The notes: a model not told the origin generated them from the sequence alone. Counted from the stretch's first letter, positions 1 through 62,259 are shown. The stretch is DNA of 62,259 nucleotides from a virus (IMGVR_UViG_3300025127_007337:1-62259), one strand, 5' to 3'. Numbers and translations are program-made.

Positions 1-2
1 TT

Positions 3-875
3 GGGCTACCAAAAGTAGATGATAACGTCACAAAGTGGCTTGCACCTGAGTGGCTCGACACAGCCTGTAAAAAACCAGTTGTCTTATTCCTCGATGAGGT
101 AGACAGAGCCACACTTGAAGTCCGACAAGGTATCTTCGAGTTGTGTGATAGTCGCAAGATTGCAGGTCACACACTACACCCTGATACACTTATCTTTGCT
201 TGTGTCAACGGTGGTCAGCACGGATCAGAGTATCAAGTCAATGAGTTCGATCCAGCCGAACTTGACCGTTATACTGTCTTTGATGTCGAGCCTACCGTAG
301 AAGATTGGTTGTCTTGGGCTGAGGGTAACGTCTGTGGCGAGATTTGGGATTTCATCAATCACAACCACAACCATCTTGAACACAAAGATACTTACGAGCC
401 TAACAAGATTTATCCATCAAGACGTAGTTGGGAGAGATTATCCAATGCTCTCGATAAGGTCGGCTCTGTCAAGCACGGCACGACATTGTATCACTTGGCT
501 CACGCATTTATCGGCTTTGAGGGTGCTATGGCTTTCAATGACTATGTGAAAAACTATTGCAAAGTTGTTACTCCAGAGGATATACTCGACAAGGGCAACA
601 TTAAGTTGACTAAGAAGTTCAAGATTAACGACCATAACAGTCTTATCGAGAAGTTCAAGGCTAAGAAGTGTTTCGATAACAAGTTAGAACCTAGTCAGTT
701 GCAAAATCTTGCTGAGTATTTCACAACACTTCCCTCAGAGATTGCTATGACCTTGTGGCAAGCGATGGGATCAGGTGAACAGGCTACTCATAACGTGGCT
801 CAGTTGCACGGTCTACAGACCAAAGAGGGTTCTGTGCAAGACTTTATCGTCAAAATCCTCACAGCAGGGCAATAA
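3..875 (+). CDS. MoxR-like AAA+ ATPase (5'-truncated by window edge)
   Basis: The frame is open from base 3: ...PVVLFLDEVDRATLEVRQGIFEL (Walker B), FACVN (sensor 1), DPAELDRY (Arg finger), PSRRSWERL. These motifs are typical of MoxR/DUF2201-associated ATPases. Confidence 0.85.
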   Translation, partial: GLPKVDDNVTKWLAPEWLDTACKKPVVLFLDEVDRATLEVRQGIFELCDSRKIAGHTLHPDTLIFACVNGGQHGSEYQVNEFDPAELDRYTVFDVEPTVEDWLSWAEGNVCGEIWDFINHNHNHLEHKDTYEPNKIYPSRRSWERLSNALDKVGSVKHGTTLYHLAHAFIGFEGAMAFNDYVKNYCKVVTPEDILDKGNIKLTKKFKINDHNSLIEKFKAKKCFDNKLEPSQLQNLAEYFTTLPSEIAMTLWQAMGSGEQATHNVAQLHGLQTKEGSVQDFIVKILTAGQ

Positions 876-887
876 GCCTGTGGGGTA

Positions 888-930
888 GGACAGAGAATCA
901 TTTCGGTCATTTTCTGTCCTTGCTTTTTTT
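888..930 (+). terminator. Possible intrinsic terminator that incorporates the first palindrome copy
   Basis: GGACAGAGAAT (888-898) can pair with ATTTTCTGTCC (909-919), followed by TTGCTTTTTTT. Confidence 0.5.
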
Positions 931-949
931 ACTCAATCGGTTATATTAT
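904..949 (+). promoter_or_regulatory. Palindrome copy 1 + sigma70-type promoter
   Basis: CGGTCA-TTTTC-TGTCCT abuts TTGCTT (920); GGTTATATTAT at 939-949; GGAGG RBS before ATG 973. Confidence 0.8.
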
Positions 950-972
950 ATACATCAACGGAGGACACAACA

Positions 973-1116
973 ATGTCAAATAAAAAAAAGCAACCTAAAA
1001 AACGTAATATAATACATCAAGTGCATATCGAACAGAACCGAAAGGCTGGCTCTCACAGAGATAAATCGAAATACACTAGGAAAAACAAACATAAAAAACA
1101 ACCACAGGAGGAATAA
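973..1116 (+). CDS. 47-aa basic protein with an ArfA-like tail
   Basis: Not in the ORF track. MSNKKKQPKKRNIIHQVHIEQNRKAGSHRDKSKYTRKNKHKKQPQEE; GGAGG RBS; stop overlaps the next ATG. Confidence 0.75.
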   Translation: MSNKKKQPKKRNIIHQVHIEQNRKAGSHRDKSKYTRKNKHKKQPQEE

Positions 1117-1430
1117 TGTTTGAAAATATAGACGAAATAGTTCTGTTGTCGAGGGAGAATGGCTATACATTCTTTGACAAAGAACGACAGGAACAACACA
1201 GAACTAGAGTACTACCCACACTCTATGGTGGTAAGTACTTCATAACACAGAGTCTGTACGATGGTAGACGTATGTACTCTATCTACAAGGCTCTAAAAGA
1301 TGGTGCTTGCGACATTGTTCGTGGTGAAGTCTTTCTATCAGAACGATCAGCACAGAGGTATCTAAAGATTGCTATACTACCCAACATTGTAGAAGACGAA
1401 ACAGAGGAGGTTTCTTATGAGTTACGCTAA
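1116..1430 (+). CDS. Hypothetical early protein
   Basis: AGGAGG RBS; coupled TAATG start. Confidence 0.75.
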   Translation: MFENIDEIVLLSRENGYTFFDKERQEQHRTRVLPTLYGGKYFITQSLYDGRRMYSIYKALKDGACDIVRGEVFLSERSAQRYLKIAILPNIVEDETEEVSYELR

Positions 1431-1866
1431 ACTATCAGAGCATTTTAAGGCTCGCACACCATACAAGTACAGTAAAGAGATACACTTCGATGGTACAAAG
1501 ATTGTCGCTAATGAGGTTAGATGGGCAAGAGACATAAACGGACGTTGGTTTCGTGAAACAGGTAAAGATCAAATCGTGCTTGCCGAGTATGTCCAACACA
1601 ACGGTAAAGAGTACGCAGTTGTCTACAATCGTGGTAACAAGTGTTTCGCCACAGAGGTTATGCAGTGGGGTTTCAATAGTAATTACAGGAGACATCGAGT
1701 TGGAAACCTCAAGTATGGCGAGGTTGGTAAGCCTGTCAAGGATCAACAACGTGCTTACAAGTGCCAAATGATTGATGCTTTGATTTATAGTGGTGTCATA
1801 TCCCACATTCTTATCCCCACCACACTAGATGGTGATAGCAAGTTCTTCGAGTTGGAGGGGATATAA
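1417..1866 (+). CDS. Hypothetical early protein
   Basis: GAGGAGG RBS; 149 aa. Confidence 0.75.
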   Translation: MSYAKLSEHFKARTPYKYSKEIHFDGTKIVANEVRWARDINGRWFRETGKDQIVLAEYVQHNGKEYAVVYNRGNKCFATEVMQWGFNSNYRRHRVGNLKYGEVGKPVKDQQRAYKCQMIDALIYSGVISHILIPTTLDGDSKFFELEGI

Positions 1867-1873
1867 ACAAACT

Positions 1874-1928
1874 TGGTCAAAAATTGTCCGTTTAAGGGTT
1901 GCATTATTCTGAGGATAAGTTATATTAT
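1874..1928 (+). promoter_or_regulatory. Palindrome copy 2 + sigma70-type promoter
   Basis: TGGTCA-AAAAT-TGTCCG, 8-bp gap, TTGCAT (1899), GTTATATTAT. Confidence 0.8.
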
Positions 1929-1957
1929 AAACATAATCGAAAACAACGAGGTCAACA

Positions 1958-2131
1958 ATGAGAATATACATCATAGAAGAATATAACCCATCTAACGAAC
2001 TAACAAGGTATTGGCTATTTGACGAACTTGAAAAGGCTTTAGACTTTGATGAGTTCTGTAAGGCACAACCGAAGTACAAAGATGGGTTCACCTATCAAGT
2101 CAACATTTCAGATCCCAACGACAGGAGATAA
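1958..2131 (+). CDS. 57-aa hypothetical early protein
   Basis: Not in the track. GAGGT RBS; MRIYIIEEYNPSNELTRYWLFDELEKALDF... Confidence 0.7.
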   Translation: MRIYIIEEYNPSNELTRYWLFDELEKALDFDEFCKAQPKYKDGFTYQVNISDPNDRR

Positions 2132-2132
2132 A

Positions 2133-2306
2133 ATGAAAACAGGTGACTTATTCAGATTCATAGATACATACGATGTACATAACATTGGTGTCGGCTCTAT
2201 CGGACTTATTGTAGGTATATTAGAACAACCCGATGGACACTACTATGTCCTTATTAACGGTAGGAACTACACACTACCAAAATACCACATAGAGGAGGTC
2301 AAATGA
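2133..2306 (+). CDS. Small SH3/KOW-like hypothetical protein
   Basis: AGGAG RBS favours ATG 2133; MKTGDLFRF...GLIVGI pattern. Confidence 0.65.
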   Translation: MKTGDLFRFIDTYDVHNIGVGSIGLIVGILEQPDGHYYVLINGRNYTLPKYHIEEVK

Positions 2307-2521
2307 ACATAGGAGACTTGGTAACGTGGAACTTGGACGTGTATGATAATAACACTCCTTTGGAGATTGGTGTGGTGGTCGGAGATCACACAACATTCAA
2401 AAGAAGAAAGAAGTGTGTGTGGGTAAAGTTCATCAATGGTCAACACTCTCATAGGACAAAGACCTTGTGTAGAGAGAGTCAACTTGTCCTTGTGGAGGAC
2501 ATAAAACAAAAACGGACATAA
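2303..2521 (+). CDS. Small SH3/KOW-like hypothetical protein
   Basis: GAGGAGG RBS; MNIGDLVTW...IGVVV...VWVKF pattern resembles the preceding ORF. Confidence 0.7.
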   Translation: MNIGDLVTWNLDVYDNNTPLEIGVVVGDHTTFKRRKKCVWVKFINGQHSHRTKTLCRESQLVLVEDIKQKRT

Positions 2522-2558
2522 TTTGTCCTTGCATTATTTCATCAATCGGTTATATTAT
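2513..2558 (+). promoter_or_regulatory. Palindrome copy 3 + sigma70-type promoter
   Basis: CGGACA-TAATT-TGTCCT abuts TTGCAT (2529); GGTTATATTAT. Confidence 0.8.
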
Positions 2559-2586
2559 ATACATCACTGAAACAAAGGAGGTCATT

Positions 2587-2784
2587 ATGACAACATATTT
2601 ATTCATACTACACACACCATCATCAAAGATATGTCGCTATGCTGGAGAGCAAAGAGAAATAGAGTTCACAGGCACAAGGAATGAGTTATTTCAACACATT
2701 CGTTATATGGCAAGAACATACGAAAGACTTGTTGGAATAAAAGTTAAACAAGGAGATCAATGGGTGAGTGAGGGCGATTTATAA
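2587..2784 (+). CDS. Hypothetical early protein
   Basis: AAGGAGG RBS downstream of the promoter. Confidence 0.75.
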   Translation: MTTYLFILHTPSSKICRYAGEQREIEFTGTRNELFQHIRYMARTYERLVGIKVKQGDQWVSEGDL

Positions 2785-2787
2785 AGT

Positions 2788-2841
2788 CGGACAAAATCTG
2801 ACCGATAATCATTTGACAAGTAGTCGAGAACCCATTATAAT
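2788..2841 (+). promoter_or_regulatory. Palindrome copy 4 + consensus sigma70 promoter
   Basis: CGGACA-AAATC-TGACCG, 8-bp gap, TTGACA (2813)-17 bp-TATAAT (2836). Confidence 0.9.
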
Positions 2842-2865
2842 ATAAATATACAACAGGAGAACACA

Positions 2866-3357
2866 ATGGAATATACATCAACAATAGCAAATATGTTATT
2901 TAACCCAAACCATATAAACTATCAGGATACTTGCTATCGCACAGATTATCTTTCTTATAGACTTTTAGACGATACTCTTTATAGTTTTACTTCTGTATGG
3001 TGTAGAGACTTTAGGAACTACCTACAAACAAACGGTATCGTTGTACCTGATGACAAACGTATGTATACACCTGTGGCAAAACTTGAGGGTGGAGAGCTTA
3101 TAGGCTATAACACACAATATGCCAATATGGGTAACAAGTTCTTGGATATGAGGGATGATACAAGAGAGATACACTTCCCAAATCTTTACTTTGTAGAGGT
3201 AGGCAATCACCCATATCCAAAGGAGGCTCGGTATCACCACTCTTGGTTGATAGAGAACTATCATCGTGAGTGTCACAAGATACTCAATCCACCCTCAGAT
3301 CCAACAAAGTTCTTTCTACAACCAACTTCATTTGCACCTACACTACGATCCTCGTAG
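2866..3357 (+). CDS. Hypothetical early protein
   Basis: AGGAG RBS; 163 aa. Confidence 0.75.
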   Translation: MEYTSTIANMLFNPNHINYQDTCYRTDYLSYRLLDDTLYSFTSVWCRDFRNYLQTNGIVVPDDKRMYTPVAKLEGGELIGYNTQYANMGNKFLDMRDDTREIHFPNLYFVEVGNHPYPKEARYHHSWLIENYHRECHKILNPPSDPTKFFLQPTSFAPTLRSS

Positions 3358-3537
3358 ATCCCTCTATACTACCCCTCTACCCTAGTACCCCTATGGGCTA
3401 TCTAAAACACTGTCTATGCGTAAATACAAGCCTGTATGCACTAGGAATACAAGTAACACTATAACAAATACGGAGGTGACTATGTTCACACCTGACACAC
3501 AACCTATAACTAGCACTAACACAAAGGAAACACCCAA

Positions 3538-3828
3538 ATGCAACAAAATAAACTCAACTTTTTCACAGTCAACTCCCTTTATCAGGCGATTGCTATCATT
3601 GAAGATAATGATTTTCCTGATGGTGTTGATCTCTATGATGCAAACGTACTTGCTTTTCAGTATCTCATCGACACAGGACACGCATGGACGTTACAAGGAT
3701 GGTACGGACGTACAGCAAGAAGTCTCATCGAAGAGGGTATCTGTAAACCCAAAAAGACGATTGGGACTCCCTCTCAAAGCACCAACAAAGGTATACCTTA
3801 CAAAACCAAAGTTAAAAAAACCCTCTAA
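3538..3828 (+). CDS. Conserved phage hypothetical protein ([23 protein letters not shown] family)
   Basis: Motif recurrent in phage early proteins; AAGGA RBS. Confidence 0.75.
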
Positions 3829-3961
3829 AAAGCCTGTGAGTAAGCCAAAACCTAAGACTAAAAAAAAAGTAAGGTAAGCACACGCAAGAAACGTACACGC
3901 ACGAGGACACGCACAAAAAAGTTAAACTCACCTAGAACACATCGACTCTCAGGTATCTAAA

Positions 3962-3987
3962 ACCCCAACTTGTTGGGTGTTTTTTTT
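3962..3987 (+). terminator. Intrinsic terminator
   Basis: CCCAA-CTTG-TTGGG stem followed by a T-run. Confidence 0.65.
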
Positions 3988-4028
3988 GTGTTCAAAATAC
4001 TTGACAATACTATAGTAAGAATGCAAGT

Positions 4029-4081
4029 CGGACATTTTTTGTCCAACAAGGATTTGACAGGATCTCCAAATCGGTTATATT
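4029..4081 (+). promoter_or_regulatory. Palindrome copy 5 + sigma70-type promoter
   Basis: CGGACA-TTTTT-TGTCCA, 8-bp gap, TTGACA (4054), GGTTATATT. Confidence 0.85.
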
Positions 4082-4112
4082 ACTAACATCACCAACAACA
4101 ACGAGGTAAACA

Positions 4113-4274
4113 ATGACCGAAGATGAAATAAGAGATATAGCGATAAGGATTGTCGATCAGATGGTATCTGAGGGGATCATTCCTGATTGTACAGACACTA
4201 ACAACTCTATAGAGTTCGAGACACAGGACATAATTGTTGAACAACTAGAAAAGGTTCTCAGGGGGCAACAATGA
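4113..4274 (+). CDS. 53-aa acidic hypothetical protein
   Basis: Not in the track. GAGGT RBS; MTEDEIRDIAIRIVDQMVSEGIIPDCTDT... Confidence 0.7.
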   Translation: MTEDEIRDIAIRIVDQMVSEGIIPDCTDTNNSIEFETQDIIVEQLEKVLRGQQ

Positions 4275-4420
4275 TATTTGAAATCGCTTTTATTCTTGTC
4301 GCTATCGGTATCTTCTCATTCACTTGGGCTATACTCGAAATCCTAGCACTCAATATATATATTGGTAGATACCAAAAACCAAATCGGTCAAAAACTGTCC
4401 AAAAACGATTTGACAGATAA
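4271..4420 (+). CDS. 49-aa single-pass membrane peptide
   Basis: ATGA overlap with the previous stop; MIFEIAFILVAIGIFSFTWAILEILAL followed by a basic tail. Confidence 0.55.
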   Translation: MIFEIAFILVAIGIFSFTWAILEILALNIYIGRYQKPNRSKTVQKRFDR

Positions 4421-4440
4421 ACTAAAAACAGTTATATTAT
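4385..4440 (+). promoter_or_regulatory. Palindrome copy 6 + sigma70-type promoter
   Basis: CGGTCA-AAAAC-TGTCCA, 8-bp gap, TTGACA (4410)-17 bp-TATATT. Confidence 0.85.
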
Positions 4441-4467
4441 AAACACATTCAACAACAGGAGAAAACT

Positions 4468-4635
4468 ATGAATGAGTACAAGCACCTTTCCAACCTACAA
4501 GTTATCGCACTGTATAAGAGTGCAAAGGCATCTGTCAAGGACTTATCGCCCCTTATGGCGACAAATGATAGGCTCTATCTACAACGTCAACTGGACACAC
4601 TACGAAACGAAGTCCACAGACGGCTCAATAAATAA
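4468..4635 (+). CDS. 55-aa hypothetical protein
   Basis: AGGAG RBS fits ATG 4468 (MNEYKHLSNLQVIALYK...) better than the track ORF at 4472; its stop is just before the next palindrome. Confidence 0.7.
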   Translation: MNEYKHLSNLQVIALYKSAKASVKDLSPLMATNDRLYLQRQLDTLRNEVHRRLNK

Positions 4636-4638
4636 AAA

Positions 4639-4684
4639 CGGACATTTTTTGTCCTTGCACATTTTCCCAAACCAGTTATATTAT
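4639..4684 (+). promoter_or_regulatory. Palindrome copy 7 + sigma70-type promoter
   Basis: CGGACA-TTTTT-TGTCCT abuts TTGCAC (4655); GTTATATTAT. Confidence 0.8.
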
Positions 4685-4710
4685 AAATACATTCTAACAA
4701 CGAGGTCACT

Positions 4711-4962
4711 ATGACACTAGAACAAATAATCAAAGCCTTTCTTAACTATACTCAAGACGTTAAAGGTCGCTATGGTCTATCCATTCGAGATGGTGCTTTA
4801 TACTCTTACAATCTCAAGATTGCTGAACACGGTGGTGCAGGCTCTTACATCGTCTATGACTATATGGCAACAGGTTGTCGTGGAATGGTATCGGCTACAA
4901 CGTCAAAGCACGTTGGTATGATTAAAAGAGCCGTTCCTCAGAACAGACTTGTCTTGATGTAG
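4711..4962 (+). CDS. Conserved phage hypothetical protein (LYSY..IA...S.TTSKH type)
   Basis: GAGGT RBS; motif typical of phage early proteins. Confidence 0.75.
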   Translation: MTLEQIIKAFLNYTQDVKGRYGLSIRDGALYSYNLKIAEHGGAGSYIVYDYMATGCRGMVSATTSKHVGMIKRAVPQNRLVLM

Positions 4963-5015
4963 TTCCCTACTACCTACTACCGTACCCCCTTACCCCCCTT
5001 ACTCACGAGGTTATT

Positions 5016-5285
5016 ATGAAATACTCTAAAAAACAAAAATCTTTATCTCAACCTGTCATCGACTTATTGTCCCGTATGAGCAAGTTAGTTGATCAAGGTC
5101 TCACACCTATCGAAGCTGTCGAGTGGATGCAAGAGATTGAACCACAATGGCGATGTTCACGAGGTTATCAAGCAACTAAGGGAGGTCTTATACAGGCTCG
5201 CAAGAGACTTGAGAGACGTGTTGAAATGATGAACCAAGTCAACAATGGTGTCACAGTCTTTACTAACAACAAACCAACTAAATAA
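5016..5285 (+). CDS. Hypothetical early protein
   Basis: GAGGT RBS; 89 aa. Confidence 0.7.
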   Translation: MKYSKKQKSLSQPVIDLLSRMSKLVDQGLTPIEAVEWMQEIEPQWRCSRGYQATKGGLIQARKRLERRVEMMNQVNNGVTVFTNNKPTK

Positions 5286-5295
5286 GGAGGTCACT

Positions 5296-5487
5296 ATGCC
5301 AGAACTTACAGAGATACAAGGAAAACTTAACGTAGATGGGCTTATATGCTCACTAGCAATAAACCAAGCCATACAGGAGATTCAACAGTACCAAGAACAA
5401 GACGATGTAGAGGGCGAACTAGCGATAGCCGTATTAGAGAATATGCTCTTTGCCCTTGTAGACGCTCTAGAACCCATAGAGGAATAA
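5296..5487 (+). CDS. 63-aa acidic hypothetical protein
   Basis: AAGGAGGT RBS fits ATG 5296. Confidence 0.7.
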   Translation: MPELTEIQGKLNVDGLICSLAINQAIQEIQQYQEQDDVEGELAIAVLENMLFALVDALEPIEE

Positions 5488-5532
5488 CACACAGATAACA
5501 ATGCCCTAACAGAGGACATTCCACAATCAACC

Positions 5533-5581
5533 CCACCACGACAAAGGAATAGAGGAGACTTCCTTGTGGTGGGTTTTTTTT
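5533..5581 (+). terminator. Long hairpin + T-run (terminator, possibly the 3' end of a small RNA)
   Basis: CCCACCAC...AAGG / CCTT.GTGGTGGG followed by TTTTTTTT. Confidence 0.65.
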
Positions 5582-5643
5582 GTGTATACAATACTTGACA
5601 AAACTATACACACGTTTTCACGCGTGACACTTCCAAAGGAAGT

Positions 5644-5706
5644 CGGTCATTTTCTGTCCAAAAATGCTTTGCTCGGATTGAATAAACGGTTATATTAAAC
5701 GTCTAA
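5644..5706 (+). promoter_or_regulatory. Palindrome copy 8 + nested sigma70-type and ECF-type promoters
   Basis: CGGTCA-TTTTC-TGTCCA, 8-bp gap, TTGCTC..TATATT; also TGAATA (5679)-15 bp-CGTCTAA (5700). Confidence 0.75.
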
Positions 5707-5729
5707 TAAGCACAACCAACGAGGTAACT

Positions 5730-5882
5730 ATGAAAATCGAAAGTAAAGCAATAATCCAACGTCGTATCCGTAACATTGAGCAAGATATTAAATCATGTCG
5801 TAATAGTGGTAACACTTTGCGTATGAGATTACTATATGCACAGTTGTCGGCAGCGACGATAAAGTTGGCTAGTTCTAAATAA
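5730..5882 (+). CDS. 50-aa basic hypothetical protein
   Basis: Not in the track. GAGGT RBS; MKIESKAIIQRRIRNIEQDIKSCR...; stop abuts the next palindrome. Confidence 0.7.
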   Translation: MKIESKAIIQRRIRNIEQDIKSCRNSGNTLRMRLLYAQLSAATIKLASSK

Positions 5883-5935
5883 CGGACATTTTCTGTCCGT
5901 TTCAAAATGAATAAATCCAAATAATAAACGTCTAA
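5883..5935 (+). promoter_or_regulatory. Palindrome copy 9 + ECF-type promoter
   Basis: Perfect arms CGGACA-TTTTC-TGTCCG, 8-bp gap, TGAATA (5908)-15 bp-CGTCTAA (5929). Confidence 0.7.
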
Positions 5936-5961
5936 CTAGTACACTTCAACCGAGAGGAAAT

Positions 5962-6552
5962 ATGAAAAACTTCACTATCCAAATAGCACCCATTCGAGCC
6001 CCTTATATGCGAGAGAGACAGGACGCTGTTCCTACAGTTTGCAAAAAGTATGTCAATGGAAAGGTCGAGTATCACGAGTTCCGTTGGAATAATCCAAAGG
6101 CTGGTCGTAATATTATGTGGAAAGATAACCCCGACACCATCGAGGAAAGAGAACAGTATAAGCAACAGTTTGCTGATAGAGTGCAACGTGCGTTTGATAA
6201 AGCCAACATCCGTTTCTTTAAGCACTACGACGGCATTAACTTTGAGGACGAAATAGTGCGTGTCTATGCACCTTATCCAGACCTTGCACCTAATGCGACT
6301 GTCACCGTATACTCTCAACGTGTCCACGAATACAACGCACATCGCGACTTTTTAAGAGACATAGTATCTAAGATGAACATTCAGTTTAACACTCTTATGT
6401 GTGTCCTCCAACAGGGCAAATATGACCTAGCCAAAGGCTCCCTCTACAAGCTAAACAAGTATATGTTTGATTTGCAATCAATGTGTAGACCCCAACATCA
6501 CGAAGTAGTTTTCAAGGGCAAGAATAACCCTCTCACAGCCAACCTAAGATAG
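5962..6552 (+). CDS. Hypothetical early protein
   Basis: GAGAGG RBS; 196 aa. Confidence 0.8.
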   Translation: MKNFTIQIAPIRAPYMRERQDAVPTVCKKYVNGKVEYHEFRWNNPKAGRNIMWKDNPDTIEEREQYKQQFADRVQRAFDKANIRFFKHYDGINFEDEIVRVYAPYPDLAPNATVTVYSQRVHEYNAHRDFLRDIVSKMNIQFNTLMCVLQQGKYDLAKGSLYKLNKYMFDLQSMCRPQHHEVVFKGKNNPLTANLR

Positions 6553-6553
6553 A

Positions 6554-6606
6554 CGGTCATTTTCTGTCCGTTTTAGACATCCAAATCATCTTTTTTATGT
6601 TATAAT
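6554..6606 (+). promoter_or_regulatory. Palindrome copy 10 + extended -10 promoter
   Basis: CGGTCA-TTTTC-TGTCCG; TGTTATAAT at 6598-6606. Confidence 0.75.
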
Positions 6607-6631
6607 ATAAGAGTATTCAATCAAAGGAGTT

Positions 6632-6994
6632 ATGAATATGAATAAAAAATCCAAAGAACTTAATAAGCAAATGAGCAAGGCTGTGAGGGACTCACATCAA
6701 CGTATGCTCGACCAAGCCCTCAATCAGAGGGTAGAAGTCACAGACCCTGTAAAGTTACGTGAGATGTATCCTGATTTTACCGATAAGCAAATAGCGAGTA
6801 TGGCGAGACTAAATCACAAGATTAACGTAGCCAACGACTTCCTCATAGAGGAACAATACTTCTGGCTCAATCCATCTGAAAGACCTGTCGAGGGTATCGA
6901 GTATGACGAGGAACTTTGGGCTACCACTTCTTATGATGAAGATAAAGAACTTGCAATCATAAGAGAGGAACAGAGAGACATAGATAATGAATAG
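6632..6994 (+). CDS. Hypothetical early protein with acidic C-terminus
   Basis: AAGGAG RBS; 120 aa. Confidence 0.75.
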   Translation: MNMNKKSKELNKQMSKAVRDSHQRMLDQALNQRVEVTDPVKLREMYPDFTDKQIASMARLNHKINVANDFLIEEQYFWLNPSERPVEGIEYDEELWATTSYDEDKELAIIREEQRDIDNE

Positions 6995-7044
6995 GTCATT
7001 TTTTGTCCGTTTTTACAGAATTTTTATAAAGAATAATCGTCTAA
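6993..7044 (+). promoter_or_regulatory. Palindrome copy 11 + ECF-type promoter
   Basis: AGGTCA-TTTTT-TGTCCG; AGAATT (7017)-15 bp-CGTCTAA (7038). Confidence 0.65.
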
Positions 7045-7073
7045 TAAATACATTACAACACAAGGAGTTTTTA

Positions 7074-7142
7074 ATGTTCACAATCTTTTCAATCTTTGCT
7101 ATTATGTTCTTTTCACTTTTTATCCTCACAGCCCTCATATAA
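7074..7142 (+). CDS. 22-aa fully hydrophobic peptide
   Basis: AAGGAG RBS right after the promoter; MFTIFSIFAIMFFSLFILTALI. Confidence 0.55.
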   Translation: MFTIFSIFAIMFFSLFILTALI

Positions 7143-7191
7143 TAATCACTCTTTTTAACCCCTTTATCACTTACTTTACTCGGAGGTCTTT

Positions 7192-7374
7192 ATGACTCAA
7201 ATCACATTTCAAGAATGGCTATCTTCTCAACCCTCTCCATTACCACGTTATCAAATCGTTGAATCAATCAAGTTTTATGGATACTTCGATGTTCTCGACA
7301 CTCACACAGGAAAACGTGAACCTTGTCGAAATCTTCGAACTGCTCGTGCTACTGTTAAGGCTCTTAACAAGTAG
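7192..7374 (+). CDS. Hypothetical early protein
   Basis: GGAGGT RBS; 60 aa. Confidence 0.7.
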   Translation: MTQITFQEWLSSQPSPLPRYQIVESIKFYGYFDVLDTHTGKREPCRNLRTARATVKALNK

Positions 7375-7426
7375 TCAACTTCTTCCTCTCTCACCTTACT
7401 ATTCTATTACTCCAAAGGAGTCCACT

Positions 7427-7714
7427 ATGACTAATACAAGATATAACTTTCAAATCCTTTCCTTTATCACAGACTTATGTGAGAACATTAGTGAAACTGT
7501 CGTGACAGACGATGGAGATGATGGAGAAATGACAACCTTTTATTTTCACAATCCTGTCACTGGTTCGATTGACACCGTTTCATTCTTTGAGGACTACGAC
7601 ACTCACCCAATCATTTACTTGCCAAACTACTCCGTAGGTCAGAAGTCTTTTAAAGACCAAGTAGAGATTGCCGACCTTGAGGAACTTTACGAGTTCATTC
7701 TTATTGAAGAATAA
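7427..7714 (+). CDS. Strongly acidic hypothetical protein
   Basis: AAGGAG RBS fits ATG 7427; D/E-rich. Confidence 0.7.
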   Translation: MTNTRYNFQILSFITDLCENISETVVTDDGDDGEMTTFYFHNPVTGSIDTVSFFEDYDTHPIIYLPNYSVGQKSFKDQVEIADLEELYEFILIEE

Positions 7715-7715
7715 T

Positions 7716-7769
7716 CGGTCATTTATTGACCGACTCGCTATTGCTACCCCCCTCCATCTATGATACAAT
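7716..7769 (+). promoter_or_regulatory. Palindrome copy 12 + sigma70-type promoter
   Basis: Perfect arms CGGTCA-TTTAT-TGACCG, 8-bp gap, TTGCTA (7741)-17 bp-TACAAT with extended TG. Confidence 0.85.
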
Positions 7770-7798
7770 AATAGTACATTCTAACAACGAGGTTTTTT

Positions 7799-8125
7799 AT
7801 GAATGACAATAACCCAATCTTTAACTCTGTCTCTGTGGCTCTTAGCCACTTCCGTGCTATCCCTGTCTTTGACATCAATGTTGACTGTCTCTCTGATGTT
7901 GTCGAGCATCACCGTTATGATGGTCACCCTGATGAGGAGTGTAACTATGAGTCCTGTATGAGAGGAGACTTGGAGTGCTTACTTGATACCGTCACAATGG
8001 TTCAAGAACGAGCCGAAGAACTCTCCATCCTAATGATGGAGTCTATGACGTGGGAAGCACGTTACCTAGCCGCTCATACTGAGTACCACGCACTCTTTGA
8101 GAAGTATGGTTCAAAGTCTAAGTAG
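7799..8125 (+). CDS. Acidic hypothetical protein
   Basis: GAGGT RBS; last gene before the terminator. Confidence 0.75.
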   Translation: MNDNNPIFNSVSVALSHFRAIPVFDINVDCLSDVVEHHRYDGHPDEECNYESCMRGDLECLLDTVTMVQERAEELSILMMESMTWEARYLAAHTEYHALFEKYGSKSK

Positions 8126-8151
8126 ACTTAACCTTTTAGTTTGTTCCCTCA

Positions 8152-8181
8152 AGACCGATGTTTATTCATCGGTTTTTTTTT
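8152..8181 (+). terminator. Intrinsic terminator closing the early array
   Basis: ACCGATG-TTTATT-CATCGGT followed by a T-run. Confidence 0.85.
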
Positions 8182-8342
8182 GTTCTGTTGTAGTCGCTGT
8201 TGTTGACCCCCTCCCCCTACCCATACCATCCAAATAAGTCCGACGGTAACGGCGTTTGCGAGCAGCTCGCGCTAGGTACATTATATACCCACAGCAAATT
8301 TCCGAGATTTAAGTCCAAGTCGATAAGTCATTATCCGATACT

Positions 8343-8492
8343 TTATTTATGAGTTGGAAACCTGCCTTGGTTTCCCATACCGTCATAATCAATCATATCA
8401 TGGTCTTGCACATACTCATTGATTCGTTTCTGGTGGTTTTTTGTTTCTTTCTTTATTATGAATCCAAACAATTTTTTTAGAAAATTAATCAT
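8343..8492 (-). CDS. 49-aa hypothetical protein
   Basis: Not in the track. AAGGAG RBS; MINFLKKLFG...DYDGMGNQGRFPTHK. Confidence 0.6.
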   Translation of the reverse strand: MINFLKKLFGFIIKKETKNHQKRINEYVQDHDMIDYDGMGNQGRFPTHK

Positions 8493-8532
8493 ACAATTTC
8501 TCCTTTATAATTTAAATATCACCCCATATTGT

Positions 8533-8763
8533 TCACAAGTCATCTTCGTATTCGTACCAAGAGATAGTTTTCCAGCTTCTTTCATCTGTGGACCGCTCGA
8601 CATAGTCTACAGCTGCTTTTAAACTAGTAAATTTTGTAAATATTCGTTCGCCATTTCCTAAGAATACAACAATAGAGTTTTGTGATCTAGCTATATGTGT
8701 TATGCGTTGTGGGTTTACAGCAACCGTTTCGCCAACTTGGTTTTGTATTGTAATAAATTTCAT
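8533..8763 (-). CDS. FlbD-like small beta protein
   Basis: MKFITI...VAVNPQRITHI...VFLGNGE pattern; GGGAGG RBS; has its own promoter. Confidence 0.65.
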   Translation of the reverse strand: MKFITIQNQVGETVAVNPQRITHIARSQNSIVVFLGNGERIFTKFTSLKAAVDYVERSTDERSWKTISWYEYEDDL

Positions 8764-8793
8764 GCAATCCTCCCAGATTTTATTAGTACTTAT

Positions 8794-8822
8794 AGTATAA
8801 CACGCTTTCTATATACTGTCAA
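8794..8822 (-). promoter_or_regulatory. sigma70 promoter (leftward)
   Basis: Reverse strand TTGACA-17 bp-TATACT with CGTGT extension. Confidence 0.8.
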
Positions 8823-8875
8823 GTCGATAGTCAAAAAAATTGCAAAAAAATTTTCCTAGATTTAACAATACAAAA

Positions 8876-8883
8876 ACTAATTA
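8876..8883 (+). promoter_or_regulatory. Putative late promoter motif ACTAATTA
   Basis: Same motif as before other presumed virion genes; 7 nt upstream of ATG 8891. Confidence 0.55.
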
Positions 8884-8890
8884 CAGCATT

Positions 8891-9799
8891 ATGAAACTTA
8901 CAAAAAATAAATTATATCAGCTCATACAAGAAGCCATGGAAGAAAAACAATACGGAAAAGATTTTCAAAGTTTTTTGCAAATTCCAATTAGAACTTACAT
9001 GGACGAAGAAGATATGCTTGATATTGGTTATCTAGAAATGCACGTTGGTCCTAAACTAGGTTCAGGCTATTCCCGAATGGTATTTGAAATAAACGATACT
9101 CAAGTTGCAAAAATCGCGTATCGTCATCCTGAAACATTAGAAATGAATTCTTTCAATGAAGGCTGTCAGTCAAACCGCATGGAGTACCTAAAGTTTAATA
9201 AATATCCTCACATATTTCCTAAGTCCTACGGTATATTTAAAGAAGATTCAGTCCTAGTTGTCGAAAAAGTAACAGTAATCGAAGAACAAGATCATATGGA
9301 TAGAGTTTTAAGAAATGCTTATCCATCTCTTGTCGAGGGCTCCCTATATCTTATAAACCAAGGGTATAGCCGCATTAATCCTTCTTGGGTTTTTGAAAGA
9401 ATTCTTGACACATGGGACGAAGTTATAGGAGATGCTTCTCCTGTGCGTCGTGATGAATTTGATGTTATGATGCAAACAAGAAGAACTACTGATATTAATT
9501 CTGAACAATTAGAAACCCTTTGGAATATAGTCACAAAAGACACCAAACTAATGAATTGGGTGTCAACTCTTAGACAAATGGGAGTTGAATTTGACGAACT
9601 TCGTGTTGGTAATGTTGGGACCAATTCTCAAGATAACAAACTAATTCTTATTGATATATCAAAATTTGATTTTAATTCTGGTACTGAGGTTGAGGAAAAA
9701 AAATCTTCCGTTAGTTCTTATGATCATCGTATAAAGAATATGGAAGTGGATCCTGAACTAGAAAGAGTACAACCATTTGTTTATAGGAGGAGAAACTAA
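8891..9799 (+). CDS. Protein-kinase-like fold protein with putative capsid-targeting leader
   Basis: LGSGYSRMVF (Gly loop), VAKIA (Lys), NRME (helix-C Glu), DELRVGNVG (catalytic loop), LILID; N-terminus MKLTKNKLYQLIQEA. Confidence 0.65.
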   Translation: MKLTKNKLYQLIQEAMEEKQYGKDFQSFLQIPIRTYMDEEDMLDIGYLEMHVGPKLGSGYSRMVFEINDTQVAKIAYRHPETLEMNSFNEGCQSNRMEYLKFNKYPHIFPKSYGIFKEDSVLVVEKVTVIEEQDHMDRVLRNAYPSLVEGSLYLINQGYSRINPSWVFERILDTWDEVIGDASPVRRDEFDVMMQTRRTTDINSEQLETLWNIVTKDTKLMNWVSTLRQMGVEFDELRVGNVGTNSQDNKLILIDISKFDFNSGTEVEEKKSSVSSYDHRIKNMEVDPELERVQPFVYRRRN

Positions 9800-9966
9800 T
9801 GTCTTATGACGTAAGATGGGAATCTATAAAAGCTTATAAAAGAATGATTGAGTATTTTAAGAAGCAAATTGCGAAACTAGAGAGACAAATTTTTACCGAG
9901 CGGTGCTGTCAACCTAAAGGAAGAATTTACCTACCAATCATTAACAAGCGAAGAATAACTAAATAA
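9799..9966 (+). CDS. 55-aa hypothetical protein
   Basis: Not in the track. AGGAGGAG RBS; TAATG coupling. Confidence 0.6.
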   Translation: MSYDVRWESIKAYKRMIEYFKKQIAKLERQIFTERCCQPKGRIYLPIINKRRITK

Positions 9967-10012
9967 AGCCTCTAATTACTATTGTAGTATGTTGACATAG
10001 GAAGGTGATTTT

Positions 10013-10570
10013 ATGCTGCTTAATTTGCTTTTATGGGGCTGCGATAGCCCAATACCAAGTGACACTTCAAAGCCAAAAGAGGAAATTGCTGAATCTCCCA
10101 TACATTGGACCGAGTGTTCGTATAACGGAGGAGATCATATTTGTGATGTTACTTTACCAACTGCTGATGGTGGATTTGATAACTTTTATTCTCATTATGG
10201 TGAAGTAATTGTTATTGATGTTTCTGCAATGTGGTGTGGTCCTTGTCAAGAAGCTGCTTGGAACTCTAACTCAATAAATGTTACTGCTGATGGTGTTACC
10301 TGGATCACTGTTTTGATTGAAAATCTTGATGGCGAAACTCCAACTGAAGAAGACGGACAGTTTTGGGGAGATTATTTTGGAATATGGCACAATGAAATTT
10401 GGCTTGGCTCTTCAGAAAACAGAGATTATGAAGGGATTACTGGTTTTGCTAATACTGGGTGGCCTTACTTTCTTATTCTTGACAAGGATCTTCGCATTCG
10501 TGTCGTCCAACAGGGATGGAATAAGGAACAAATTTTACAACACATTGCCGATTTGAAATCTGAGTTATAG
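10013..10570 (+). CDS. TlpA/redoxin-like thioredoxin-fold lipoprotein
   Basis: WCGPC active site; GWPYFLILD cis-Pro region; lipobox-like MLLNLLLWGC. Confidence 0.8.
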   Translation: MLLNLLLWGCDSPIPSDTSKPKEEIAESPIHWTECSYNGGDHICDVTLPTADGGFDNFYSHYGEVIVIDVSAMWCGPCQEAAWNSNSINVTADGVTWITVLIENLDGETPTEEDGQFWGDYFGIWHNEIWLGSSENRDYEGITGFANTGWPYFLILDKDLRIRVVQQGWNKEQILQHIADLKSEL

Positions 10571-10596
10571 TTATTGAAAAGGCGGAGGGTATATGT

Positions 10597-11577
10597 ATGC
10601 TTTTATTTTTAATCTCTTGTTTATCTGATCATTATTTAACAAACAAAGTTATAGAGGAACGAATCTTGTATGACACAGCTTACGTCGAAGTTATCGTAGA
10701 AGTTGAAAAAGAAGTAGAAGTAGAGGTTGAGGTAGAAGTCGAAGTTGAGGTAGAAGTTGAAGTACCAGAAAATTATCCGCTTTGGTCTCAAACTTACATC
10801 CAACCATCTCTTGGAAATGGTGTTGATATACTTTGGGTTGTTGATCCATCAGGATCGATGATGAATAACTGGGCTCAAGTTGTTCTTGGCGTTGAACAAA
10901 TGATGTTGGCTTTGCCAACAAATGTTAATTGGCGTTTAGAAATTATTCCAACAGATCAAGTTAGGGCTGTAAACTTACAATCTTTTCCTATACTCCCTGG
11001 TGATTCTTTACAAACAGCACAAGACCATTTACAGAATAATGTTCAAGGTCATTGGGAAAAAGGTATGGATGCTGTTAAGGCCTATATGACACAAAATTTA
11101 GATGCCTTACAATGGATGAGACCTAACGTTGCTCTTTTAATTATTTTTGTGTCTGATGAGAATGATTCATCAAGCCAGACTTCTTCTCAATTTATTCAAT
11201 GGGTACAATATCAAAGAACAGAAGTATATGTTACTTCAATTGTTAATGTAGATATAGCAAACTCTTTGTGTCCGAACTCTTATACTCATTTACACGTAGG
11301 TTCTGATTATATGGATGTTGCTAACTACTTTAGTGGTATAGTTATTGATATCTGTGAAACTGATTGGACCTCCGGTGTTACCCAAGCAGCTCAACAAGTC
11401 CACCTTATAGATGAAATACTATTGGATCATACACCAGTTGACATAGATCATATTGAAGTTTTAGTTGATAATGTTGTGTGGACTGACTGGTCATGGGATC
11501 AAGCAAATAATAAAATAATTTTTTCTCTTATGCCACCTGAAGGAAGTATCATAACTGTTTCTTATAACTATTTATAA
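10597..11577 (+). CDS. VWA-domain lipoprotein with (EV)n stalk
   Basis: VDILWVVDPSGSM (MIDAS DxSxS), IIFVSDEND, very short signal MLLFLISC. Confidence 0.8.
   Translation: MLLFLISCLSDHYLTNKVIEERILYDTAYVEVIVEVEKEVEVEVEVEVEVEVEVEVPENYPLWSQTYIQPSLGNGVDILWVVDPSGSMMNNWAQVVLGVEQMMLALPTNVNWRLEIIPTDQVRAVNLQSFPILPGDSLQTAQDHLQNNVQGHWEKGMDAVKAYMTQNLDALQWMRPNVALLIIFVSDENDSSSQTSSQFIQWVQYQRTEVYVTSIVNVDIANSLCPNSYTHLHVGSDYMDVANYFSGIVIDICETDWTSGVTQAAQQVHLIDEILLDHTPVDIDHIEVLVDNVVWTDWSWDQANNKIIFSLMPPEGSIITVSYNYL
10684..10764 (+). repeat. (Glu-Val)n coding hexamer repeat
   Basis: GARGTN tandem units encode EVEVEVEV... Confidence 0.9.
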
Positions 11578-11581
11578 CGTT

Positions 11582-12343
11582 ATGAAAATTAGAATAAAAA
11601 GAAATTCACAAAACTCTTCTGAATTAGAAGAAAAAAAGAAACGTAGAAAAAGACGCAACAAAGGTGGAAAGTGTCAAAAAGGATATAAGACCCACCCTAC
11701 AAGAAAAAAGAAAAAAATGTTTGGTAAACAATATCGCAATTGTGTTAAAGCTGAAGGTAAAATGTCTAAGTCTTATTGTGAAAACACACCATGCGATGAA
11801 ATGGGTTTTTCTCAAAGAGCATCTTGTGCAAAGTATAAAAAATGCCCTTCACCAAAAAAAAATGAACAGATACAAGAAAGAGAATTGACTCCTCCTGAAT
11901 ACGAAAAGAAAAAAGAAATAGTAAAGGCAATGAAAAAAGACAAGCCAGGTATGTCAGATAAAGATATTTATCCAATTGCTACAGCAACTGCTAAACGAGT
12001 GGCAGAAAGAAAAAAGCGAGATCCAAAAAAAGGAACTGGTAAAAAACCAAAAGGATCTGGTCGAAGATTGTATACAGATGAAGACCCAAGCGACACAGTA
12101 TCAGTTAGTTTTAAGTCTGTCTCTGCAATACAGAAAACATTATCTAAAAAAAGTTTTAAGTCTAAGAGTCACAAACGACAATCGCAAATAATTAATTTAA
12201 TACACCAAAGATCTAGAGCAGCATACAAAAATGCAAAAGATCCAAAAGTAAAAGCAAGATTAAAAAAGGCATTTGATTACGCTAAAAAACGTAAAGAAGC
12301 TTCAAAGAAAAAAACTATTCGAATGAGGAAAAATAAAAAATGA
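11582..12343 (+). CDS. Lys/Arg-rich modular protein, probably virion-internal
   Basis: Modules CQKGY..NCVK, Cys-rich GFSQRASC and KGTGKKPKGSGRRLYTDE; ACTATTTA 7 nt upstream. Confidence 0.75.
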   Translation: MKIRIKRNSQNSSELEEKKKRRKRRNKGGKCQKGYKTHPTRKKKKMFGKQYRNCVKAEGKMSKSYCENTPCDEMGFSQRASCAKYKKCPSPKKNEQIQERELTPPEYEKKKEIVKAMKKDKPGMSDKDIYPIATATAKRVAERKKRDPKKGTGKKPKGSGRRLYTDEDPSDTVSVSFKSVSAIQKTLSKKSFKSKSHKRQSQIINLIHQRSRAAYKNAKDPKVKARLKKAFDYAKKRKEASKKKTIRMRKNKK

Positions 12344-12927
12344 CAAAAGAAGAATTAGAAGAAAAAAAGAAACGTAGAAAAAAACGTAAAAAACGTAAAG
12401 TAAAAAAGAAAAAAGGTAAACGTGATGCTTGTTATCATAAAATAAAAAGAACAGCTAAAGTTTGGCCTTCAGCTTATGCATCCGGTAGACTTGTTCAGTG
12501 TAGAAAAGTTGGAGCTGCAAATTATGGCAATAAATCAAAAAAGAAAAACGAATCCTTGAATGAAGACTTTAAGCCTCATATGATGTATGATCCAAAAACT
12601 GGAAAATCAGAAAAAGCTAATGAAGAAGAAGATCATCACAGATTAGCTAAAAAAGGCTATACTCACATAGATCCTGAAGGAGTAAGAGATGTTATTGGTG
12701 ATGGTGAGGGTGGAGCTTCTGGACCTGATCCACTTTTGAAAAAGTTTGGTAAAGAAATGGAAGATGAAATTATGAAAACTTTGAAAGCCATGCCTGATAT
12801 TGGTCAGCACAAAGATGGTGATTATATCATGGATGATGATAAAGAAATACAAGTGCAAAAAGAAGAACAACTTCTCAAGAAAAAGATAAGAATTAGAATA
12901 AAAAAATCTAAGAGGAAGTCTACATGA
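12340..12927 (+). CDS. Lys-rich modular protein (DACYHK..VWPSAYASG.LV.CRK module)
   Basis: Module familiar from marine myoviruses (DUF5872-like); HMMYDPKTGK module. Confidence 0.75.
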   Translation: MTKEELEEKKKRRKKRKKRKVKKKKGKRDACYHKIKRTAKVWPSAYASGRLVQCRKVGAANYGNKSKKKNESLNEDFKPHMMYDPKTGKSEKANEEEDHHRLAKKGYTHIDPEGVRDVIGDGEGGASGPDPLLKKFGKEMEDEIMKTLKAMPDIGQHKDGDYIMDDDKEIQVQKEEQLLKKKIRIRIKKSKRKST

Positions 12928-13715
12928 CCAACACTGATCTAGAACCAGAGATTCTTGAAGAAAAAAAGAAACGCAAAAAGAAACGCAAAGGTGGCAAACG
13001 TGATGGTAAAGGTGCCAGCAGCAAAGGCTATTCTTTACGTGACTGGTTTAAAGGTGGTGGCTGGGTGCAAGCTGGTGGTAAGTATGATGGTAAGCCATGT
13101 GCGAAACAACCAGGTCAAAAAACAAAACCTTACTGTAGAGATCCTGATGATCGTGCCAAAATGAGTAAAAAAGAAAGAGACAAGAGAGCTCGAAAAAAGC
13201 GTAAGGAAGATCCGAATCCTGATAGAAGAGGTAAAGCAAAAAATGTTAGACAAAAGAAAAGAAAAACTAAAAAGAAAAACGAATCAATGGAGAATACAAT
13301 GGAAGCATTAAGATATTATGGAGATCCAACAATTCTAGAAACCTTTAGAGGTGCATCTTTAGATGATGGTACTTTGGTTTGTGAAGCTTGTTTGTTTGAA
13401 CAACTACAAGAAGCATCTTGTGGGTGCCCTGACTTGGTTATGGAAGCTGAATACAAAGGTAGAAAAGTAAAATTAAACAAACCAATGCGTGGAGATGTAA
13501 AGAAATTTAAAGTTTTTGTTAAAGACCCTAAGACTGGTAATATTAAAAAAGTTAATTTTGGTCATGGAGGTACTAGTGCTAAGAAAAAAGGTGAGAAAAC
13601 CATGAAGATTAAAAAATCTAATCCAAAACGTAGAAAATCTTTTAGAGCTAGACATAACTGCAAGAATCCAGGTCCTAAAACTAAAGCTAGATACTGGTCT
13701 TGTAAGAAATGGTAA
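12924..13715 (+). CDS. Lys-rich modular protein (AEYKGRKVKLNKP...RRKSFRARHNC..ARYWSC module)
   Basis: DUF6321-like C-terminal module plus LRDWFK..WV module. Confidence 0.78.
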   Translation: MTNTDLEPEILEEKKKRKKKRKGGKRDGKGASSKGYSLRDWFKGGGWVQAGGKYDGKPCAKQPGQKTKPYCRDPDDRAKMSKKERDKRARKKRKEDPNPDRRGKAKNVRQKKRKTKKKNESMENTMEALRYYGDPTILETFRGASLDDGTLVCEACLFEQLQEASCGCPDLVMEAEYKGRKVKLNKPMRGDVKKFKVFVKDPKTGNIKKVNFGHGGTSAKKKGEKTMKIKKSNPKRRKSFRARHNCKNPGPKTKARYWSCKKW

Positions 13716-13804
13716 TACATTTAATATATTCCAGCTGTATAATGTATTAATATATTATTATAAATAAAGAAAATATATAAAAGAAAAAAATTATATAAAA
13801 ACAT

Positions 13805-13833
13805 TTGACAAATCCTCCTTAAGATGTTATACT
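13805..13833 (+). promoter_or_regulatory. sigma70 promoter (rightward)
   Basis: TTGACA-17 bp-TATACT with extended TG. Confidence 0.75.
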
Positions 13834-13882
13834 GATTTTACAGTTACTAATTAAATTGATAATCCTCCCAGATTATATTAAT

Positions 13883-13911
13883 ATTATAACATAGGATAAA
13901 TATAATGTCAA
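13883..13911 (-). promoter_or_regulatory. sigma70 promoter (leftward, convergent)
   Basis: Reverse strand TTGACA-17 bp-TATAAT with extended TG; overlaps ATG 13905. Confidence 0.65.
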
Positions 13912-14975
13912 GTAATTCAGATAAAAAATTAAATATTTCTTTTGATTGGGATAATACTATCTCAATGTCTTACTTAGATGAAGATTCTAAAGATACAAAT
14001 TTTATTCATCAGGGGTATAATCAAGAATATATTGATAAAATGCTTAATTATATCAAAGAAGGACATCAAGTTTGGATAGTAACTTCAAGAGTTAGAGATC
14101 TAGAAGATGAATTTCCTGAAGAAAGAATAACTTATCACCTTAAGACACTTGGAATTATCAATTATTTTCCACCAGAACGTATAATTTACACTAATAGAGA
14201 ATTAAAAGCACCTACTTTATTACATTTAGGAATAGATTTACATCATGATGATGATGTTGAAGAGATAATTGCTTGTAAAGAAGCAGGAATCAAGTGTGTT
14301 AGAGCTTTAGAAATACATATAGACTCAGATATTGTTGCAAAAGGTGTCATAGCTGACTCTTCAGGTAAGATTTTATTGTTAAAACGTACTGATGGAGACA
14401 AAAAATGGGATTTACCTGGTGGTCATGTTAAAAATGTTGAAGTTGAGAGAGGGTATCAAGGTATAACTGATGGTTATGAACGAGAAGTAGCAGAAGAAAC
14501 AGGACTTTTAGTACCCAATGAGCAAGAAATATATCGTTTTGACAATTATTTTAAAGACAAGTACAGTGATGTCGTACTATTCTTCACTCAATTTCCAACT
14601 GAAGAGCCTCCAGTAGACTTAAAAATACAAGAAACTATAGAAAATTCTGAGGCTGTGTGGGTTTTAAAGCAAAATTTACCTGCATATCTTAATCATTCTA
14701 CCACAGTTTGTAAAGAAGCAGTAGAATATTGGTTATCTATAGATGATGAGATATTAAAAGAGGCTGCTTATCTAGCTTCACAGAACAAAAAATGGGCAAA
14801 AATGAAGAGAAGACTTGTTGGTTACGGTAAAAACAAGCATACTGGTGGTGGTAGAGGCCACAAAAGACCATCATTTAAGAAATCCAAGTCAGGACCGTCG
14901 GCTTTTTCTGTTTTAGAAGAAAAAACAGAAGAAAAAAAGTCAATAAAGGTAAAAATAGCTAAAAAAAAAGCCTAA
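13905..14975 (+). CDS. HAD-family phosphatase / Nudix hydrolase fusion with basic tail
   Basis: ISFDWDNT (HAD I), IVTSR, HHDD; WDLPGGHV...YEREVAEETGL (Nudix box). Confidence 0.85.
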   Translation: MSSNSDKKLNISFDWDNTISMSYLDEDSKDTNFIHQGYNQEYIDKMLNYIKEGHQVWIVTSRVRDLEDEFPEERITYHLKTLGIINYFPPERIIYTNRELKAPTLLHLGIDLHHDDDVEEIIACKEAGIKCVRALEIHIDSDIVAKGVIADSSGKILLLKRTDGDKKWDLPGGHVKNVEVERGYQGITDGYEREVAEETGLLVPNEQEIYRFDNYFKDKYSDVVLFFTQFPTEEPPVDLKIQETIENSEAVWVLKQNLPAYLNHSTTVCKEAVEYWLSIDDEILKEAAYLASQNKKWAKMKRRLVGYGKNKHTGGGRGHKRPSFKKSKSGPSAFSVLEEKTEEKKSIKVKIAKKKA

Positions 14976-14980
14976 AATCA

Positions 14981-15325
14981 ATGCTTGATGACTTAATAAA
15001 AGATTTAGAGACAAAAACAACCGATGAATACAAGAATGATTGGGATTTGACTGTTGAAAGGCACTATAATAAGCTTTGGAGCCTTATTTGTGACCAAAAA
15101 TCAGTAATGTTAGAACCAATTCACTTAAATATTGGAGAAAAACAACATTTTTACTCAAAATCAGATAAAAAGTACCTTTATCTTGGCCCAACTTGGCAAA
15201 TGTACCTTGTTTCTAGCAAAATTGACGAAAAAGGAAGAGTTATGGTGTACTCTCCGTACCTTTTTGCACAGGGACAGATCTTTTTAGTGCCAAATGACCT
15301 AATAATTCGCTTAGGATACAACTAA
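14981..15325 (+). CDS. Hypothetical protein
   Basis: 114-aa ORF in operon context. Confidence 0.7.
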   Translation: MLDDLIKDLETKTTDEYKNDWDLTVERHYNKLWSLICDQKSVMLEPIHLNIGEKQHFYSKSDKKYLYLGPTWQMYLVSSKIDEKGRVMVYSPYLFAQGQIFLVPNDLIIRLGYN

Positions 15326-15326
15326 A

Positions 15327-15452
15327 ATGGAATTATTACTACAAAAAGTTGCTTTATACGCTATTTTAAGTTTATTTTGGCTTATTTTTTACCATTTTAT
15401 TGGTTTTGAGGTCTCTGTAATCTTAATTTTACTAATTATTATGATAAAATGA
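15327..15452 (+). CDS. 41-aa membrane peptide
   Basis: Not in the track. Fills the gap; MELLLQKVALYAILSLFWLIFYHFIGFEVSVILILLIIMIK. Confidence 0.55.
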   Translation: MELLLQKVALYAILSLFWLIFYHFIGFEVSVILILLIIMIK

Positions 15453-15461
15453 GGGTAAATC

Positions 15462-15866
15462 ATGAAAATATCTAAACAAAAACTACAAAAAATCATCAAT
15501 GAAGAGCTAGAAATGGCTCAAAATACCCCTGAAATGACCTATTCTGGGCCAAAAACAGGGTCTAAAATAGATGATTCTGAGGGTGAAATGGCTAAAGATC
15601 AGCTACTACACATAGCAAGATACGCTATTGCTATGGCTTCTAAGCTTGATGATGACCAAGAATTGGAAGGTTGGGTACAATCTAAGATAACTTTAGCTAA
15701 AGACTATGTATCAAAAGTGAGACATTACCTTGAAAACGAGCTTCAAGTAGATATGCCGGAACCTCCAAGAGAAGATATAGAGAAAATAATGCAAAAATGT
15801 GAACAACAAGGTGCTGAAGAGAAGAAAAACTATGCCGGTCAAGGCAAGTTCTATTATGAGATCTAG
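15462..15866 (+). CDS. Putative internal head protein (EGEMAK.QL...LEGWVQSKIT.A.DY family)
   Basis: MKISKQKLQKIINEEL leader; module common in T4-like phages; ACTAATTA at 15431. Confidence 0.75.
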   Translation: MKISKQKLQKIINEELEMAQNTPEMTYSGPKTGSKIDDSEGEMAKDQLLHIARYAIAMASKLDDDQELEGWVQSKITLAKDYVSKVRHYLENELQVDMPEPPREDIEKIMQKCEQQGAEEKKNYAGQGKFYYEI

Positions 15867-16116
15867 TAAACGGGTATTTAACATGTTGGGTAGTGTGTAT
15901 AAAGATAAGTTTAAGATAGGAGAGTACGTTCAATATCGTAGAATCTCTAGAAATGAAAACTATGAGGCTTCATTTGTAACGTACCAAGGAATAATAACTG
16001 ACATAAAGTGTATCGACCCAGAATCAAGACCTGTATGGTATGCACAAATCTTGCAAAATGGCGGTCAAACTGATTTAGTATTACTATCGAAAATAAGAAA
16101 ACTGGAAACTAATTAG
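15856..16116 (+). CDS. SH3-like hypothetical protein
   Basis: KFKIGEYVQY...GIIT pattern; start position uncertain. Confidence 0.6.
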   Translation: MRSSKRVFNMLGSVYKDKFKIGEYVQYRRISRNENYEASFVTYQGIITDIKCIDPESRPVWYAQILQNGGQTDLVLLSKIRKLETN

Positions 16117-16119
16117 AAT

Positions 16120-17070
16120 ATGCCTTGTCAGATAAATAATAATTCCAATTTTGACGTAACAGAGATCGAAGGTCTTATACAAGATCTACACGATTTCTCA
16201 CAAAAACGTCTAGGTTTTAAAAAACCACCAGTATTGAACTTAATGTCTGATAAAAGCAATAAATCACCATTAGGAAAAACAGCTCATTATGATCCAAATT
16301 CTATGGAGATAACCATTTTTGTTGATGGTCGTCACCCAAAAGACATTATGAGATCATTTTCTCATGAACTTGTTCACCATTGTCAAAACGAAAATGGTAT
16401 GTTTGATAATATTGGAGGAGAAAGTGGAGATGGATATGCACAATCTAATCCACATTTGAGAAAAATGGAGAAAGAAGCCTATTTAAAAGGTAACATGTGC
16501 TTTAGAGATTGGGAGGATGGTTACAAATCTTCCAATCCAAACATTTTAAATGAAAGGAGAATATATAAAATGTCAACAAAAGATTGGAAAGATAAAGAAC
16601 TTAACTCGCTTCTTAACGAACGTTGGGGCTTCTCAATGGATTTGGGTAAACTTAATGAATCTAGTTGTGGAAGTAGAAATAGAGATGATGAGAAAGAGAA
16701 ACTAGAAGAAGAGGAAGACGATAATATTGGTAAAAAAAGCGTAAAAGCTGGAGCAGACAACAACCCAGAAGAAACTAAAATGGACCATCTTCCCGATGAA
16801 GTATTGAAAAATATTGCAAAGAAGAAAGATAAAAAAGATAAGAAAAATGAAGGAATGAACGAAGCTGATGATGATAAAGATAAAAAAAAGATGGGAAAAA
16901 ACCCTGAAGGGATCACTCAGTTAATGGCTGATATCAATGAACTTTCTGATGAAGAGTCACGGCCGATTTATAAAATGTTGCTAAAAAAACATGGAAAGAA
17001 AGATCAAAAAGAAGAAAAACTTCGCGAAGCAATCAGAAAAATAATTAAATCAAAATTAAGAAAAAAATGA
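16120..17070 (+). CDS. HExxH metallopeptidase-like protein with charged tail
   Basis: DIMRSFSHELVHHCQ...MEKEAYLKG; ACTAATTA 4 nt upstream. Confidence 0.75.
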   Translation: MPCQINNNSNFDVTEIEGLIQDLHDFSQKRLGFKKPPVLNLMSDKSNKSPLGKTAHYDPNSMEITIFVDGRHPKDIMRSFSHELVHHCQNENGMFDNIGGESGDGYAQSNPHLRKMEKEAYLKGNMCFRDWEDGYKSSNPNILNERRIYKMSTKDWKDKELNSLLNERWGFSMDLGKLNESSCGSRNRDDEKEKLEEEEDDNIGKKSVKAGADNNPEETKMDHLPDEVLKNIAKKKDKKDKKNEGMNEADDDKDKKKMGKNPEGITQLMADINELSDEESRPIYKMLLKKHGKKDQKEEKLREAIRKIIKSKLRKK

Positions 17071-18083
17071 AAAAGAAAATAATAGAAATAACAAATTTAG
17101 AACAATTAATGGAAATGTCTGGTGTAGGTGCAATACAAGGTGTTTCTGGACACATTCCTCATGTTGGCTCTAAGAAGCCTAAAGGCGATGATAAAAGAAA
17201 GGAATCTATCATGAGAAAAGAATTACAAACTGAAATGATGATGAGGCAGTACGTCCGTAATAAAATAAAAAAACAATTATGGGAACAGAAAAAACAAGAA
17301 GAAAGACAAGAACACGAACTTAGATTAGTAATTCGTTCCTTAATTAAAGAAGCTAAAGAAACTGCAAATCCTCACCCAAACACTGGTATTAACAAATTAC
17401 GAGATGCTTTTAGAAAAGCAAAACCAACACTTAAAGCTAAGTATCAACAACTAACGTCTTCTAAAGAACAGAGAGACACTTTTTCTGCTCACATGTTAAG
17501 AGCTTTTGTTCGTTTGTTTGATGAACTTGATGGTCTTCAAGCTAAAGGAGAAGTAGAAAGTGAAGTTGAAGATATTGAAACAGCAGTAGGTGAAGCTCCA
17601 GATCTTGGACTAGAAGCTCCACCAGAAGGAGAGGGTGAAGAAAATATTGATCAAGAAATTGATGATCTTTTAAAAGAAATGTTATATGAGGATGTTAAAG
17701 TTGATATTGATGATGATGAAATTGATGTTGTCTCAGATGATGAAAAAGCGGCAGCAGACAAAGAAAAAGAAGACAACAAAACCCAAGCAGAGAAAGACTT
17801 TGATAAAAAGAAAGAAGCGGACGCAGAAAAAGAAGAATTTGGAGCAGGATTAGAAGGTGATGCAACAGGTCGAAATCAAGCATTTGATGCTTTTAGACTA
17901 GTTCAAACTTATTTCTCAGATGCCTATCTAGATCTTTCTAATGAAGTAGACCAAAAAATGTATCGTGATTGGTGTTTGTTTAATATGAAACTTTTGTTTC
18001 AAAACTTTGAAGAATCTCTTCCTACTAATCCTGAAGAACCTGAAATTGAAAATCCTGATGAACAACAAGCAGCTGCACAATAG
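17067..18083 (+). CDS. Acidic hypothetical protein, possibly head-internal
   Basis: 338 aa; LRLVIRSLIKE motif; D/E-rich. Confidence 0.75.
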   Translation: MKKKIIEITNLEQLMEMSGVGAIQGVSGHIPHVGSKKPKGDDKRKESIMRKELQTEMMMRQYVRNKIKKQLWEQKKQEERQEHELRLVIRSLIKEAKETANPHPNTGINKLRDAFRKAKPTLKAKYQQLTSSKEQRDTFSAHMLRAFVRLFDELDGLQAKGEVESEVEDIETAVGEAPDLGLEAPPEGEGEENIDQEIDDLLKEMLYEDVKVDIDDDEIDVVSDDEKAAADKEKEDNKTQAEKDFDKKKEADAEKEEFGAGLEGDATGRNQAFDAFRLVQTYFSDAYLDLSNEVDQKMYRDWCLFNMKLLFQNFEESLPTNPEEPEIENPDEQQAAAQ

Positions 18084-18091
18084 AGGTTATA

Positions 18092-18445
18092 ATGTGGCAA
18101 AAAAAACGTAATGAAGTAAAAGGTAAATCTTATTACTACTCCACTATTAATCGTTTGCAAAAAGAAAAAAAGATTGATGAGGTCTTCTTGTCAAGAATAA
18201 ATCAATTAACATTAGAAGAAGTTATAGCCATTAAATTGGAAACAGCAGCTAGATTTATTAACCATAAGCTGTATGGCTTTCCAATATGGAAATCTTTGCA
18301 TTATGTTTGTAGAGAAGCTGTATTGATGTTCGCACTTTCTTCTACAAGATCTATAAACGATGCAGCATCATTTTTAGGCATATCTCAATCAGAGATAAAA
18401 GAAAATATAAAAAAATATAAAATTTCTCTTGACAACAAAGATTGA
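18092..18445 (+). CDS. Fis-type helix-turn-helix protein
   Basis: C-terminal VLMFALSSTRSINDAASFLGISQSEIKENIKKY aligns by eye with the Fis/HTH_8 pattern. Confidence 0.6.
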   Translation: MWQKKRNEVKGKSYYYSTINRLQKEKKIDEVFLSRINQLTLEEVIAIKLETAARFINHKLYGFPIWKSLHYVCREAVLMFALSSTRSINDAASFLGISQSEIKENIKKYKISLDNKD

Positions 18446-18457
18446 ACGTGTTATAAT
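18429..18457 (+). promoter_or_regulatory. Consensus sigma70 promoter
   Basis: TTGACA-17 bp-TATAAT with CGTGT extension. Confidence 0.85.
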
Positions 18458-18481
18458 AATATTATAATCTTTGGAGAGAGG

Positions 18482-19285
18482 ATGAAAAAAAGAATAGTTT
18501 TATTTGATATGGACGGTACTTTAACACCGCCAAGAAAAGAATTAGATCGTGATTTAATTCCTGCATTACGAGAACTTGCTAAAATAAGCGAGATTGGTAT
18601 TGTTACTGGATCGGATCACAATTACGTTTTGCAACAAATGGGTTTGTTGATGGAGAATAGCGAGATACGTTACAAATTACATATCCTCCCTTGTAATGGC
18701 ACAAAATATTATCCTCCTCCCCAAGCTGCCACTCAGCCGCACCAACTAGCCTTCGAAAAAAACATGAGAGAAGAATTAGGTGAATTGGGATTTACAACAA
18801 TCATGCGACACATTCTTCAACGACAAGCCCAGTTGCATCTTTATAATATTCCTATGACAGGTCATTTTATCGATTACAGAGGCTCCATGATCAATTGGTG
18901 CCCTATAGGAAGAAACGCTAATGACAATGATAGACAAAGGTTTATACACTTTGATCATGACAACTCAGATTTCAGAATGGGGGAAATTAGATCATTTACA
19001 AAATTTTTAGAAAGAAGTTTTATGAATGAAAAGTTGCAAATTAAGTTAGGTGGAGAAACATCTTTTGATATTTATCCTAAAGGGTGGAACAAAACCTTCG
19101 CACTACAACATTTTGATGATTATGAATGTTGGTTTGTTGGTGATCGTTGTGGAGAAAATGGAAATGATCAAGCTATTTATGAAAGGCTTAGAGTTCATGG
19201 AAGATCTTTTGAAGTAAAATCAACAAAAGATACTTTAAATTTAATTTTTGACGAAATAATTCCAAGAATAGCTAATGATAGATAG
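18482..19285 (+). CDS. Eukaryote-type (HAD-IIB, PMM2/Sec53-like) phosphomannomutase
   Basis: LFDMDGTLTPPR, VTGSD, FIDYRGSMINWCPIGRNA, GGETSFDIYPKGWNKT, FVGD...GND. Confidence 0.88.
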   Translation: MKKRIVLFDMDGTLTPPRKELDRDLIPALRELAKISEIGIVTGSDHNYVLQQMGLLMENSEIRYKLHILPCNGTKYYPPPQAATQPHQLAFEKNMREELGELGFTTIMRHILQRQAQLHLYNIPMTGHFIDYRGSMINWCPIGRNANDNDRQRFIHFDHDNSDFRMGEIRSFTKFLERSFMNEKLQIKLGGETSFDIYPKGWNKTFALQHFDDYECWFVGDRCGENGNDQAIYERLRVHGRSFEVKSTKDTLNLIFDEIIPRIANDR

Positions 19286-19290
19286 GTTTT

Positions 19291-19620
19291 ATGATTATGA
19301 AAATTTTTTATTTAAATCGCCTTGAAGATGAATCTGGTGTTTCTGGAACTGGACGAGTTGCTCAAGGCTTTATTTTTGATAATGGAAAGGTAGCTTTGAC
19401 ATGGTTATCAGAACACCCCTCCATAACAATTTATGACAATATAGGAGAAGTGCATGCTATACACTCTCACGACGGAAAAACAGAAGTTGAAATGATGCCA
19501 GATTTTAAAAGAGCTTTTAATGAACTTAAATCATTTATTGATAACTTTTCTCTTACTGAGGTTTGTATGTCTAAAGTTTCACCTGAATCACCAGCAGGAA
19601 AACTGATAACTAAAAACTAG
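19291..19620 (+). CDS. Conserved phage hypothetical protein (DESGVSGTGRVAQG family)
   Basis: Recognisable conserved motif. Confidence 0.75.
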   Translation: MIMKIFYLNRLEDESGVSGTGRVAQGFIFDNGKVALTWLSEHPSITIYDNIGEVHAIHSHDGKTEVEMMPDFKRAFNELKSFIDNFSLTEVCMSKVSPESPAGKLITKN

Positions 19621-19627
19621 TTATGAA

Positions 19628-20119
19628 GTGGATAAGTTATATACATTAAAGCTGGATGCATCGTGGAGACCCATAGAAGTAATTGATGCTTTTAAGGGCG
19701 TAAATATGGTGCTTGGAGGCCGCGCAAGAGTCTTGGAGTGTTATGACACCGGTCCGCACCCAACGGTTAATTTTCCGGCTGTTATCGTCCTTAAAACGTA
19801 TATACATAAAAGAAGGTTTACAATGACCTGTAATCGGAAAAATGTCGTTTGGAGAGATCAAAACACCTGTCAATATTGTGGAGGTGTTTTTTCTTTTAAA
19901 GATTTAACAATGGATCATGTTCTACCTCAATATCATGGTGGAACAAAGACATGGGATAACATTGTTGCTTCTTGCAAAAGATGCAATGGAAAGAAAGGTC
20001 ACAAAAAACTTGAAGAAATTTCAATGAATCTCTTGACAAAACCAAAAAAACCTGCTATAACTATAAGAGACTATTATAGACAAATAAGGTTTCCCGAATG
20101 TTGGGACAAATATATTTAA
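19628..20119 (+). CDS. HNH endonuclease (McrA-like)
   Basis: RDQNTCQYCG...LTMDHVLP..GG..WDNIVASCKRCNGKKG. Confidence 0.92.
   Translation: MDKLYTLKLDASWRPIEVIDAFKGVNMVLGGRARVLECYDTGPHPTVNFPAVIVLKTYIHKRRFTMTCNRKNVVWRDQNTCQYCGGVFSFKDLTMDHVLPQYHGGTKTWDNIVASCKRCNGKKGHKKLEEISMNLLTKPKKPAITIRDYYRQIRFPECWDKYI
20033..20061 (+). promoter_or_regulatory. Internal sigma70 promoter upstream of the cytidylyltransferase
   Basis: TTGACA-17 bp-TATAAC with extended TG. Confidence 0.55.
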
Positions 20120-20129
20120 AGGAGATTAT

Positions 20130-20552
20130 ATGAGACAAAGACCCTTAATTGCTGTGAGTGGTGGCTTTGACCCTGTTCACATAGGACACGTTAGAATGAT
20201 AAGAGATGCATCTCGTTATGGAGATGTTATGGTTATTATAAATTCTGATGATTGGTTACAAAGAAAAAAAGGTTATGTATTTATGCCATACAAAGAAAGA
20301 GCAGAAATCATGGGAAACATTAAAGGTGTTACTCTTATAACCTCAGTAGATGATGCAGATGGAACCGTATGTCAAGCCCTGAGAAGGCACAAGCCCGATG
20401 CATTTGCTAATGGTGGAGATCGTAAAACTGAGAACACACCAGAAATGGATGTGTGCGAAGAACTAGGAATTCAAATGTTGTGGTCTGTTGGTGGTGGCGA
20501 CAAACCACAATCTTCATCATGGCTAGTAAACAAATTAAAGGAGAATAAATAA
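20130..20552 (+). CDS. Cytidylyltransferase-like nucleotidyltransferase (HIGH family)
   Basis: SGGFDPVHIGH, NSDDWL.RKKG, FANGGDR, QSSSWL. Confidence 0.92.
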   Translation: MRQRPLIAVSGGFDPVHIGHVRMIRDASRYGDVMVIINSDDWLQRKKGYVFMPYKERAEIMGNIKGVTLITSVDDADGTVCQALRRHKPDAFANGGDRKTENTPEMDVCEELGIQMLWSVGGGDKPQSSSWLVNKLKENK

Positions 20553-20806
20553 TGGATGCAGATGAATTTTCAGAAAAACTAATGAAGTTGTCAATGGACC
20601 TACAGTCTTGGCCTCAGTCAAAACAAAAAGCATTTACAGAACTTCTGTATGCTTCTAAGAGAGCATTTGAGATAGGATTAACTCAGGAGGAAATACAACT
20701 AATTGTTGTATCAGCAGTACAAATAGCAAAGAATCCAGACATAAAACAATTGTTTTCAATTTTGACAGGAGAGTTTAACACCAATCCTGATGATGAATTT
20801 CAATAA
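20552..20806 (+). CDS. Hypothetical protein
   Basis: AAGGAG RBS; coupled start. Confidence 0.7.
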   Translation: MDADEFSEKLMKLSMDLQSWPQSKQKAFTELLYASKRAFEIGLTQEEIQLIVVSAVQIAKNPDIKQLFSILTGEFNTNPDDEFQ

Positions 20807-20818
20807 TTAATAAACAAG

Positions 20819-20843
20819 AGCGAGGAGAAATCCTCGCTTTTTT
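20819..20843 (+). terminator. Intrinsic terminator
   Basis: AGCGAGGA-GAAA-TCCTCGCT followed by T-run. Confidence 0.9.
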
Positions 20844-20878
20844 GCTATTTATAGTAATTAATATTTGGAGAGAGATAT

Positions 20879-23800
20879 ATGCCTAATGAAATAAAAGCAC
20901 CTAAGATTTTAAAAGAAACGATAAAACAAGTTTATGAGTTTATGAAAATAGAAAACTTGTTATTAGAATTTGATAGAAGAACTGTTCTTCGTTTAATTAT
21001 TGAAGCCGTTACAGAAGAAGAGCTTGCCGCATTTAATAATGCTAAAGATAAAGACGCAGCAAAAGATGTATACAAAGCATTATTAAAAAAATATCACCCA
21101 GACAGAGCTCCTGAAGGAAAAGAACAAGAGTTTAATGAAGATTTTTTAAAAATACAAAAAGCATACGAAAAACGTTGTAGTCAACTTGAAGGTGAAGAGT
21201 GCGAGACTCATGACTCTGTAAAGAAAGAAGCAGATGAAGAAATGAAAAAAGAACAAGGGCAACAAGCTCAAGGAGCACAACAAGATATACAAGATGTCAA
21301 AACTTTTCTTCAAAAGGCACAAGAAAAGTATCACAATTTATACGAACAAATGAAGCAAGTTATAGAGAAGTTTTCTAGCGAACCAAAAGCCTTTTTTGAA
21401 GACCAACAGTTTATAAACAAACTTGTTTCTGTAGCTCAAGCACTAAACGAACAAAAAGTAGGAGATCTTGGGGTAGAAATAAAAGATGGTGATTTAAAAG
21501 GAAATATTGAAAGAATTGTAGCGGTGCTTGAACAAATAAGAAAAGAACTGTTGCAAGCTTTAGTTAAAAAAGGACAACTAGTTAGACAAAATCCTCCACA
21601 ACCAGAAGAAGAAAAACAAGAACTACAAGAAAACTATACACAAAATCTTAAAGATTCAATTAGAAGAACTATTAAAAAAGCTGTGGAAGCAAACCCAGAA
21701 ACTGACGCAGAGGAATTAGCGAAAAAAATATTTGATTTATATATTTCGGGAGATAGTAAAAAAATTAATGCCTTTGTTGAAAAATTAGGAGGAACAGGAC
21801 AATCTGAAGAATACAACAAAGATCTGTCTGACACTTCCAAAAAACAGGGAATTAACTGGTTTACAGGTACAGCAGTTCGACACAAACAATCTCTTTCTGC
21901 TTTGGTCGCAACCATGCCAAATGGTGAAGAAATCCAAGCTTCAAAAGAAGATTTAAAAGCTACTTTTGACATAATAAAGGCATCAGATAGGTTTGTAAGA
22001 ATTTATGAATTACTATTTCAACTAATAAATAAAAAAATATCTTTAGATAAAGTAGATCTTCCTAAGCCAATAGACCTTTCAAAACCACCATTGCAGCCAA
22101 GAGTTGATTTAAATAAAATAACTTTAACAAAACCCGAAATAAAGAAAGATGATGATGTCGTTGTTGATGATGACGGCGACGGATCAGCCGATGCATTTAA
22201 TACAGATGAATTTAAAGCGTGGTATTACGATGGTAAAGTTCCAGCAGGGTCCGCAACTGATACAGGTGCTAAACAAGAGCAACCTACTCTTAAAGAACAA
22301 AGTGGAGAAACACGATCTTTTAACGACCATAGAGAAGACTTTACAAAAAGTTTTACACGTATACCAATGTTGCAAATACAGTCTCAAATATTTACTAGAC
22401 TTTATAGTGAAATTTCAAACCTTAATGATGAAAATTGGTTAAAGAAATTTAATATGCAAGGAGGAACAGACTTTGAAAAAGATCAAGTTTCTCAACAGAT
22501 ACAAGAACAACAAAAAGAACAAGTAGAATTTGATGAAAACGATATCGCAACTTTCAAAGAAGAATATGAAAATTGCTTAAAGATAGCCAAAGCCTTAAAT
22601 GTTCTTGTTAAAAAACTTGACAAAGAATCTAGTGGATTAGAGACTATTGGTGGAAGTAAAATAGTTGATGCATCAAGAAAAATAGCACAAGCTCTACAAA
22701 ACTCTTTAGCAAAGGTTTCTCAAACTATTTCAGCAGAATTAGACCAATACGTTGGTAAAGGTGGAAAACTAACAGAAGCACCAGAAAAAAGCCCTGAACA
22801 AGCAAGACAAGATGCTAATAAAGCTAAAAGAAAGAAAAGAGGAGAAAAAGTTGTTTCTGTACATCGAGCTGTTGTAGGTGACTTAAGAGAAATTGACCAA
22901 GCGGTTCGTTCTGCTGGAGCTGAAGGTATAGATAAAGACACAATTCTAAATGCTGCTAAAAGAATTCAGGATCAACTAGATAGTATAAAGAAATTTTTTC
23001 CTTCTATTGCTCCATTTGGAAAAGTAGTAAAAGACCCAGATAAAATGATTAAGCAATTAAAGATATTTGCAGCAGGACTGGTTACAGATTTAGAAGATTT
23101 TATGGACCAACTAAAATCTCTAACAGCCGTTAGAGGAATGAATGAACAAGTAGAAAAAAGAAAATATGATACAGAAACTATAGCAGATTTTAAACAAAAG
23201 ATTATTAAAATGTCTTCCAAGATACAAGAATATTTTGATGTTAAATCTGATATCCCCGAAGTTGGTAAAAAGAAAGCTCCAAAAGTTACAAATATAGAAC
23301 AAGCAGCTGCCGAAGGCCCTGGTGGAGATAAAGCTATACAACAAGGAAAAGCAGAAGCTCCACAAAGAGAAAAAGAAGAAGAAACTAAGGGAATAAGTAA
23401 TCACTCTCAAGCAGTTACAAAATTAAAAAGTTATGAGACAGTTTTTAATAACATTTATGATGATCTAAGTAACCAACCAGGAGACATTAAACGAGTCTCA
23501 CTTATAGACAAAAAAGATTTCACCAGCGCATTAGTGGTTTTATTAAACAATTTTCCAGAAACCGAAAAACCAGTACAAGAAGAGATAGGCCCAAAAGTAA
23601 CCACAACAGAAGGATCAGGTTTTAAAGTTTTTGGTTTAGACAAAGAAAAATTAAAAATAATAAACAATTTAATCAAAATTGACCAATCTGGAGGTTTATC
23701 TAACTTCATGTATGCTTTACAAAAAGATAAAACAGGAGCAATGATACTTAAGAACAGAATTGATCAAAAATTAAAAGGTATTTCGTTTAATCTAGATTTT

Positions 23801-23986
23801 AATGAAATAAAAAAGTTTTATAAAACTAAAGAAAAAGATCCTCAACAAAAAGACGATAAAGATTTCCAAGCTGGTAAGAAATTTGGAGATAAAGTTAAAG
23901 GAATGTTTAAAGAAGAAAAAAAACAAGAACAACTAGAAAAGAAGCTAGAAAAATTAATTGAACACTACCTAAAAAACAGGATATAA
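20879..23986 (+). CDS. 1035-aa helical protein with N-terminal DnaJ-type J-domain
   Basis: KDVYKALLKKYHPDRAP...EDFLKIQKAYE (HPD motif, helices II-III); the remainder is coiled-coil/charged. Confidence 0.75.
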   Translation: MPNEIKAPKILKETIKQVYEFMKIENLLLEFDRRTVLRLIIEAVTEEELAAFNNAKDKDAAKDVYKALLKKYHPDRAPEGKEQEFNEDFLKIQKAYEKRCSQLEGEECETHDSVKKEADEEMKKEQGQQAQGAQQDIQDVKTFLQKAQEKYHNLYEQMKQVIEKFSSEPKAFFEDQQFINKLVSVAQALNEQKVGDLGVEIKDGDLKGNIERIVAVLEQIRKELLQALVKKGQLVRQNPPQPEEEKQELQENYTQNLKDSIRRTIKKAVEANPETDAEELAKKIFDLYISGDSKKINAFVEKLGGTGQSEEYNKDLSDTSKKQGINWFTGTAVRHKQSLSALVATMPNGEEIQASKEDLKATFDIIKASDRFVRIYELLFQLINKKISLDKVDLPKPIDLSKPPLQPRVDLNKITLTKPEIKKDDDVVVDDDGDGSADAFNTDEFKAWYYDGKVPAGSATDTGAKQEQPTLKEQSGETRSFNDHREDFTKSFTRIPMLQIQSQIFTRLYSEISNLNDENWLKKFNMQGGTDFEKDQVSQQIQEQQKEQVEFDENDIATFKEEYENCLKIAKALNVLVKKLDKESSGLETIGGSKIVDASRKIAQALQNSLAKVSQTISAELDQYVGKGGKLTEAPEKSPEQARQDANKAKRKKRGEKVVSVHRAVVGDLREIDQAVRSAGAEGIDKDTILNAAKRIQDQLDSIKKFFPSIAPFGKVVKDPDKMIKQLKIFAAGLVTDLEDFMDQLKSLTAVRGMNEQVEKRKYDTETIADFKQKIIKMSSKIQEYFDVKSDIPEVGKKKAPKVTNIEQAAAEGPGGDKAIQQGKAEAPQREKEEETKGISNHSQAVTKLKSYETVFNNIYDDLSNQPGDIKRVSLIDKKDFTSALVVLLNNFPETEKPVQEEIGPKVTTTEGSGFKVFGLDKEKLKIINNLIKIDQSGGLSNFMYALQKDKTGAMILKNRIDQKLKGISFNLDFNEIKKFYKTKEKDPQQKDDKDFQAGKKFGDKVKGMFKEEKKQEQLEKKLEKLIEHYLKNRI

Positions 23987-23987
23987 A

Positions 23988-25325
23988 ATGGCAAAAAAAA
24001 ATTATGTGATCGATACCTCGGTCTTCTTAACAGATTCTTCTTGTCTGTTCAAGTTTGGGAATAATGACTTATTTATTGCCCACAAAGTTCTGGAGGAAAT
24101 TGACAAACATAAAAAACGTCAAGACTCTGTTGGGTTCCACGCAAGACATACAATAAAAGTACTTGATGAATTGCGCGAAAAAGGCTCTTTAAGCAAAGGA
24201 CTTCGTCTTGGTAAGGGAATGGGTATCTTAAAGGTTGAAGAAGCTTCTAGGCCCCTTCCTGGCTCTTTATCAATGCGTGTTTCTGATCATCAAATACTTG
24301 GTGTTGCTCTTGCTGTTCAAGAAGCTTTTCCGAAACGAAAAACCATCGTATTATCTCGAGATATAAATATGAGAGTTATTGCTGATTCTTGCGGTTTATT
24401 GTCTGAAGATTACGAAACAGAAAAAGTAATTGAAGATATAGAAAAAATTTACACTGGTTTTATTGAAGTTGTTGTTGATGATGAATTGATTGAACAGTTT
24501 TATGATGATGAGGACGTGTATTTTGATGAACTATTTCAACAAGAGCATAAAGTTAAACTTTACCCAAACCAGTTCATTATCCTTATATCTTCATCAAATC
24601 CAAAAAAATCTGCTTTGGCAAGGTTTGTTTTAAACGAGAAGCCAATTGAAAAAATAAGAGATGATGTTACAAATTTGACTATGGGGATTTTTCCAAGAAA
24701 TAAAGAACAAAAGTTTTCTTATGATTTATTATTTGATGATTCAATAAAATTTGTTTCCTTAATTGGTAAAGCTGGTTCTGGAAAAACCCTTATGGCAATA
24801 GCTGCTGGAATGGAACAGACTCTTTCTCTTAAAAAATCAAACAACAAATATAGAAAAATTGTTGTGTCTCGACCTGTTCAGCCTTTAGGAAAAGATATTG
24901 GGTTCTTACCGGGAACAATGCACGAAAAGATGATGCCATGGCTAATGCCTATACAAGATAATCTAGAAACAATCATGGGTGAGGACAAAACTTACCTTAA
25001 TGAGTATGTTGAGAGAGGTAAGATACAAATAGAGGCTCTGACTTATATTCGTGGTCGCTCTATAAATAATGCTTTTATTGTTATTGACGAAGCTCAAAAC
25101 CTAACTGCTCATGAAGTAAAAACTATTCTAACAAGAGTTGGAGAAAACACAAAGATAGTACTAACAGGAGATATCGAACAAATTGATAATATCTATACAA
25201 ATGAAACATCAAATGGTCTAACGTATGCTGTTGAAAAATTCAAAACACAAGATATATCAGGGCATATAACATTCTTAAAGGGTGAGCGTTCAAGACTCGC
25301 AACAATATCTTCAAAAATTCTTTAG
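23988..25325 (+). CDS. phoH: PIN-PhoH (PhoH2/YlaK-like) protein
   Basis: YVIDTSV (PIN), GKAGSGKT (Walker A), IGFLPG, YIRGRS, IDEAQN, GDIEQID. Confidence 0.93.
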   Translation: MAKKNYVIDTSVFLTDSSCLFKFGNNDLFIAHKVLEEIDKHKKRQDSVGFHARHTIKVLDELREKGSLSKGLRLGKGMGILKVEEASRPLPGSLSMRVSDHQILGVALAVQEAFPKRKTIVLSRDINMRVIADSCGLLSEDYETEKVIEDIEKIYTGFIEVVVDDELIEQFYDDEDVYFDELFQQEHKVKLYPNQFIILISSSNPKKSALARFVLNEKPIEKIRDDVTNLTMGIFPRNKEQKFSYDLLFDDSIKFVSLIGKAGSGKTLMAIAAGMEQTLSLKKSNNKYRKIVVSRPVQPLGKDIGFLPGTMHEKMMPWLMPIQDNLETIMGEDKTYLNEYVERGKIQIEALTYIRGRSINNAFIVIDEAQNLTAHEVKTILTRVGENTKIVLTGDIEQIDNIYTNETSNGLTYAVEKFKTQDISGHITFLKGERSRLATISSKIL

Positions 25326-25352
25326 TTGATAAAAAAACATTCTACTTATTAC

Positions 25353-25381
25353 TTGACAAATTTATTCTATCGTGTTATAAT
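25353..25381 (+). promoter_or_regulatory. Consensus sigma70 promoter
   Basis: TTGACA-17 bp-TATAAT with CGTGT extension. Confidence 0.85.
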
Positions 25382-25402
25382 TACTATACACTTGGAGAAT
25401 AA

Positions 25403-26074
25403 ATGAATTGGTTAGAAGAGTCTGTAAAAAGATCAAAAAAACTAAGGAATCACTATATGTTAAAGGGAATTGACATTTATGTTAAAGACCAACTACCTCA
25501 AGATATTGATGTAGATTTTGCAATTAAATATGTAGCCAAACGTTTACCTGACCATGTGCTAACTAATATTGACATTATTTATATTGGACACTTTCAAGAT
25601 CTTGTAGATCGTGACGTAAATGCTCTGTGGCAAAATGGAGCCATTTATATTACGAATGACCAAGACAATGAAATGGATATGATTGATGATCTAATACACG
25701 AGATAGCACACTCAAATGAGAAACAATACGAACAAATAATTTATGAAGATGGAAAGTTAGAAAAAGAATTTTTGTATAGACGCAAGAGGCTAGCTGAGAT
25801 CCTAATAGATAAAAAGTACGGAGTCCCTCCTGGATTTATCTATAACGTAGATTATGATAAAGTTATTGATGACTTTTTGTATAGCACAGTAACATACGAT
25901 GTTCTTTGGCAATTAGTACCCGGAATATTTCCCTCACCTTATGCGGTGACTTCTTTAAGGGAATATTGGGCAAAAGGCTTTGAACAGTTCTATATGGGCA
26001 AACAACAAGAGTTAAAAGAAACTTCACCAATTTTATTTTCCAAGTTGATGCAATTATACAACTTGGAGGACTAA
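25403..26074 (+). CDS. HExxH zinc-metallopeptidase-like protein
   Basis: IHEIAH ... YAVTSLREYWAKGFE. Confidence 0.7.
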   Translation: MNWLEESVKRSKKLRNHYMLKGIDIYVKDQLPQDIDVDFAIKYVAKRLPDHVLTNIDIIYIGHFQDLVDRDVNALWQNGAIYITNDQDNEMDMIDDLIHEIAHSNEKQYEQIIYEDGKLEKEFLYRRKRLAEILIDKKYGVPPGFIYNVDYDKVIDDFLYSTVTYDVLWQLVPGIFPSPYAVTSLREYWAKGFEQFYMGKQQELKETSPILFSKLMQLYNLED

Positions 26075-26847
26075 TGCATATATCATATTCAGAACTTAAA
26101 ACATGGGCAGAGTGCGCATGGAAACACAAACTTATCTATATTGATAGAGTTAATAAGTTTGTTGGCAACGAATACACAGCTTTTGGTAGAGCCTTACACA
26201 CTCTGTGTGAACACACCATTGAAGATAAAATACAAGAAGAAGACTATGATGACTTTTTTGAAATTGTGTTTGAAAAAGAACTAATGGATCTTTTAAGAAA
26301 AAACGTTGAACTAAACGAAAAAATGACTAACGATATGCTTGACCAAGCAAAAAAAATTGCTCCTCAAATCATACCACAAGTTGTAAGCAAATTTCAAAAT
26401 TACGAAGTCTTTTCAGTTGAAGAGAGGTTATATCTTGATATTCCTGAGTTAGAGAACTGCAAGTTTAAAGGCTTTATAGATTTAGTTCTCAAAACAGAAG
26501 ATGGTAAGTACCACATAATTGATTGGAAAACTTGTTCTTGGGGTTGGGATGCTAAGAAACGTTCTGATAAATATGTAACCTATCAACTAACTCTTTACAA
26601 AAAATTCTTTTGTCTGAAGCATAATATTGATCCAAAACTAGTTGAGACACATTTTGCTCTTTTAAAAAGAACAGCAAAAAAAGATAATGTTGAAATTTTT
26701 CGCGTAACATCTGGACCTAGAAAAGTCGAAAACGCGACAAACTTACTAATTAAAGCTGTAAGATCTATATTTAATAAAGCTCACTTCAAGAACAGAGGTT
26801 CCTGCTCTTATTGTGAATTTAGAAACACAGAACATTGTCCAAGATAA
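26074..26847 (+). CDS. PD-(D/E)XK nuclease (RecB/AddB/Cas4-like)
   Basis: HISYS, GFIDLV...IIDWKT, QLTLY, C-terminal CSYC..C. Confidence 0.9.
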   Translation: MHISYSELKTWAECAWKHKLIYIDRVNKFVGNEYTAFGRALHTLCEHTIEDKIQEEDYDDFFEIVFEKELMDLLRKNVELNEKMTNDMLDQAKKIAPQIIPQVVSKFQNYEVFSVEERLYLDIPELENCKFKGFIDLVLKTEDGKYHIIDWKTCSWGWDAKKRSDKYVTYQLTLYKKFFCLKHNIDPKLVETHFALLKRTAKKDNVEIFRVTSGPRKVENATNLLIKAVRSIFNKAHFKNRGSCSYCEFRNTEHCPR

Positions 26848-26862
26848 TAGAGGAGAAAAACA

Positions 26863-27216
26863 ATGAAAATTACAAATGAACAGTTGAAGAAAATCATCAA
26901 AGAAGAATTAGACAACATTTTAAATGAAGCCGAAGCAGGAATAATAAGAGACGGTTTCATTCATCATGCTCAACAAGCAGGTGTTTACAATGTAGGTTTA
27001 AATATTAAAACTGGAGAAAAATTTACCATTGGGTATGCCTCCACACCATCAGAAAGAACAACACATGTAAAATTAAGAGTAACAAATCTTCAACTTGATA
27101 ATTTAAGTAATGTTGCATACAACATTGCTCGAGTAGCTAAAAGAGAAGGATATGATAATATCAGAGAAGACGAAATACTTGCTGCTTTAAACAGTGGTAG
27201 CATCACTCTTCCATGA
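26863..27216 (+). CDS. Putative internal head protein
   Basis: MKITNEQLKKIIKEELDNILNE leader; ACTAATTA at 26745. Confidence 0.7.
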   Translation: MKITNEQLKKIIKEELDNILNEAEAGIIRDGFIHHAQQAGVYNVGLNIKTGEKFTIGYASTPSERTTHVKLRVTNLQLDNLSNVAYNIARVAKREGYDNIREDEILAALNSGSITLP

Positions 27217-27243
27217 TAAAAATAAAAAAAAATAAAAAAAAAC

Positions 27244-27272
27244 TTGACAAAGTAAAACCAACGTGTTATAAT
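27244..27272 (+). promoter_or_regulatory. Consensus sigma70 promoter heading the glycan cluster
   Basis: TTGACA-17 bp-TATAAT with CGTGT extension and an upstream A-tract. Confidence 0.85.
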
Positions 27273-27294
27273 AGTAATAAAAAAGAGGTGACCT

Positions 27295-28539
27295 TTGTCA
27301 AAAATAAAAATATTAACACTTTCCGACCACCCTCTATCACCTTCCGGCGTTGGAACTCAAACGAAGTATTTCTGCGAGTCCCTTCTTAAAACCGGAAGGT
27401 ATTCTATTATATCATTGGGTGGCGCAATAAAACATCAAAATTATAACCAAGTTCTTGTTGATCCATATGGAGAAGATTGGAAGATAATTCCTGTTGATGG
27501 GTATGGAACTCAAGAAATGATACGTTCTATAATAAAAAATGAAAAAATAGACCTTCTGTGGTTTATGACCGATCCGCGATTTTGGGGATGGCTTTGGGAG
27601 ATTGAAAATGAAATTAGACCGCTTTGTCCAATGGTGTATCACCATGTGTGGGACAATTTTCCTGCACCTTACTTTAATCGTGACTTTTACTTATCTAACG
27701 ATCATATTGTCACTATTTCTAAAGTTACTCATGAAATTGTTAAAACTGTAGCACCAGAAGTTTCCTGCACCTATCTACCACATTCAGTAAATCCAGATGT
27801 ATTCAAGCCTTTAAGTGATAAACAAATCGAAGAGTTAAGGGATTCTTCTCTTCAAGAAGAAGAGCGATCAAAAGTTATTTTCTTTTGGAATAATAGAAAT
27901 GCGAGAAGAAAACAATCAGGAACTTTAGCTTGGTGGTTTAAAGAATGGCTTGATAAAGAAGATTTACACGATAAAGCTTGTCTTATAATGCATACAGAAC
28001 CTAAAGATCCGCACGGACAAGATTTAGAGCATATAATAAATCATCTTGGTTTAAAAAATAGACAGATAATGTTGTCTACAAGTAAAATACCACCAGAACA
28101 CCTATGCAATATTTATAATATGGCGGATTGTACTATAAATATATCAGATGCAGAAGGCTTTGGTTTGGCAACTTTAGAATCTCTTTCTTGTGGAACACCA
28201 ATCATTGCTACAATGACAGGTGGACTCCAAGAACAAGTTACAGATGGAAATGAAGAGTTTGGTATTGGTTTGATCCCAAGAGCTAAGTCTGTCATTGGAT
28301 CTCAACAAGTGCCTTATATATATGAAGATAGGGTTGATAAGGCTCAATTCCATTCCGCTCTTACCAAAATCTATAAAATGGGAAAAGAAGGTAGAAGGCA
28401 ATTAGGAACACTTGGTAGAGAACACGTTTTAAAAAATTACAACTTTGTTAATTTACAAAACAAGTGGGTTGAAATTATAGACAAAGTCATAGAAGAAAGA
28501 GGGTCATACAATGGAATTAGATTCAAGGAGGTTGCGTAA
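27295..28539 (+). CDS. GT4-family glycosyltransferase
   Basis: NRNARRK, EGFGLATLESLSCGTP (Ex7E). Confidence 0.9.
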   Translation: MSKIKILTLSDHPLSPSGVGTQTKYFCESLLKTGRYSIISLGGAIKHQNYNQVLVDPYGEDWKIIPVDGYGTQEMIRSIIKNEKIDLLWFMTDPRFWGWLWEIENEIRPLCPMVYHHVWDNFPAPYFNRDFYLSNDHIVTISKVTHEIVKTVAPEVSCTYLPHSVNPDVFKPLSDKQIEELRDSSLQEEERSKVIFFWNNRNARRKQSGTLAWWFKEWLDKEDLHDKACLIMHTEPKDPHGQDLEHIINHLGLKNRQIMLSTSKIPPEHLCNIYNMADCTINISDAEGFGLATLESLSCGTPIIATMTGGLQEQVTDGNEEFGIGLIPRAKSVIGSQQVPYIYEDRVDKAQFHSALTKIYKMGKEGRRQLGTLGREHVLKNYNFVNLQNKWVEIIDKVIEERGSYNGIRFKEVA

Positions 28540-29777
28540 TGAAAAAAAAGATATTTGTTAGAGGTCCTGTCTTATCACAATCAGGGTATGGAGAACAGTC
28601 ACGCTTTGCTTTACGAGCCTTGCGCAGTAAAGAAGAGACATTTGAAATATACATACAACCTCTTCCTTGGGGAAAGACTGGTTGGATCTGGGAAGACACA
28701 GAATTTAGAAGATGGATGGACTCGAGGATCACTGAAACACAGATCCTGCTTCAACAAAAACAACTACAACCTGATATATCGTTGCAAATAACAATACCAA
28801 ATGAATTTGAAAAAATGTGTCCTATAAACATAGCATACACTGCTGGTATTGAAACCAACAAGTGCTCACCACAATGGCTACCCAAGTGTAATGAGATGGA
28901 TAAAATACTAGTTGTTTCACAACATGCTAAAACATCAATAGCAGATACAGTAGCAAAAGCTACAAACAACCAAACAGGTCAAACTTTAGACTACAGATGT
29001 GAAAAACCAATTGAAGTTGTTTGGGAAAATACCGAACGGCATGAGCCTGAAGAAATTCCTGGACTTGATCTAAAATGCGATAAGAATTTTCTTGTGGTAT
29101 CCCAGATGGGTCCAAGAAAAAACTTTGAAAACACAGTTTGTTGGTTTGTAGAAGAGTTTATAGATCAAGAAGTTGGATTGGTTGTAAAGACTAACTTTAA
29201 AGGAAACTCAATTATAGACTTCACGCAAGTCGAAAATCATTTAAAGTCTCTACTTGAGAGATATAAAGATCGTAAGTGCAAGGTATACCTGCTTCATGGA
29301 GACTTATCACCCGGACAGATGACAAGCTTGTATTCCAATCCTAAAATTAGTGCTTTGATTAACATATCACACGGTGAAGGTTTTGGACTTCCTATGTATG
29401 AAGCTGCAAGAGAAGGCCTACCAGTAATAACTTGTGGATGGTCTGGACAGTTAGATATTTTGCAACACAATGGAAAAGATTATTTCACTTCTGTTGAGTA
29501 TACTATGCGACCTGTTCAAAAACAAGCCCACTGGAAAGGTGTTATAGAACCAGATGCTATGTGGGCTTTTGCTGATCAAGGTTCTTATAAGATGTCTCTA
29601 AGGTATGCGTCTAAAAACTTAGACAAGCTAAATCAACGAGCTTTTGAGTTAAAAGAAATAGTTAATGATAAATTTTCTGATGAAAAATTGTTTAAGATTT
29701 TTTGTGACTCCATATATGAACCTGATCCTGAACTTGAAGAGTGGCTTAAAAAATTAGAAGAGATGGATGATTTATAG
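28539..29777 (+). CDS. GT4-family glycosyltransferase
   Basis: SGYG, RKN, HGEGFGLPMYEA. Confidence 0.9.
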   Translation: MKKKIFVRGPVLSQSGYGEQSRFALRALRSKEETFEIYIQPLPWGKTGWIWEDTEFRRWMDSRITETQILLQQKQLQPDISLQITIPNEFEKMCPINIAYTAGIETNKCSPQWLPKCNEMDKILVVSQHAKTSIADTVAKATNNQTGQTLDYRCEKPIEVVWENTERHEPEEIPGLDLKCDKNFLVVSQMGPRKNFENTVCWFVEEFIDQEVGLVVKTNFKGNSIIDFTQVENHLKSLLERYKDRKCKVYLLHGDLSPGQMTSLYSNPKISALINISHGEGFGLPMYEAAREGLPVITCGWSGQLDILQHNGKDYFTSVEYTMRPVQKQAHWKGVIEPDAMWAFADQGSYKMSLRYASKNLDKLNQRAFELKEIVNDKFSDEKLFKIFCDSIYEPDPELEEWLKKLEEMDDL

Positions 29778-30481
29778 TGTTTGAGTTTGATAACTATGTT
29801 GATGATTACTTAAATAAGATCACTGACTCTTGGTTAACCCCAAGAGGAATTATGTTTTCGGAAGGTTTTGCTTTAACCACAGCTATATTTGAAACAAAAT
29901 CTAATTTGGTACTAGAATCTGGCACTGCCTATGGTGGATCTTGTGAAATGATGGCCATGATATGTGAAAAGACAAAAATACTAACAACAGATTTACACAA
30001 TATATATGACTCTGAAAACTATTCTAAAGAAAGATTGAGCAAATATTCTAATGTGTTGTGTAAAAAAGAAAACTCACTAAAACTATTTCCAGAAGTTTTA
30101 TCTAAATATACACAGAAAAACGCACTTATTTTCATTGATGGACCAAAAGGCCAAAGTGCTATTGACTTTGCTGATTATCTAATCAATAGATACCCACAGA
30201 AGATATCCTTGGTTGCTATACATGATATTAAATATGACAGTAAGAATGCTGAAACTATAAGACAAAAATATAATAATTGTATATTCACTGATGACCCCAA
30301 TGGGGTTTTTAATAGTTTTAGAGAAAAAATTGATTCGCATATGTTAGAATTAAATAAACAAAAAAGCAATTTAACAAAATCATCTTTAGATCGAGAAAAA
30401 GGTGCTGGGTACCTGCAACAAGTCTTAAAGGAAACACCTCGAGGTTTTGGACTAGCTTTGATAAAAGGACCTTTTAAATGA
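29777..30481 (+). CDS. Class I SAM-dependent methyltransferase
   Basis: VLESGTAYGGS, IFIDGPK, IHD. Confidence 0.75.
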   Translation: MFEFDNYVDDYLNKITDSWLTPRGIMFSEGFALTTAIFETKSNLVLESGTAYGGSCEMMAMICEKTKILTTDLHNIYDSENYSKERLSKYSNVLCKKENSLKLFPEVLSKYTQKNALIFIDGPKGQSAIDFADYLINRYPQKISLVAIHDIKYDSKNAETIRQKYNNCIFTDDPNGVFNSFREKIDSHMLELNKQKSNLTKSSLDREKGAGYLQQVLKETPRGFGLALIKGPFK

Positions 30482-31329
30482 AAAACATAATTTTTGTACA
30501 AGACTTCTTCGTTGAAGACATTGTGGGCGGAGCAGAACTACATGATGATGTAGTTTTGAAACACTTCGACAAATTAGACCTTTTGTATGAAAAGAAAAAA
30601 ACAACTAGTATCACAATCTCTTATTTGAAACAGAACAAAGATAAAGTATTATTTATATCTAATTTTACTGGTCTTAAAAATTATATAAAAGCTTTTATAG
30701 CAAAAGAATGTACGTATCTTATTTACGAGCATGACTATAAATTTGTTGATGTGAGGAATCCTATAATGTTTGATAATTTTATAGTACCAGAGAGGCATCA
30801 AATAAATGTAAACTTTTATAAACAAGCAAAAAAAGTTATTTGTTTATCAAAACTACACAGAAGTATTTTTGAAAAAAATCTACAACTTAATAATTTAGAA
30901 AACATAAACTGTAGTATGTGGTCTGACAAAGACCTAGATCTTTTTCATAACTTACAGGATGTACAAAAAAATGATAAATATGCTATTATAAAAAGCTACA
31001 GTCCTATTAAAAAGACAAAACAATCTATTGCATACTGTGTTAAGAAAAATTTAAAATATGATCTAATATCTTCACCTAATTATCATGAATTTATGAATAT
31101 ATTGTCTAAATATAAAGGTTTAGTTTTTATGACAGGGCACCCTGAGCCTACTCCCAGAGTAGCAATAGAAGCCAAAATGTTAAATTGTTCTTTTATTTCT
31201 CAAAAAAACCTGATAGGTGTAGCACATGAAGATTATTTTAATCTTAAAGGTGTTGATATGATAGAAGAAGTTAGACAAATGAGAGACACATCTTTAGAAA
31301 AACTAACAAGGTGGTGTAATGAAGTATAA
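30478..31329 (+). CDS. Glycosyltransferase-like (GT-B) protein
   Basis: GGAEL N-terminus; EPTPRVAIEAK (Ex7E). Confidence 0.7.
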   Translation: MKNIIFVQDFFVEDIVGGAELHDDVVLKHFDKLDLLYEKKKTTSITISYLKQNKDKVLFISNFTGLKNYIKAFIAKECTYLIYEHDYKFVDVRNPIMFDNFIVPERHQINVNFYKQAKKVICLSKLHRSIFEKNLQLNNLENINCSMWSDKDLDLFHNLQDVQKNDKYAIIKSYSPIKKTKQSIAYCVKKNLKYDLISSPNYHEFMNILSKYKGLVFMTGHPEPTPRVAIEAKMLNCSFISQKNLIGVAHEDYFNLKGVDMIEEVRQMRDTSLEKLTRWCNEV

Positions 31330-32023
31330 TATTTTAACTGTTTGCAATGAAGGTTATGCACCTTTTATTAAACTTTTTATAAATTCTTTATTTGAACTTG
31401 TTGATATTGAGAATGTAGAGAAAGTATACATATATGATACAGGACTATCTACCACAACAGTTAAGTATTTGAATCTATTTCCAAAAGTAGAAGTAGTTAG
31501 TACAGATTTAGTAACAGGCTCTAACCAGATTCATGACGAATGTTGGAAAAAAAATACCTATTCAAAAACAAAGTTTTTACTACAAATTTTGAATAAAACA
31601 AATTTGCCCACTTTTATGATCGATTCAGACTGTATATTTGTACAAGGCTTTGAAGATTTAATCGATACAGAAAATCACATTGTTGCATGCTCTAGAAATA
31701 GAAATGGATTTTCAAAACACATAGGGTCTTTTTTTGGTGCTATTGATGTTGACAATAGTATTAGTTTTTTAAACAAATGGATTGAAAACATAGATTTATT
31801 ACAAAATACTACTGATCTAAAGCACTGTGAAAGTCCAGCTTTATCAAAAACAATTAGTGAGACGCAATTTAAATTACAACAAATACAGGAGCAAATAATC
31901 TCAGCTGTGTTTCCAGATGATACATCTAGAATAATTCATTTAAAATCTGATTATTACGCAAAAACTGTAAAAGATAGATTAAGCTTGAGTCATGCGATTC
32001 GATATACAAAGAGGTATTTATAA
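31319..32023 (+). CDS. GT-A nucleotide-diphospho-sugar transferase
   Basis: YDTGL, K..FL, MIDSD (DxD). Confidence 0.7.
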   Translation: MKYNILTVCNEGYAPFIKLFINSLFELVDIENVEKVYIYDTGLSTTTVKYLNLFPKVEVVSTDLVTGSNQIHDECWKKNTYSKTKFLLQILNKTNLPTFMIDSDCIFVQGFEDLIDTENHIVACSRNRNGFSKHIGSFFGAIDVDNSISFLNKWIENIDLLQNTTDLKHCESPALSKTISETQFKLQQIQEQIISAVFPDDTSRIIHLKSDYYAKTVKDRLSLSHAIRYTKRYL

Positions 32024-32736
32024 TGTTAATGTCCGTGGTTATAACAACATTTAATAGAAGTGAAGTTTTAAAAAAAAATTTAGATTGTTTTAAGCAACAA
32101 ACTGATAAAGATTTCGAAATAGTGGTAGCAATAGATGGATCTACTGACAATACAATTAAAATGATAGAAAACTACTCTTGTGATTTTCCTATAAAGTGGG
32201 TGGACACAAAAGAAACACAAAACTATTGTTTGGCTAAAGCTAGGAATATGGGGATTATAGAAACTTCAGGATACGCAGTTGTTATTTTGGATGACGATAG
32301 TTTTCCAGTTAAAGACTTTATATCAGCACACAAACAATCAGTAAAACACAAAGTTTTAACTGGCGGTCTTAGAAACTCTCATGATCCAAATGATTCTTTA
32401 ATACCAAAAATGAAAAAAACACTAATAAAATATGGAGTTAGAAAGGTCAACCCTATAACTGAAAGAGTAGTAGAGAACAACACTTGTATGTTAAGAAAAG
32501 ATTGGCTAGGATGTGGTATGTTCTCTGAAAGATTTATAGGATATGGTGGCTGTGGTCAAGAGTTTATTGCTAGACTTGCATATCAAGGTTACAAATATCA
32601 ATTTAATCCTGATGCTATGATATACCACCACAGAGAGTTTGAAGGTGACAATGGTTTAACAAGAGAAATAAAAAACAAACAAGCCTCAGAATCAATCAAA
32701 ATTATAAATAAACATTGTTGGAGTTATAGTGCCTGA
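32023..32736 (+). CDS. GT2-family glycosyltransferase
   Basis: SVVITTFNR, IDGSTD, ARNMG, LDDD. Confidence 0.92.
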   Translation: MLMSVVITTFNRSEVLKKNLDCFKQQTDKDFEIVVAIDGSTDNTIKMIENYSCDFPIKWVDTKETQNYCLAKARNMGIIETSGYAVVILDDDSFPVKDFISAHKQSVKHKVLTGGLRNSHDPNDSLIPKMKKTLIKYGVRKVNPITERVVENNTCMLRKDWLGCGMFSERFIGYGGCGQEFIARLAYQGYKYQFNPDAMIYHHREFEGDNGLTREIKNKQASESIKIINKHCWSYSA

Positions 32737-33538
32737 AGTTGTTAGAAATATTTTTGAAGATTACGTAAAGAAAGAATTTGATCTTTTAGATTGTATAGCT
32801 GTCAATAATGGTACTTCTGCTTTGATAGCACCATTCTGGTCTATGGACTTGCAACCAGGCGATGAAGTTATCACAACTCCTTTTACTTTTATCGCAACAT
32901 CCAATGCCATCTTAATAGCAGGAGGGAAACCAGTATTTGTAGATATAGACCCAGATACTCTTTTAATAGACCCTGATAAGGTTGAAGAAGCAATAACTGA
33001 AAAAACAAGAGCAATAGCACCAGTTCATCTTTACGGAAGAGTTTGTCAGATGGAAAGGATAAATACGATTGCTGAAAAATATAACTTGATTGTTATAGAA
33101 GATACAGCCCAAGCCTTCGGAGCAACATGTCATTGTGGTAAATATGCCGGCATGATGTCAGATGTTGGAACTTTCAGTTTTTACAAAACTAAGAATATTT
33201 CAACCTTTGAAGGTGGAATGATTTGTATTCCTAAAGGAAGTAAACTGGATCATGTAAAAATTAGATCTATTTGTAACCAAGGACAAATTGGTAGATATAA
33301 TCATGAATATATTGGTTTCAATTTTAGACTAGCAGAACCTTTGTGTCTAATGGCTTATGAACAAATGAAACTACATATGAAAGGAATAAAAGCAGAACTA
33401 GGTTTGCGCGGTCCCAAACAAGGACATTACCCCAATGTAGTCTATGATCAACCAGTTTATAAAAGAAAAGGAATAACTGGTAACTGCCCAATCGCAGAAA
33501 AAATAGCAAAATCTATTAAGGATGGGACTTATGAGTAA
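32729..33538 (+). CDS. DegT/DnrJ PLP-dependent sugar aminotransferase (short form)
   Basis: NGTSAL, TPFTFIAT, EDTAQAFG, SFYKTKN..EGG. Confidence 0.9.
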   Translation: MPEVVRNIFEDYVKKEFDLLDCIAVNNGTSALIAPFWSMDLQPGDEVITTPFTFIATSNAILIAGGKPVFVDIDPDTLLIDPDKVEEAITEKTRAIAPVHLYGRVCQMERINTIAEKYNLIVIEDTAQAFGATCHCGKYAGMMSDVGTFSFYKTKNISTFEGGMICIPKGSKLDHVKIRSICNQGQIGRYNHEYIGFNFRLAEPLCLMAYEQMKLHMKGIKAELGLRGPKQGHYPNVVYDQPVYKRKGITGNCPIAEKIAKSIKDGTYE

Positions 33539-34532
33539 CAAGCATTACAATGTTGGAATAATAGGGTGTGGAGCTATTTTAGTTAGACACATTGAAGCTA
33601 TAAACAAAAATGATAATTTTTCATTAGTTTCTTTGTGTGATATTGATAAAGAAAAATATCCGTCTGACTTGCTTTCTAGAGAAAAGTTTTACGTGGACTA
33701 CAAAAACATGATTGCAGAAGAGAACATAAACTTTGTTGTAATTGCTACACCAAATAATCTTCATTACGAGCAATCTATCTATGCTTTACAAAACGGTTGT
33801 GATATTTTAGTTGAAAAACCAGCTACCTTAAACTCAAACTTAATTCAAAAAATACAACAAACTGCTGATAAATATAATCAAAAAGCCTACTGTGTCCTGC
33901 AAGTTAGACTCAATCCATCCGTCCAATTAATAAAAGGTTTATTAGACACTGGAAAACTCGGAAAAATAAGAGGAATCAATCTAACACAAAGATGGCAGAG
34001 GCCTTTATCGTATTTTAATGGCTGGCGAGGGAATCCAAAAGAAGGAGGGGGGATATTGCATGAATGCGGGATACATTATCTAGATATCTTGTGCTATTTA
34101 TTTGGAGAGCCAAAAGTTTGTTATTCTAAATACTATAATACAAAACATAAAAACTCTCCAATTGAAGATACAATTTATTCTATTGTGGATTATGGATCCT
34201 ATGGTGGAACAATAGAGGTTACAATTTCTTCTGAGCCAAAAAACATTGAATGCAGTATTACTATTTTAACAGATAAAGGTCATGTTGAAATAGGGGGTAA
34301 AGCTTTAAATAAAATAGAAAAATTTTCATTTTTAGAAAAACATTTGAATTTAATTAAAGAAAATACACTTTTATTAGAATCTAGAAACCCTAATGCTTAT
34401 GTAGGGTATGAAGGTTCTTGTCCAAACCATCCAGATCTGTATAGAAACTTGGAAAAATTTGATATTAAACAAACAAAAAAAGTAATAAACACCATAAATA
34501 AAATCTATGAAATGGCCCAACTATCTTACTAG
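33531..34532 (+). CDS. Gfo/Idh/MocA NDP-sugar 3-dehydrogenase (WlbA/WbpB-like)
   Basis: IIGCGAI, ATPNNLH, VEKP, QVRLNP, WQRP..Y, GIHYLD. Confidence 0.88.
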   Translation: MSNKHYNVGIIGCGAILVRHIEAINKNDNFSLVSLCDIDKEKYPSDLLSREKFYVDYKNMIAEENINFVVIATPNNLHYEQSIYALQNGCDILVEKPATLNSNLIQKIQQTADKYNQKAYCVLQVRLNPSVQLIKGLLDTGKLGKIRGINLTQRWQRPLSYFNGWRGNPKEGGGILHECGIHYLDILCYLFGEPKVCYSKYYNTKHKNSPIEDTIYSIVDYGSYGGTIEVTISSEPKNIECSITILTDKGHVEIGGKALNKIEKFSFLEKHLNLIKENTLLLESRNPNAYVGYEGSCPNHPDLYRNLEKFDIKQTKKVINTINKIYEMAQLSY

Positions 34533-34540
34533 GAGAGAGA

Positions 34541-35440
34541 ATGAAAAAATTAAATGCCTGCATCAGTGTGATATCGTCTAGAACAAAATGTTTAAAACCC
34601 TGCTTAAAGTCTTTATGGGATAAGTATAATTATAAACACGATTATCCTGTTTATGTGTATTATTTTGATGACATTTACGATTCAGAAAAGATTAGAAATG
34701 ATATAACAAGTACATGTACTCAAAATGTCACATTTAAATCTATCCCTTACAAAACACCAGATTTTTTAAAAGAAGAAGATTTGTTTTATAATAGAAAAGA
34801 TAATTGGTATGCTAGAACTAGATTTCCAATAAATAGAAAAGGGTATTTGCATATGTGTCATTTTATGAGCAATTTTTATGGATACCCAAACACTGATTTT
34901 GAAAAATATGATTATGCTATGAGCATTGATGATGAATCTGCGTTTGTAGAAGAAATGCCTTATGATCCGTTTCAGATTATGAAAAATCGAACTGAAATGA
35001 TAGGAGCACTTAAAATAACAGACCAAACAAAGAAAAAACCACATCAAGGTAATTTTGACACGAGAGTTCACCTTTGGGACGTTACGAAAAAATTTATTGA
35101 ACACTATGGGATAATACCAAGTTCAAGTTTTATGAAAGATCTTCTAGAAGACCCAGAAGCAGATAAAAATTTTCATCTTTACCCAGCAGCTGATTCTTAT
35201 GTGATTAAATTAGATGTTTTTAAAACAAAACAGTGGAAAATGTGGATAAATGCTGTTAATTCATTTGGTGGAATTTATAAATATCGTTGGGGAGACAACG
35301 ATGTTATCAGTATCTTTTATTTAATTTTCTTTAAAGATAATATTTATGATTTAAAAACTGTTGATGATGGATATCACGTTCAAAATGCTCTAAGGCACTT
35401 ACAAGATTATGCACCTGGAGTAAAGGACAATTCTAAATGA
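34541..35440 (+). CDS. GT15 (Kre2/Mnt1-like) mannosyltransferase
   Basis: GYLHMCHF, YDPF, GGIYKYRWGD. Confidence 0.8.
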   Translation: MKKLNACISVISSRTKCLKPCLKSLWDKYNYKHDYPVYVYYFDDIYDSEKIRNDITSTCTQNVTFKSIPYKTPDFLKEEDLFYNRKDNWYARTRFPINRKGYLHMCHFMSNFYGYPNTDFEKYDYAMSIDDESAFVEEMPYDPFQIMKNRTEMIGALKITDQTKKKPHQGNFDTRVHLWDVTKKFIEHYGIIPSSSFMKDLLEDPEADKNFHLYPAADSYVIKLDVFKTKQWKMWINAVNSFGGIYKYRWGDNDVISIFYLIFFKDNIYDLKTVDDGYHVQNALRHLQDYAPGVKDNSK

Positions 35441-36384
35441 AGATTTTATACATAGATAACGGAAACAGACTATCAGAAAATTACACTTATAGATATTACG
35501 GTGATCTATATAGAGAACTATGTAAACTTTGTGAAGTTGATTTGTTCCAAGGGATTCCAAAAAGCATAGAAGAATTAACTAAAAGCAAGAACTACGATTG
35601 TATAATATTTGGATTAGGATATTTTTCAGAAAGAAACCCAAAAGCATATCAAGAGATACCTGGCTTAAAAGAGTGTAAAATACCTGTTGTTTGTAACATA
35701 CATAAACAACTTATAATGTTAAAAGAAAAGCTGTATTTTTGTAAAATAAATAATATAGATCTATTTGCTGATGCTCATATTACTTATAAACAATGGGGAG
35801 AACTTTTAGGCTGTTCTTCTACTAGAATTTGGCTATCTGCTGATCCTACCTACTTTTATGATAGAAAAGAAGAAAAAATATATGATGTTGGGTTTAGCGG
35901 CGCTTCTCATGGAGATGGAAAAATACAAGGAGAAACAGCTGACCTTAGAGACAGAATTTATGATATTATAAAGAATAAAGAATTAAACTTATTTTGGAAT
36001 AGACAAACTAAGGCATCAGATAGAATTAAATCCATAGACGAATATGCTTCATTAATTAATAAAAGCAAGATATGGATCGCCACAACAGGCCCATATTTGG
36101 ATGTTAGTCCAAGATACTTTGAAGTTATATTGTCCAAAACTTTACTTTTTTGCAATAACATGCCAAAGCAATACGAAGATATGTTTATTGATGGTGTTAA
36201 CTGTGTTACGTATAAAAATGATCTTTCTGATTTTGAAGAAAAATTAGATTTTTATTTGACAAATCCAGATAAAGCTGGTATAATAGTAGAAAACGCATAT
36301 AATACTTTTTTTAACAACTATACAAACAAACATATGTGTGTTAAATTGTTGAATGAAATTAATAAAATAATAGAGTCGAGGTAA
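35437..36384 (+). CDS. CgeB-like GT-B glycosyltransferase
   Basis: YDVGFSG, SKI, PRYFE, FIDG..CV.Y. Confidence 0.8.
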   Translation: MKILYIDNGNRLSENYTYRYYGDLYRELCKLCEVDLFQGIPKSIEELTKSKNYDCIIFGLGYFSERNPKAYQEIPGLKECKIPVVCNIHKQLIMLKEKLYFCKINNIDLFADAHITYKQWGELLGCSSTRIWLSADPTYFYDRKEEKIYDVGFSGASHGDGKIQGETADLRDRIYDIIKNKELNLFWNRQTKASDRIKSIDEYASLINKSKIWIATTGPYLDVSPRYFEVILSKTLLFCNNMPKQYEDMFIDGVNCVTYKNDLSDFEEKLDFYLTNPDKAGIIVENAYNTFFNNYTNKHMCVKLLNEINKIIESR

Positions 36385-36386
36385 AT

Positions 36387-36980
36387 ATGTCTTTTAAAGT
36401 AATAGCAGATTTTGAGAAAGCAATAGCATCTTTCTTTGGAGCACCGCATGCAGTAGCAGTAGATTGCTGCACACACGGAATTGAACTTTGCTTGAGAATG
36501 AAACAAGTTAAAAAGATAAAAGTTCCAAAAAGAACTTATCTGTCTGTTCCTATGTTAGCTAACAAGCTTGATATTGATCTAGAATGGACCGATCAAATAT
36601 GGCAAGATTACTACCACCTAACCAATGATATAATCGATGCTGCTGTCTTATGGAGAGAGGGTAGCTATATACCTAATACATACATGAGTGTTAGCTTTCA
36701 ATTTAGAAAACACTTAAGTCTTGGTAGAGGCGGGGTTATATTATTTGATAAACATGAAGATTTTGATACCTTGAAAAGAATGTCTTATGACGGTAGAAAC
36801 CCAGATGAATCTTGGTCTGTTCAGAACATAAAAACAATGGGTTATCACTATTATATGACTCCTGAAACAGCTGAGCTAGGTTTGCAAAAACTTGATGAAG
36901 CAATCAAAAGAAAGCCAAAACAATGGACATATACAGACTGGCCAGATTTAACAACAATGGATTTTTTTAATGAAAAGTAA
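36387..36980 (+). CDS. Compact DegT/DnrJ-like aminotransferase
   Basis: FEKAIA.FFG, AVDCCT, IDAA, SFQFRKHL..GRGG, GYHYYM. Confidence 0.8.
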   Translation: MSFKVIADFEKAIASFFGAPHAVAVDCCTHGIELCLRMKQVKKIKVPKRTYLSVPMLANKLDIDLEWTDQIWQDYYHLTNDIIDAAVLWREGSYIPNTYMSVSFQFRKHLSLGRGGVILFDKHEDFDTLKRMSYDGRNPDESWSVQNIKTMGYHYYMTPETAELGLQKLDEAIKRKPKQWTYTDWPDLTTMDFFNEK

Positions 36981-37515
36981 AAATATAAACCATGGAATAG
37001 ATTTCTATATGCATGATGATGTTTCTATACGTTGCTTAGATACTGCACAATTTGGAAATCATGTAGCTATAGATAAAGGATTTTACTGCACCACTGAACT
37101 ATCAGTTGGTAGTTACGTCCATATAGGTCCTTATGTTAGTATAATAGGAAGTCCACAATCCAAAATGATAATGCAAGACTTTTCTTTCATTTCTGTTGGA
37201 ACTAAAGTAATAGCAGGATCTGATGATTATTCTGCGTCTTGCTTAATGGGCCCACTAGTGCCAAAAAAATATAAAACATTGATATTGACAACTATAAAGT
37301 TTGAAAAATATTCTGGTTGTGGTGCTAGTTGCACTATTTTACCCGGTGTTACTTTAGCAGAGGGATCTGTTGTTTGTGCTGGGTCTTTAGTTAATAAGAG
37401 TACAAAACCATGGACAATATATGCAGGCAACCCAGCTAGACCTATAGGCACAAGAGATAGTGAAAAAGTTCGATTACAAGAAAAATATATATTAGAGGAA
37501 AATAATGAAAAATAA
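36970..37515 (+). CDS. Left-handed beta-helix sugar acyltransferase
   Basis: Hexapeptide repeats; ILPGVT...AGNPAR. Confidence 0.9.
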   Translation: MKSKNINHGIDFYMHDDVSIRCLDTAQFGNHVAIDKGFYCTTELSVGSYVHIGPYVSIIGSPQSKMIMQDFSFISVGTKVIAGSDDYSASCLMGPLVPKKYKTLILTTIKFEKYSGCGASCTILPGVTLAEGSVVCAGSLVNKSTKPWTIYAGNPARPIGTRDSEKVRLQEKYILEENNEK

Positions 37516-37798
37516 AATAAAACTTTTAGTTGGTGAAGCATTAAGAGAAAACATAAAAGACAGTAGTCTTCTAGAAGAGTTAGATAAAGCAGGTGATTCT
37601 TTCAGAATAATCTCAAATGTAGACTCCCTAGATATGGTTTCTATATTAGTTGATTTAGAATCAAAAATACACGATGAACTAGGAATAAATATATTGATAA
37701 CCTCTGAAAGGGCTATGTCTACTAAAGGTCCTTTTTCTACTGTTCGAAGTCTAACAGATTTCACACACACTTTAATTGAAGAGGAAAATAGTGATTAA
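37505..37798 (+). CDS. Acyl carrier protein
   Basis: VDSLDMVSILVDLE (phosphopantetheine Ser); PFSTVRSL. Confidence 0.85.
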   Translation: MKNKIKLLVGEALRENIKDSSLLEELDKAGDSFRIISNVDSLDMVSILVDLESKIHDELGINILITSERAMSTKGPFSTVRSLTDFTHTLIEEENSD

Positions 37799-38486
37799 AG
37801 CAATTGTTATAACTGGGAGCTCTAAAGGAATTGGAAAATATCTATCAGAACAGCTACTAAAAGATGGATACTATGTCTATGGTTGTTCTAGAGGTGAATC
37901 CACAATTGATCATAAAAACTATCACCATTTTGAGGTAAATTTGAATTGTGAAAAATCTATATTAAATATGTTTAGGGTTATAAGAAAGTCCAACAATCAG
38001 TTATATGGGCTCATAAATAACGCTGGAGTAGCTTCTATGAACCACGTAGTACTAACACCTACCTCAACTGTTGAGAAGCTGTTTAACATCAATTTTAGAG
38101 CTACGTTTGTATGTTCTAGAGAAGCATCTAAGATAATGAAAAACTTTAACACAGGTAGGATTATAAATTTTTCTACTATAGCTGTTCCTATTTCTTTAGA
38201 AGGAGAATCAGTCTATGCTGCGTCTAAAGCTGCTGTTGAAAGTTTTACTAAAACATTATCTAAAGAAGTGTCAAACTATGGTATAACTGTCAATTTAATT
38301 GGTCCGAATCCTATAAAAACAAATTTAATAAAGAATGTACAAGATAACAAGTTGAAAAAAGTAATAGATATGCAAACTATTAAAAGATTTGGAAAGTTTG
38401 AAGATGTTTTAAATATAGTAAATTTTTATTTAAGCAGAAACAGCGATATGATAACAGCTCAAAAGATTTATCTAGGCGGTGTCTAA
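37791..38486 (+). CDS. FabG-like short-chain dehydrogenase/reductase
   Basis: TGSSKGIG, NNAG, YAASK; GTG start after GAGG. Confidence 0.9.
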   Translation: MIKAIVITGSSKGIGKYLSEQLLKDGYYVYGCSRGESTIDHKNYHHFEVNLNCEKSILNMFRVIRKSNNQLYGLINNAGVASMNHVVLTPTSTVEKLFNINFRATFVCSREASKIMKNFNTGRIINFSTIAVPISLEGESVYAASKAAVESFTKTLSKEVSNYGITVNLIGPNPIKTNLIKNVQDNKLKKVIDMQTIKRFGKFEDVLNIVNFYLSRNSDMITAQKIYLGGV

Positions 38487-39841
38487 TGAATAATTATGAT
38501 ATATTCTACAACAAACTAATAGGCTTCAAACACAATGAAGCAATAATTGATGGCGACAAGCGATATACTTATGGTGATATAATAGATAGAATTAAGCACT
38601 ATGAAGATCTGTTGATGAAAAATAAAGTGCCTAATAATTCTTTAGTATCGATCTATGGCAACACTGGCTTTGAAACTATATGTATGTTTTTATGTTTGTG
38701 CAAGAATTTACACACAGTTATCCCAATATCAGAAATTTCTAAAAATAAAAAAGAAGAGTTTTTAACAATCTCAACTGCTGATTATTCAATAAACTTTTTC
38801 AAAAACAAGTTTAAAATAAATAACTTAAATTCAAGTAAAGAAAAACATGAATACTATAAAACTCTAAAAAATAGAAGAAACAGTGGATTGGTTGTTTTTT
38901 CTTCTGGGTCAACAGGAAAAAATAAAGCTGCTGTGCATGATTTAAATTTTATATTTGAAAAATTTACTGTTTCTAGAAAGAAAATGAGGGTTGTTTCGTT
39001 TTTACTTTTTGATCATCTTGGAGGTATAAACACTTTTTTATACACACTATCTAATGGTGGTTGCCTAATAATACCTAGAAATAGAAAAATTGAAAGCGTT
39101 TTAGAAAGCATACAGAAGTACAATGGGCAATTGTTGCCAACAAGCCCTTCTTTTATCAACATGATGTTGATGTCTGATAAAATAAGCTGTTACGATCTTT
39201 CTTCTCTTAAGGTTATATCTTATGGAACAGAACTCATGCACGAATATACTTTAAAGAAAATTTGTGAAGTTTTACCAAATGTTAAATTATTACAAACATA
39301 TGGACTTACAGAAATCGGAGTTCTAAGATCTAAATCACTTAATAATGATTCGTTGTGGGTAAAACTAGGAGGATCAGAGTTTGCCACTAGAGTTGTTAAG
39401 GGTAAGTTACAAATAAAGGGCAACTCCACAATGCTAGGCTATTTGAACCACACAAACCCTTTTACTGAAGATGGTTGGTTAATTACTGGTGACAACGTTG
39501 AAGTTAAAGGAGAATATTATAAAATACTAGGTCGTGATAGTGATATAATAAACGTTGGAGGTCAAAAAGTCTACCCAGCAGAGGTTGAGAATGTTATACT
39601 AAAACTAAAAAATATAACTGATGCCTCTGTGTTCTCTGAAAGTAATATTATTTTAGGAAACATAGTTTGTGTAAATGTTGTTTTGGAGACAAAAGAAGAG
39701 ATATCAAAACTTAAAAAAAGAATTAAACAAGAATGTTCTCAACAATTGGAAAAGTTTAAGATTCCAATGAAGATTAATATAGTTGAAAAAATTCAAAGTC
39801 ATAGATTCAAAAGAATGAGGAAAAACATAAATGAAAATTGA
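38486..39841 (+). CDS. AMP-binding acyl-CoA/acyl-ACP ligase
   Basis: FSSGSTGKNK, YGLTE, TGD, GR..INVGG.KVYP.EVE. Confidence 0.9.
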   Translation: MNNYDIFYNKLIGFKHNEAIIDGDKRYTYGDIIDRIKHYEDLLMKNKVPNNSLVSIYGNTGFETICMFLCLCKNLHTVIPISEISKNKKEEFLTISTADYSINFFKNKFKINNLNSSKEKHEYYKTLKNRRNSGLVVFSSGSTGKNKAAVHDLNFIFEKFTVSRKKMRVVSFLLFDHLGGINTFLYTLSNGGCLIIPRNRKIESVLESIQKYNGQLLPTSPSFINMMLMSDKISCYDLSSLKVISYGTELMHEYTLKKICEVLPNVKLLQTYGLTEIGVLRSKSLNNDSLWVKLGGSEFATRVVKGKLQIKGNSTMLGYLNHTNPFTEDGWLITGDNVEVKGEYYKILGRDSDIINVGGQKVYPAEVENVILKLKNITDASVFSESNIILGNIVCVNVVLETKEEISKLKKRIKQECSQQLEKFKIPMKINIVEKIQSHRFKRMRKNINEN

Positions 39842-40721
39842 TTATTTTAACAACAAATCAGCGACAAATATACCATGGGTAGAGTCCCCATTTTTTTATG
39901 ATATTGTTGAAAACCTAGCATTACCAAAAAAAGAAAAAGAAATGGCAACAAAGTATCATGAACAAGGCTATCTTGTAATAGATCTAGAATTAAAAGATGA
40001 GTTCATAGAAAACCTAATTACAGATGTTGAACATTATTTATCAATCAATCAAGCTAATAGGCAAAAGGAGTATGAGTATAATGAAAGTCCAAGACCATTT
40101 CAGTTATGGAAAAAAAGTAGTTTTGTAAAACAATTGGCTTTAAATAAAAAAATTTCTGAAACATTAGAATTTTTGTACGGAAGAAGATGCTTTCCTTTTT
40201 CAACAATTAATTTTTTAAAAGGTACTGAACAACCACTACACAGTGATACAATACATTTTCACTCTATCCCGCAGCTCTGGATGGTGGGTTCTTGGGTAGC
40301 TTTTGAGGATATGGACAAAGAAAACGGCGCTCTTAGAATAGTCCCAGGAAGTCACAAATGGGGAACTTTTGATTACAATATTCTAGGCTTGCCACACCCA
40401 GATGAAATTGAAGATGGATACAAAGTAAACTATTCCAAGTATGAGCATTTTGTTCGTAGCTTAATAAAGGCAAAAAAAGCAAAGGAAGTTACTGTTAATA
40501 TGAAAAAAGGACAAGCACTAATCTGGGCGGCAAACTTGTTACACGGCGGTTCTGACATAATAGATTCTAGTCGGACAAGAAAATCACAAGCTATTCATTA
40601 TTTTTTTGAAGGGTGTGATAAATATTATTCTCCAATGTTTTCTGTTCCTTATAGTGGTAAATACGCTGAAAAGTGGTGTGATATTGACAACAATATAACT
40701 AATTTTAAAGGAGATAAGTAA
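39831..40721 (+). CDS. PhyH-family 2-oxoglutarate/Fe(II) dioxygenase
   Basis: HSD (HxD), WVAFED, NGAL..VPGSH, LLHGG, R.S. Confidence 0.9.
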   Translation: MKIDYFNNKSATNIPWVESPFFYDIVENLALPKKEKEMATKYHEQGYLVIDLELKDEFIENLITDVEHYLSINQANRQKEYEYNESPRPFQLWKKSSFVKQLALNKKISETLEFLYGRRCFPFSTINFLKGTEQPLHSDTIHFHSIPQLWMVGSWVAFEDMDKENGALRIVPGSHKWGTFDYNILGLPHPDEIEDGYKVNYSKYEHFVRSLIKAKKAKEVTVNMKKGQALIWAANLLHGGSDIIDSSRTRKSQAIHYFFEGCDKYYSPMFSVPYSGKYAEKWCDIDNNITNFKGDK

Positions 40722-41638
40722 TGAAAATATTAATATTAGGATCAACAGGGTTTATTGGAAGTAATCTAAAAACTAGATTAGAAAAAGAAGGACACACTAT
40801 CTCTACTGCTGAGAGGTCTAGTGGTGTAGATATAAGAAACTATAGCGAAATAAATAACACTATTTACGAAGTAAAACCAGACATTATATATAATCTAGCT
40901 TCTCATGGTGGAAGCGTACACTATGTAAGAAACAATTCGGCAAATGTTTTTCAAGACAATGTGCTGATGGCAATTAATCTGTACAAGGCAATATCAGTAA
41001 TAGACACAAATATAAAGGTTATACAACCTTTCTCTAATTGCTCATACCCAGGAAAAAGTGATATTCAATATGAAACAGAATGGCTTGATGGCGATGTGCA
41101 TCCGTCAGTTTTTTCTTTTGGTAATTCAAAAAGATCAATATTTTATTTATCAGAATGTTACAAACAACAATACGGAATAAGATCAGTAAATATATTGTTT
41201 CCAAACACTTATGGACCTGGCGACTCTATAGACCCAAATCACACACATGCTCTAAATGGTATGGTTATAAGAATGCTAGAGGCTCAAAAAAGACAAGATA
41301 AGGATTTTGTTGTGTGGGGAACTGGATCTCCAATCAGAGAATGGGCTTACATAGATGATTTTATTGAAGTACTAGTGAGATGTTTGAATATCGAAGGGCA
41401 AGAGTATCCTGTAAACATGGGTCAAGAAAAAGGATATTCAATAGCTGAATCTGCTGGTTTGATTAAAAAAGCGTGTGGTTTTCAAGGTGATATAGTTTTT
41501 GATACAAAGTACAGAGATGGCGATCCCATCAAAGTTGTAAACGGAGATAAGTTTAAAAAATTATTTAAAAATTTCCAATTCTTTGATCATTATCAAGGAA
41601 TATTAAATACAGTAAAATATTATAAGGAGAAAAAATGA
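40721..41638 (+). CDS. GDP-L-fucose synthase-like epimerase/reductase
   Basis: GSTGFIG, SNCSYP, NTYGPGD, VWGTGSPIRE; Fcl-like, but Phe sits at the usual catalytic Tyr (FGNSK). Confidence 0.75.
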   Translation: MKILILGSTGFIGSNLKTRLEKEGHTISTAERSSGVDIRNYSEINNTIYEVKPDIIYNLASHGGSVHYVRNNSANVFQDNVLMAINLYKAISVIDTNIKVIQPFSNCSYPGKSDIQYETEWLDGDVHPSVFSFGNSKRSIFYLSECYKQQYGIRSVNILFPNTYGPGDSIDPNHTHALNGMVIRMLEAQKRQDKDFVVWGTGSPIREWAYIDDFIEVLVRCLNIEGQEYPVNMGQEKGYSIAESAGLIKKACGFQGDIVFDTKYRDGDPIKVVNGDKFKKLFKNFQFFDHYQGILNTVKYYKEKK

Positions 41639-42573
41639 AGAAAATATTAGTAACTGGTGGTGCTGGGTATGTTGGTACTACTTTAGTTCCAATGTTATTA
41701 GAGAAAGGTTATGAAGTAACTGTTATTGACAGCCTATTGTTTAGTAATGGGGATAGAATGATACCATTTTTAAACAGTTCAAAATTTAAATTTATCAAAG
41801 GAGATGTTAGAGATTTAAATCTTATGAGGCAGTTAATCATAGATAAAGATGTAGTTATACACTTAGCTGCGTATGTGGGGTTTCCGATATGTAGACTAAA
41901 AGGTCAAGAAGAATCTTATTCTTTGAATACAGATGCGACAAGAAAATTAACTGATATATTATCAGAAAACCAATATCTTCTATTTGGATCTACTGGGTCT
42001 AATTATGGCGAAGTTATTGGTCTTTGCACTGAAGATACGCCCTTAAACCCTTTATCTATCTATGGTAAGACTAAAACTGAGGCTGAAAGAATTGTTATGT
42101 CAAGAAAAAACTCAACAGCTTTCAGATTTGCAACAGCTTTTGGCATTTCTCCTAGGATGAGATTAGATTTATTAGTGAATGATTTAACATATAAAGCTAT
42201 TACTGAAGGCTATGCTGTCATATACGAATCACATTTTTTAAGAACTTTTATTCATATTAGAGATTTAGCTAGATCTTTTCTTTTTGCAATTGAAAATAAA
42301 GAAAAAATGATTGGCGAAGTTTATAATGTTGGGTCTAATAAGATGAATTATACTAAAAGACAAGTTTGCGAATTGATAAATAAAGAAATACCTGAAGCAT
42401 TTTTTCATCATGCTTCAATCAAGGAAGACCCAGATAAAAGAAATTATAAAGTCTCATATGACAAAATTAATTCTTTAGGATTTGAGGTTGAAGTGGACCT
42501 TATAACTGGTATTAGAGAAATAAAAGAAAGTGTTAAGCTTCTAGAACATAGCTTGAGGTACAGAAATGTCTAA
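41635..42573 (+). CDS. NAD-dependent epimerase/dehydratase
   Basis: TGGAGYVG, YGKTK, SPRMRLDLLVN. Confidence 0.9.
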   Translation: MKKILVTGGAGYVGTTLVPMLLEKGYEVTVIDSLLFSNGDRMIPFLNSSKFKFIKGDVRDLNLMRQLIIDKDVVIHLAAYVGFPICRLKGQEESYSLNTDATRKLTDILSENQYLLFGSTGSNYGEVIGLCTEDTPLNPLSIYGKTKTEAERIVMSRKNSTAFRFATAFGISPRMRLDLLVNDLTYKAITEGYAVIYESHFLRTFIHIRDLARSFLFAIENKEKMIGEVYNVGSNKMNYTKRQVCELINKEIPEAFFHHASIKEDPDKRNYKVSYDKINSLGFEVEVDLITGIREIKESVKLLEHSLRYRNV

Positions 42574-42868
42574 CAAACCTAGGAATTTTGATCAATATTA
42601 TGAGTATTATTTGTCCTTACACCAGAACAAATGGTGTAGAAGATTACACGTCCTTGGACAACTGTTTACAATTGCGTATATTATATTCAGTATAAAGACT
42701 AATTTATGGCTTCTAATAGCCTCTCCTTTTGTTGTTTATCCGTTTGCTTGGTCAGGACACTACTTCTTTGAAAAAAACGAACCAGCAGCCTTTAGCAACC
42801 CTTTATGGGCTAAGATGTGTGATTGGGTAATGTTGAAAGATATTGTTATAGGAAAAATAGAGTGGTAA
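42566..42868 (+). CDS. DUF962/Mpo1-like membrane protein
   Basis: YL.LHQ...RRLHVLG, FAWSGHYFFEKNEPAAF. Confidence 0.85.
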   Translation: MSNKPRNFDQYYEYYLSLHQNKWCRRLHVLGQLFTIAYIIFSIKTNLWLLIASPFVVYPFAWSGHYFFEKNEPAAFSNPLWAKMCDWVMLKDIVIGKIEW

Positions 42869-42869
42869 T

Positions 42870-43559
42870 ATGAATATTATGAAAAAATATAAAAAAAAGT
42901 TTAATATGTTTAAAGCTATAATAGGAAAAGATGATCCTATTATATTAGAGATAGGTGCACATTTTGGAGAAGATTCTATGAGGTTTGCAGAAGCTTTTCC
43001 CAAGGCAACAATACATTGCTTTGAACCTGATCCTAGGTGCATAGAGATATTTAAAAAACATGTAAAAAACGACAGAATCAAACTTCACGAAATAGCACTT
43101 TCAAGTGTCGAAGGTGAACTTGAATTTTATCAAAGCTACAATGATCAAGAATCTGAAACACCAGAAAAGTATGATTGGATCTCTGATGAAGATTATAAAG
43201 ACCTTAAGTTAGGAAATTCTGGATCGTCTTCATTAAAAAAAGGATATGATAAAAACCTAAAAGAGACAATAAGAGTCAAAGCCCTGACTTATGATAAATG
43301 GGCAGAAACTAATAATATCAATAATGTAGATCTAGCTTGGATAGACGTGCAAGGAGCAGAAAAAGAAGTCCTTGATGGTATGTCAAACAAAATAAAACAT
43401 ATAAAGTTGATGTGGATAGAATTTGGCGAGCTGCAATATGAAGGAGCCCTTACAAGAGAAGAGACAATCAAATACATGAAATCTAGAGGCTTCAAAACTA
43501 TTGAACACTTTTCTAGCAAAGGGTCTTCTGGAGATTTGCTTTTTAAGAGGTTAGATTGA
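42870..43559 (+). CDS. FkbM-family O-methyltransferase
   Basis: LEIGAHFG, FEPDP, WIDVQGAE. Confidence 0.9.
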   Translation: MNIMKKYKKKFNMFKAIIGKDDPIILEIGAHFGEDSMRFAEAFPKATIHCFEPDPRCIEIFKKHVKNDRIKLHEIALSSVEGELEFYQSYNDQESETPEKYDWISDEDYKDLKLGNSGSSSLKKGYDKNLKETIRVKALTYDKWAETNNINNVDLAWIDVQGAEKEVLDGMSNKIKHIKLMWIEFGELQYEGALTREETIKYMKSRGFKTIEHFSSKGSSGDLLFKRLD

Positions 43560-44278
43560 AAGCATTATATTTACACATTCCAAAAACAGGAGGCACTAGT
43601 ATCATGAAGGTACTAAGCCCACAAACTGATGTAATTGTTACAGAGGCACATCCTGTGTATAAAAGAAATCCAAAATACAATAAAAATTTTAATAAAGTGC
43701 TAAACTTTAAACTATCTAGAGCACAACATTTTTTAGAAGTATTGGGTCAAACACCTTATTCAAAGATGTGGAAAGTGGCAATAGTCAGAAACCCATGGGA
43801 TCGTTATGTATCGAATTGGAAGTGGCTAACTAGAAAAGAATCTGTATATCCGAAAAAAGGCTGGAAAGCCAGAGGTTGGCAAGGTGAAGATGGCAACGTA
43901 CCTTTTAGTAGTTTTGTGAAACAGGTGTCTTGGTGTTACGAAAATCAAACAACAATGCACGGATATCAACACGATAAGTGGCATATAAGAAATCAAATAG
44001 AGCATATAGTCGATTATAGTGGAAACATAATAGTTGATCATGTTGGAAGATTTGAAGATTTGGATAAAGAGTTTAAACTAATTTGCGATAAAATTGATGT
44101 AGATTTGGAGCTGCCTCATCTAAATCGTGTTGGACATTATTCTGGAGAGAAAGTGGAACATGAGCCTATTAAAATACATTATTCTGAGTACTACAATCAA
44201 GAGTTAGTTGATATTGTGGCCAATAGGTGTAAAAAAGATATAGATACGTTTAAATATGACTACAAGGAGAAAAAATGA
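43556..44278 (+). CDS. Carbohydrate sulfotransferase (Sulfotransfer_2)
   Basis: HIPKTGGTS (5'-PSB), VRNPWDRYVS (3'-PB), GRFEDL. Confidence 0.9.
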   Translation: MKALYLHIPKTGGTSIMKVLSPQTDVIVTEAHPVYKRNPKYNKNFNKVLNFKLSRAQHFLEVLGQTPYSKMWKVAIVRNPWDRYVSNWKWLTRKESVYPKKGWKARGWQGEDGNVPFSSFVKQVSWCYENQTTMHGYQHDKWHIRNQIEHIVDYSGNIIVDHVGRFEDLDKEFKLICDKIDVDLELPHLNRVGHYSGEKVEHEPIKIHYSEYYNQELVDIVANRCKKDIDTFKYDYKEKK

Positions 44279-45111
44279 AAGGAACAGTAGCAGTTAACCT
44301 AACTAATGGTTTTGGCAATAATATTTTTCAGTATACAGCAGCTAGATTACTTGCTGAGCATCTTGGTTCTGATTTAGTGTTATTACCACCAAGTAAAAAT
44401 TACTATGCCATTGAGGATCTAAAAAGTTTGGGTTTTGATTTTATTAGTAAAAAACTTAATAACCCTATTAATATTCTTGACAAGCACTATAATATGTGCT
44501 ACAATGATACTTTAAAAGGTAGAGATATCATACTATCTGGCTATTTTGAGGACTATACAATATACTTTGATAACTTAGAGAAGATTAGAGCTTGGTTTCC
44601 AAAAATAAAAAATAGAGAAGATAACAGCTTGGTTATACATATGAGAACAGGTGATCGATTATTTATGAAAAACGAATTTTACACAAAACCAAGAGCTAAA
44701 AATTATTTAGATGCAATACAAAAGTTTGACTTTGACAAGCTTCATATAGTAACAGATATGCCAAAATGGGATCACGTTACAGCTGATGAATTAAATAATA
44801 TGAAGTTTCACTTAAATGTGCCACAAAATGAAAGAGTTCCAATAGAAGAATCAGTAAGATTTTTTAATGAATTTATTGATGGTTTTAAAGAATATAACCC
44901 AATCATTAAAAAAAGAAGTATTGTAGGTGATTTTAACTTTATTAGAGCCTCTAGTAACATATTGTTTGAGCACGGAACTTTATCTTGGTGGGCAGCTGCT
45001 CTAAGTGATGCAAAAAAAGTTGGTGTATATGGTCCGTGGAGACCTTGGAAAGGCACAAAGAATAAAAATTTAAGTAACATACCTTTAAACAATTGGTTTA
45101 AATGGCAATAA
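44275..45111 (+). CDS. GT11 alpha-1,2-fucosyltransferase-like
   Basis: GFGNNIFQY, IHMRTGD, GTLSWWAA. Confidence 0.85.
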   Translation: MKGTVAVNLTNGFGNNIFQYTAARLLAEHLGSDLVLLPPSKNYYAIEDLKSLGFDFISKKLNNPINILDKHYNMCYNDTLKGRDIILSGYFEDYTIYFDNLEKIRAWFPKIKNREDNSLVIHMRTGDRLFMKNEFYTKPRAKNYLDAIQKFDFDKLHIVTDMPKWDHVTADELNNMKFHLNVPQNERVPIEESVRFFNEFIDGFKEYNPIIKKRSIVGDFNFIRASSNILFEHGTLSWWAAALSDAKKVGVYGPWRPWKGTKNKNLSNIPLNNWFKWQ

Positions 45112-45121
45112 AGGAGAAAAA

Positions 45122-46126
45122 ATGAAAAAAGCATTAGTATGTGGAGCAGGTGGGTTTATTGGCGGCCACTTGGTTAAGTATTTAAAAGCCAAAGGATATT
45201 GGGTCAGGGGTGTTGATTTAAAATACAACGAGTGGCAACCTGTAGACGAATACGCTGATGAGTTTATTCAAGGCGATTTAAGAGATATCTCAGTTGTATC
45301 TTCAGTTATAGACGAAGATATGGATGAAATATACCAATTAGCAGCAGATATGGGTGGGGCTGGATTCGTATTTACAGGTAATAACGATGCTGACATTATG
45401 CATAATTCTAGTTTAGTAAACTTGAATATAGCTCATGAGGCAACAAAGAAGAAGGTTAAGAAAGTATTCTACTCTTCATCTGCTTGTATGTATCCTGAAC
45501 ATAATCAATTGGACCCAGATAACCCAAATTGCGTAGAAGAGTCAGCATATCCTGCAAACCCAGACTCTGATTATGGTTGGGAAAAATTGTTTTCTGAAAG
45601 GCTCTTTCTTGCTTTTTACAGAAACAAAGGTCTTGAAGTTAGAATTGCAAGATTCCATAATATATTTGGTGAATATGGGTCTTGGACAGGTGGTAGAGAG
45701 AAAGCACCCGCTGCATTCTGTAGAAAAGTTGCTGAATGTGAAGATGGAGGTACTATAGAAGTATGGGGTCCCGGTAATCAAACTAGGTCTTTTTTGCATG
45801 TTAATGAGTGTTGTGAGGCTGTTTATCGCTTGATGCAGTCTAATTTTACTGGACCAGTAAACATTGGGTCTGAAGATATGATTTCTATAAATGATTTTGC
45901 ACAAATGGCTATTGATATTTCTGGAAAAAATATTTCAATATATAATATTGATGGTCAAGAGTTTGAAGATAAATATGGCCATAAATGTCCAATTGGAGTT
46001 AATGGCAGAAACTCAGATAACACACTTTACCGAAACAAAATAGGCTGGGAAGTGTCTGAGCCTCTTATAAAAGGTATGACACGAACTTATGAGTGGATTG
46101 ATAAGCAAGTAAAGGAGAAAAAATAA
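45122..46126 (+). CDS. GDP-mannose 3',5'-epimerase-like
   Basis: LAADMGGAGF, SSSACMYP, YGWEKL, GGREKAPAAFCRK. Confidence 0.9.
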   Translation: MKKALVCGAGGFIGGHLVKYLKAKGYWVRGVDLKYNEWQPVDEYADEFIQGDLRDISVVSSVIDEDMDEIYQLAADMGGAGFVFTGNNDADIMHNSSLVNLNIAHEATKKKVKKVFYSSSACMYPEHNQLDPDNPNCVEESAYPANPDSDYGWEKLFSERLFLAFYRNKGLEVRIARFHNIFGEYGSWTGGREKAPAAFCRKVAECEDGGTIEVWGPGNQTRSFLHVNECCEAVYRLMQSNFTGPVNIGSEDMISINDFAQMAIDISGKNISIYNIDGQEFEDKYGHKCPIGVNGRNSDNTLYRNKIGWEVSEPLIKGMTRTYEWIDKQVKEKK

Positions 46127-46127
46127 G

Positions 46128-47000
46128 ATGGCTAAGTGTCTAGTTACGGGTCATTGTGGATACATTGGTTCAAAATTATATAAAAAGTTGAAGGATCTTG
46201 GTCACGAAGTCATCGGGATTGATCTAAAACAAGGTAACGATTTGCTAAAATTGTTAAAGGAAGACAATGATGGTTTGTTTCATCCACACTATTTTAACTT
46301 TAAACCAGAGTATGTGTTTCACATGGCTTGTTGGCCAAGGATAGGACTATGTTTAGAAAAGCCAGTTCCAACATCCGAAAACAATATCCTTGGCGGCTCA
46401 ATAGTTTTAAATTTTGCAAGAAAAGTAGGTTCTGTAAAGAGACTTGTGTACTCCAGCTCTTCATCAGTTGTTGGAAATGGGTATGGACCAACCAACCCTT
46501 ATGCGTTACAAAAATACACAACAGAGTTAGAGACCTCAATATATTCACAAGTTTATGGTCTAGAGACAGTTAGTTTGAGATATTTTAATGTTTATTCCGA
46601 GGATCAAACAACTGAGGGTCCTTATGCTACTGCTGTTGCTAACTGGATGGAAAGCATTAGATCTAACAAGAAACCATTTATAACAGGAGATGGTGAACAA
46701 CGTAGAGATATGATTCATGCTGATGATGTAGTTTTGGCTAATATCTTTGCTATGGAATATGATAAGAAATTTAATGGGAAACATTTTGATATAGGAACTG
46801 GAACAAATATATCATTGAATGAAGTTAAAAACATAATCCACAAATATCACAACATTGAATTTGATTATGTAAAAGAAAGACCTGGCGAAGTCTTAAAAAC
46901 AAAAGCCAATACTCTGCCTTTAAAAAAACTAGGCTGGAGTCATTCTATCTCTATAGAAGATGGAATTACCAATTGTTTTAATTTTAGGAGAAAAAAATGA
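46128..47000 (+). CDS. NDP-sugar 4-epimerase-like SDR
   Basis: GHCGYIG, SSSS, YALQK, LRYFNVY, GDGEQRRD. Confidence 0.88.
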   Translation: MAKCLVTGHCGYIGSKLYKKLKDLGHEVIGIDLKQGNDLLKLLKEDNDGLFHPHYFNFKPEYVFHMACWPRIGLCLEKPVPTSENNILGGSIVLNFARKVGSVKRLVYSSSSSVVGNGYGPTNPYALQKYTTELETSIYSQVYGLETVSLRYFNVYSEDQTTEGPYATAVANWMESIRSNKKPFITGDGEQRRDMIHADDVVLANIFAMEYDKKFNGKHFDIGTGTNISLNEVKNIIHKYHNIEFDYVKERPGEVLKTKANTLPLKKLGWSHSISIEDGITNCFNFRRKK

Positions 47001-47851
47001 ATATAGGAATTATTGGACAAGGATTTGTAGGATCAGCAATTAGAGAAGGATTAAAAAATTATTATAAAATCTATACCTATGATATTGATCAAGAAAAGTG
47101 TAACTCTACACTTATGGATTTAATAGTAAACTGTGGTATAATATTTCAATGTCTACCCACTCCGATGTCGAGTGACGGAGAGTGTGACTTGTCTATAGTT
47201 GAAGAGTCACTTAAAAAAATTAACAATTTAACATCAGCTATACAAGATAAGCCAATAGTAATTATTAAATCAACAGTTCCCCCTGGAACAACAGAGAAAC
47301 TTAATAAAAAAAATAGAAACCTAAATGTTATATTCAGTCCAGAATTTTTAACTGAAGCTAACCACATAGATGACTTTAAAAACCAAACAAGGATAATACT
47401 TGGAGGCCCAAGACCTTATACAACAAAAGTAAAAACTATGTTTAGAAAAGCTTTTCCAAAAATTCCAATTGTAAAGACTGGCTATAAAACTGCTGAGATG
47501 GTTAAATATTTTTTAAATAATTTTTTAACTGTAAAAGTATTATTTGCTAATGAGATGTATCAAATCTGTGAAGAGTTAGGAATAGATTATGATAAAGTAA
47601 CAGAATACTCCTTATATGATACGAGGATTGGTAGAAGTCACTTGGCTGTCCCAGGACCTGATGGAGATTTTGGTGTTGGTGGCCACTGTTTTCCAAAAGA
47701 TTTAGCAGCAATGATTTATTTATCTGAACAACTTGGAATAGATCCACAAATACTAAAGTGTGTTCAAAACAAAAACGAAAAAATAAGAACAAATAAAGAC
47801 TGGCTCTCTATGGAGGGTCGAGCAATTTCAAAAAAGGAGAAAAAACAATGA
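46997..47851 (+). CDS. UDP-glucose/GDP-mannose 6-dehydrogenase (lacks the C-terminal domain)
   Basis: GQGFVG, KSTVPPGTT, PEFL, GGHCFPKD. Confidence 0.9.
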   Translation: MNIGIIGQGFVGSAIREGLKNYYKIYTYDIDQEKCNSTLMDLIVNCGIIFQCLPTPMSSDGECDLSIVEESLKKINNLTSAIQDKPIVIIKSTVPPGTTEKLNKKNRNLNVIFSPEFLTEANHIDDFKNQTRIILGGPRPYTTKVKTMFRKAFPKIPIVKTGYKTAEMVKYFLNNFLTVKVLFANEMYQICEELGIDYDKVTEYSLYDTRIGRSHLAVPGPDGDFGVGGHCFPKDLAAMIYLSEQLGIDPQILKCVQNKNEKIRTNKDWLSMEGRAISKKEKKQ

Positions 47852-48033
47852 AATTATCTGATCAAGCACTTGGAGCTATTATGATGGCTCTTCAAAAAGC
47901 TCTAACAGAGCAAACAGACATAGTTCCTGTTCTCAAATCATTTGAGCTGGATCTAATGGACAATGGAGAGCTTCTTGTTAAGAACCCTCCTATTGTTAAA
48001 ACAAATGTAAAAGTTGGCGTTAAAGATGCCTAG
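47848..48033 (+). CDS. Conserved phage hypothetical protein
   Basis: MKLSDQALGAIMMALQK...VKNPP; AAGGAG RBS. Confidence 0.75.
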   Translation: MKLSDQALGAIMMALQKALTEQTDIVPVLKSFELDLMDNGELLVKNPPIVKTNVKVGVKDA

Positions 48034-48274
48034 GTACGTTTATAGATGTACAAAATGCGAAGGAGAGTTTCAGGTTCGTCATGGTATGAGTGAAACTCAA
48101 GAACATTGTGAACTATGTGAGGCTACAGGAACTCTTCAACGCATTCCTCAATTAACTTCTATTTCAAAACCTCCGTCGGAAGAGGGAAAGAGAATTAAAG
48201 AAGCAATTGAGGATAATAAAAAAATCTTTAAAGAACTATATAACGAAGCGAGGACACAAACATATGACGATTGA
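48026..48274 (+). CDS. FmdB-like zinc-ribbon protein
   Basis: MPRYVYRCTKC...CELC. Confidence 0.85.
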   Translation: MPRYVYRCTKCEGEFQVRHGMSETQEHCELCEATGTLQRIPQLTSISKPPSEEGKRIKEAIEDNKKIFKELYNEARTQTYDD

Positions 48275-48689
48275 TGCTGCTCTTACAATTGTGCTTTTAG
48301 TGAGCTTAGGATGCAATCTGTTGGCCGCTGTTTACATTAGAGACATACTAGGTAGGCTTGGCTGGTTAACGCAAAATATAGGCAATTTAACGCAATTAAT
48401 TAGGGGTTTTCAAAACCACATTAGAGGTGTTCATGAACTTGAAAAATTTTATGGAGATCAAGATATGAAATTACTTGTTCAGCACACAAGTGATTTGATA
48501 GAGGTCATGGATGATTATTTAGAGGTTGGATTGGATTCTGAATTAATCGAGGAACAACTAACCGAGGACGAAACAAATGACACAACGCAAAAGAAAGAAA
48601 AGAACAAAGAGGATGTATTTTACTCAGATACACGAGGACGCGATTCTGAAGTATTGCGATCCGGCTACGACTTATCAGGAAAGGTGTAG
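48264..48689 (+). CDS. Membrane-anchored hypothetical protein
   Basis: GAGG RBS; N-terminal TM segment; ELEKFYGD..L..H motif. Confidence 0.7.
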   Translation: MTIDAALTIVLLVSLGCNLLAAVYIRDILGRLGWLTQNIGNLTQLIRGFQNHIRGVHELEKFYGDQDMKLLVQHTSDLIEVMDDYLEVGLDSELIEEQLTEDETNDTTQKKEKNKEDVFYSDTRGRDSEVLRSGYDLSGKV

Positions 48690-49275
48690 CTTATATGAAG
48701 GATTAATACAACCAGCATTTTCTGAAATGGTTGATAAAATAGTTTTTACTTATCGCTTTACCACTCTACCCAATATAGAAGAACTAAGATCAGATTGCAA
48801 AGTTTGGCTTACAACTATACTTGCTAAGTATGACCCAAATCGTGGATCAAAAGCTTTTTCGTATTTTTCTGTTATAACAAAGAACTGGTTTATAGCTCAA
48901 GTAAAGAAAAACTCTAAAAGAGCAAAACGAGAAGTTGATATAAATGATGTTGGTAAAGAAGTCTTTATGAAAATGGAAGACACAGCTACACCAGTTTTAG
49001 ATAACTTAACTCAAAAAGAATTTTGGGAGCAGTTTTACAAGAACTTAAACTCTTGGGATTCTACTAAGATGTCTGAGAATGAGTTGTTAGTTTATAATTC
49101 AATAAGAGAGCTTTTTGCTCATTCTCAAGAACTAGATATGTTGAATAAAAAAGCTGTTTATCTTTATATGAGAGAGATGACTGGTCTTACAACAAAGCAA
49201 ATAGTATCTCAATTAAATAAAATGAAAACAAAATATCACTCTTTTAGGAAAGATTGGGATGATGGTAAAATTTAG
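48577..49275 (+). CDS. Phage late sigma factor (T4 gp55-like)
   Basis: YFT...AI..Y; YDPNRGSKAFSYFSVITKNW (region-2-like); located before the structural genes. Confidence 0.75.
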   Translation: MTQRKRKKRTKRMYFTQIHEDAILKYCDPATTYQERCSLYEGLIQPAFSEMVDKIVFTYRFTTLPNIEELRSDCKVWLTTILAKYDPNRGSKAFSYFSVITKNWFIAQVKKNSKRAKREVDINDVGKEVFMKMEDTATPVLDNLTQKEFWEQFYKNLNSWDSTKMSENELLVYNSIRELFAHSQELDMLNKKAVYLYMREMTGLTTKQIVSQLNKMKTKYHSFRKDWDDGKI

Positions 49276-49292
49276 CTAAGACTAATTATTAT

Positions 49293-49592
49293 ATGTCAAA
49301 AAAATTAGATCAAATTATACAAAAAACACTTGCTAACATAGAAGAGGATCGGTTAGTTACTCGAGATCTACTTGAGGATGCTATGGAGTATCTTGCAAAA
49401 GACGAGCACCGTCATAGAGAAATTGGCCTTACTTTGGCTAAGTACGTTGAAACCCTCCAGCGTTCAAACGAACAAATGGTAAAGGTTGCTTCTTTAATCC
49501 AGAAAGAAGAGAAAAAAGATGATGGTATTTCCAAAGAAGAAATGGAAAACTTATTCTCTGCTATAGCTGAGGAAAAAGAAGATGAAGTTTGA
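49293..49592 (+). CDS. Conserved coiled-coil hypothetical protein
   Basis: KYVETLQRSNEQ motif; ACTAATTA 4 nt upstream. Confidence 0.75.
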   Translation: MSKKLDQIIQKTLANIEEDRLVTRDLLEDAMEYLAKDEHRHREIGLTLAKYVETLQRSNEQMVKVASLIQKEEKKDDGISKEEMENLFSAIAEEKEDEV

Positions 49593-51309
49593 TTTAACTA
49601 ATATTTTTGATCTTTTAGCTGATCCCTTATCTAGACTTAACGTAAAGAATGATTTTTTTCAAGAAATGCTAGAGAAAGTACTTGGAGATGAAAAAAAGGT
49701 TGTATATAAAGGCTCGGTTTTGGAAGTCATCGATTTAGGCAAAGGAACTAGTGCCCCTTCTGCACCAACAGCAGGATCTGAAACTAGATATGCTATAAGG
49801 GCTAGAATAGAAGAATTACACGGAAGTGTTCCATTAGAAGAGTATATAACTCAAAAAAAACCTAACGGACAAATAAACAAGCTAATTGATACGCATGAAA
49901 TAATTTACTCTGTGGATCCTACAAACTCTGGTATCGGAGCAACAGGAGAGATGTATGTTCCAAAAGCTGGTGATGTGGTGGAAATAATAGAAGTAGATAA
50001 AAATACTTATAGATTTGGTAAAAAACTAGATGTAAATGAAAACATAGCAGGTTTTGTAAAAGTCACAGATCCTGCACTACAAGATAGTCCTAGTACTTTT
50101 GTCCCTAGTCTTAGTCAAGATTTTCAGAATGGTCAAGGCTATAACCCAAACGCTTTATCGGGTCCAGCCTCAGCAGGATTGAATGATCAAGGACCTGTAA
50201 AAGAAGCTGCACTAGCAGGTGATTTTTATGAAAATAGAGGCCTACCATGCTCTGGTTATGTAGCAATATGGGTAATGAATCAACTAGGATTGAAGCCTCA
50301 ACAATCACAGTGGAGAGATTGGAAGGCTTGGTCTAGATTAGATATTAATCTTTGGAAAACAATTAATTTAGTTGGTGGAGACTTAGGGGATACCTATAAT
50401 ATAGACGAAATACAAAAAAGACTTGGAGGGTCGGTGTCTAGATATTCTGAATCTCAAACCTTACCAAAACCAGGAACTGGTCCTGTGTTGACTCCTGGTC
50501 GATGGCATGTTGTTCAACATTGGTGTCCACCTGGGTCCTCTGGAGGATACCCATCTGGTCACATTTATTTGATCTACTGGGATGGTAGTGACAAAGTTTT
50601 AAAATGGCACAGCAGTCACAGACATAGGTATAGAGAAGAAACCAAGTCTTTAAGTAGTTGGTGGGGAGGAGGTTGTAAAAAAGCAATAGTGACATTACCA
50701 ATTGGCGATATGAGTATATCAGCACCAGGAGGTTCTTTTTCTAATATTGTATTTGAGCTAGAATCTAAAATACCAATTCAAAGTGGATTGATAACTTCGT
50801 TATCTTTAAATGACTTAACTGCAAGAGTTGAGCAAGAATATACCCTCTGGAGTGGCAAAAAAGAGACAGACCCAACAGTCTATGAAGTATTAAAGAAATA
50901 TTGGGATAATATACAGTACGGAACTTGGACCCCAAGTGGAACACCATGGTCCGCCTCTTTTATATCTTGGATAGTTGGGGATTCTACATTTCCAAAAGCA
51001 GCTGCACATCGATTGTACGCTGAATCTGCCTTGAACAATAGACTAGCTAATAATGGAAGCTGGCATTTATTTTCGTTGATGCGAGAAACACCAGTGGTTG
51101 CAATTGGTGATGTTATGGTCAGGCCAAGGGACGGAAGCTACACTAACACGCATGGAGACATTGTTTGGAAGATAGAAAACAACACAGCCTATCTAGCCGG
51201 TGGTAACTTAAGTGACACAATGAAGAAAAACATAACTATATCACTTAATGATAATAATACTGTAAAAGATCCAAAAGGTTATAAAATAATATTAAAAAAG
51301 GTGGTTTAA
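49582..51309 (+). CDS. Baseplate hub/gp5-position protein with peptidoglycan peptidase domains
   Basis: N-terminal OB-like region (RARI..., PKAGDVV); CSGYV...GHI (NlpC/P60-like); WSASFISW..HGDIV..GGN (DUF2272/CHAP-like). Confidence 0.65.
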   Translation: MKFDLTNIFDLLADPLSRLNVKNDFFQEMLEKVLGDEKKVVYKGSVLEVIDLGKGTSAPSAPTAGSETRYAIRARIEELHGSVPLEEYITQKKPNGQINKLIDTHEIIYSVDPTNSGIGATGEMYVPKAGDVVEIIEVDKNTYRFGKKLDVNENIAGFVKVTDPALQDSPSTFVPSLSQDFQNGQGYNPNALSGPASAGLNDQGPVKEAALAGDFYENRGLPCSGYVAIWVMNQLGLKPQQSQWRDWKAWSRLDINLWKTINLVGGDLGDTYNIDEIQKRLGGSVSRYSESQTLPKPGTGPVLTPGRWHVVQHWCPPGSSGGYPSGHIYLIYWDGSDKVLKWHSSHRHRYREETKSLSSWWGGGCKKAIVTLPIGDMSISAPGGSFSNIVFELESKIPIQSGLITSLSLNDLTARVEQEYTLWSGKKETDPTVYEVLKKYWDNIQYGTWTPSGTPWSASFISWIVGDSTFPKAAAHRLYAESALNNRLANNGSWHLFSLMRETPVVAIGDVMVRPRDGSYTNTHGDIVWKIENNTAYLAGGNLSDTMKKNITISLNDNNTVKDPKGYKIILKKVV

Positions 51310-51310
51310 A

Positions 51311-52243
51311 ATGAGTAAAAAAATATCAAGAGTATTAAAAAGTGAATTAGAAAATTTAATTGACAAAGGTAGTCTTAATGGGTTCTTAGGAACAGAGATA
51401 CCTGCGACCAAGGCTTTAGGAGTTGGAGAAGATAGACCAACTTACATATCAGCAGAATCAGAAAAAGTTGTATCTAAAAACAATTCTTATATAATTTTAG
51501 GAAACGATAGGCTTGGTGACGTTGCTCATGGTTTTGGTGGCTTAGGAACACCAAATTCAAATTGCATAGATCTGGTGGTTGGTTTAGGGTCCTCTAATAT
51601 AAATGGAACTGTTAAAGGTGCTTTTCTAACAGCAGACGATTATGTTAACAAAGATCCTGTAAAAGATGCTGCGAGAATATACATATCACAGAGGGCTGAC
51701 CTAGATGCATATTTTAATGAAAAAGGTGGTTCAAACTATAAAGATAAAAAAAATAAAGGTGTTTCTGGTATAGCTTTAAAAGCTGATACAATATTGATGC
51801 AAGGCAGAAGAAATATAAAAATAAAAGCTGGTCTTTCACTACCAAGTGAATCAGACGCTCATGGAGCTAAGGTACCTCCACCAAAAATCGAACTAATAGC
51901 AGGTGGAAAACTTGAACCAGTAGTGAAGGGGAATAAATTGGTGGCTTGCCTTAGAAAAATGCATAAACAAATCTCTTCAAATAGAGCTATTATAATAAAA
52001 CTATGCAAACAAAATGTAAAGTTAAGAGGCCAATTGGCAGGACATGTACACCCAACAAACACTGGTATAGCGTTACCGTCACCTAATATGATAGCCCATG
52101 CAGCTACAAATATTCCAAAAGATATTGCTGATATTTTGGATCAAATGACAAAGGAAGCGCAACTTGGAATAGATATTCTTAATCACTTGAATATGCCAAA
52201 TAGAAACAAGTACATACTTAGTAGCAGAGTATACACATCGTAG
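51311..52243 (+). CDS. Baseplate spike (gp5 C-terminal-like) protein
   Basis: NSYIILGNDR, DAARIYISQ, KAD, EPVVKGNKL, HVH apex motif. Confidence 0.65.
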   Translation: MSKKISRVLKSELENLIDKGSLNGFLGTEIPATKALGVGEDRPTYISAESEKVVSKNNSYIILGNDRLGDVAHGFGGLGTPNSNCIDLVVGLGSSNINGTVKGAFLTADDYVNKDPVKDAARIYISQRADLDAYFNEKGGSNYKDKKNKGVSGIALKADTILMQGRRNIKIKAGLSLPSESDAHGAKVPPPKIELIAGGKLEPVVKGNKLVACLRKMHKQISSNRAIIIKLCKQNVKLRGQLAGHVHPTNTGIALPSPNMIAHAATNIPKDIADILDQMTKEAQLGIDILNHLNMPNRNKYILSSRVYTS

Positions 52244-52251
52244 GAAACAAA

Positions 52252-55200
52252 ATGTCAGAAATTAAAAAATACCAAGATCTAGTTTGTGATAAAACAGAAA
52301 TAATAGAAGAGAAAAAGCCCGAAGAGGTAGAATGTAAAGAAGAAGAAAAAAAAGATGAAATAAAAACTAGAATTCTGCTTCCCGAACTTGCAAAAACCCA
52401 AGATCCTCAAGTAAAAACTATTATATTTAATGGTGTTTCTGTAGATGTTGATGACGAGCCACTAGATTTTAATAATGAAAATATCACAAAGGATTTTTCG
52501 GAGCTTGGTAATTTATTTAAGCAATATGTGAAGTTTCAAAAAATGCTTTTGTTTACTCAAGGGTCTAGGCTTACACTAAACGGTAAGAAATTTTATATTG
52601 GAAAAGAAGGAGTAAGGTTACTGAAATTTTCTAGACAACTAAAAAGAGCAATAAGAAAAAACTTTAGCAGAAAAAACAGCGGAGTTTCTTTAGGTGATTT
52701 AGCTGATTTGGAAATTAATATAAAAAATAACAAGATAACTTCTATAACTATTAATAAAAAGAAGTGTGAACCAGTTGCACTAAAGGGTATATCAAAGCTG
52801 CTACGAACTCCAAAAACTACTGTAATGCTTGTTAATAATATTAAAAAAAACTTACCTTATTTAAAAGGTGTGGGCCCTAATACAAATTGGCTCAATGTGC
52901 TTAATAAAATAACTGACAACAAAATAAAGATAATGCCTCTTGTAAAAAGAGACTTGTCTTTTTTGAAAGACGATGTTTTTGAAAACCTAAGAGATAAACT
53001 ATTAGATGATGAAATGTCTTTGTCTGACTGCATACAGTTTTCTATATCTAATAGACAAATAAACACAAGATCAAAACATTGGGACAGAGAGCTGTCAAGA
53101 AAAACCAGAGATCTTTTTGCTGGTAACATAAGTTCCGAAGAGTATTCTTTAAATACTGGTGGCACGATACTTTCTAAAGGCAAGCTAAAAAAAGTTTTTT
53201 TGCAAAGCCTAGAGCCTAAAAAATTAAATGCAATTTTTGATGAGCTAAGAAAAATACTAGAGGAAGCAGATGATATAAGAGACATAGATCTCACTGGGTT
53301 TATTAACAAAGACTTTTTCCAGTCAATGAACTTGGACGCTTTAAAAAATATCTTATCTTTTTTAGATTTTAGAGATGCGGTTGAGGTAATATTTAAAAAA
53401 ATAATTGAAACAAAACCAGAAAGCATTGATATGGTTCTTAAAGAGCTTGGTGGTGATATTAAGGAGCAAATATGGGAAGAATTAAAGAAAAGATTAAAAA
53501 CAATCTCACTGTGCAAGATCGGCTCCTTTGCTGTTGATAAATTAGTCAATACACTACTAGATCAAATACCTGTTGATAATTTAGTTTCGGAAGTGATGGA
53601 GAAGAGTTTCGTATGTTCTGTTCAGTTTCCAGACCCAGAAGGTATCATTCGAAACACAAAAACAGAAATAAAAACTATGATAATAAATACAATTCGAGTT
53701 GAAATAGAAAACGTAGACATATGTGAACTGAGTGAGTTAAACTTAAAAGATCCAATTGTAGACTTAAGGTTTGATATAGAGGATTTAATAAGAGAAAAAG
53801 TGGAAAACTTTAAAACATTTGATGTCGAGTGTCCAATAACTATAGAGGAGATAAAAGAGTTATTAGAGAACTTTGGCGATGTTGTTGATAATTTGAGTGT
53901 AGACTCAATTCAAGGATTGTTACCAAACATAAATATCCTTCCAGGTGGTGAAGGGGACGGAGAAGGAGGAGGGTTTCCTTTTCCAAGACCATGGGATCAA
54001 GGAACCAGAGAGGAGAGAAATAGATCAGGAAACTACAAGAAACGGGGAGATATGCTTAACTCTTTTAAAGATATACCAAAACCAACTGCTCAAGATATAT
54101 ACAAAGCATACGGACAAGCATTTTTTTCTATACTAGAGTTTGACACCATCGTTGAAAAACTAAATGTACTCCCAGGCGGCGCATTCTTTAAGAACTTATT
54201 GAGTGGAGGTTTTTCCTTAAATGGAGACAATATATATGGTAGAATAGCAAGTTTACCTAAATTTTTAAAACTCGACCTTCTCCAAGGGGACACAAGCTTC
54301 TTGTTACCATCTATTCCTCAAATACCTAGTTTTACAAGTGGTGGCTGGCCTCTTATACTTGAAAAGCTAAAAAAACTAGCTATAAATAAACTATTAGATA
54401 TTGCCAACTCTTTGGTCATCTCTTTATTAATAAAACTATTAGATGCTTTAGAGGCATCCATAGATAATTTAATACAAAATTTAGCTAACCAAGCACTGGC
54501 TGCTGTTGGCTTAGGAGACTCACCAGAGGGTTCCCAGCCTGCTTTGAGCACACCAAACTCACAAGCATCCCAAGACGGAACTGGTGGCCCCTCTGGTACA
54601 GGTGGTGGCTCTAGTAGTGGATACCCAATAAGTCAAGATAGCGAAGGTATAGTAATTGATGTTCCATTTGAATCAAGACCAGTAAGGTCTGGAACAGGAT
54701 ATACTAGAGCACCGAGTACACCCTCAACAGGTGGATCTCCATTCTTAAGTCAAGACAACAGAAAAAACCCATTTAGAAAAATGGTCAATCAAATAATATG
54801 TGATGGCAACCTAGAAGGTAGCGAAGCCACACAAGAAAATATACTAGAAAACTCTGGTATACCTAGAGACAAAATGAGGGAGTTTATAGATTTTATAGGT
54901 GAAAACTTAAATACTTTTGAGTTTACTAATTTAATATTAGACCCTGATTCCCCATCATCAAGATTAGTGCACGAAAAGTTATTAAATAAGATAAGAACCA
55001 TGAACTTAGGACTATCAGATTTTTTTGAAGATATTGATGATTTTTCTATAATATTTGCGTCAATTAGCGATCTTTTAACTGAGCAAGAATTAGAAAGATT
55101 AGAATCACTAGAGCTTCTAGAGTCTAAGTTTAATCCAAATACCAATATTCCAATTTCAAATTCAATCTGCTTGGATAATGAAAAAAAACAAATACTCAAC

Positions 55201-58200
55201 GACCTAAGAGATCAAGTTTACGGTCCAGGTTCAGGTAGAGCAGAAACAGAAAAGGATAAAGAAACACTGGCTGACTTGCTAGATCCTTTACTAGATGACG
55301 ACTTTAATGGTATAATGGATAAGATCAAGGATGCTCTAAAACCACAAATAGACGAAGAAACTGGTTTAATAAAAGACCCAGAATGTGTAGATGATCTGGA
55401 AGATCCTGAAAAAGATGATGAAGAAATATTACCAGTTGTAACAATCGATGAAGAAATAAACAATATACTTAACCAAGAGTTAAACAAAACATTTAAAGAC
55501 TTGAACAGAGTGTTTGAATTAGACATGGTGGGTAGAAGAAACTCTTTCTTTGATAATGTATTAACAGACCAAAGGGGTATAAAACTATCCTCTGGTTTCT
55601 TAAATCACGAAAGACGAGTTTCATTAAAGTTTTTGTTTCCAAATGCTGCTAACACTGTCGCCCAGAATGAGGACAAATTTGAAGAAGCAGGGTTTTTCTT
55701 AAAATATCTTATGAGAACTTTGACAGAGGACGAAGATGCCGAGGGCAACAGTATTGCAAAAAGAGATAAGCCCTATCCTAATCACTTGTTTCCAGAGACA
55801 GTTGGGATACATTGTAAAAACCAATTAGAAGAAACTATGGAAAACTTTGATTTTGACATAGAGGCAGACAATAAACTTAAATTTAGAAACAAAACAGACC
55901 TAAAAGATGCTGAATTTGATTTTGGATTTAACATTGTTTATAAACCTTTTATAAAAGATAATAATAAATTTACAAGAAGTGGTTTCTGTAGGGTAAGAAA
56001 AGTAGACATAACTGTTAATAAAAAATTCTTGGGTACAAAAACTGTTGAATCTAAAATTGAAGATGTTAATGTTAAAAGCAAGCTTGATCTTGGAAAGCAT
56101 AAAAAAATTATAGACGAGATAGACACAAAAAAAGAACCACTAAATGAACCATACCAAGCTAATTTGTTTAAAAAGTATTTGAAAAAAAGAAGTGGTTTAA
56201 ATCTAAATGTTAAGAAAAGCGTATTCAACAAATTAAACAGAAAAATAAACAAGAAAATCTCTAAGAGGTTGTTGAAAGCAAACTCAGCAGAAGAACCTCC
56301 AGAAGGTTTTAAGTTTGGTTATGTAAGTGATGAATTGAATTATGAAGATCTACTTTATGTTTCTCCAGATTCAAAAAAAGGCGATGAATCTACTTGGAAA
56401 TATGAACACAAAGAGAGGGATGAAGTTTTAGGTGTTTCTGCCACTAGGCATCCAAGAGTTAAGTTTTTAGATCCAGTTAAGTATGGCGGTAGATACACAA
56501 GGCCCAAACTTTATGTAGAAGATATAGAGCATGACGGATGGGTAGGTCTAATGGCTAAAGTGGTTCCCGAAGAAGATGGATTCGACCCAAAAAGAGAAAA
56601 CTTTATGTTCATATCAGAAGTGTCAGAAAGAGTTAACAAAAAACAGACAAAAATACCAAACGATGAGAGAATGGATATAGATCCTGACTGTTTTGATGAA
56701 CCACCATTTGATAAACTAATGAATGCTGGTCAAAAAGCGCAAATGGAGGGAATAATAATAGCAACAATAAGAACTTATGTTATCGAGGCAATATTAAGAT
56801 GTCTGCCAATATTCTCCGTATTAGCCCCCGATTTTGATAAAAACTATAGTGATTTGTTTTTAGATTTTGTAGTGGCTAAAATGCAAGATGATATGATGGA
56901 TAGAGAGGACTGGCCCTCTAGAATAAGAGGAAATAAATATTGGCATTTGTTTCTGGACTCTTCTGTTGATTTAGCATTTCGACTAGTACAGGAAAAAGAA
57001 ATAGAGGCTAACCCAACATTACTAGGATTACTTGAAGATGCTAATAAGGTTTCTGAAAGATATAGAAGCCCTAAAATAATTGATAGAAAACTTTTGTTTA
57101 AAGTTACAAGCTATACAGTTTCAGATGGAAAGATAACAGATATAGAACTTGCAGGAGATATACAACTTTCTAATACAAAAAAACAGTACATCATCAACAT
57201 ATTAGAGTCAATGTTTTATACGACTTATGGATCTCGATATCGTTCGTTTTTAAGAAAAAAGAAAGATAAAAGTTTAAAATGGAATTTAAAATTTAAAAAA
57301 GCCTTAAGTGTTAAGTATCTAAGAAAAGTTACTAGAGAGTATGAATCTTATAAGTTTAGAAAGAAATCAAAACGAATTTTAATGTATTTAATTAAAGATC
57401 AATTTCAACTTTACTCAAAAAAATTAAAAGATGCGTTACCATCACAAATAGAAGATATTACTGCTTCTATTTTAAAAGATATGAAAATTTTTCTAAACGA
57501 CAGAGAGAGTGTGTATGATATTTCAAATGGTTCTTCCAACAACCCTTTAGATGGCTTGTCTTTGGACGAAGAGGCTTTTCAAAGCCTAAAAGATACAGGA
57601 GCATTTTTTATAGAAAAATATTTTGTTGCTGATCCCAAACGAATGACGAGGTTTGAAGGAGTTAAGTCTGTTGAAGAAACTAGAGAATTTTTAAAAAAAT
57701 ATAGAAATAAAGAGAAATACATATCTGAGCTTTTTGGAGACGCTCAAGTAGCTAATAAAAAACTGATAGGATCTCTTGGATTAAAATTTGGTGTAAGAGT
57801 TTGTTATGTTCCTTCTTCTGGTATGGTTAGTAGAAATCCAAGTAAAGCAAAATATAATGAATCTAGAGCATACAATGTTAAAGCCGCTAAGGTGACTGTT
57901 AATGGAAGTGAAAAAACACATGCACCAACCAAAAATTATTTTCCACTATTTTCTTATGAACAAGACATATTGGATAGAAAAATAAAAGAGTTTGACCTTT
58001 CGGATGACAACTTGGGAGAAGATATACAATGTTACCTAGATAAACTTTTACAAAATGAGGAACTGGATTTTCTTTTTAATGTTTTGTTGGGAGCTAAGAA
58101 TGTCGCATCCTTAACAGCTATTTATTATTATGATGGCTTTATAGAATCTATAGGAATTGATGAAACAGAAAGAGAAGAAGGCATTGTGGGCACTAGTGGA

Positions 58201-58473
58201 AGGTGGAAAGAAACAATTATGAAAAGAACTCGAGAACTACTAGCAGATATGTTTAATTCTTGTTATTATTCTTATGATGATCAATTTAGTTTTGGAAACA
58301 GGGAGATATCATTTAAAGCTAGAAAGCTTATAAAAAGAAACAAGTCGCCAAAACTTAGAAAAAACTTTGCTATAAATGTAAAAAGAAAACAATTGAGAAA
58401 ATTAATTGAGAGACCGTATGATATGTTTGGTAATGAAAAAATATCAGTCGTATCAGATTTATTAGGAGATTGA
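52252..58473 (+). CDS. 2073-aa probable structural protein
   Basis: Long ORF between the spike and gp25 genes; no domain recognised. Confidence 0.7.
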   Translation: MSEIKKYQDLVCDKTEIIEEKKPEEVECKEEEKKDEIKTRILLPELAKTQDPQVKTIIFNGVSVDVDDEPLDFNNENITKDFSELGNLFKQYVKFQKMLLFTQGSRLTLNGKKFYIGKEGVRLLKFSRQLKRAIRKNFSRKNSGVSLGDLADLEINIKNNKITSITINKKKCEPVALKGISKLLRTPKTTVMLVNNIKKNLPYLKGVGPNTNWLNVLNKITDNKIKIMPLVKRDLSFLKDDVFENLRDKLLDDEMSLSDCIQFSISNRQINTRSKHWDRELSRKTRDLFAGNISSEEYSLNTGGTILSKGKLKKVFLQSLEPKKLNAIFDELRKILEEADDIRDIDLTGFINKDFFQSMNLDALKNILSFLDFRDAVEVIFKKIIETKPESIDMVLKELGGDIKEQIWEELKKRLKTISLCKIGSFAVDKLVNTLLDQIPVDNLVSEVMEKSFVCSVQFPDPEGIIRNTKTEIKTMIINTIRVEIENVDICELSELNLKDPIVDLRFDIEDLIREKVENFKTFDVECPITIEEIKELLENFGDVVDNLSVDSIQGLLPNINILPGGEGDGEGGGFPFPRPWDQGTREERNRSGNYKKRGDMLNSFKDIPKPTAQDIYKAYGQAFFSILEFDTIVEKLNVLPGGAFFKNLLSGGFSLNGDNIYGRIASLPKFLKLDLLQGDTSFLLPSIPQIPSFTSGGWPLILEKLKKLAINKLLDIANSLVISLLIKLLDALEASIDNLIQNLANQALAAVGLGDSPEGSQPALSTPNSQASQDGTGGPSGTGGGSSSGYPISQDSEGIVIDVPFESRPVRSGTGYTRAPSTPSTGGSPFLSQDNRKNPFRKMVNQIICDGNLEGSEATQENILENSGIPRDKMREFIDFIGENLNTFEFTNLILDPDSPSSRLVHEKLLNKIRTMNLGLSDFFEDIDDFSIIFASISDLLTEQELERLESLELLESKFNPNTNIPISNSICLDNEKKQILNDLRDQVYGPGSGRAETEKDKETLADLLDPLLDDDFNGIMDKIKDALKPQIDEETGLIKDPECVDDLEDPEKDDEEILPVVTIDEEINNILNQELNKTFKDLNRVFELDMVGRRNSFFDNVLTDQRGIKLSSGFLNHERRVSLKFLFPNAANTVAQNEDKFEEAGFFLKYLMRTLTEDEDAEGNSIAKRDKPYPNHLFPETVGIHCKNQLEETMENFDFDIEADNKLKFRNKTDLKDAEFDFGFNIVYKPFIKDNNKFTRSGFCRVRKVDITVNKKFLGTKTVESKIEDVNVKSKLDLGKHKKIIDEIDTKKEPLNEPYQANLFKKYLKKRSGLNLNVKKSVFNKLNRKINKKISKRLLKANSAEEPPEGFKFGYVSDELNYEDLLYVSPDSKKGDESTWKYEHKERDEVLGVSATRHPRVKFLDPVKYGGRYTRPKLYVEDIEHDGWVGLMAKVVPEEDGFDPKRENFMFISEVSERVNKKQTKIPNDERMDIDPDCFDEPPFDKLMNAGQKAQMEGIIIATIRTYVIEAILRCLPIFSVLAPDFDKNYSDLFLDFVVAKMQDDMMDREDWPSRIRGNKYWHLFLDSSVDLAFRLVQEKEIEANPTLLGLLEDANKVSERYRSPKIIDRKLLFKVTSYTVSDGKITDIELAGDIQLSNTKKQYIINILESMFYTTYGSRYRSFLRKKKDKSLKWNLKFKKALSVKYLRKVTREYESYKFRKKSKRILMYLIKDQFQLYSKKLKDALPSQIEDITASILKDMKIFLNDRESVYDISNGSSNNPLDGLSLDEEAFQSLKDTGAFFIEKYFVADPKRMTRFEGVKSVEETREFLKKYRNKEKYISELFGDAQVANKKLIGSLGLKFGVRVCYVPSSGMVSRNPSKAKYNESRAYNVKAAKVTVNGSEKTHAPTKNYFPLFSYEQDILDRKIKEFDLSDDNLGEDIQCYLDKLLQNEELDFLFNVLLGAKNVASLTAIYYYDGFIESIGIDETEREEGIVGTSGRWKETIMKRTRELLADMFNSCYYSYDDQFSFGNREISFKARKLIKRNKSPKLRKNFAINVKRKQLRKLIERPYDMFGNEKISVVSDLLGD

Positions 58474-58476
58474 AAA

Positions 58477-58854
58477 ATGCCAGTTAAAAATATTACCGTT
58501 GCCTTTCCTCTTGAAATAAGAGAAGGTGTTGGTATTGTGCCAATAGACGAAAATGCGATAGTAGATGCTGTTAAGTTTCAACTAAAAAATATAATATTGA
58601 CTAGACCTGGGGAGAAACTGTCTGATCCAAATTTTGGTGTTGGGTTACACAATTTTTTATTTTCACAGGAAAGTAGTAAAGTAACAGCGATTAGAAATAG
58701 GATTAACAACCAGATAAGAAGATATATGAATTATTTTGATACTTTAGACATAGATGTTAAAAGAACAACTGATAGTGATATGTCGATTAGTGTTTACATA
58801 AGATTTGTTATCTCCCAGCCAAAAATAGAGGGTGAATTAGAGATCTCTGTTTAA
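58477..58854 (+). CDS. Baseplate wedge subunit, gp25-like
   Basis: LKNIILTRPGEK..PNFGVGL. Confidence 0.88.
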   Translation: MPVKNITVAFPLEIREGVGIVPIDENAIVDAVKFQLKNIILTRPGEKLSDPNFGVGLHNFLFSQESSKVTAIRNRINNQIRRYMNYFDTLDIDVKRTTDSDMSISVYIRFVISQPKIEGELEISV

Positions 58855-58872
58855 ATTTAATTTCGATTTTGA

Positions 58873-58880
58873 ACTATTTA
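58873..58880 (+). promoter_or_regulatory. Putative late promoter motif ACTATTTA
   Basis: Upstream of the gp6-like gene; matches the ACTAWTTA motif. Confidence 0.55.
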
Positions 58881-58904
58881 CTTTGATTGTAGGAGACCTT
58901 CACA

Positions 58905-60704
58905 ATGGCGAAAGGAAAAAATGTACCCATAAAATACACTAGCAGAGACTTTAACTCTATAAAAGAAGAGTTAATAAATTACACAAAAAGATATTACCCA
59001 GATACTTATAATGATTTTTCAGACTCCTCTTTTGGAGAAATTATATTTGATCTAGTATCTTATGTAGGCGATTCTTTGTCGTATTATGTTGATTATCAAG
59101 CAAATGAAAGTTTTATGGATACAGCTGTAGAGTTTGCCAATATAAGAAAACATGCGAGAGCTATGGGATTTTCTTACTCAGGAGTTCCAACCTCCTTTGG
59201 AGTAGTTTCTTTTTTTATATTAGTACCAGCCAACGCAGATGGAAACGCCCCAAACATGGACTATGCTCCTGTGCTAAAGAAAGGAGCCAATTTACAATCT
59301 AATAATGGTGTTTCTTTTATTTTATTGGAAGATGTTGATTTTTTTAATTCACAGAATGATATAGTTGAGGCTAGGTATAATGAAAGCACCGGTGGTGTCT
59401 CTTATTATGCAATTAGAGCTTTTGGGCAAGTTTCTTCTGGGAAGCTCCAAGTTGCTGAAATTGATTTAACCTCTAACACTTTTGAAAGATTTAAAAAAAT
59501 TAGAGTCGGTGACCCATCAGTAACAGAAATAGTCTCTGTTCAAGATTCTGAAGGAAACAAGTTCTATGAGGTAGACTATTTGTCTCAAGAAACTGTATTA
59601 TTAGAAACCACTAACCCAACAGCTAGACAAGATGGTGTTAGGTCCATAATGAAACCTTTCGTAACAGCTCGTAGATTTGTTGTAGAACAAGATAACACAG
59701 GAACTTATTTACAATTTGGATTTGGTTCTGAGAATGATGAAGACGCGGGACTAACAGATCCTTCTGATGTTGTGTTAAGGCTAAATGCTAGAAACCACAT
59801 TACAGATAATTCATTTGATCCAAACAAACTATTAGGAACAGACAAACTAGGTATCTCACCATTTGGAACAACTTTGACAGTTGTTATAAGAAAAAATGAT
59901 TCTACAAATGTAAATATAGGATCAAGAGGTTTAGATACGATTGTTGATGCAGAGATAAAATTTATATCTGAAAATAATCTAAATTCCTCTCTTGCTTCTG
60001 TTGTTAGAGGATCATTAGAAGTAACTAATGATAAACCAATAGTAGGTCAAAACATACAAACAGCTGCTGAAGACATTAAAACTAAAGCTAAGAATTATTA
60101 TGCCACTCAAAACAGAGCTGTGACTAAACAGGACTATGAAGCTATAGCTTATTTTATGCCTAAGAAGTTTGGCAGTATAAAAAGAGTGAATGTTATTAAT
60201 GATCCGTCCTCCACAAATAGAAAGTTGGCTATGTACGTTTTATCACAAAATACTGATGGTCATTTAATTTTATCTAACGACAGGATTAAATCTAATTTAA
60301 AAAAATGGCTAACAAGATATAAAGGAATAAATGATCAAATAGAAATATTTGATGCTAAGATAATAAATTTTGGGATTAATTTTGAAATTTCTGTTGATCC
60401 TAGATTTAATAAAGAAGAAACAGTAAACTTAGCAATAAAAAATATAACCGACAGATATAGTACAAAGTTTTATATTGGAGAACCAGTTTACTTAACAGAA
60501 ATTTCTAATATACTATCTAAAACTCAAGGCGTTATAGATGTTATTTCTGTAGAAATAGTTAACAAGAAGAATTCTCCTTATTCTACAACACCACTAGATT
60601 TTAAAAAAATTATTTCCAAAGATAATACATACTACAAGACTCCAAAAAATGTAGTTTTAGAGATAAAATTTCCAAAAGATGATATACAAGGAAAAGTTAA
60701 ATGA
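58905..60704 (+). CDS. Baseplate wedge subunit, gp6-like
   Basis: YTSRDF..IK..L...YP..YNDF, LQFGFG, QNRAVTKQDY. Confidence 0.88.
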   Translation: MAKGKNVPIKYTSRDFNSIKEELINYTKRYYPDTYNDFSDSSFGEIIFDLVSYVGDSLSYYVDYQANESFMDTAVEFANIRKHARAMGFSYSGVPTSFGVVSFFILVPANADGNAPNMDYAPVLKKGANLQSNNGVSFILLEDVDFFNSQNDIVEARYNESTGGVSYYAIRAFGQVSSGKLQVAEIDLTSNTFERFKKIRVGDPSVTEIVSVQDSEGNKFYEVDYLSQETVLLETTNPTARQDGVRSIMKPFVTARRFVVEQDNTGTYLQFGFGSENDEDAGLTDPSDVVLRLNARNHITDNSFDPNKLLGTDKLGISPFGTTLTVVIRKNDSTNVNIGSRGLDTIVDAEIKFISENNLNSSLASVVRGSLEVTNDKPIVGQNIQTAAEDIKTKAKNYYATQNRAVTKQDYEAIAYFMPKKFGSIKRVNVINDPSSTNRKLAMYVLSQNTDGHLILSNDRIKSNLKKWLTRYKGINDQIEIFDAKIINFGINFEISVDPRFNKEETVNLAIKNITDRYSTKFYIGEPVYLTEISNILSKTQGVIDVISVEIVNKKNSPYSTTPLDFKKIISKDNTYYKTPKNVVLEIKFPKDDIQGKVK

Positions 60705-62128
60705 CAATAAAAAGATATTTCGCCACAGCTGATAACACGATCACAAATGCATTTAAGGAAAACTTAGTAACTAGAGGAACTGGTTCTAATATGGGACAAT
60801 CAGACATTCTAGAAGTTTTCTCTATATATGGGCAAGCCACAACTTCATCAGCCGAAGCCTCTAGGGTTTTAATACAGTTTGATACAACCCAAGTAAGCAC
60901 AGATAGAACAGCTGGTGTGATTCCTGCATCAGGCTCTGTTTCATTTTATTTAAATATGTTCAATACACCACACGCTGAAACTCTTCCTGTAGATTTTACA
61001 CTTACAGTTTCAGCTGTGTCACAATCTTGGCAAGAAGGGTATGGACTAGATATGGAAACTTATTCTGATTTAACTTATGGAGGCATTGGTTCAAATTGGA
61101 TAAATAGAGCGGCAAGCACAGCATGGACTTCTACTGGTGGTGACTATCATGCCTCTCCTATTTTTGAACAAAGATTTTCTGAGGGATATGAAGATTTATC
61201 AATTGATATAACTGAACTAGTTGAACAGTGGTTAACAGGATCAGCAGGTGGTGGTAAAGAAAACTATGGTGTTGGTATACAATTAACTTCATCGCAAGAA
61301 ACAGCTAGTAGATCATTCTTTACCAAGAAATTTTTTGCTCGTGGTACAGAATATTATCTCAAAAGACCAGTTATTGAAGCTAGGTGGAATAACTCAATAA
61401 TGGACGATAGAGGCTTGTTTTATGCCTCTTCATCACTAGCTCCTGGGAGAGATAACCTAAACAGTTTGTATCTCTACAATCGCATTAGAGGGCGCTTAAG
61501 AGACATACCAGACATTGGAACCGGAGCAATATATGTTAATCTTCATGAATCTGCCGGAGGGTCTAAGATTGGATCTTCATTTACTGGTTCTCATGTTTCA
61601 ACAGGTATCTATAGATGTGACGTTCACGCTTCCACCAGTGATACTTCTATTGTTGATGTATGGTTTTCTGGATCAACACAATATCATACAGGAACTATTT
61701 CAGTCAAATCTTTTACAGCAGATGTGCATAGTCCAACTGATAAATACATATTGAAAGTTTCTGATGCTAAGAATTATTATGTAAACGATGGGTTTGAGAG
61801 ATTTAGGCTTTATATAAGACCTAGAAACTGGTCGCCAACAATATATACAGTTGCACAGTCTATTCCTGAAACTACGATTATAACTTCAGCTTCATACGAA
61901 GTTTATAGAATCATTGATAATGAATTAGTTGTACCACACGGAACAGGTTCGACACTTCACACTTTTATGTCATATGATAGTGACGGAAATTACTTTGATT
62001 TAGATATGTCTACTTTGGAAGCTGGATATGATTATGGAATAAGATTTGCTTTTTATGATGATTACGTAAATTCATGGAAAGACCAAACGTATGAATTTAG
62101 ATTTAAAGTGAGACAAAATGAGTATTAA
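60701..62128 (+). CDS. Virion structural protein (DNRLRE-like beta domain)
   Basis: ADNTI, SRVLIQFD, WQEG.G, W...GGD, IDITELVEQW, RPVIEARW. Confidence 0.75.
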   Translation: MTIKRYFATADNTITNAFKENLVTRGTGSNMGQSDILEVFSIYGQATTSSAEASRVLIQFDTTQVSTDRTAGVIPASGSVSFYLNMFNTPHAETLPVDFTLTVSAVSQSWQEGYGLDMETYSDLTYGGIGSNWINRAASTAWTSTGGDYHASPIFEQRFSEGYEDLSIDITELVEQWLTGSAGGGKENYGVGIQLTSSQETASRSFFTKKFFARGTEYYLKRPVIEARWNNSIMDDRGLFYASSSLAPGRDNLNSLYLYNRIRGRLRDIPDIGTGAIYVNLHESAGGSKIGSSFTGSHVSTGIYRCDVHASTSDTSIVDVWFSGSTQYHTGTISVKSFTADVHSPTDKYILKVSDAKNYYVNDGFERFRLYIRPRNWSPTIYTVAQSIPETTIITSASYEVYRIIDNELVVPHGTGSTLHTFMSYDSDGNYFDLDMSTLEAGYDYGIRFAFYDDYVNSWKDQTYEFRFKVRQNEY

Positions 62129-62259
62129 AGATTTATTTTCTAACAAGCCGACAACAATGCAATCAGCGAATTCAGCCTCAGCAGCAATAGAGTCGCCAGA
62201 TTTTTTAGAAGCATTAAGAAAACAGAGAGAAGAGATTGTTCCTCCAATTGACTTTTTGT
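62118..62259 (+). CDS. Next structural gene (3'-truncated)
   Basis: MSIKDLFSNK... stays open to the window end; overlaps the previous stop. Confidence 0.6.
   Translation, partial: MSIKDLFSNKPTTMQSANSASAAIESPDFLEALRKQREEIVPPIDFL

Follow-up and report, generated by a model that had tools for sequence, protein, structure and literature searches.

Positions 1-8250 of the window (the whole stretch of 62,259 nt that was analysed) are the 3' part of a conserved module, about 18 kb long and with dozens of small ORFan genes, that is found in a clade of uncultured marine myoviruses. The genomes of this clade are about 190 kb in size and the module makes up about 10% of that length. The features of the module part and of its right border are as follows.

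1-8190, + strand: 3' part of the purged, putatively early gene module (site counts, shuffles and comparison with the related contig G001, where the full module occupies 9470-27937)
3-875, + strand: MoxR/AAA_5-type ATPase, C-terminal 290 aa, 5' end open (family match)
904-7731, no strand assigned: 16-nt palindromic site CGGWCA-N5-TGWCC, 12 copies (pattern counts)
973-8125, all + strand: 22 small ORFs of 47-196 aa, with GGAGG-type ribosome-binding sites and without family matches
2813-2841, + strand: sigma70-type promoter, given as an example, TTGACA-17-TATAAT, matching 12/12 consensus positions (sequence match)
8151-8186, + strand: intrinsic terminator closing the module (conserved in G001 and in a second related contig, G002)
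8205-8310, no strand assigned: conserved non-coding border block of about 110 nt (conservation across contigs)
8343-8492 and 8533-8763, - strand: two small ORFs, the first features past the module, with ordinary site density
8822-8794, - strand: near-consensus promoter of these two ORFs (sequence match)

The ATPase is the sole module ORF of the window with a family match. It was the one match among 20 module ORFs scanned against PHROGs (three small ORFs were left out), and none of 10 scanned against Pfam matched. The scanned ORFs accordingly show no resemblance to known anti-restriction proteins in either collection, and no match to a nuclease family. In G001, a gene for a DUF2201/VWA-like partner lies directly upstream of the ATPase gene, and among the scanned minority of the roughly 60 ORFs of that module, matches are limited to these two proteins. 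Four of the small ORFs in the window are very acidic (4113-4274, 5296-5487, 7316-7714 and 7799-8125). The window contains no tRNA genes, 1-12000 gave no Rfam match at E <= 1, and megablast of 1-8250 and 8251-20000 against a phage collection gave no match.

The module part is almost free of a set of short palindromes that are common in the rest of the window. The initial annotation, made by eye, had reported that five of these motifs are absent from 1-8250 and that AATT is scarce there. Counting bears this out, with GGCC at 0 in 1-8250 and 36 in 8251-62259, CCGG at 0 and 19, GCGC at 0 and 14, CCWGG at 0 and 29, GGWCC at 0 and 42, and AATT at 5 and 523. The depletion is in fact stronger than was claimed, and AGCT (3 and 224) and CATG (2 and 124) had been overlooked. 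Together the eight motifs occur 10 times in 1-8250 and 1011 times in the other 54 kb of the window, where there is one site per ~53 bp. The nearest later sites are also where they had been placed: GCGC at 8269 (one base from the position given), GGWCC at 8590, GGCC at 10461 and CCGG at 11372.

The depletion is equally present when set against a Markov background, which predicts 32.5 AATT, 22.5 AGCT, 27.2 CATG, 9.6 GGCC, 5.7 CCGG and 2.4 GCGC in 1-8250. The six most under-represented 4-mers of this region are all palindromes, whereas palindromes account for none of the 15 4-mers that are most under-represented elsewhere in the window. The effect extends to 6-base palindromes that do not contain the avoided 4-mers, with an observed/expected ratio (O/E) of ~0.48-0.49 in the module part of the window and 0.95 outside it (0.57 and 0.97, respectively, in G001).

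Synonymous codons were shuffled 500 times in the 23 ORFs of the module part (6867 nt). AATT was observed 3 times against 33.9 +/- 4.5 in the shuffles, AGCT 3 times against 25.6, CATG twice against 17.6 and GGCC not at all against 8.6, and for these four motifs 0/500 shuffles gave a count as low. The other motifs, each observed 0 times, were expected less often: GCGC 5.3 (2/500 shuffles as low), CCWGG 4.0 (1/500), GGWCC 3.9 (5/500) and CCGG 3.2 (18/500). The control motifs TCGA, ACGT, TGCA, CTAG and TATA were not reduced. Thus, the depletion is not due to codon usage; it is real, palindrome-specific and limited to one region.

As had also been claimed, the region is more GC-rich (40.0% against 32.9% outside) and its codon usage is distinct, with a GC3 of 0.41 against 0.225 and enrichment of AAG, AAC and ATC. 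Both features are largely a by-product of the removal of AATT, GANTC and other A/T-rich sites. Two-fold codons ending in C are likewise enriched, a bias that is typical of highly expressed genes in many bacteria, and the loss of sites could on this ground be attributed to codon bias or mRNA structure in highly expressed early genes. The shuffles contradict such an origin, since with the module's own codon usage they yield 34, 26 and 18 copies of AATT, AGCT and CATG where 3, 3 and 2 are seen. The G002 module, moreover, has a GC content (37.5%) close to that of its flanks (36.2%), yet lacks GGCC, CCGG and GGWCC. The avoided words are palindromic, which indicates recognition of double-stranded DNA, and a translational or RNA-level cause is thus highly improbable.

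The right border of the depleted region is sharp. The eight-motif sites at 7019 and 8264 are consecutive, the latter being located just past the terminator at 8151-8186; depletion stops within ~100 bp of the last module terminator. Sites of the restriction type first return within the border block, at 8264 and 8269. This block contains a C-rich run, a GC-rich near-palindrome (8258-8270) and a conserved 36-mer; RNAalifold applied to three sequences predicted a structure, with no informative covariation. The composition changes abruptly at a single point and the window starts within a gene, as would be seen if two unrelated phages had been joined near 8250 during assembly. However, G001 and G002, which are independent contigs, align collinearly with the window through the junction, including the ~110-nt border block, which contradicts a chimera; a unitig from sequencing run X1 spanning 7383-8314 also crosses the junction, though X1 is a possible source sample of the window. 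With the junction recurring in this way, an origin of the region as a contig-end artefact or a chimera was rejected, and we give assembly error practically no weight.

A second property confined to the module is its promoter architecture. Most module genes are served by a sigma70-type promoter of their own, with a copy of the common 16-nt site in front of it. Besides the example listed above, such promoters start at 920, 1899, 2529, 4054 and 4410. Promoter-like sites on the + strand number 0.73 per kb in the module part and 0.11 elsewhere in the window, and 0.80 and 0.09 per kb in G001, a density 7-9 times higher in the module. The initial annotation had pointed to the strong host-RNAP promoters of first-injected T5 and T7 DNA, and 1-8250 supports the parallel, with sigma70-type promoters densely preceding the small genes; these promoters suggest that the module is expressed early. 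The 16-nt site accounts for 24 strand-matches where shuffles predict 0.96, and for none in 8251-62259. Its copies start at 904, 1874, 2513, 2788, 4029, 4385, 4639, 5644, 5883, 6554, 6993 and 7716. Each adjoins a -35 box or sits 9-10 nt 5' of one, and in 11 of the 12 the next start codon is 53-70 nt away. A role as an RNA or DNA hairpin or as a terminator was rejected, as the W positions are non-complementary in 7/12 copies, and their complementarity in the other 5/12 is at chance level. As the 16-nt site shows no base-pair covariation, it is most likely an operator, for a putative dimeric protein.

The same pattern is repeated, with different motifs, in the relatives. The depleted block of G001 (~9470-27937) is flanked left and right by normal sequence, and copies of the 16-nt site extend over the same stretch. 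Five related records are purged in the module alone, but the set of avoided motifs differs by lineage, only GGWCC being missing from every module. The G002 module has 0 GGCC where 12 are expected, 0 CCGG for 9 and 0 GGWCC for 13 (47 for 52 in the rest of the genome). The module of G003 has 6 AGCT for 29 expected, 0 CCGG for 15 and 0 GGWCC for 20, and that of G004 has 10 GATC for 60, 0 CTAG for 21 and 0 GGWCC for 26 (136 for 157 in the rest). ACGT joins the avoided sets in two contigs that consist of module only. Among the matches listed, 10/11 further contigs have at least one palindrome at an O/E of 0.25 or less. The pattern scan of viral contigs used 26/80 loci, those with at least four degenerate sites among the matches listed, and most single matches in it are probably due to chance.

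Comparison of orthologues indicates how the sites were lost. Over 873 nt of the ATPase gene, the counts of AATT, AGCT and CATG are 0, 0 and 0 in the window, 8, 8 and 1 in G002, 5, 1 and 4 in G003, and 2, 9 and 5 in G004; at one aligned position, for example, four relatives carry CATG and the window CACG. Thus, the depletion arose through silent changes. Avoidance over the whole genome is seen in G002 and G004 for CCWGG, and in G002 additionally for GCGC and CGCG, so that any protection of the remaining genome is not universal. No relative compared avoids AATT, AGCT or CATG genome-wide.

Contigs from related strains join different promoter cassettes (for example at 4655>2538 and 7013>7768), pointing to frequent recombination within the module. 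These joints, and the deviating GC content and codon usage, would be compatible with acquisition of the whole module by recombination from a phage that avoids the sites genome-wide. However, the absence of any relative with such avoidance of AATT, AGCT or CATG speaks against this. The module also occupies the same position in all relatives, to which it aligns at 70-80% nucleotide identity (80-87% in the flanks). In each of seven records the avoided motifs form a distinct set that is limited to the module, and depletion ends at terminator and promoter borders. We regard an acquired compositional island as very unlikely.

Purging of the module alone suggests that the module alone faces host restriction enzymes unprotected. 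The explanation that we favour, and consider probable, is that expression begins with the module, and that host Type II restriction can reach it at a time when the remainder of the genome has yet to be protected or delivered, following a logic like that of phage T5. The module would be the sole part of the genome to meet host Type II enzymes as naked DNA, and would have to stay intact until host RNA polymerase has transcribed it. With one site per ~53 bp, the remaining genome could not survive simultaneous exposure, and would have to arrive later or be shielded by a module product. The most economical mechanism would be ordered, staged delivery with the module leading, as in T5, after which a putative early anti-restriction function would act. 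The initial annotation had proposed an exposed segment whose products protect the rest. The pattern of depletion, restricted to palindromes and with normal site frequency elsewhere, fits that proposal, but among the 20 module ORFs scanned none matches a T5 pre-early PHROG.

A different enzyme may be the one avoided. Davison proposed for the T5 protein A1 that the phage avoids its own nuclease (extracts of bioRxiv 10.1101/866236). Applied here, the module would avoid early, palindrome-specific endonucleases of the phage that destroy host DNA while the module alone is inside the cell. This would explain the absence of sites from the module equally well, and an HNH endonuclease gene is present at 19628-20119, outside the module. 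However, at least eight motif classes and the general loss of 6-mer palindromes would require many phage nucleases, the scanned module ORFs lack a nuclease family match, and ordered entry would still be needed. Motif sets also vary among relatives with 89-92% identity between their module ATPases, and this variation is more in keeping with changing hosts than with a conserved enzyme of the phage. Self-avoidance is therefore unlikely.

The assumption that the module enters first as a genome end needs qualification. The initial annotation took 1-8250 to enter the cell first, but position 1 is not a genome end: it falls inside the ATPase gene, and the depleted block of G001 extends ~10 kb further left, where it is bordered by ordinary late-type genes (ClpP-like protease, amidase, GroEL). 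In every assembly the module lies internally, and the G004 contig behaves as a circular map. The large terminase of G004 appears to be of the T4 type, being most similar to gp17 terminases (32% identity over 94% of its length to a cyanophage gp17); it is 44-47% identical to those of two myoviruses. The Terminase_6N profile finds the G004 protein, and the Terminase_6C profile has no match in G001 or G004. T4-type terminases go with headful packaging and permuted ends, and the predicted type of this terminase argues against fixed genome ends. Avoidance in an early region should be irrelevant for headful packagers, according to passages of PMC12455610. As for read depth, eight pieces from X1 gave 7.8, 20.5, 24 and 22.7 in the module and 12.2-16.8 outside, depths that are not readable as copy number.

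An arrangement that needs no fixed ends, and is thus compatible with a T4-type terminase, is one in which the bulk of the genome is hypermodified and the module is left bare, for example to be readable by host RNA polymerase and the operator-binding protein. Outside the module, the window is rich in genes for sugar-handling enzymes (two GT4 glycosyltransferases, a phosphomannomutase, a NUDIX protein and an AMP-binding enzyme), and Flavobacterium phage immuto, which is cultured and distantly related, has all its dG replaced by a 7-deazaguanine derivative (extracts of PMC10516641). However, a mechanism that spares an 18 kb block is not known, and the glycosyltransferases may instead serve cell or virion glycans. 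The TGT/DpdA and QueC families (PF01702, PF06508) are absent from 5/5 records, two of them rated complete, although a very divergent DpdA could escape detection. In addition, AATT (without G/C) and GGCC (without A/T) are both tolerated only outside the module, so that at least two bases would need modification. Region-specific modification is, in our judgement, improbable.

If exposure of the module to host restriction is indeed the cause, a fuller scheme can be put forward tentatively. In this widespread clade of ~190 kb marine myoviruses with an apparently T4-type terminase, delivery may be staged, with an ~18 kb terminally redundant module entering first. Host RNA polymerase would read ~30 operator-controlled promoters and the module would make a broad inhibitor of Type II restriction, while the avoided motif set would record the host restriction repertoire of each lineage. 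The border block, as the only candidate for an injection stop signal, would mark the end of the first stage. We think this complete scheme possible, but rather doubtful as a whole.

That restriction is limited to a first-exposed region is already known for T5-like and T7-like relatives among coliphages, and a literature search (supplementary files outside its scope) returned cases from T5-like phages and the Autographiviridae only, with no work on the present clade. The present case is a much cleaner natural example, from uncultured ocean phages, involving many 4-6 bp palindromes in sets that vary by lineage. If the favoured explanation is true, first-exposed anti-defence regions could be found in metagenomic phages from sequence alone, and the small module ORFans would be a pool for broad Type II anti-restriction functions. 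The motif sets would provide a fingerprint of host restriction systems for each lineage, aiding phage-host links for uncultured phages, and staged genome entry could be tested outside the Demerecviridae and Autographiviridae, in a phage whose terminase predicts otherwise.

Among known systems, SPO1 has a host-takeover module in which some two dozen small early genes, each equipped with strong promoters and ribosome-binding sites, are clustered in a terminal redundancy of ~13 kb. Its DNA carries hydroxymethyluracil genome-wide, and it is not known to avoid sites in the module alone. Avoidance of restriction sites over whole phage genomes was reportedly described by Rusinov et al. in 2018. The likeness is selection of silent changes against Type II palindromes, whilst the avoidance seen here involves <10% of the genome and its borders are defined to ~100 bp; statistics taken over a whole genome would dilute such a signal or overlook it. 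In the Autographiviridae, restriction occurs only via sites in the early-injected region, and in the T7-like Murciavirus it is a first-entering, host-transcribed, hypervariable region that sets restriction sensitivity (extracts of PMC12455610). In Murciavirus, a single Type I motif is concerned, in podoviruses of ~40 kb whose ends are known and whose entry is driven by transcription, in contrast to the many Type II-like palindromes of a large phage here.

T5 and BF23 (Tequintavirus) provide the other comparison. In T5-like phages, restriction acts solely via sites in the first-step-transfer (FST) region, sites elsewhere being tolerated, and how T5 protects its remaining genome from Type II enzymes is still not understood (both from extracts of PMC10644984). 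T5 is a siphovirus, unlike the ~190 kb myovirus-type phages with an apparently T4-type terminase described here, and its FST region has two divergent operons rather than many promoters with one common palindromic site. No counterparts of the T5 pre-early proteins (A1, A2, Dmp) were detected, with 0/20 scanned module ORFs matching such PHROGs, and for the marine phages a terminal-repeat location and staged entry are putative. The same computation applied to T5 gave an O/E for 6-base palindromes of 0.70 in the FST region and 0.84 outside, an effect in the same direction but weaker than the ~0.48-0.49 of the module part of the window, where many 4-5 bp motifs are lost as well; GAATTC occurs 0 times in the FST region and 3 times outside. 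Nevertheless, the likenesses are several. In both, sites are absent from one block and present elsewhere, the effect being the stronger in the marine phages. The T5/BF23 FST region, in a terminal repeat of ~10 kb, is likewise ~8-10% of the genome and consists of small, mostly uncharacterised genes with strong host-type promoters, and according to the T5 annotation it too has a long conserved non-coding stretch at its inner border.

The loss of restriction sites from window 1-8250 is real and goes far beyond chance, as direct counts, Markov expectations, codon shuffles and a sharp border all indicate. The window covers the whole of its IMG/VR record, which is 62,259 bases long and classed as linear, with a CheckV completeness of 20%. 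GGCC, CCGG, GCGC, CCWGG and GGWCC each occur zero times in the region by direct count, as the initial annotation had reported from a manual scan, and the loss is broader than was seen then. AATT, which had been described as scarce, occurs 5 times where a maximal-order Markov model expects 32.5; AGCT (3 vs 22.5) and CATG (2 vs 27.2) are also depleted, and the expectation for the absent GGCC is 9.6. These eight motifs total 10 sites in the region and 1011 in the other 54 kb, about 1 per 53 bp, and the GC content is indeed higher inside than in the remainder (40.0% vs 32.9%). Against the Markov background, the depletion is one of palindromes and is absent from the window remainder: the six tetranucleotides that fall furthest below expectation in the region are without exception palindromes, as against none of the lowest 15 outside. 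Six-base palindromes free of the avoided four-base words have an observed over expected count (O/E) of about 0.48-0.49 in the region vs 0.95-0.96 outside, and some non-palindromic words are low in the region too (GAATC/GATTC, CCTTC/GAAGG, GAGGC/GCCTC). The final site in the region lies at 7019 and the following one at 8264, with a terminator between them:

8151-8186, terminator at the region's right border

The region belongs to a conserved, predicted early gene block of about 18 kb, here called the module. Translational selection on the module, as an alternative source of the depletion, is contradicted by synonymous-codon shuffles (23 ORFs of the region, 500 shuffles) that leave both the encoded proteins and the codon usage of the region unchanged. 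The observed counts are 3 vs 33.9 +/- 4.5 in the shuffles for AATT, 3 vs 25.6 for AGCT, 2 vs 17.6 for CATG and 0 vs 8.6 for GGCC, and not one of the 500 shuffles reached the observed low for any of the four, while TCGA, ACGT, TGCA, CTAG and TATA match their shuffle expectation. The AAG/AAC/ATC-rich codon usage first noticed by eye is real (GC3 0.41 vs 0.225 outside) and is probably in large part a by-product of the purge; the module of one related viral record, G002, retains AATT and has a GC content close to that of its flanks.

The plausible genes of the region are all on the + strand:

First gene of the region, + strand, MoxR/AAA_5-type ATPase, C-terminal 290 residues, truncated by the contig start
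Rest of the region, + strand, 22 ORFs of 47-196 aa with GGAGG-type ribosome-binding sites

Pfam matched none of 10 region ORFs and PHROGs one of 20, the ATPase. The ORFs at 4113-4274, 5296-5487, 7316-7714 and 7799-8125 encode small acidic proteins. Host-type promoters, which would be expected of first-injected DNA, are predicted more densely here, with + strand sigma70-type matches at 0.73 per kb vs 0.11 per kb outside. Nearly all module promoters are preceded by a 16-nt palindromic site, CGGWCA-N5-TGWCC, that adjoins the -35 box; there are 12 copies at 904-7731 and none in the other 54 kb (24 strand-matches vs a shuffle mean of 0.96). Every copy sits shortly after a stop codon, the -35 box adjoins the site or begins 9-10 nt downstream, and in 11 of the 12 copies the next start codon lies 53-70 nt beyond. 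The site is kept among relatives whose ATPases are just 72% identical and is absent elsewhere in these genomes. A conserved hairpin was considered and rejected, because the two W positions are non-complementary in 7 of the 12 copies, as chance predicts. This lack of base-pair covariation makes a putative operator for a dimeric protein the simplest reading, and the arrangement looks like that of a single regulator governing the whole module.

With the ATPase as query, eight related loci were recovered from viral contigs, and the VWA protein at window 10597-11577 has a match on G001, a contig that also carries one of the ATPase loci. The window is collinear with G001 through the border, with nucleotide identities of 70-80% in the region and 80-87% outside, and is collinear with G002 as well. 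All three share some 110 nt of conserved sequence at the border, around which the sequence does not align:

Window 8205-8310, non-coding border block at the right border of the module
L014 (locus in G001) 7882-7987, the same block
L029 (locus in G002) 10577-10688, minus strand, the same block

The possibility that the border is a chimera of assembly is contradicted by this collinearity, by the same junction in G001 and G002 and by the shared block. A unitig from X1, a public sequencing run that is possibly the source sample, spans window 7383-8314. Within the block are a conserved 36-mer, a run rich in C (rich in G on the opposite strand) and a near-palindrome of high GC content, and Rfam gave no match to it; candidate roles are those of a small RNA, an insulator or a DNA signal, for instance one that stops entry or marks a packaging site.

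In each relative the 16-nt site is limited to a single block of about 18 kb, likewise in G002 and G003:

G001 9488-27091, 16-nt site block, of 114 kb
G004 6777-24945, 16-nt site block, of 191 kb (completeness rating 100%)

The site-poor stretch of G001 runs over about 9470-27937, with 4-15 sites per 2 kb inside vs 28-52 on both sides. The genes to its left encode a ClpP-like protease, an amidase, GroEL and a trypsin-like protease; the stretch itself holds some 60 small ORFs as well as genes for a DUF2201/VWA-like protein and the ATPase. Because the G001 module reaches farther left, the window carries just the final 8.2 kb of its own module, and window position 1 is an assembly break. In the first module ORF of G001 (L013 9324-9668), an AATT-rich 5' half gives way to a module-like 3' half, and the change in composition falls precisely on a 16-nt site; this suggests that recombination joined the two halves at the left border. 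Within window 1-8000, contigs of co-occurring strains connect different promoter cassettes (4655 to 2538, 4655 to 1908, 7013 to 7768 and 7793 to 5971). Recombination at these repeated units of promoter and operator therefore shuffles gene cassettes or removes them. It makes the module a hypervariable array of recombining cassettes, probably the reason why assemblies break inside it.

The avoided motifs differ between lineages when each module, delimited by the 16-nt site, is compared with the remainder of the same record (observed/Markov-expected). G001 repeats the window's set (AATT O/E 0.38, AGCT 0.37, CATG 0.28; GGCC 0/20, CCGG 0/13, GGWCC 0/22). G002 avoids GGCC (0/12), CCGG (0/9) and GGWCC (0/13; remainder 47/52) and retains AATT and CATG. 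The set is AGCT 6/29, GGCC 4/18, CCGG 0/15 and GGWCC 0/20 in G003, and GATC 10/60, CTAG 0/21 and GGWCC 0/26 (remainder 136/157) in G004; in two contigs that are nearly all module, ACGT and CGCG join the avoided sets. Among the matches listed, 11 further contigs with at least 2.5 kb of module, which carry no outside control, differ again in their sets, and 10 of them have at least one palindrome at an O/E of 0.25 or below. Over the 873 nt of the ATPase orthologue, AATT, AGCT and CATG number 0/0/0 in the window, 0/2/3 in G001, 8/8/1 in G002, 5/1/4 in G003 and 2/9/5 in G004, the sites differing by single bases, such as AGTT for AATT or CACG for CATG. GGWCC is absent from the module of all seven records (window, G001-G004 and the loci L005 and L006; 8 to 26 expected each) and normal outside it in all five that have flanks. 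It resembles the GGWCA/TGWCC half-sites of the 16-nt site, and its absence could stem from an enzyme present in all hosts or from interference with the putative operator.

The specificity for palindromes points to enzymes that read double-stranded DNA, and the lineage-specific sets to changing host repertoires. Less probably, the module might avoid the phage's own early nucleases, or might have been acquired from a donor phage that avoided the sites genome-wide. Genome-wide avoidance of some motifs is found in single lineages: CCWGG occurs once in the 191 kb of G004 (the expectation outside the module being about 141), the counts in G002 are CCWGG 0, GCGC 0 and CGCG 1, and the 20.9 kb of G005 covered by the analysis (L009) has no AGCT where 52 are expected.

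Outside the region, window 27295-47851 holds a long run of enzyme-sized genes, including an AMP-binding enzyme and two GT4 glycosyltransferases, one of which matches the 'GT4-conflict' family. Together with the first two genes below, these look like a sugar or glycan pathway:

13905-14975, NUDIX protein, upstream of the run
18482-19285, phosphomannomutase, upstream of the run
20879-23986, protein of 1035 aa, weak match to a DnaJ domain
23988-25325, PIN-PhoH fusion protein of 445 aa, after the 1035-aa protein

At its density of sites, the remainder of the genome would not withstand simultaneous exposure to host enzymes that select against the module's sites. This suggests that the remainder either enters after protection or is shielded from the outset, unlike the module. 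Under the first option, the module would be exposed and the remainder would arrive once protection exists, which is the logic of T5. A module left without a protective DNA modification carried elsewhere, a less probable alternative, would correspond to the second; the richness of the window remainder in sugar-handling enzymes fits it, but QueC and TGT are absent in all five records searched. That the predicted early module alone is exposed, the remainder being protected or delivered later, is on balance the favoured account, while entry in stages, with the module as a terminal redundancy, is rather doubtful. These gradings reflect a circular map, a T4-like terminase and the finding of no homologue of a T5 pre-early protein among the module ORFs scanned, which speak against a strict T5 model. 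The G004 contig closes on itself, since the left flank of G001 maps to its right end and then its left end. These ends (L019 1-276 and the last 284 nt of L028, both loci in G004) share 284 nt at 87% identity and G001 reads through the matching place, so that the break in the G004 assembly probably marks a diverged repeat or a pair of paralogues and not a genome end. The G004 large terminase is most like those of the T4 type: it shares 32% identity with gp17 of a cyanophage, 47% with the terminase of Flavobacterium phage immuto and 44% with that of Microcystis phage Mel-JY01. The T4-type family is associated with headful packaging, which would give a random leading end.

By analogy, the phenomenon is of a known kind, position-dependent avoidance of restriction sites in a first-exposed region. 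For T5-like phages, Type I and II restriction is described as acting solely via sites within the first-step-transfer (FST) region, whose border carries a long non-coding stretch, and the protecting function as still unknown (PMC10644984; bioRxiv 10.1101/866236); a parallel case in T7-like phages, for a Type I system, was published in 2025 (PMC12455610). Literature searches, supplementary files aside, returned nothing that describes the present clade or an avoidance limited to one module in phages of this type. What is new here is such avoidance in an undescribed and apparently widespread marine phage clade, with a signal exceeding that of textbook T5. In T5 itself (NC_005859), GAATTC occurs 0 times in the FST part and 3 times in the following 40 kb, and the loss of six-base palindromes (O/E 0.70 vs 0.84 in the following 40 kb) is weaker than that in the region.
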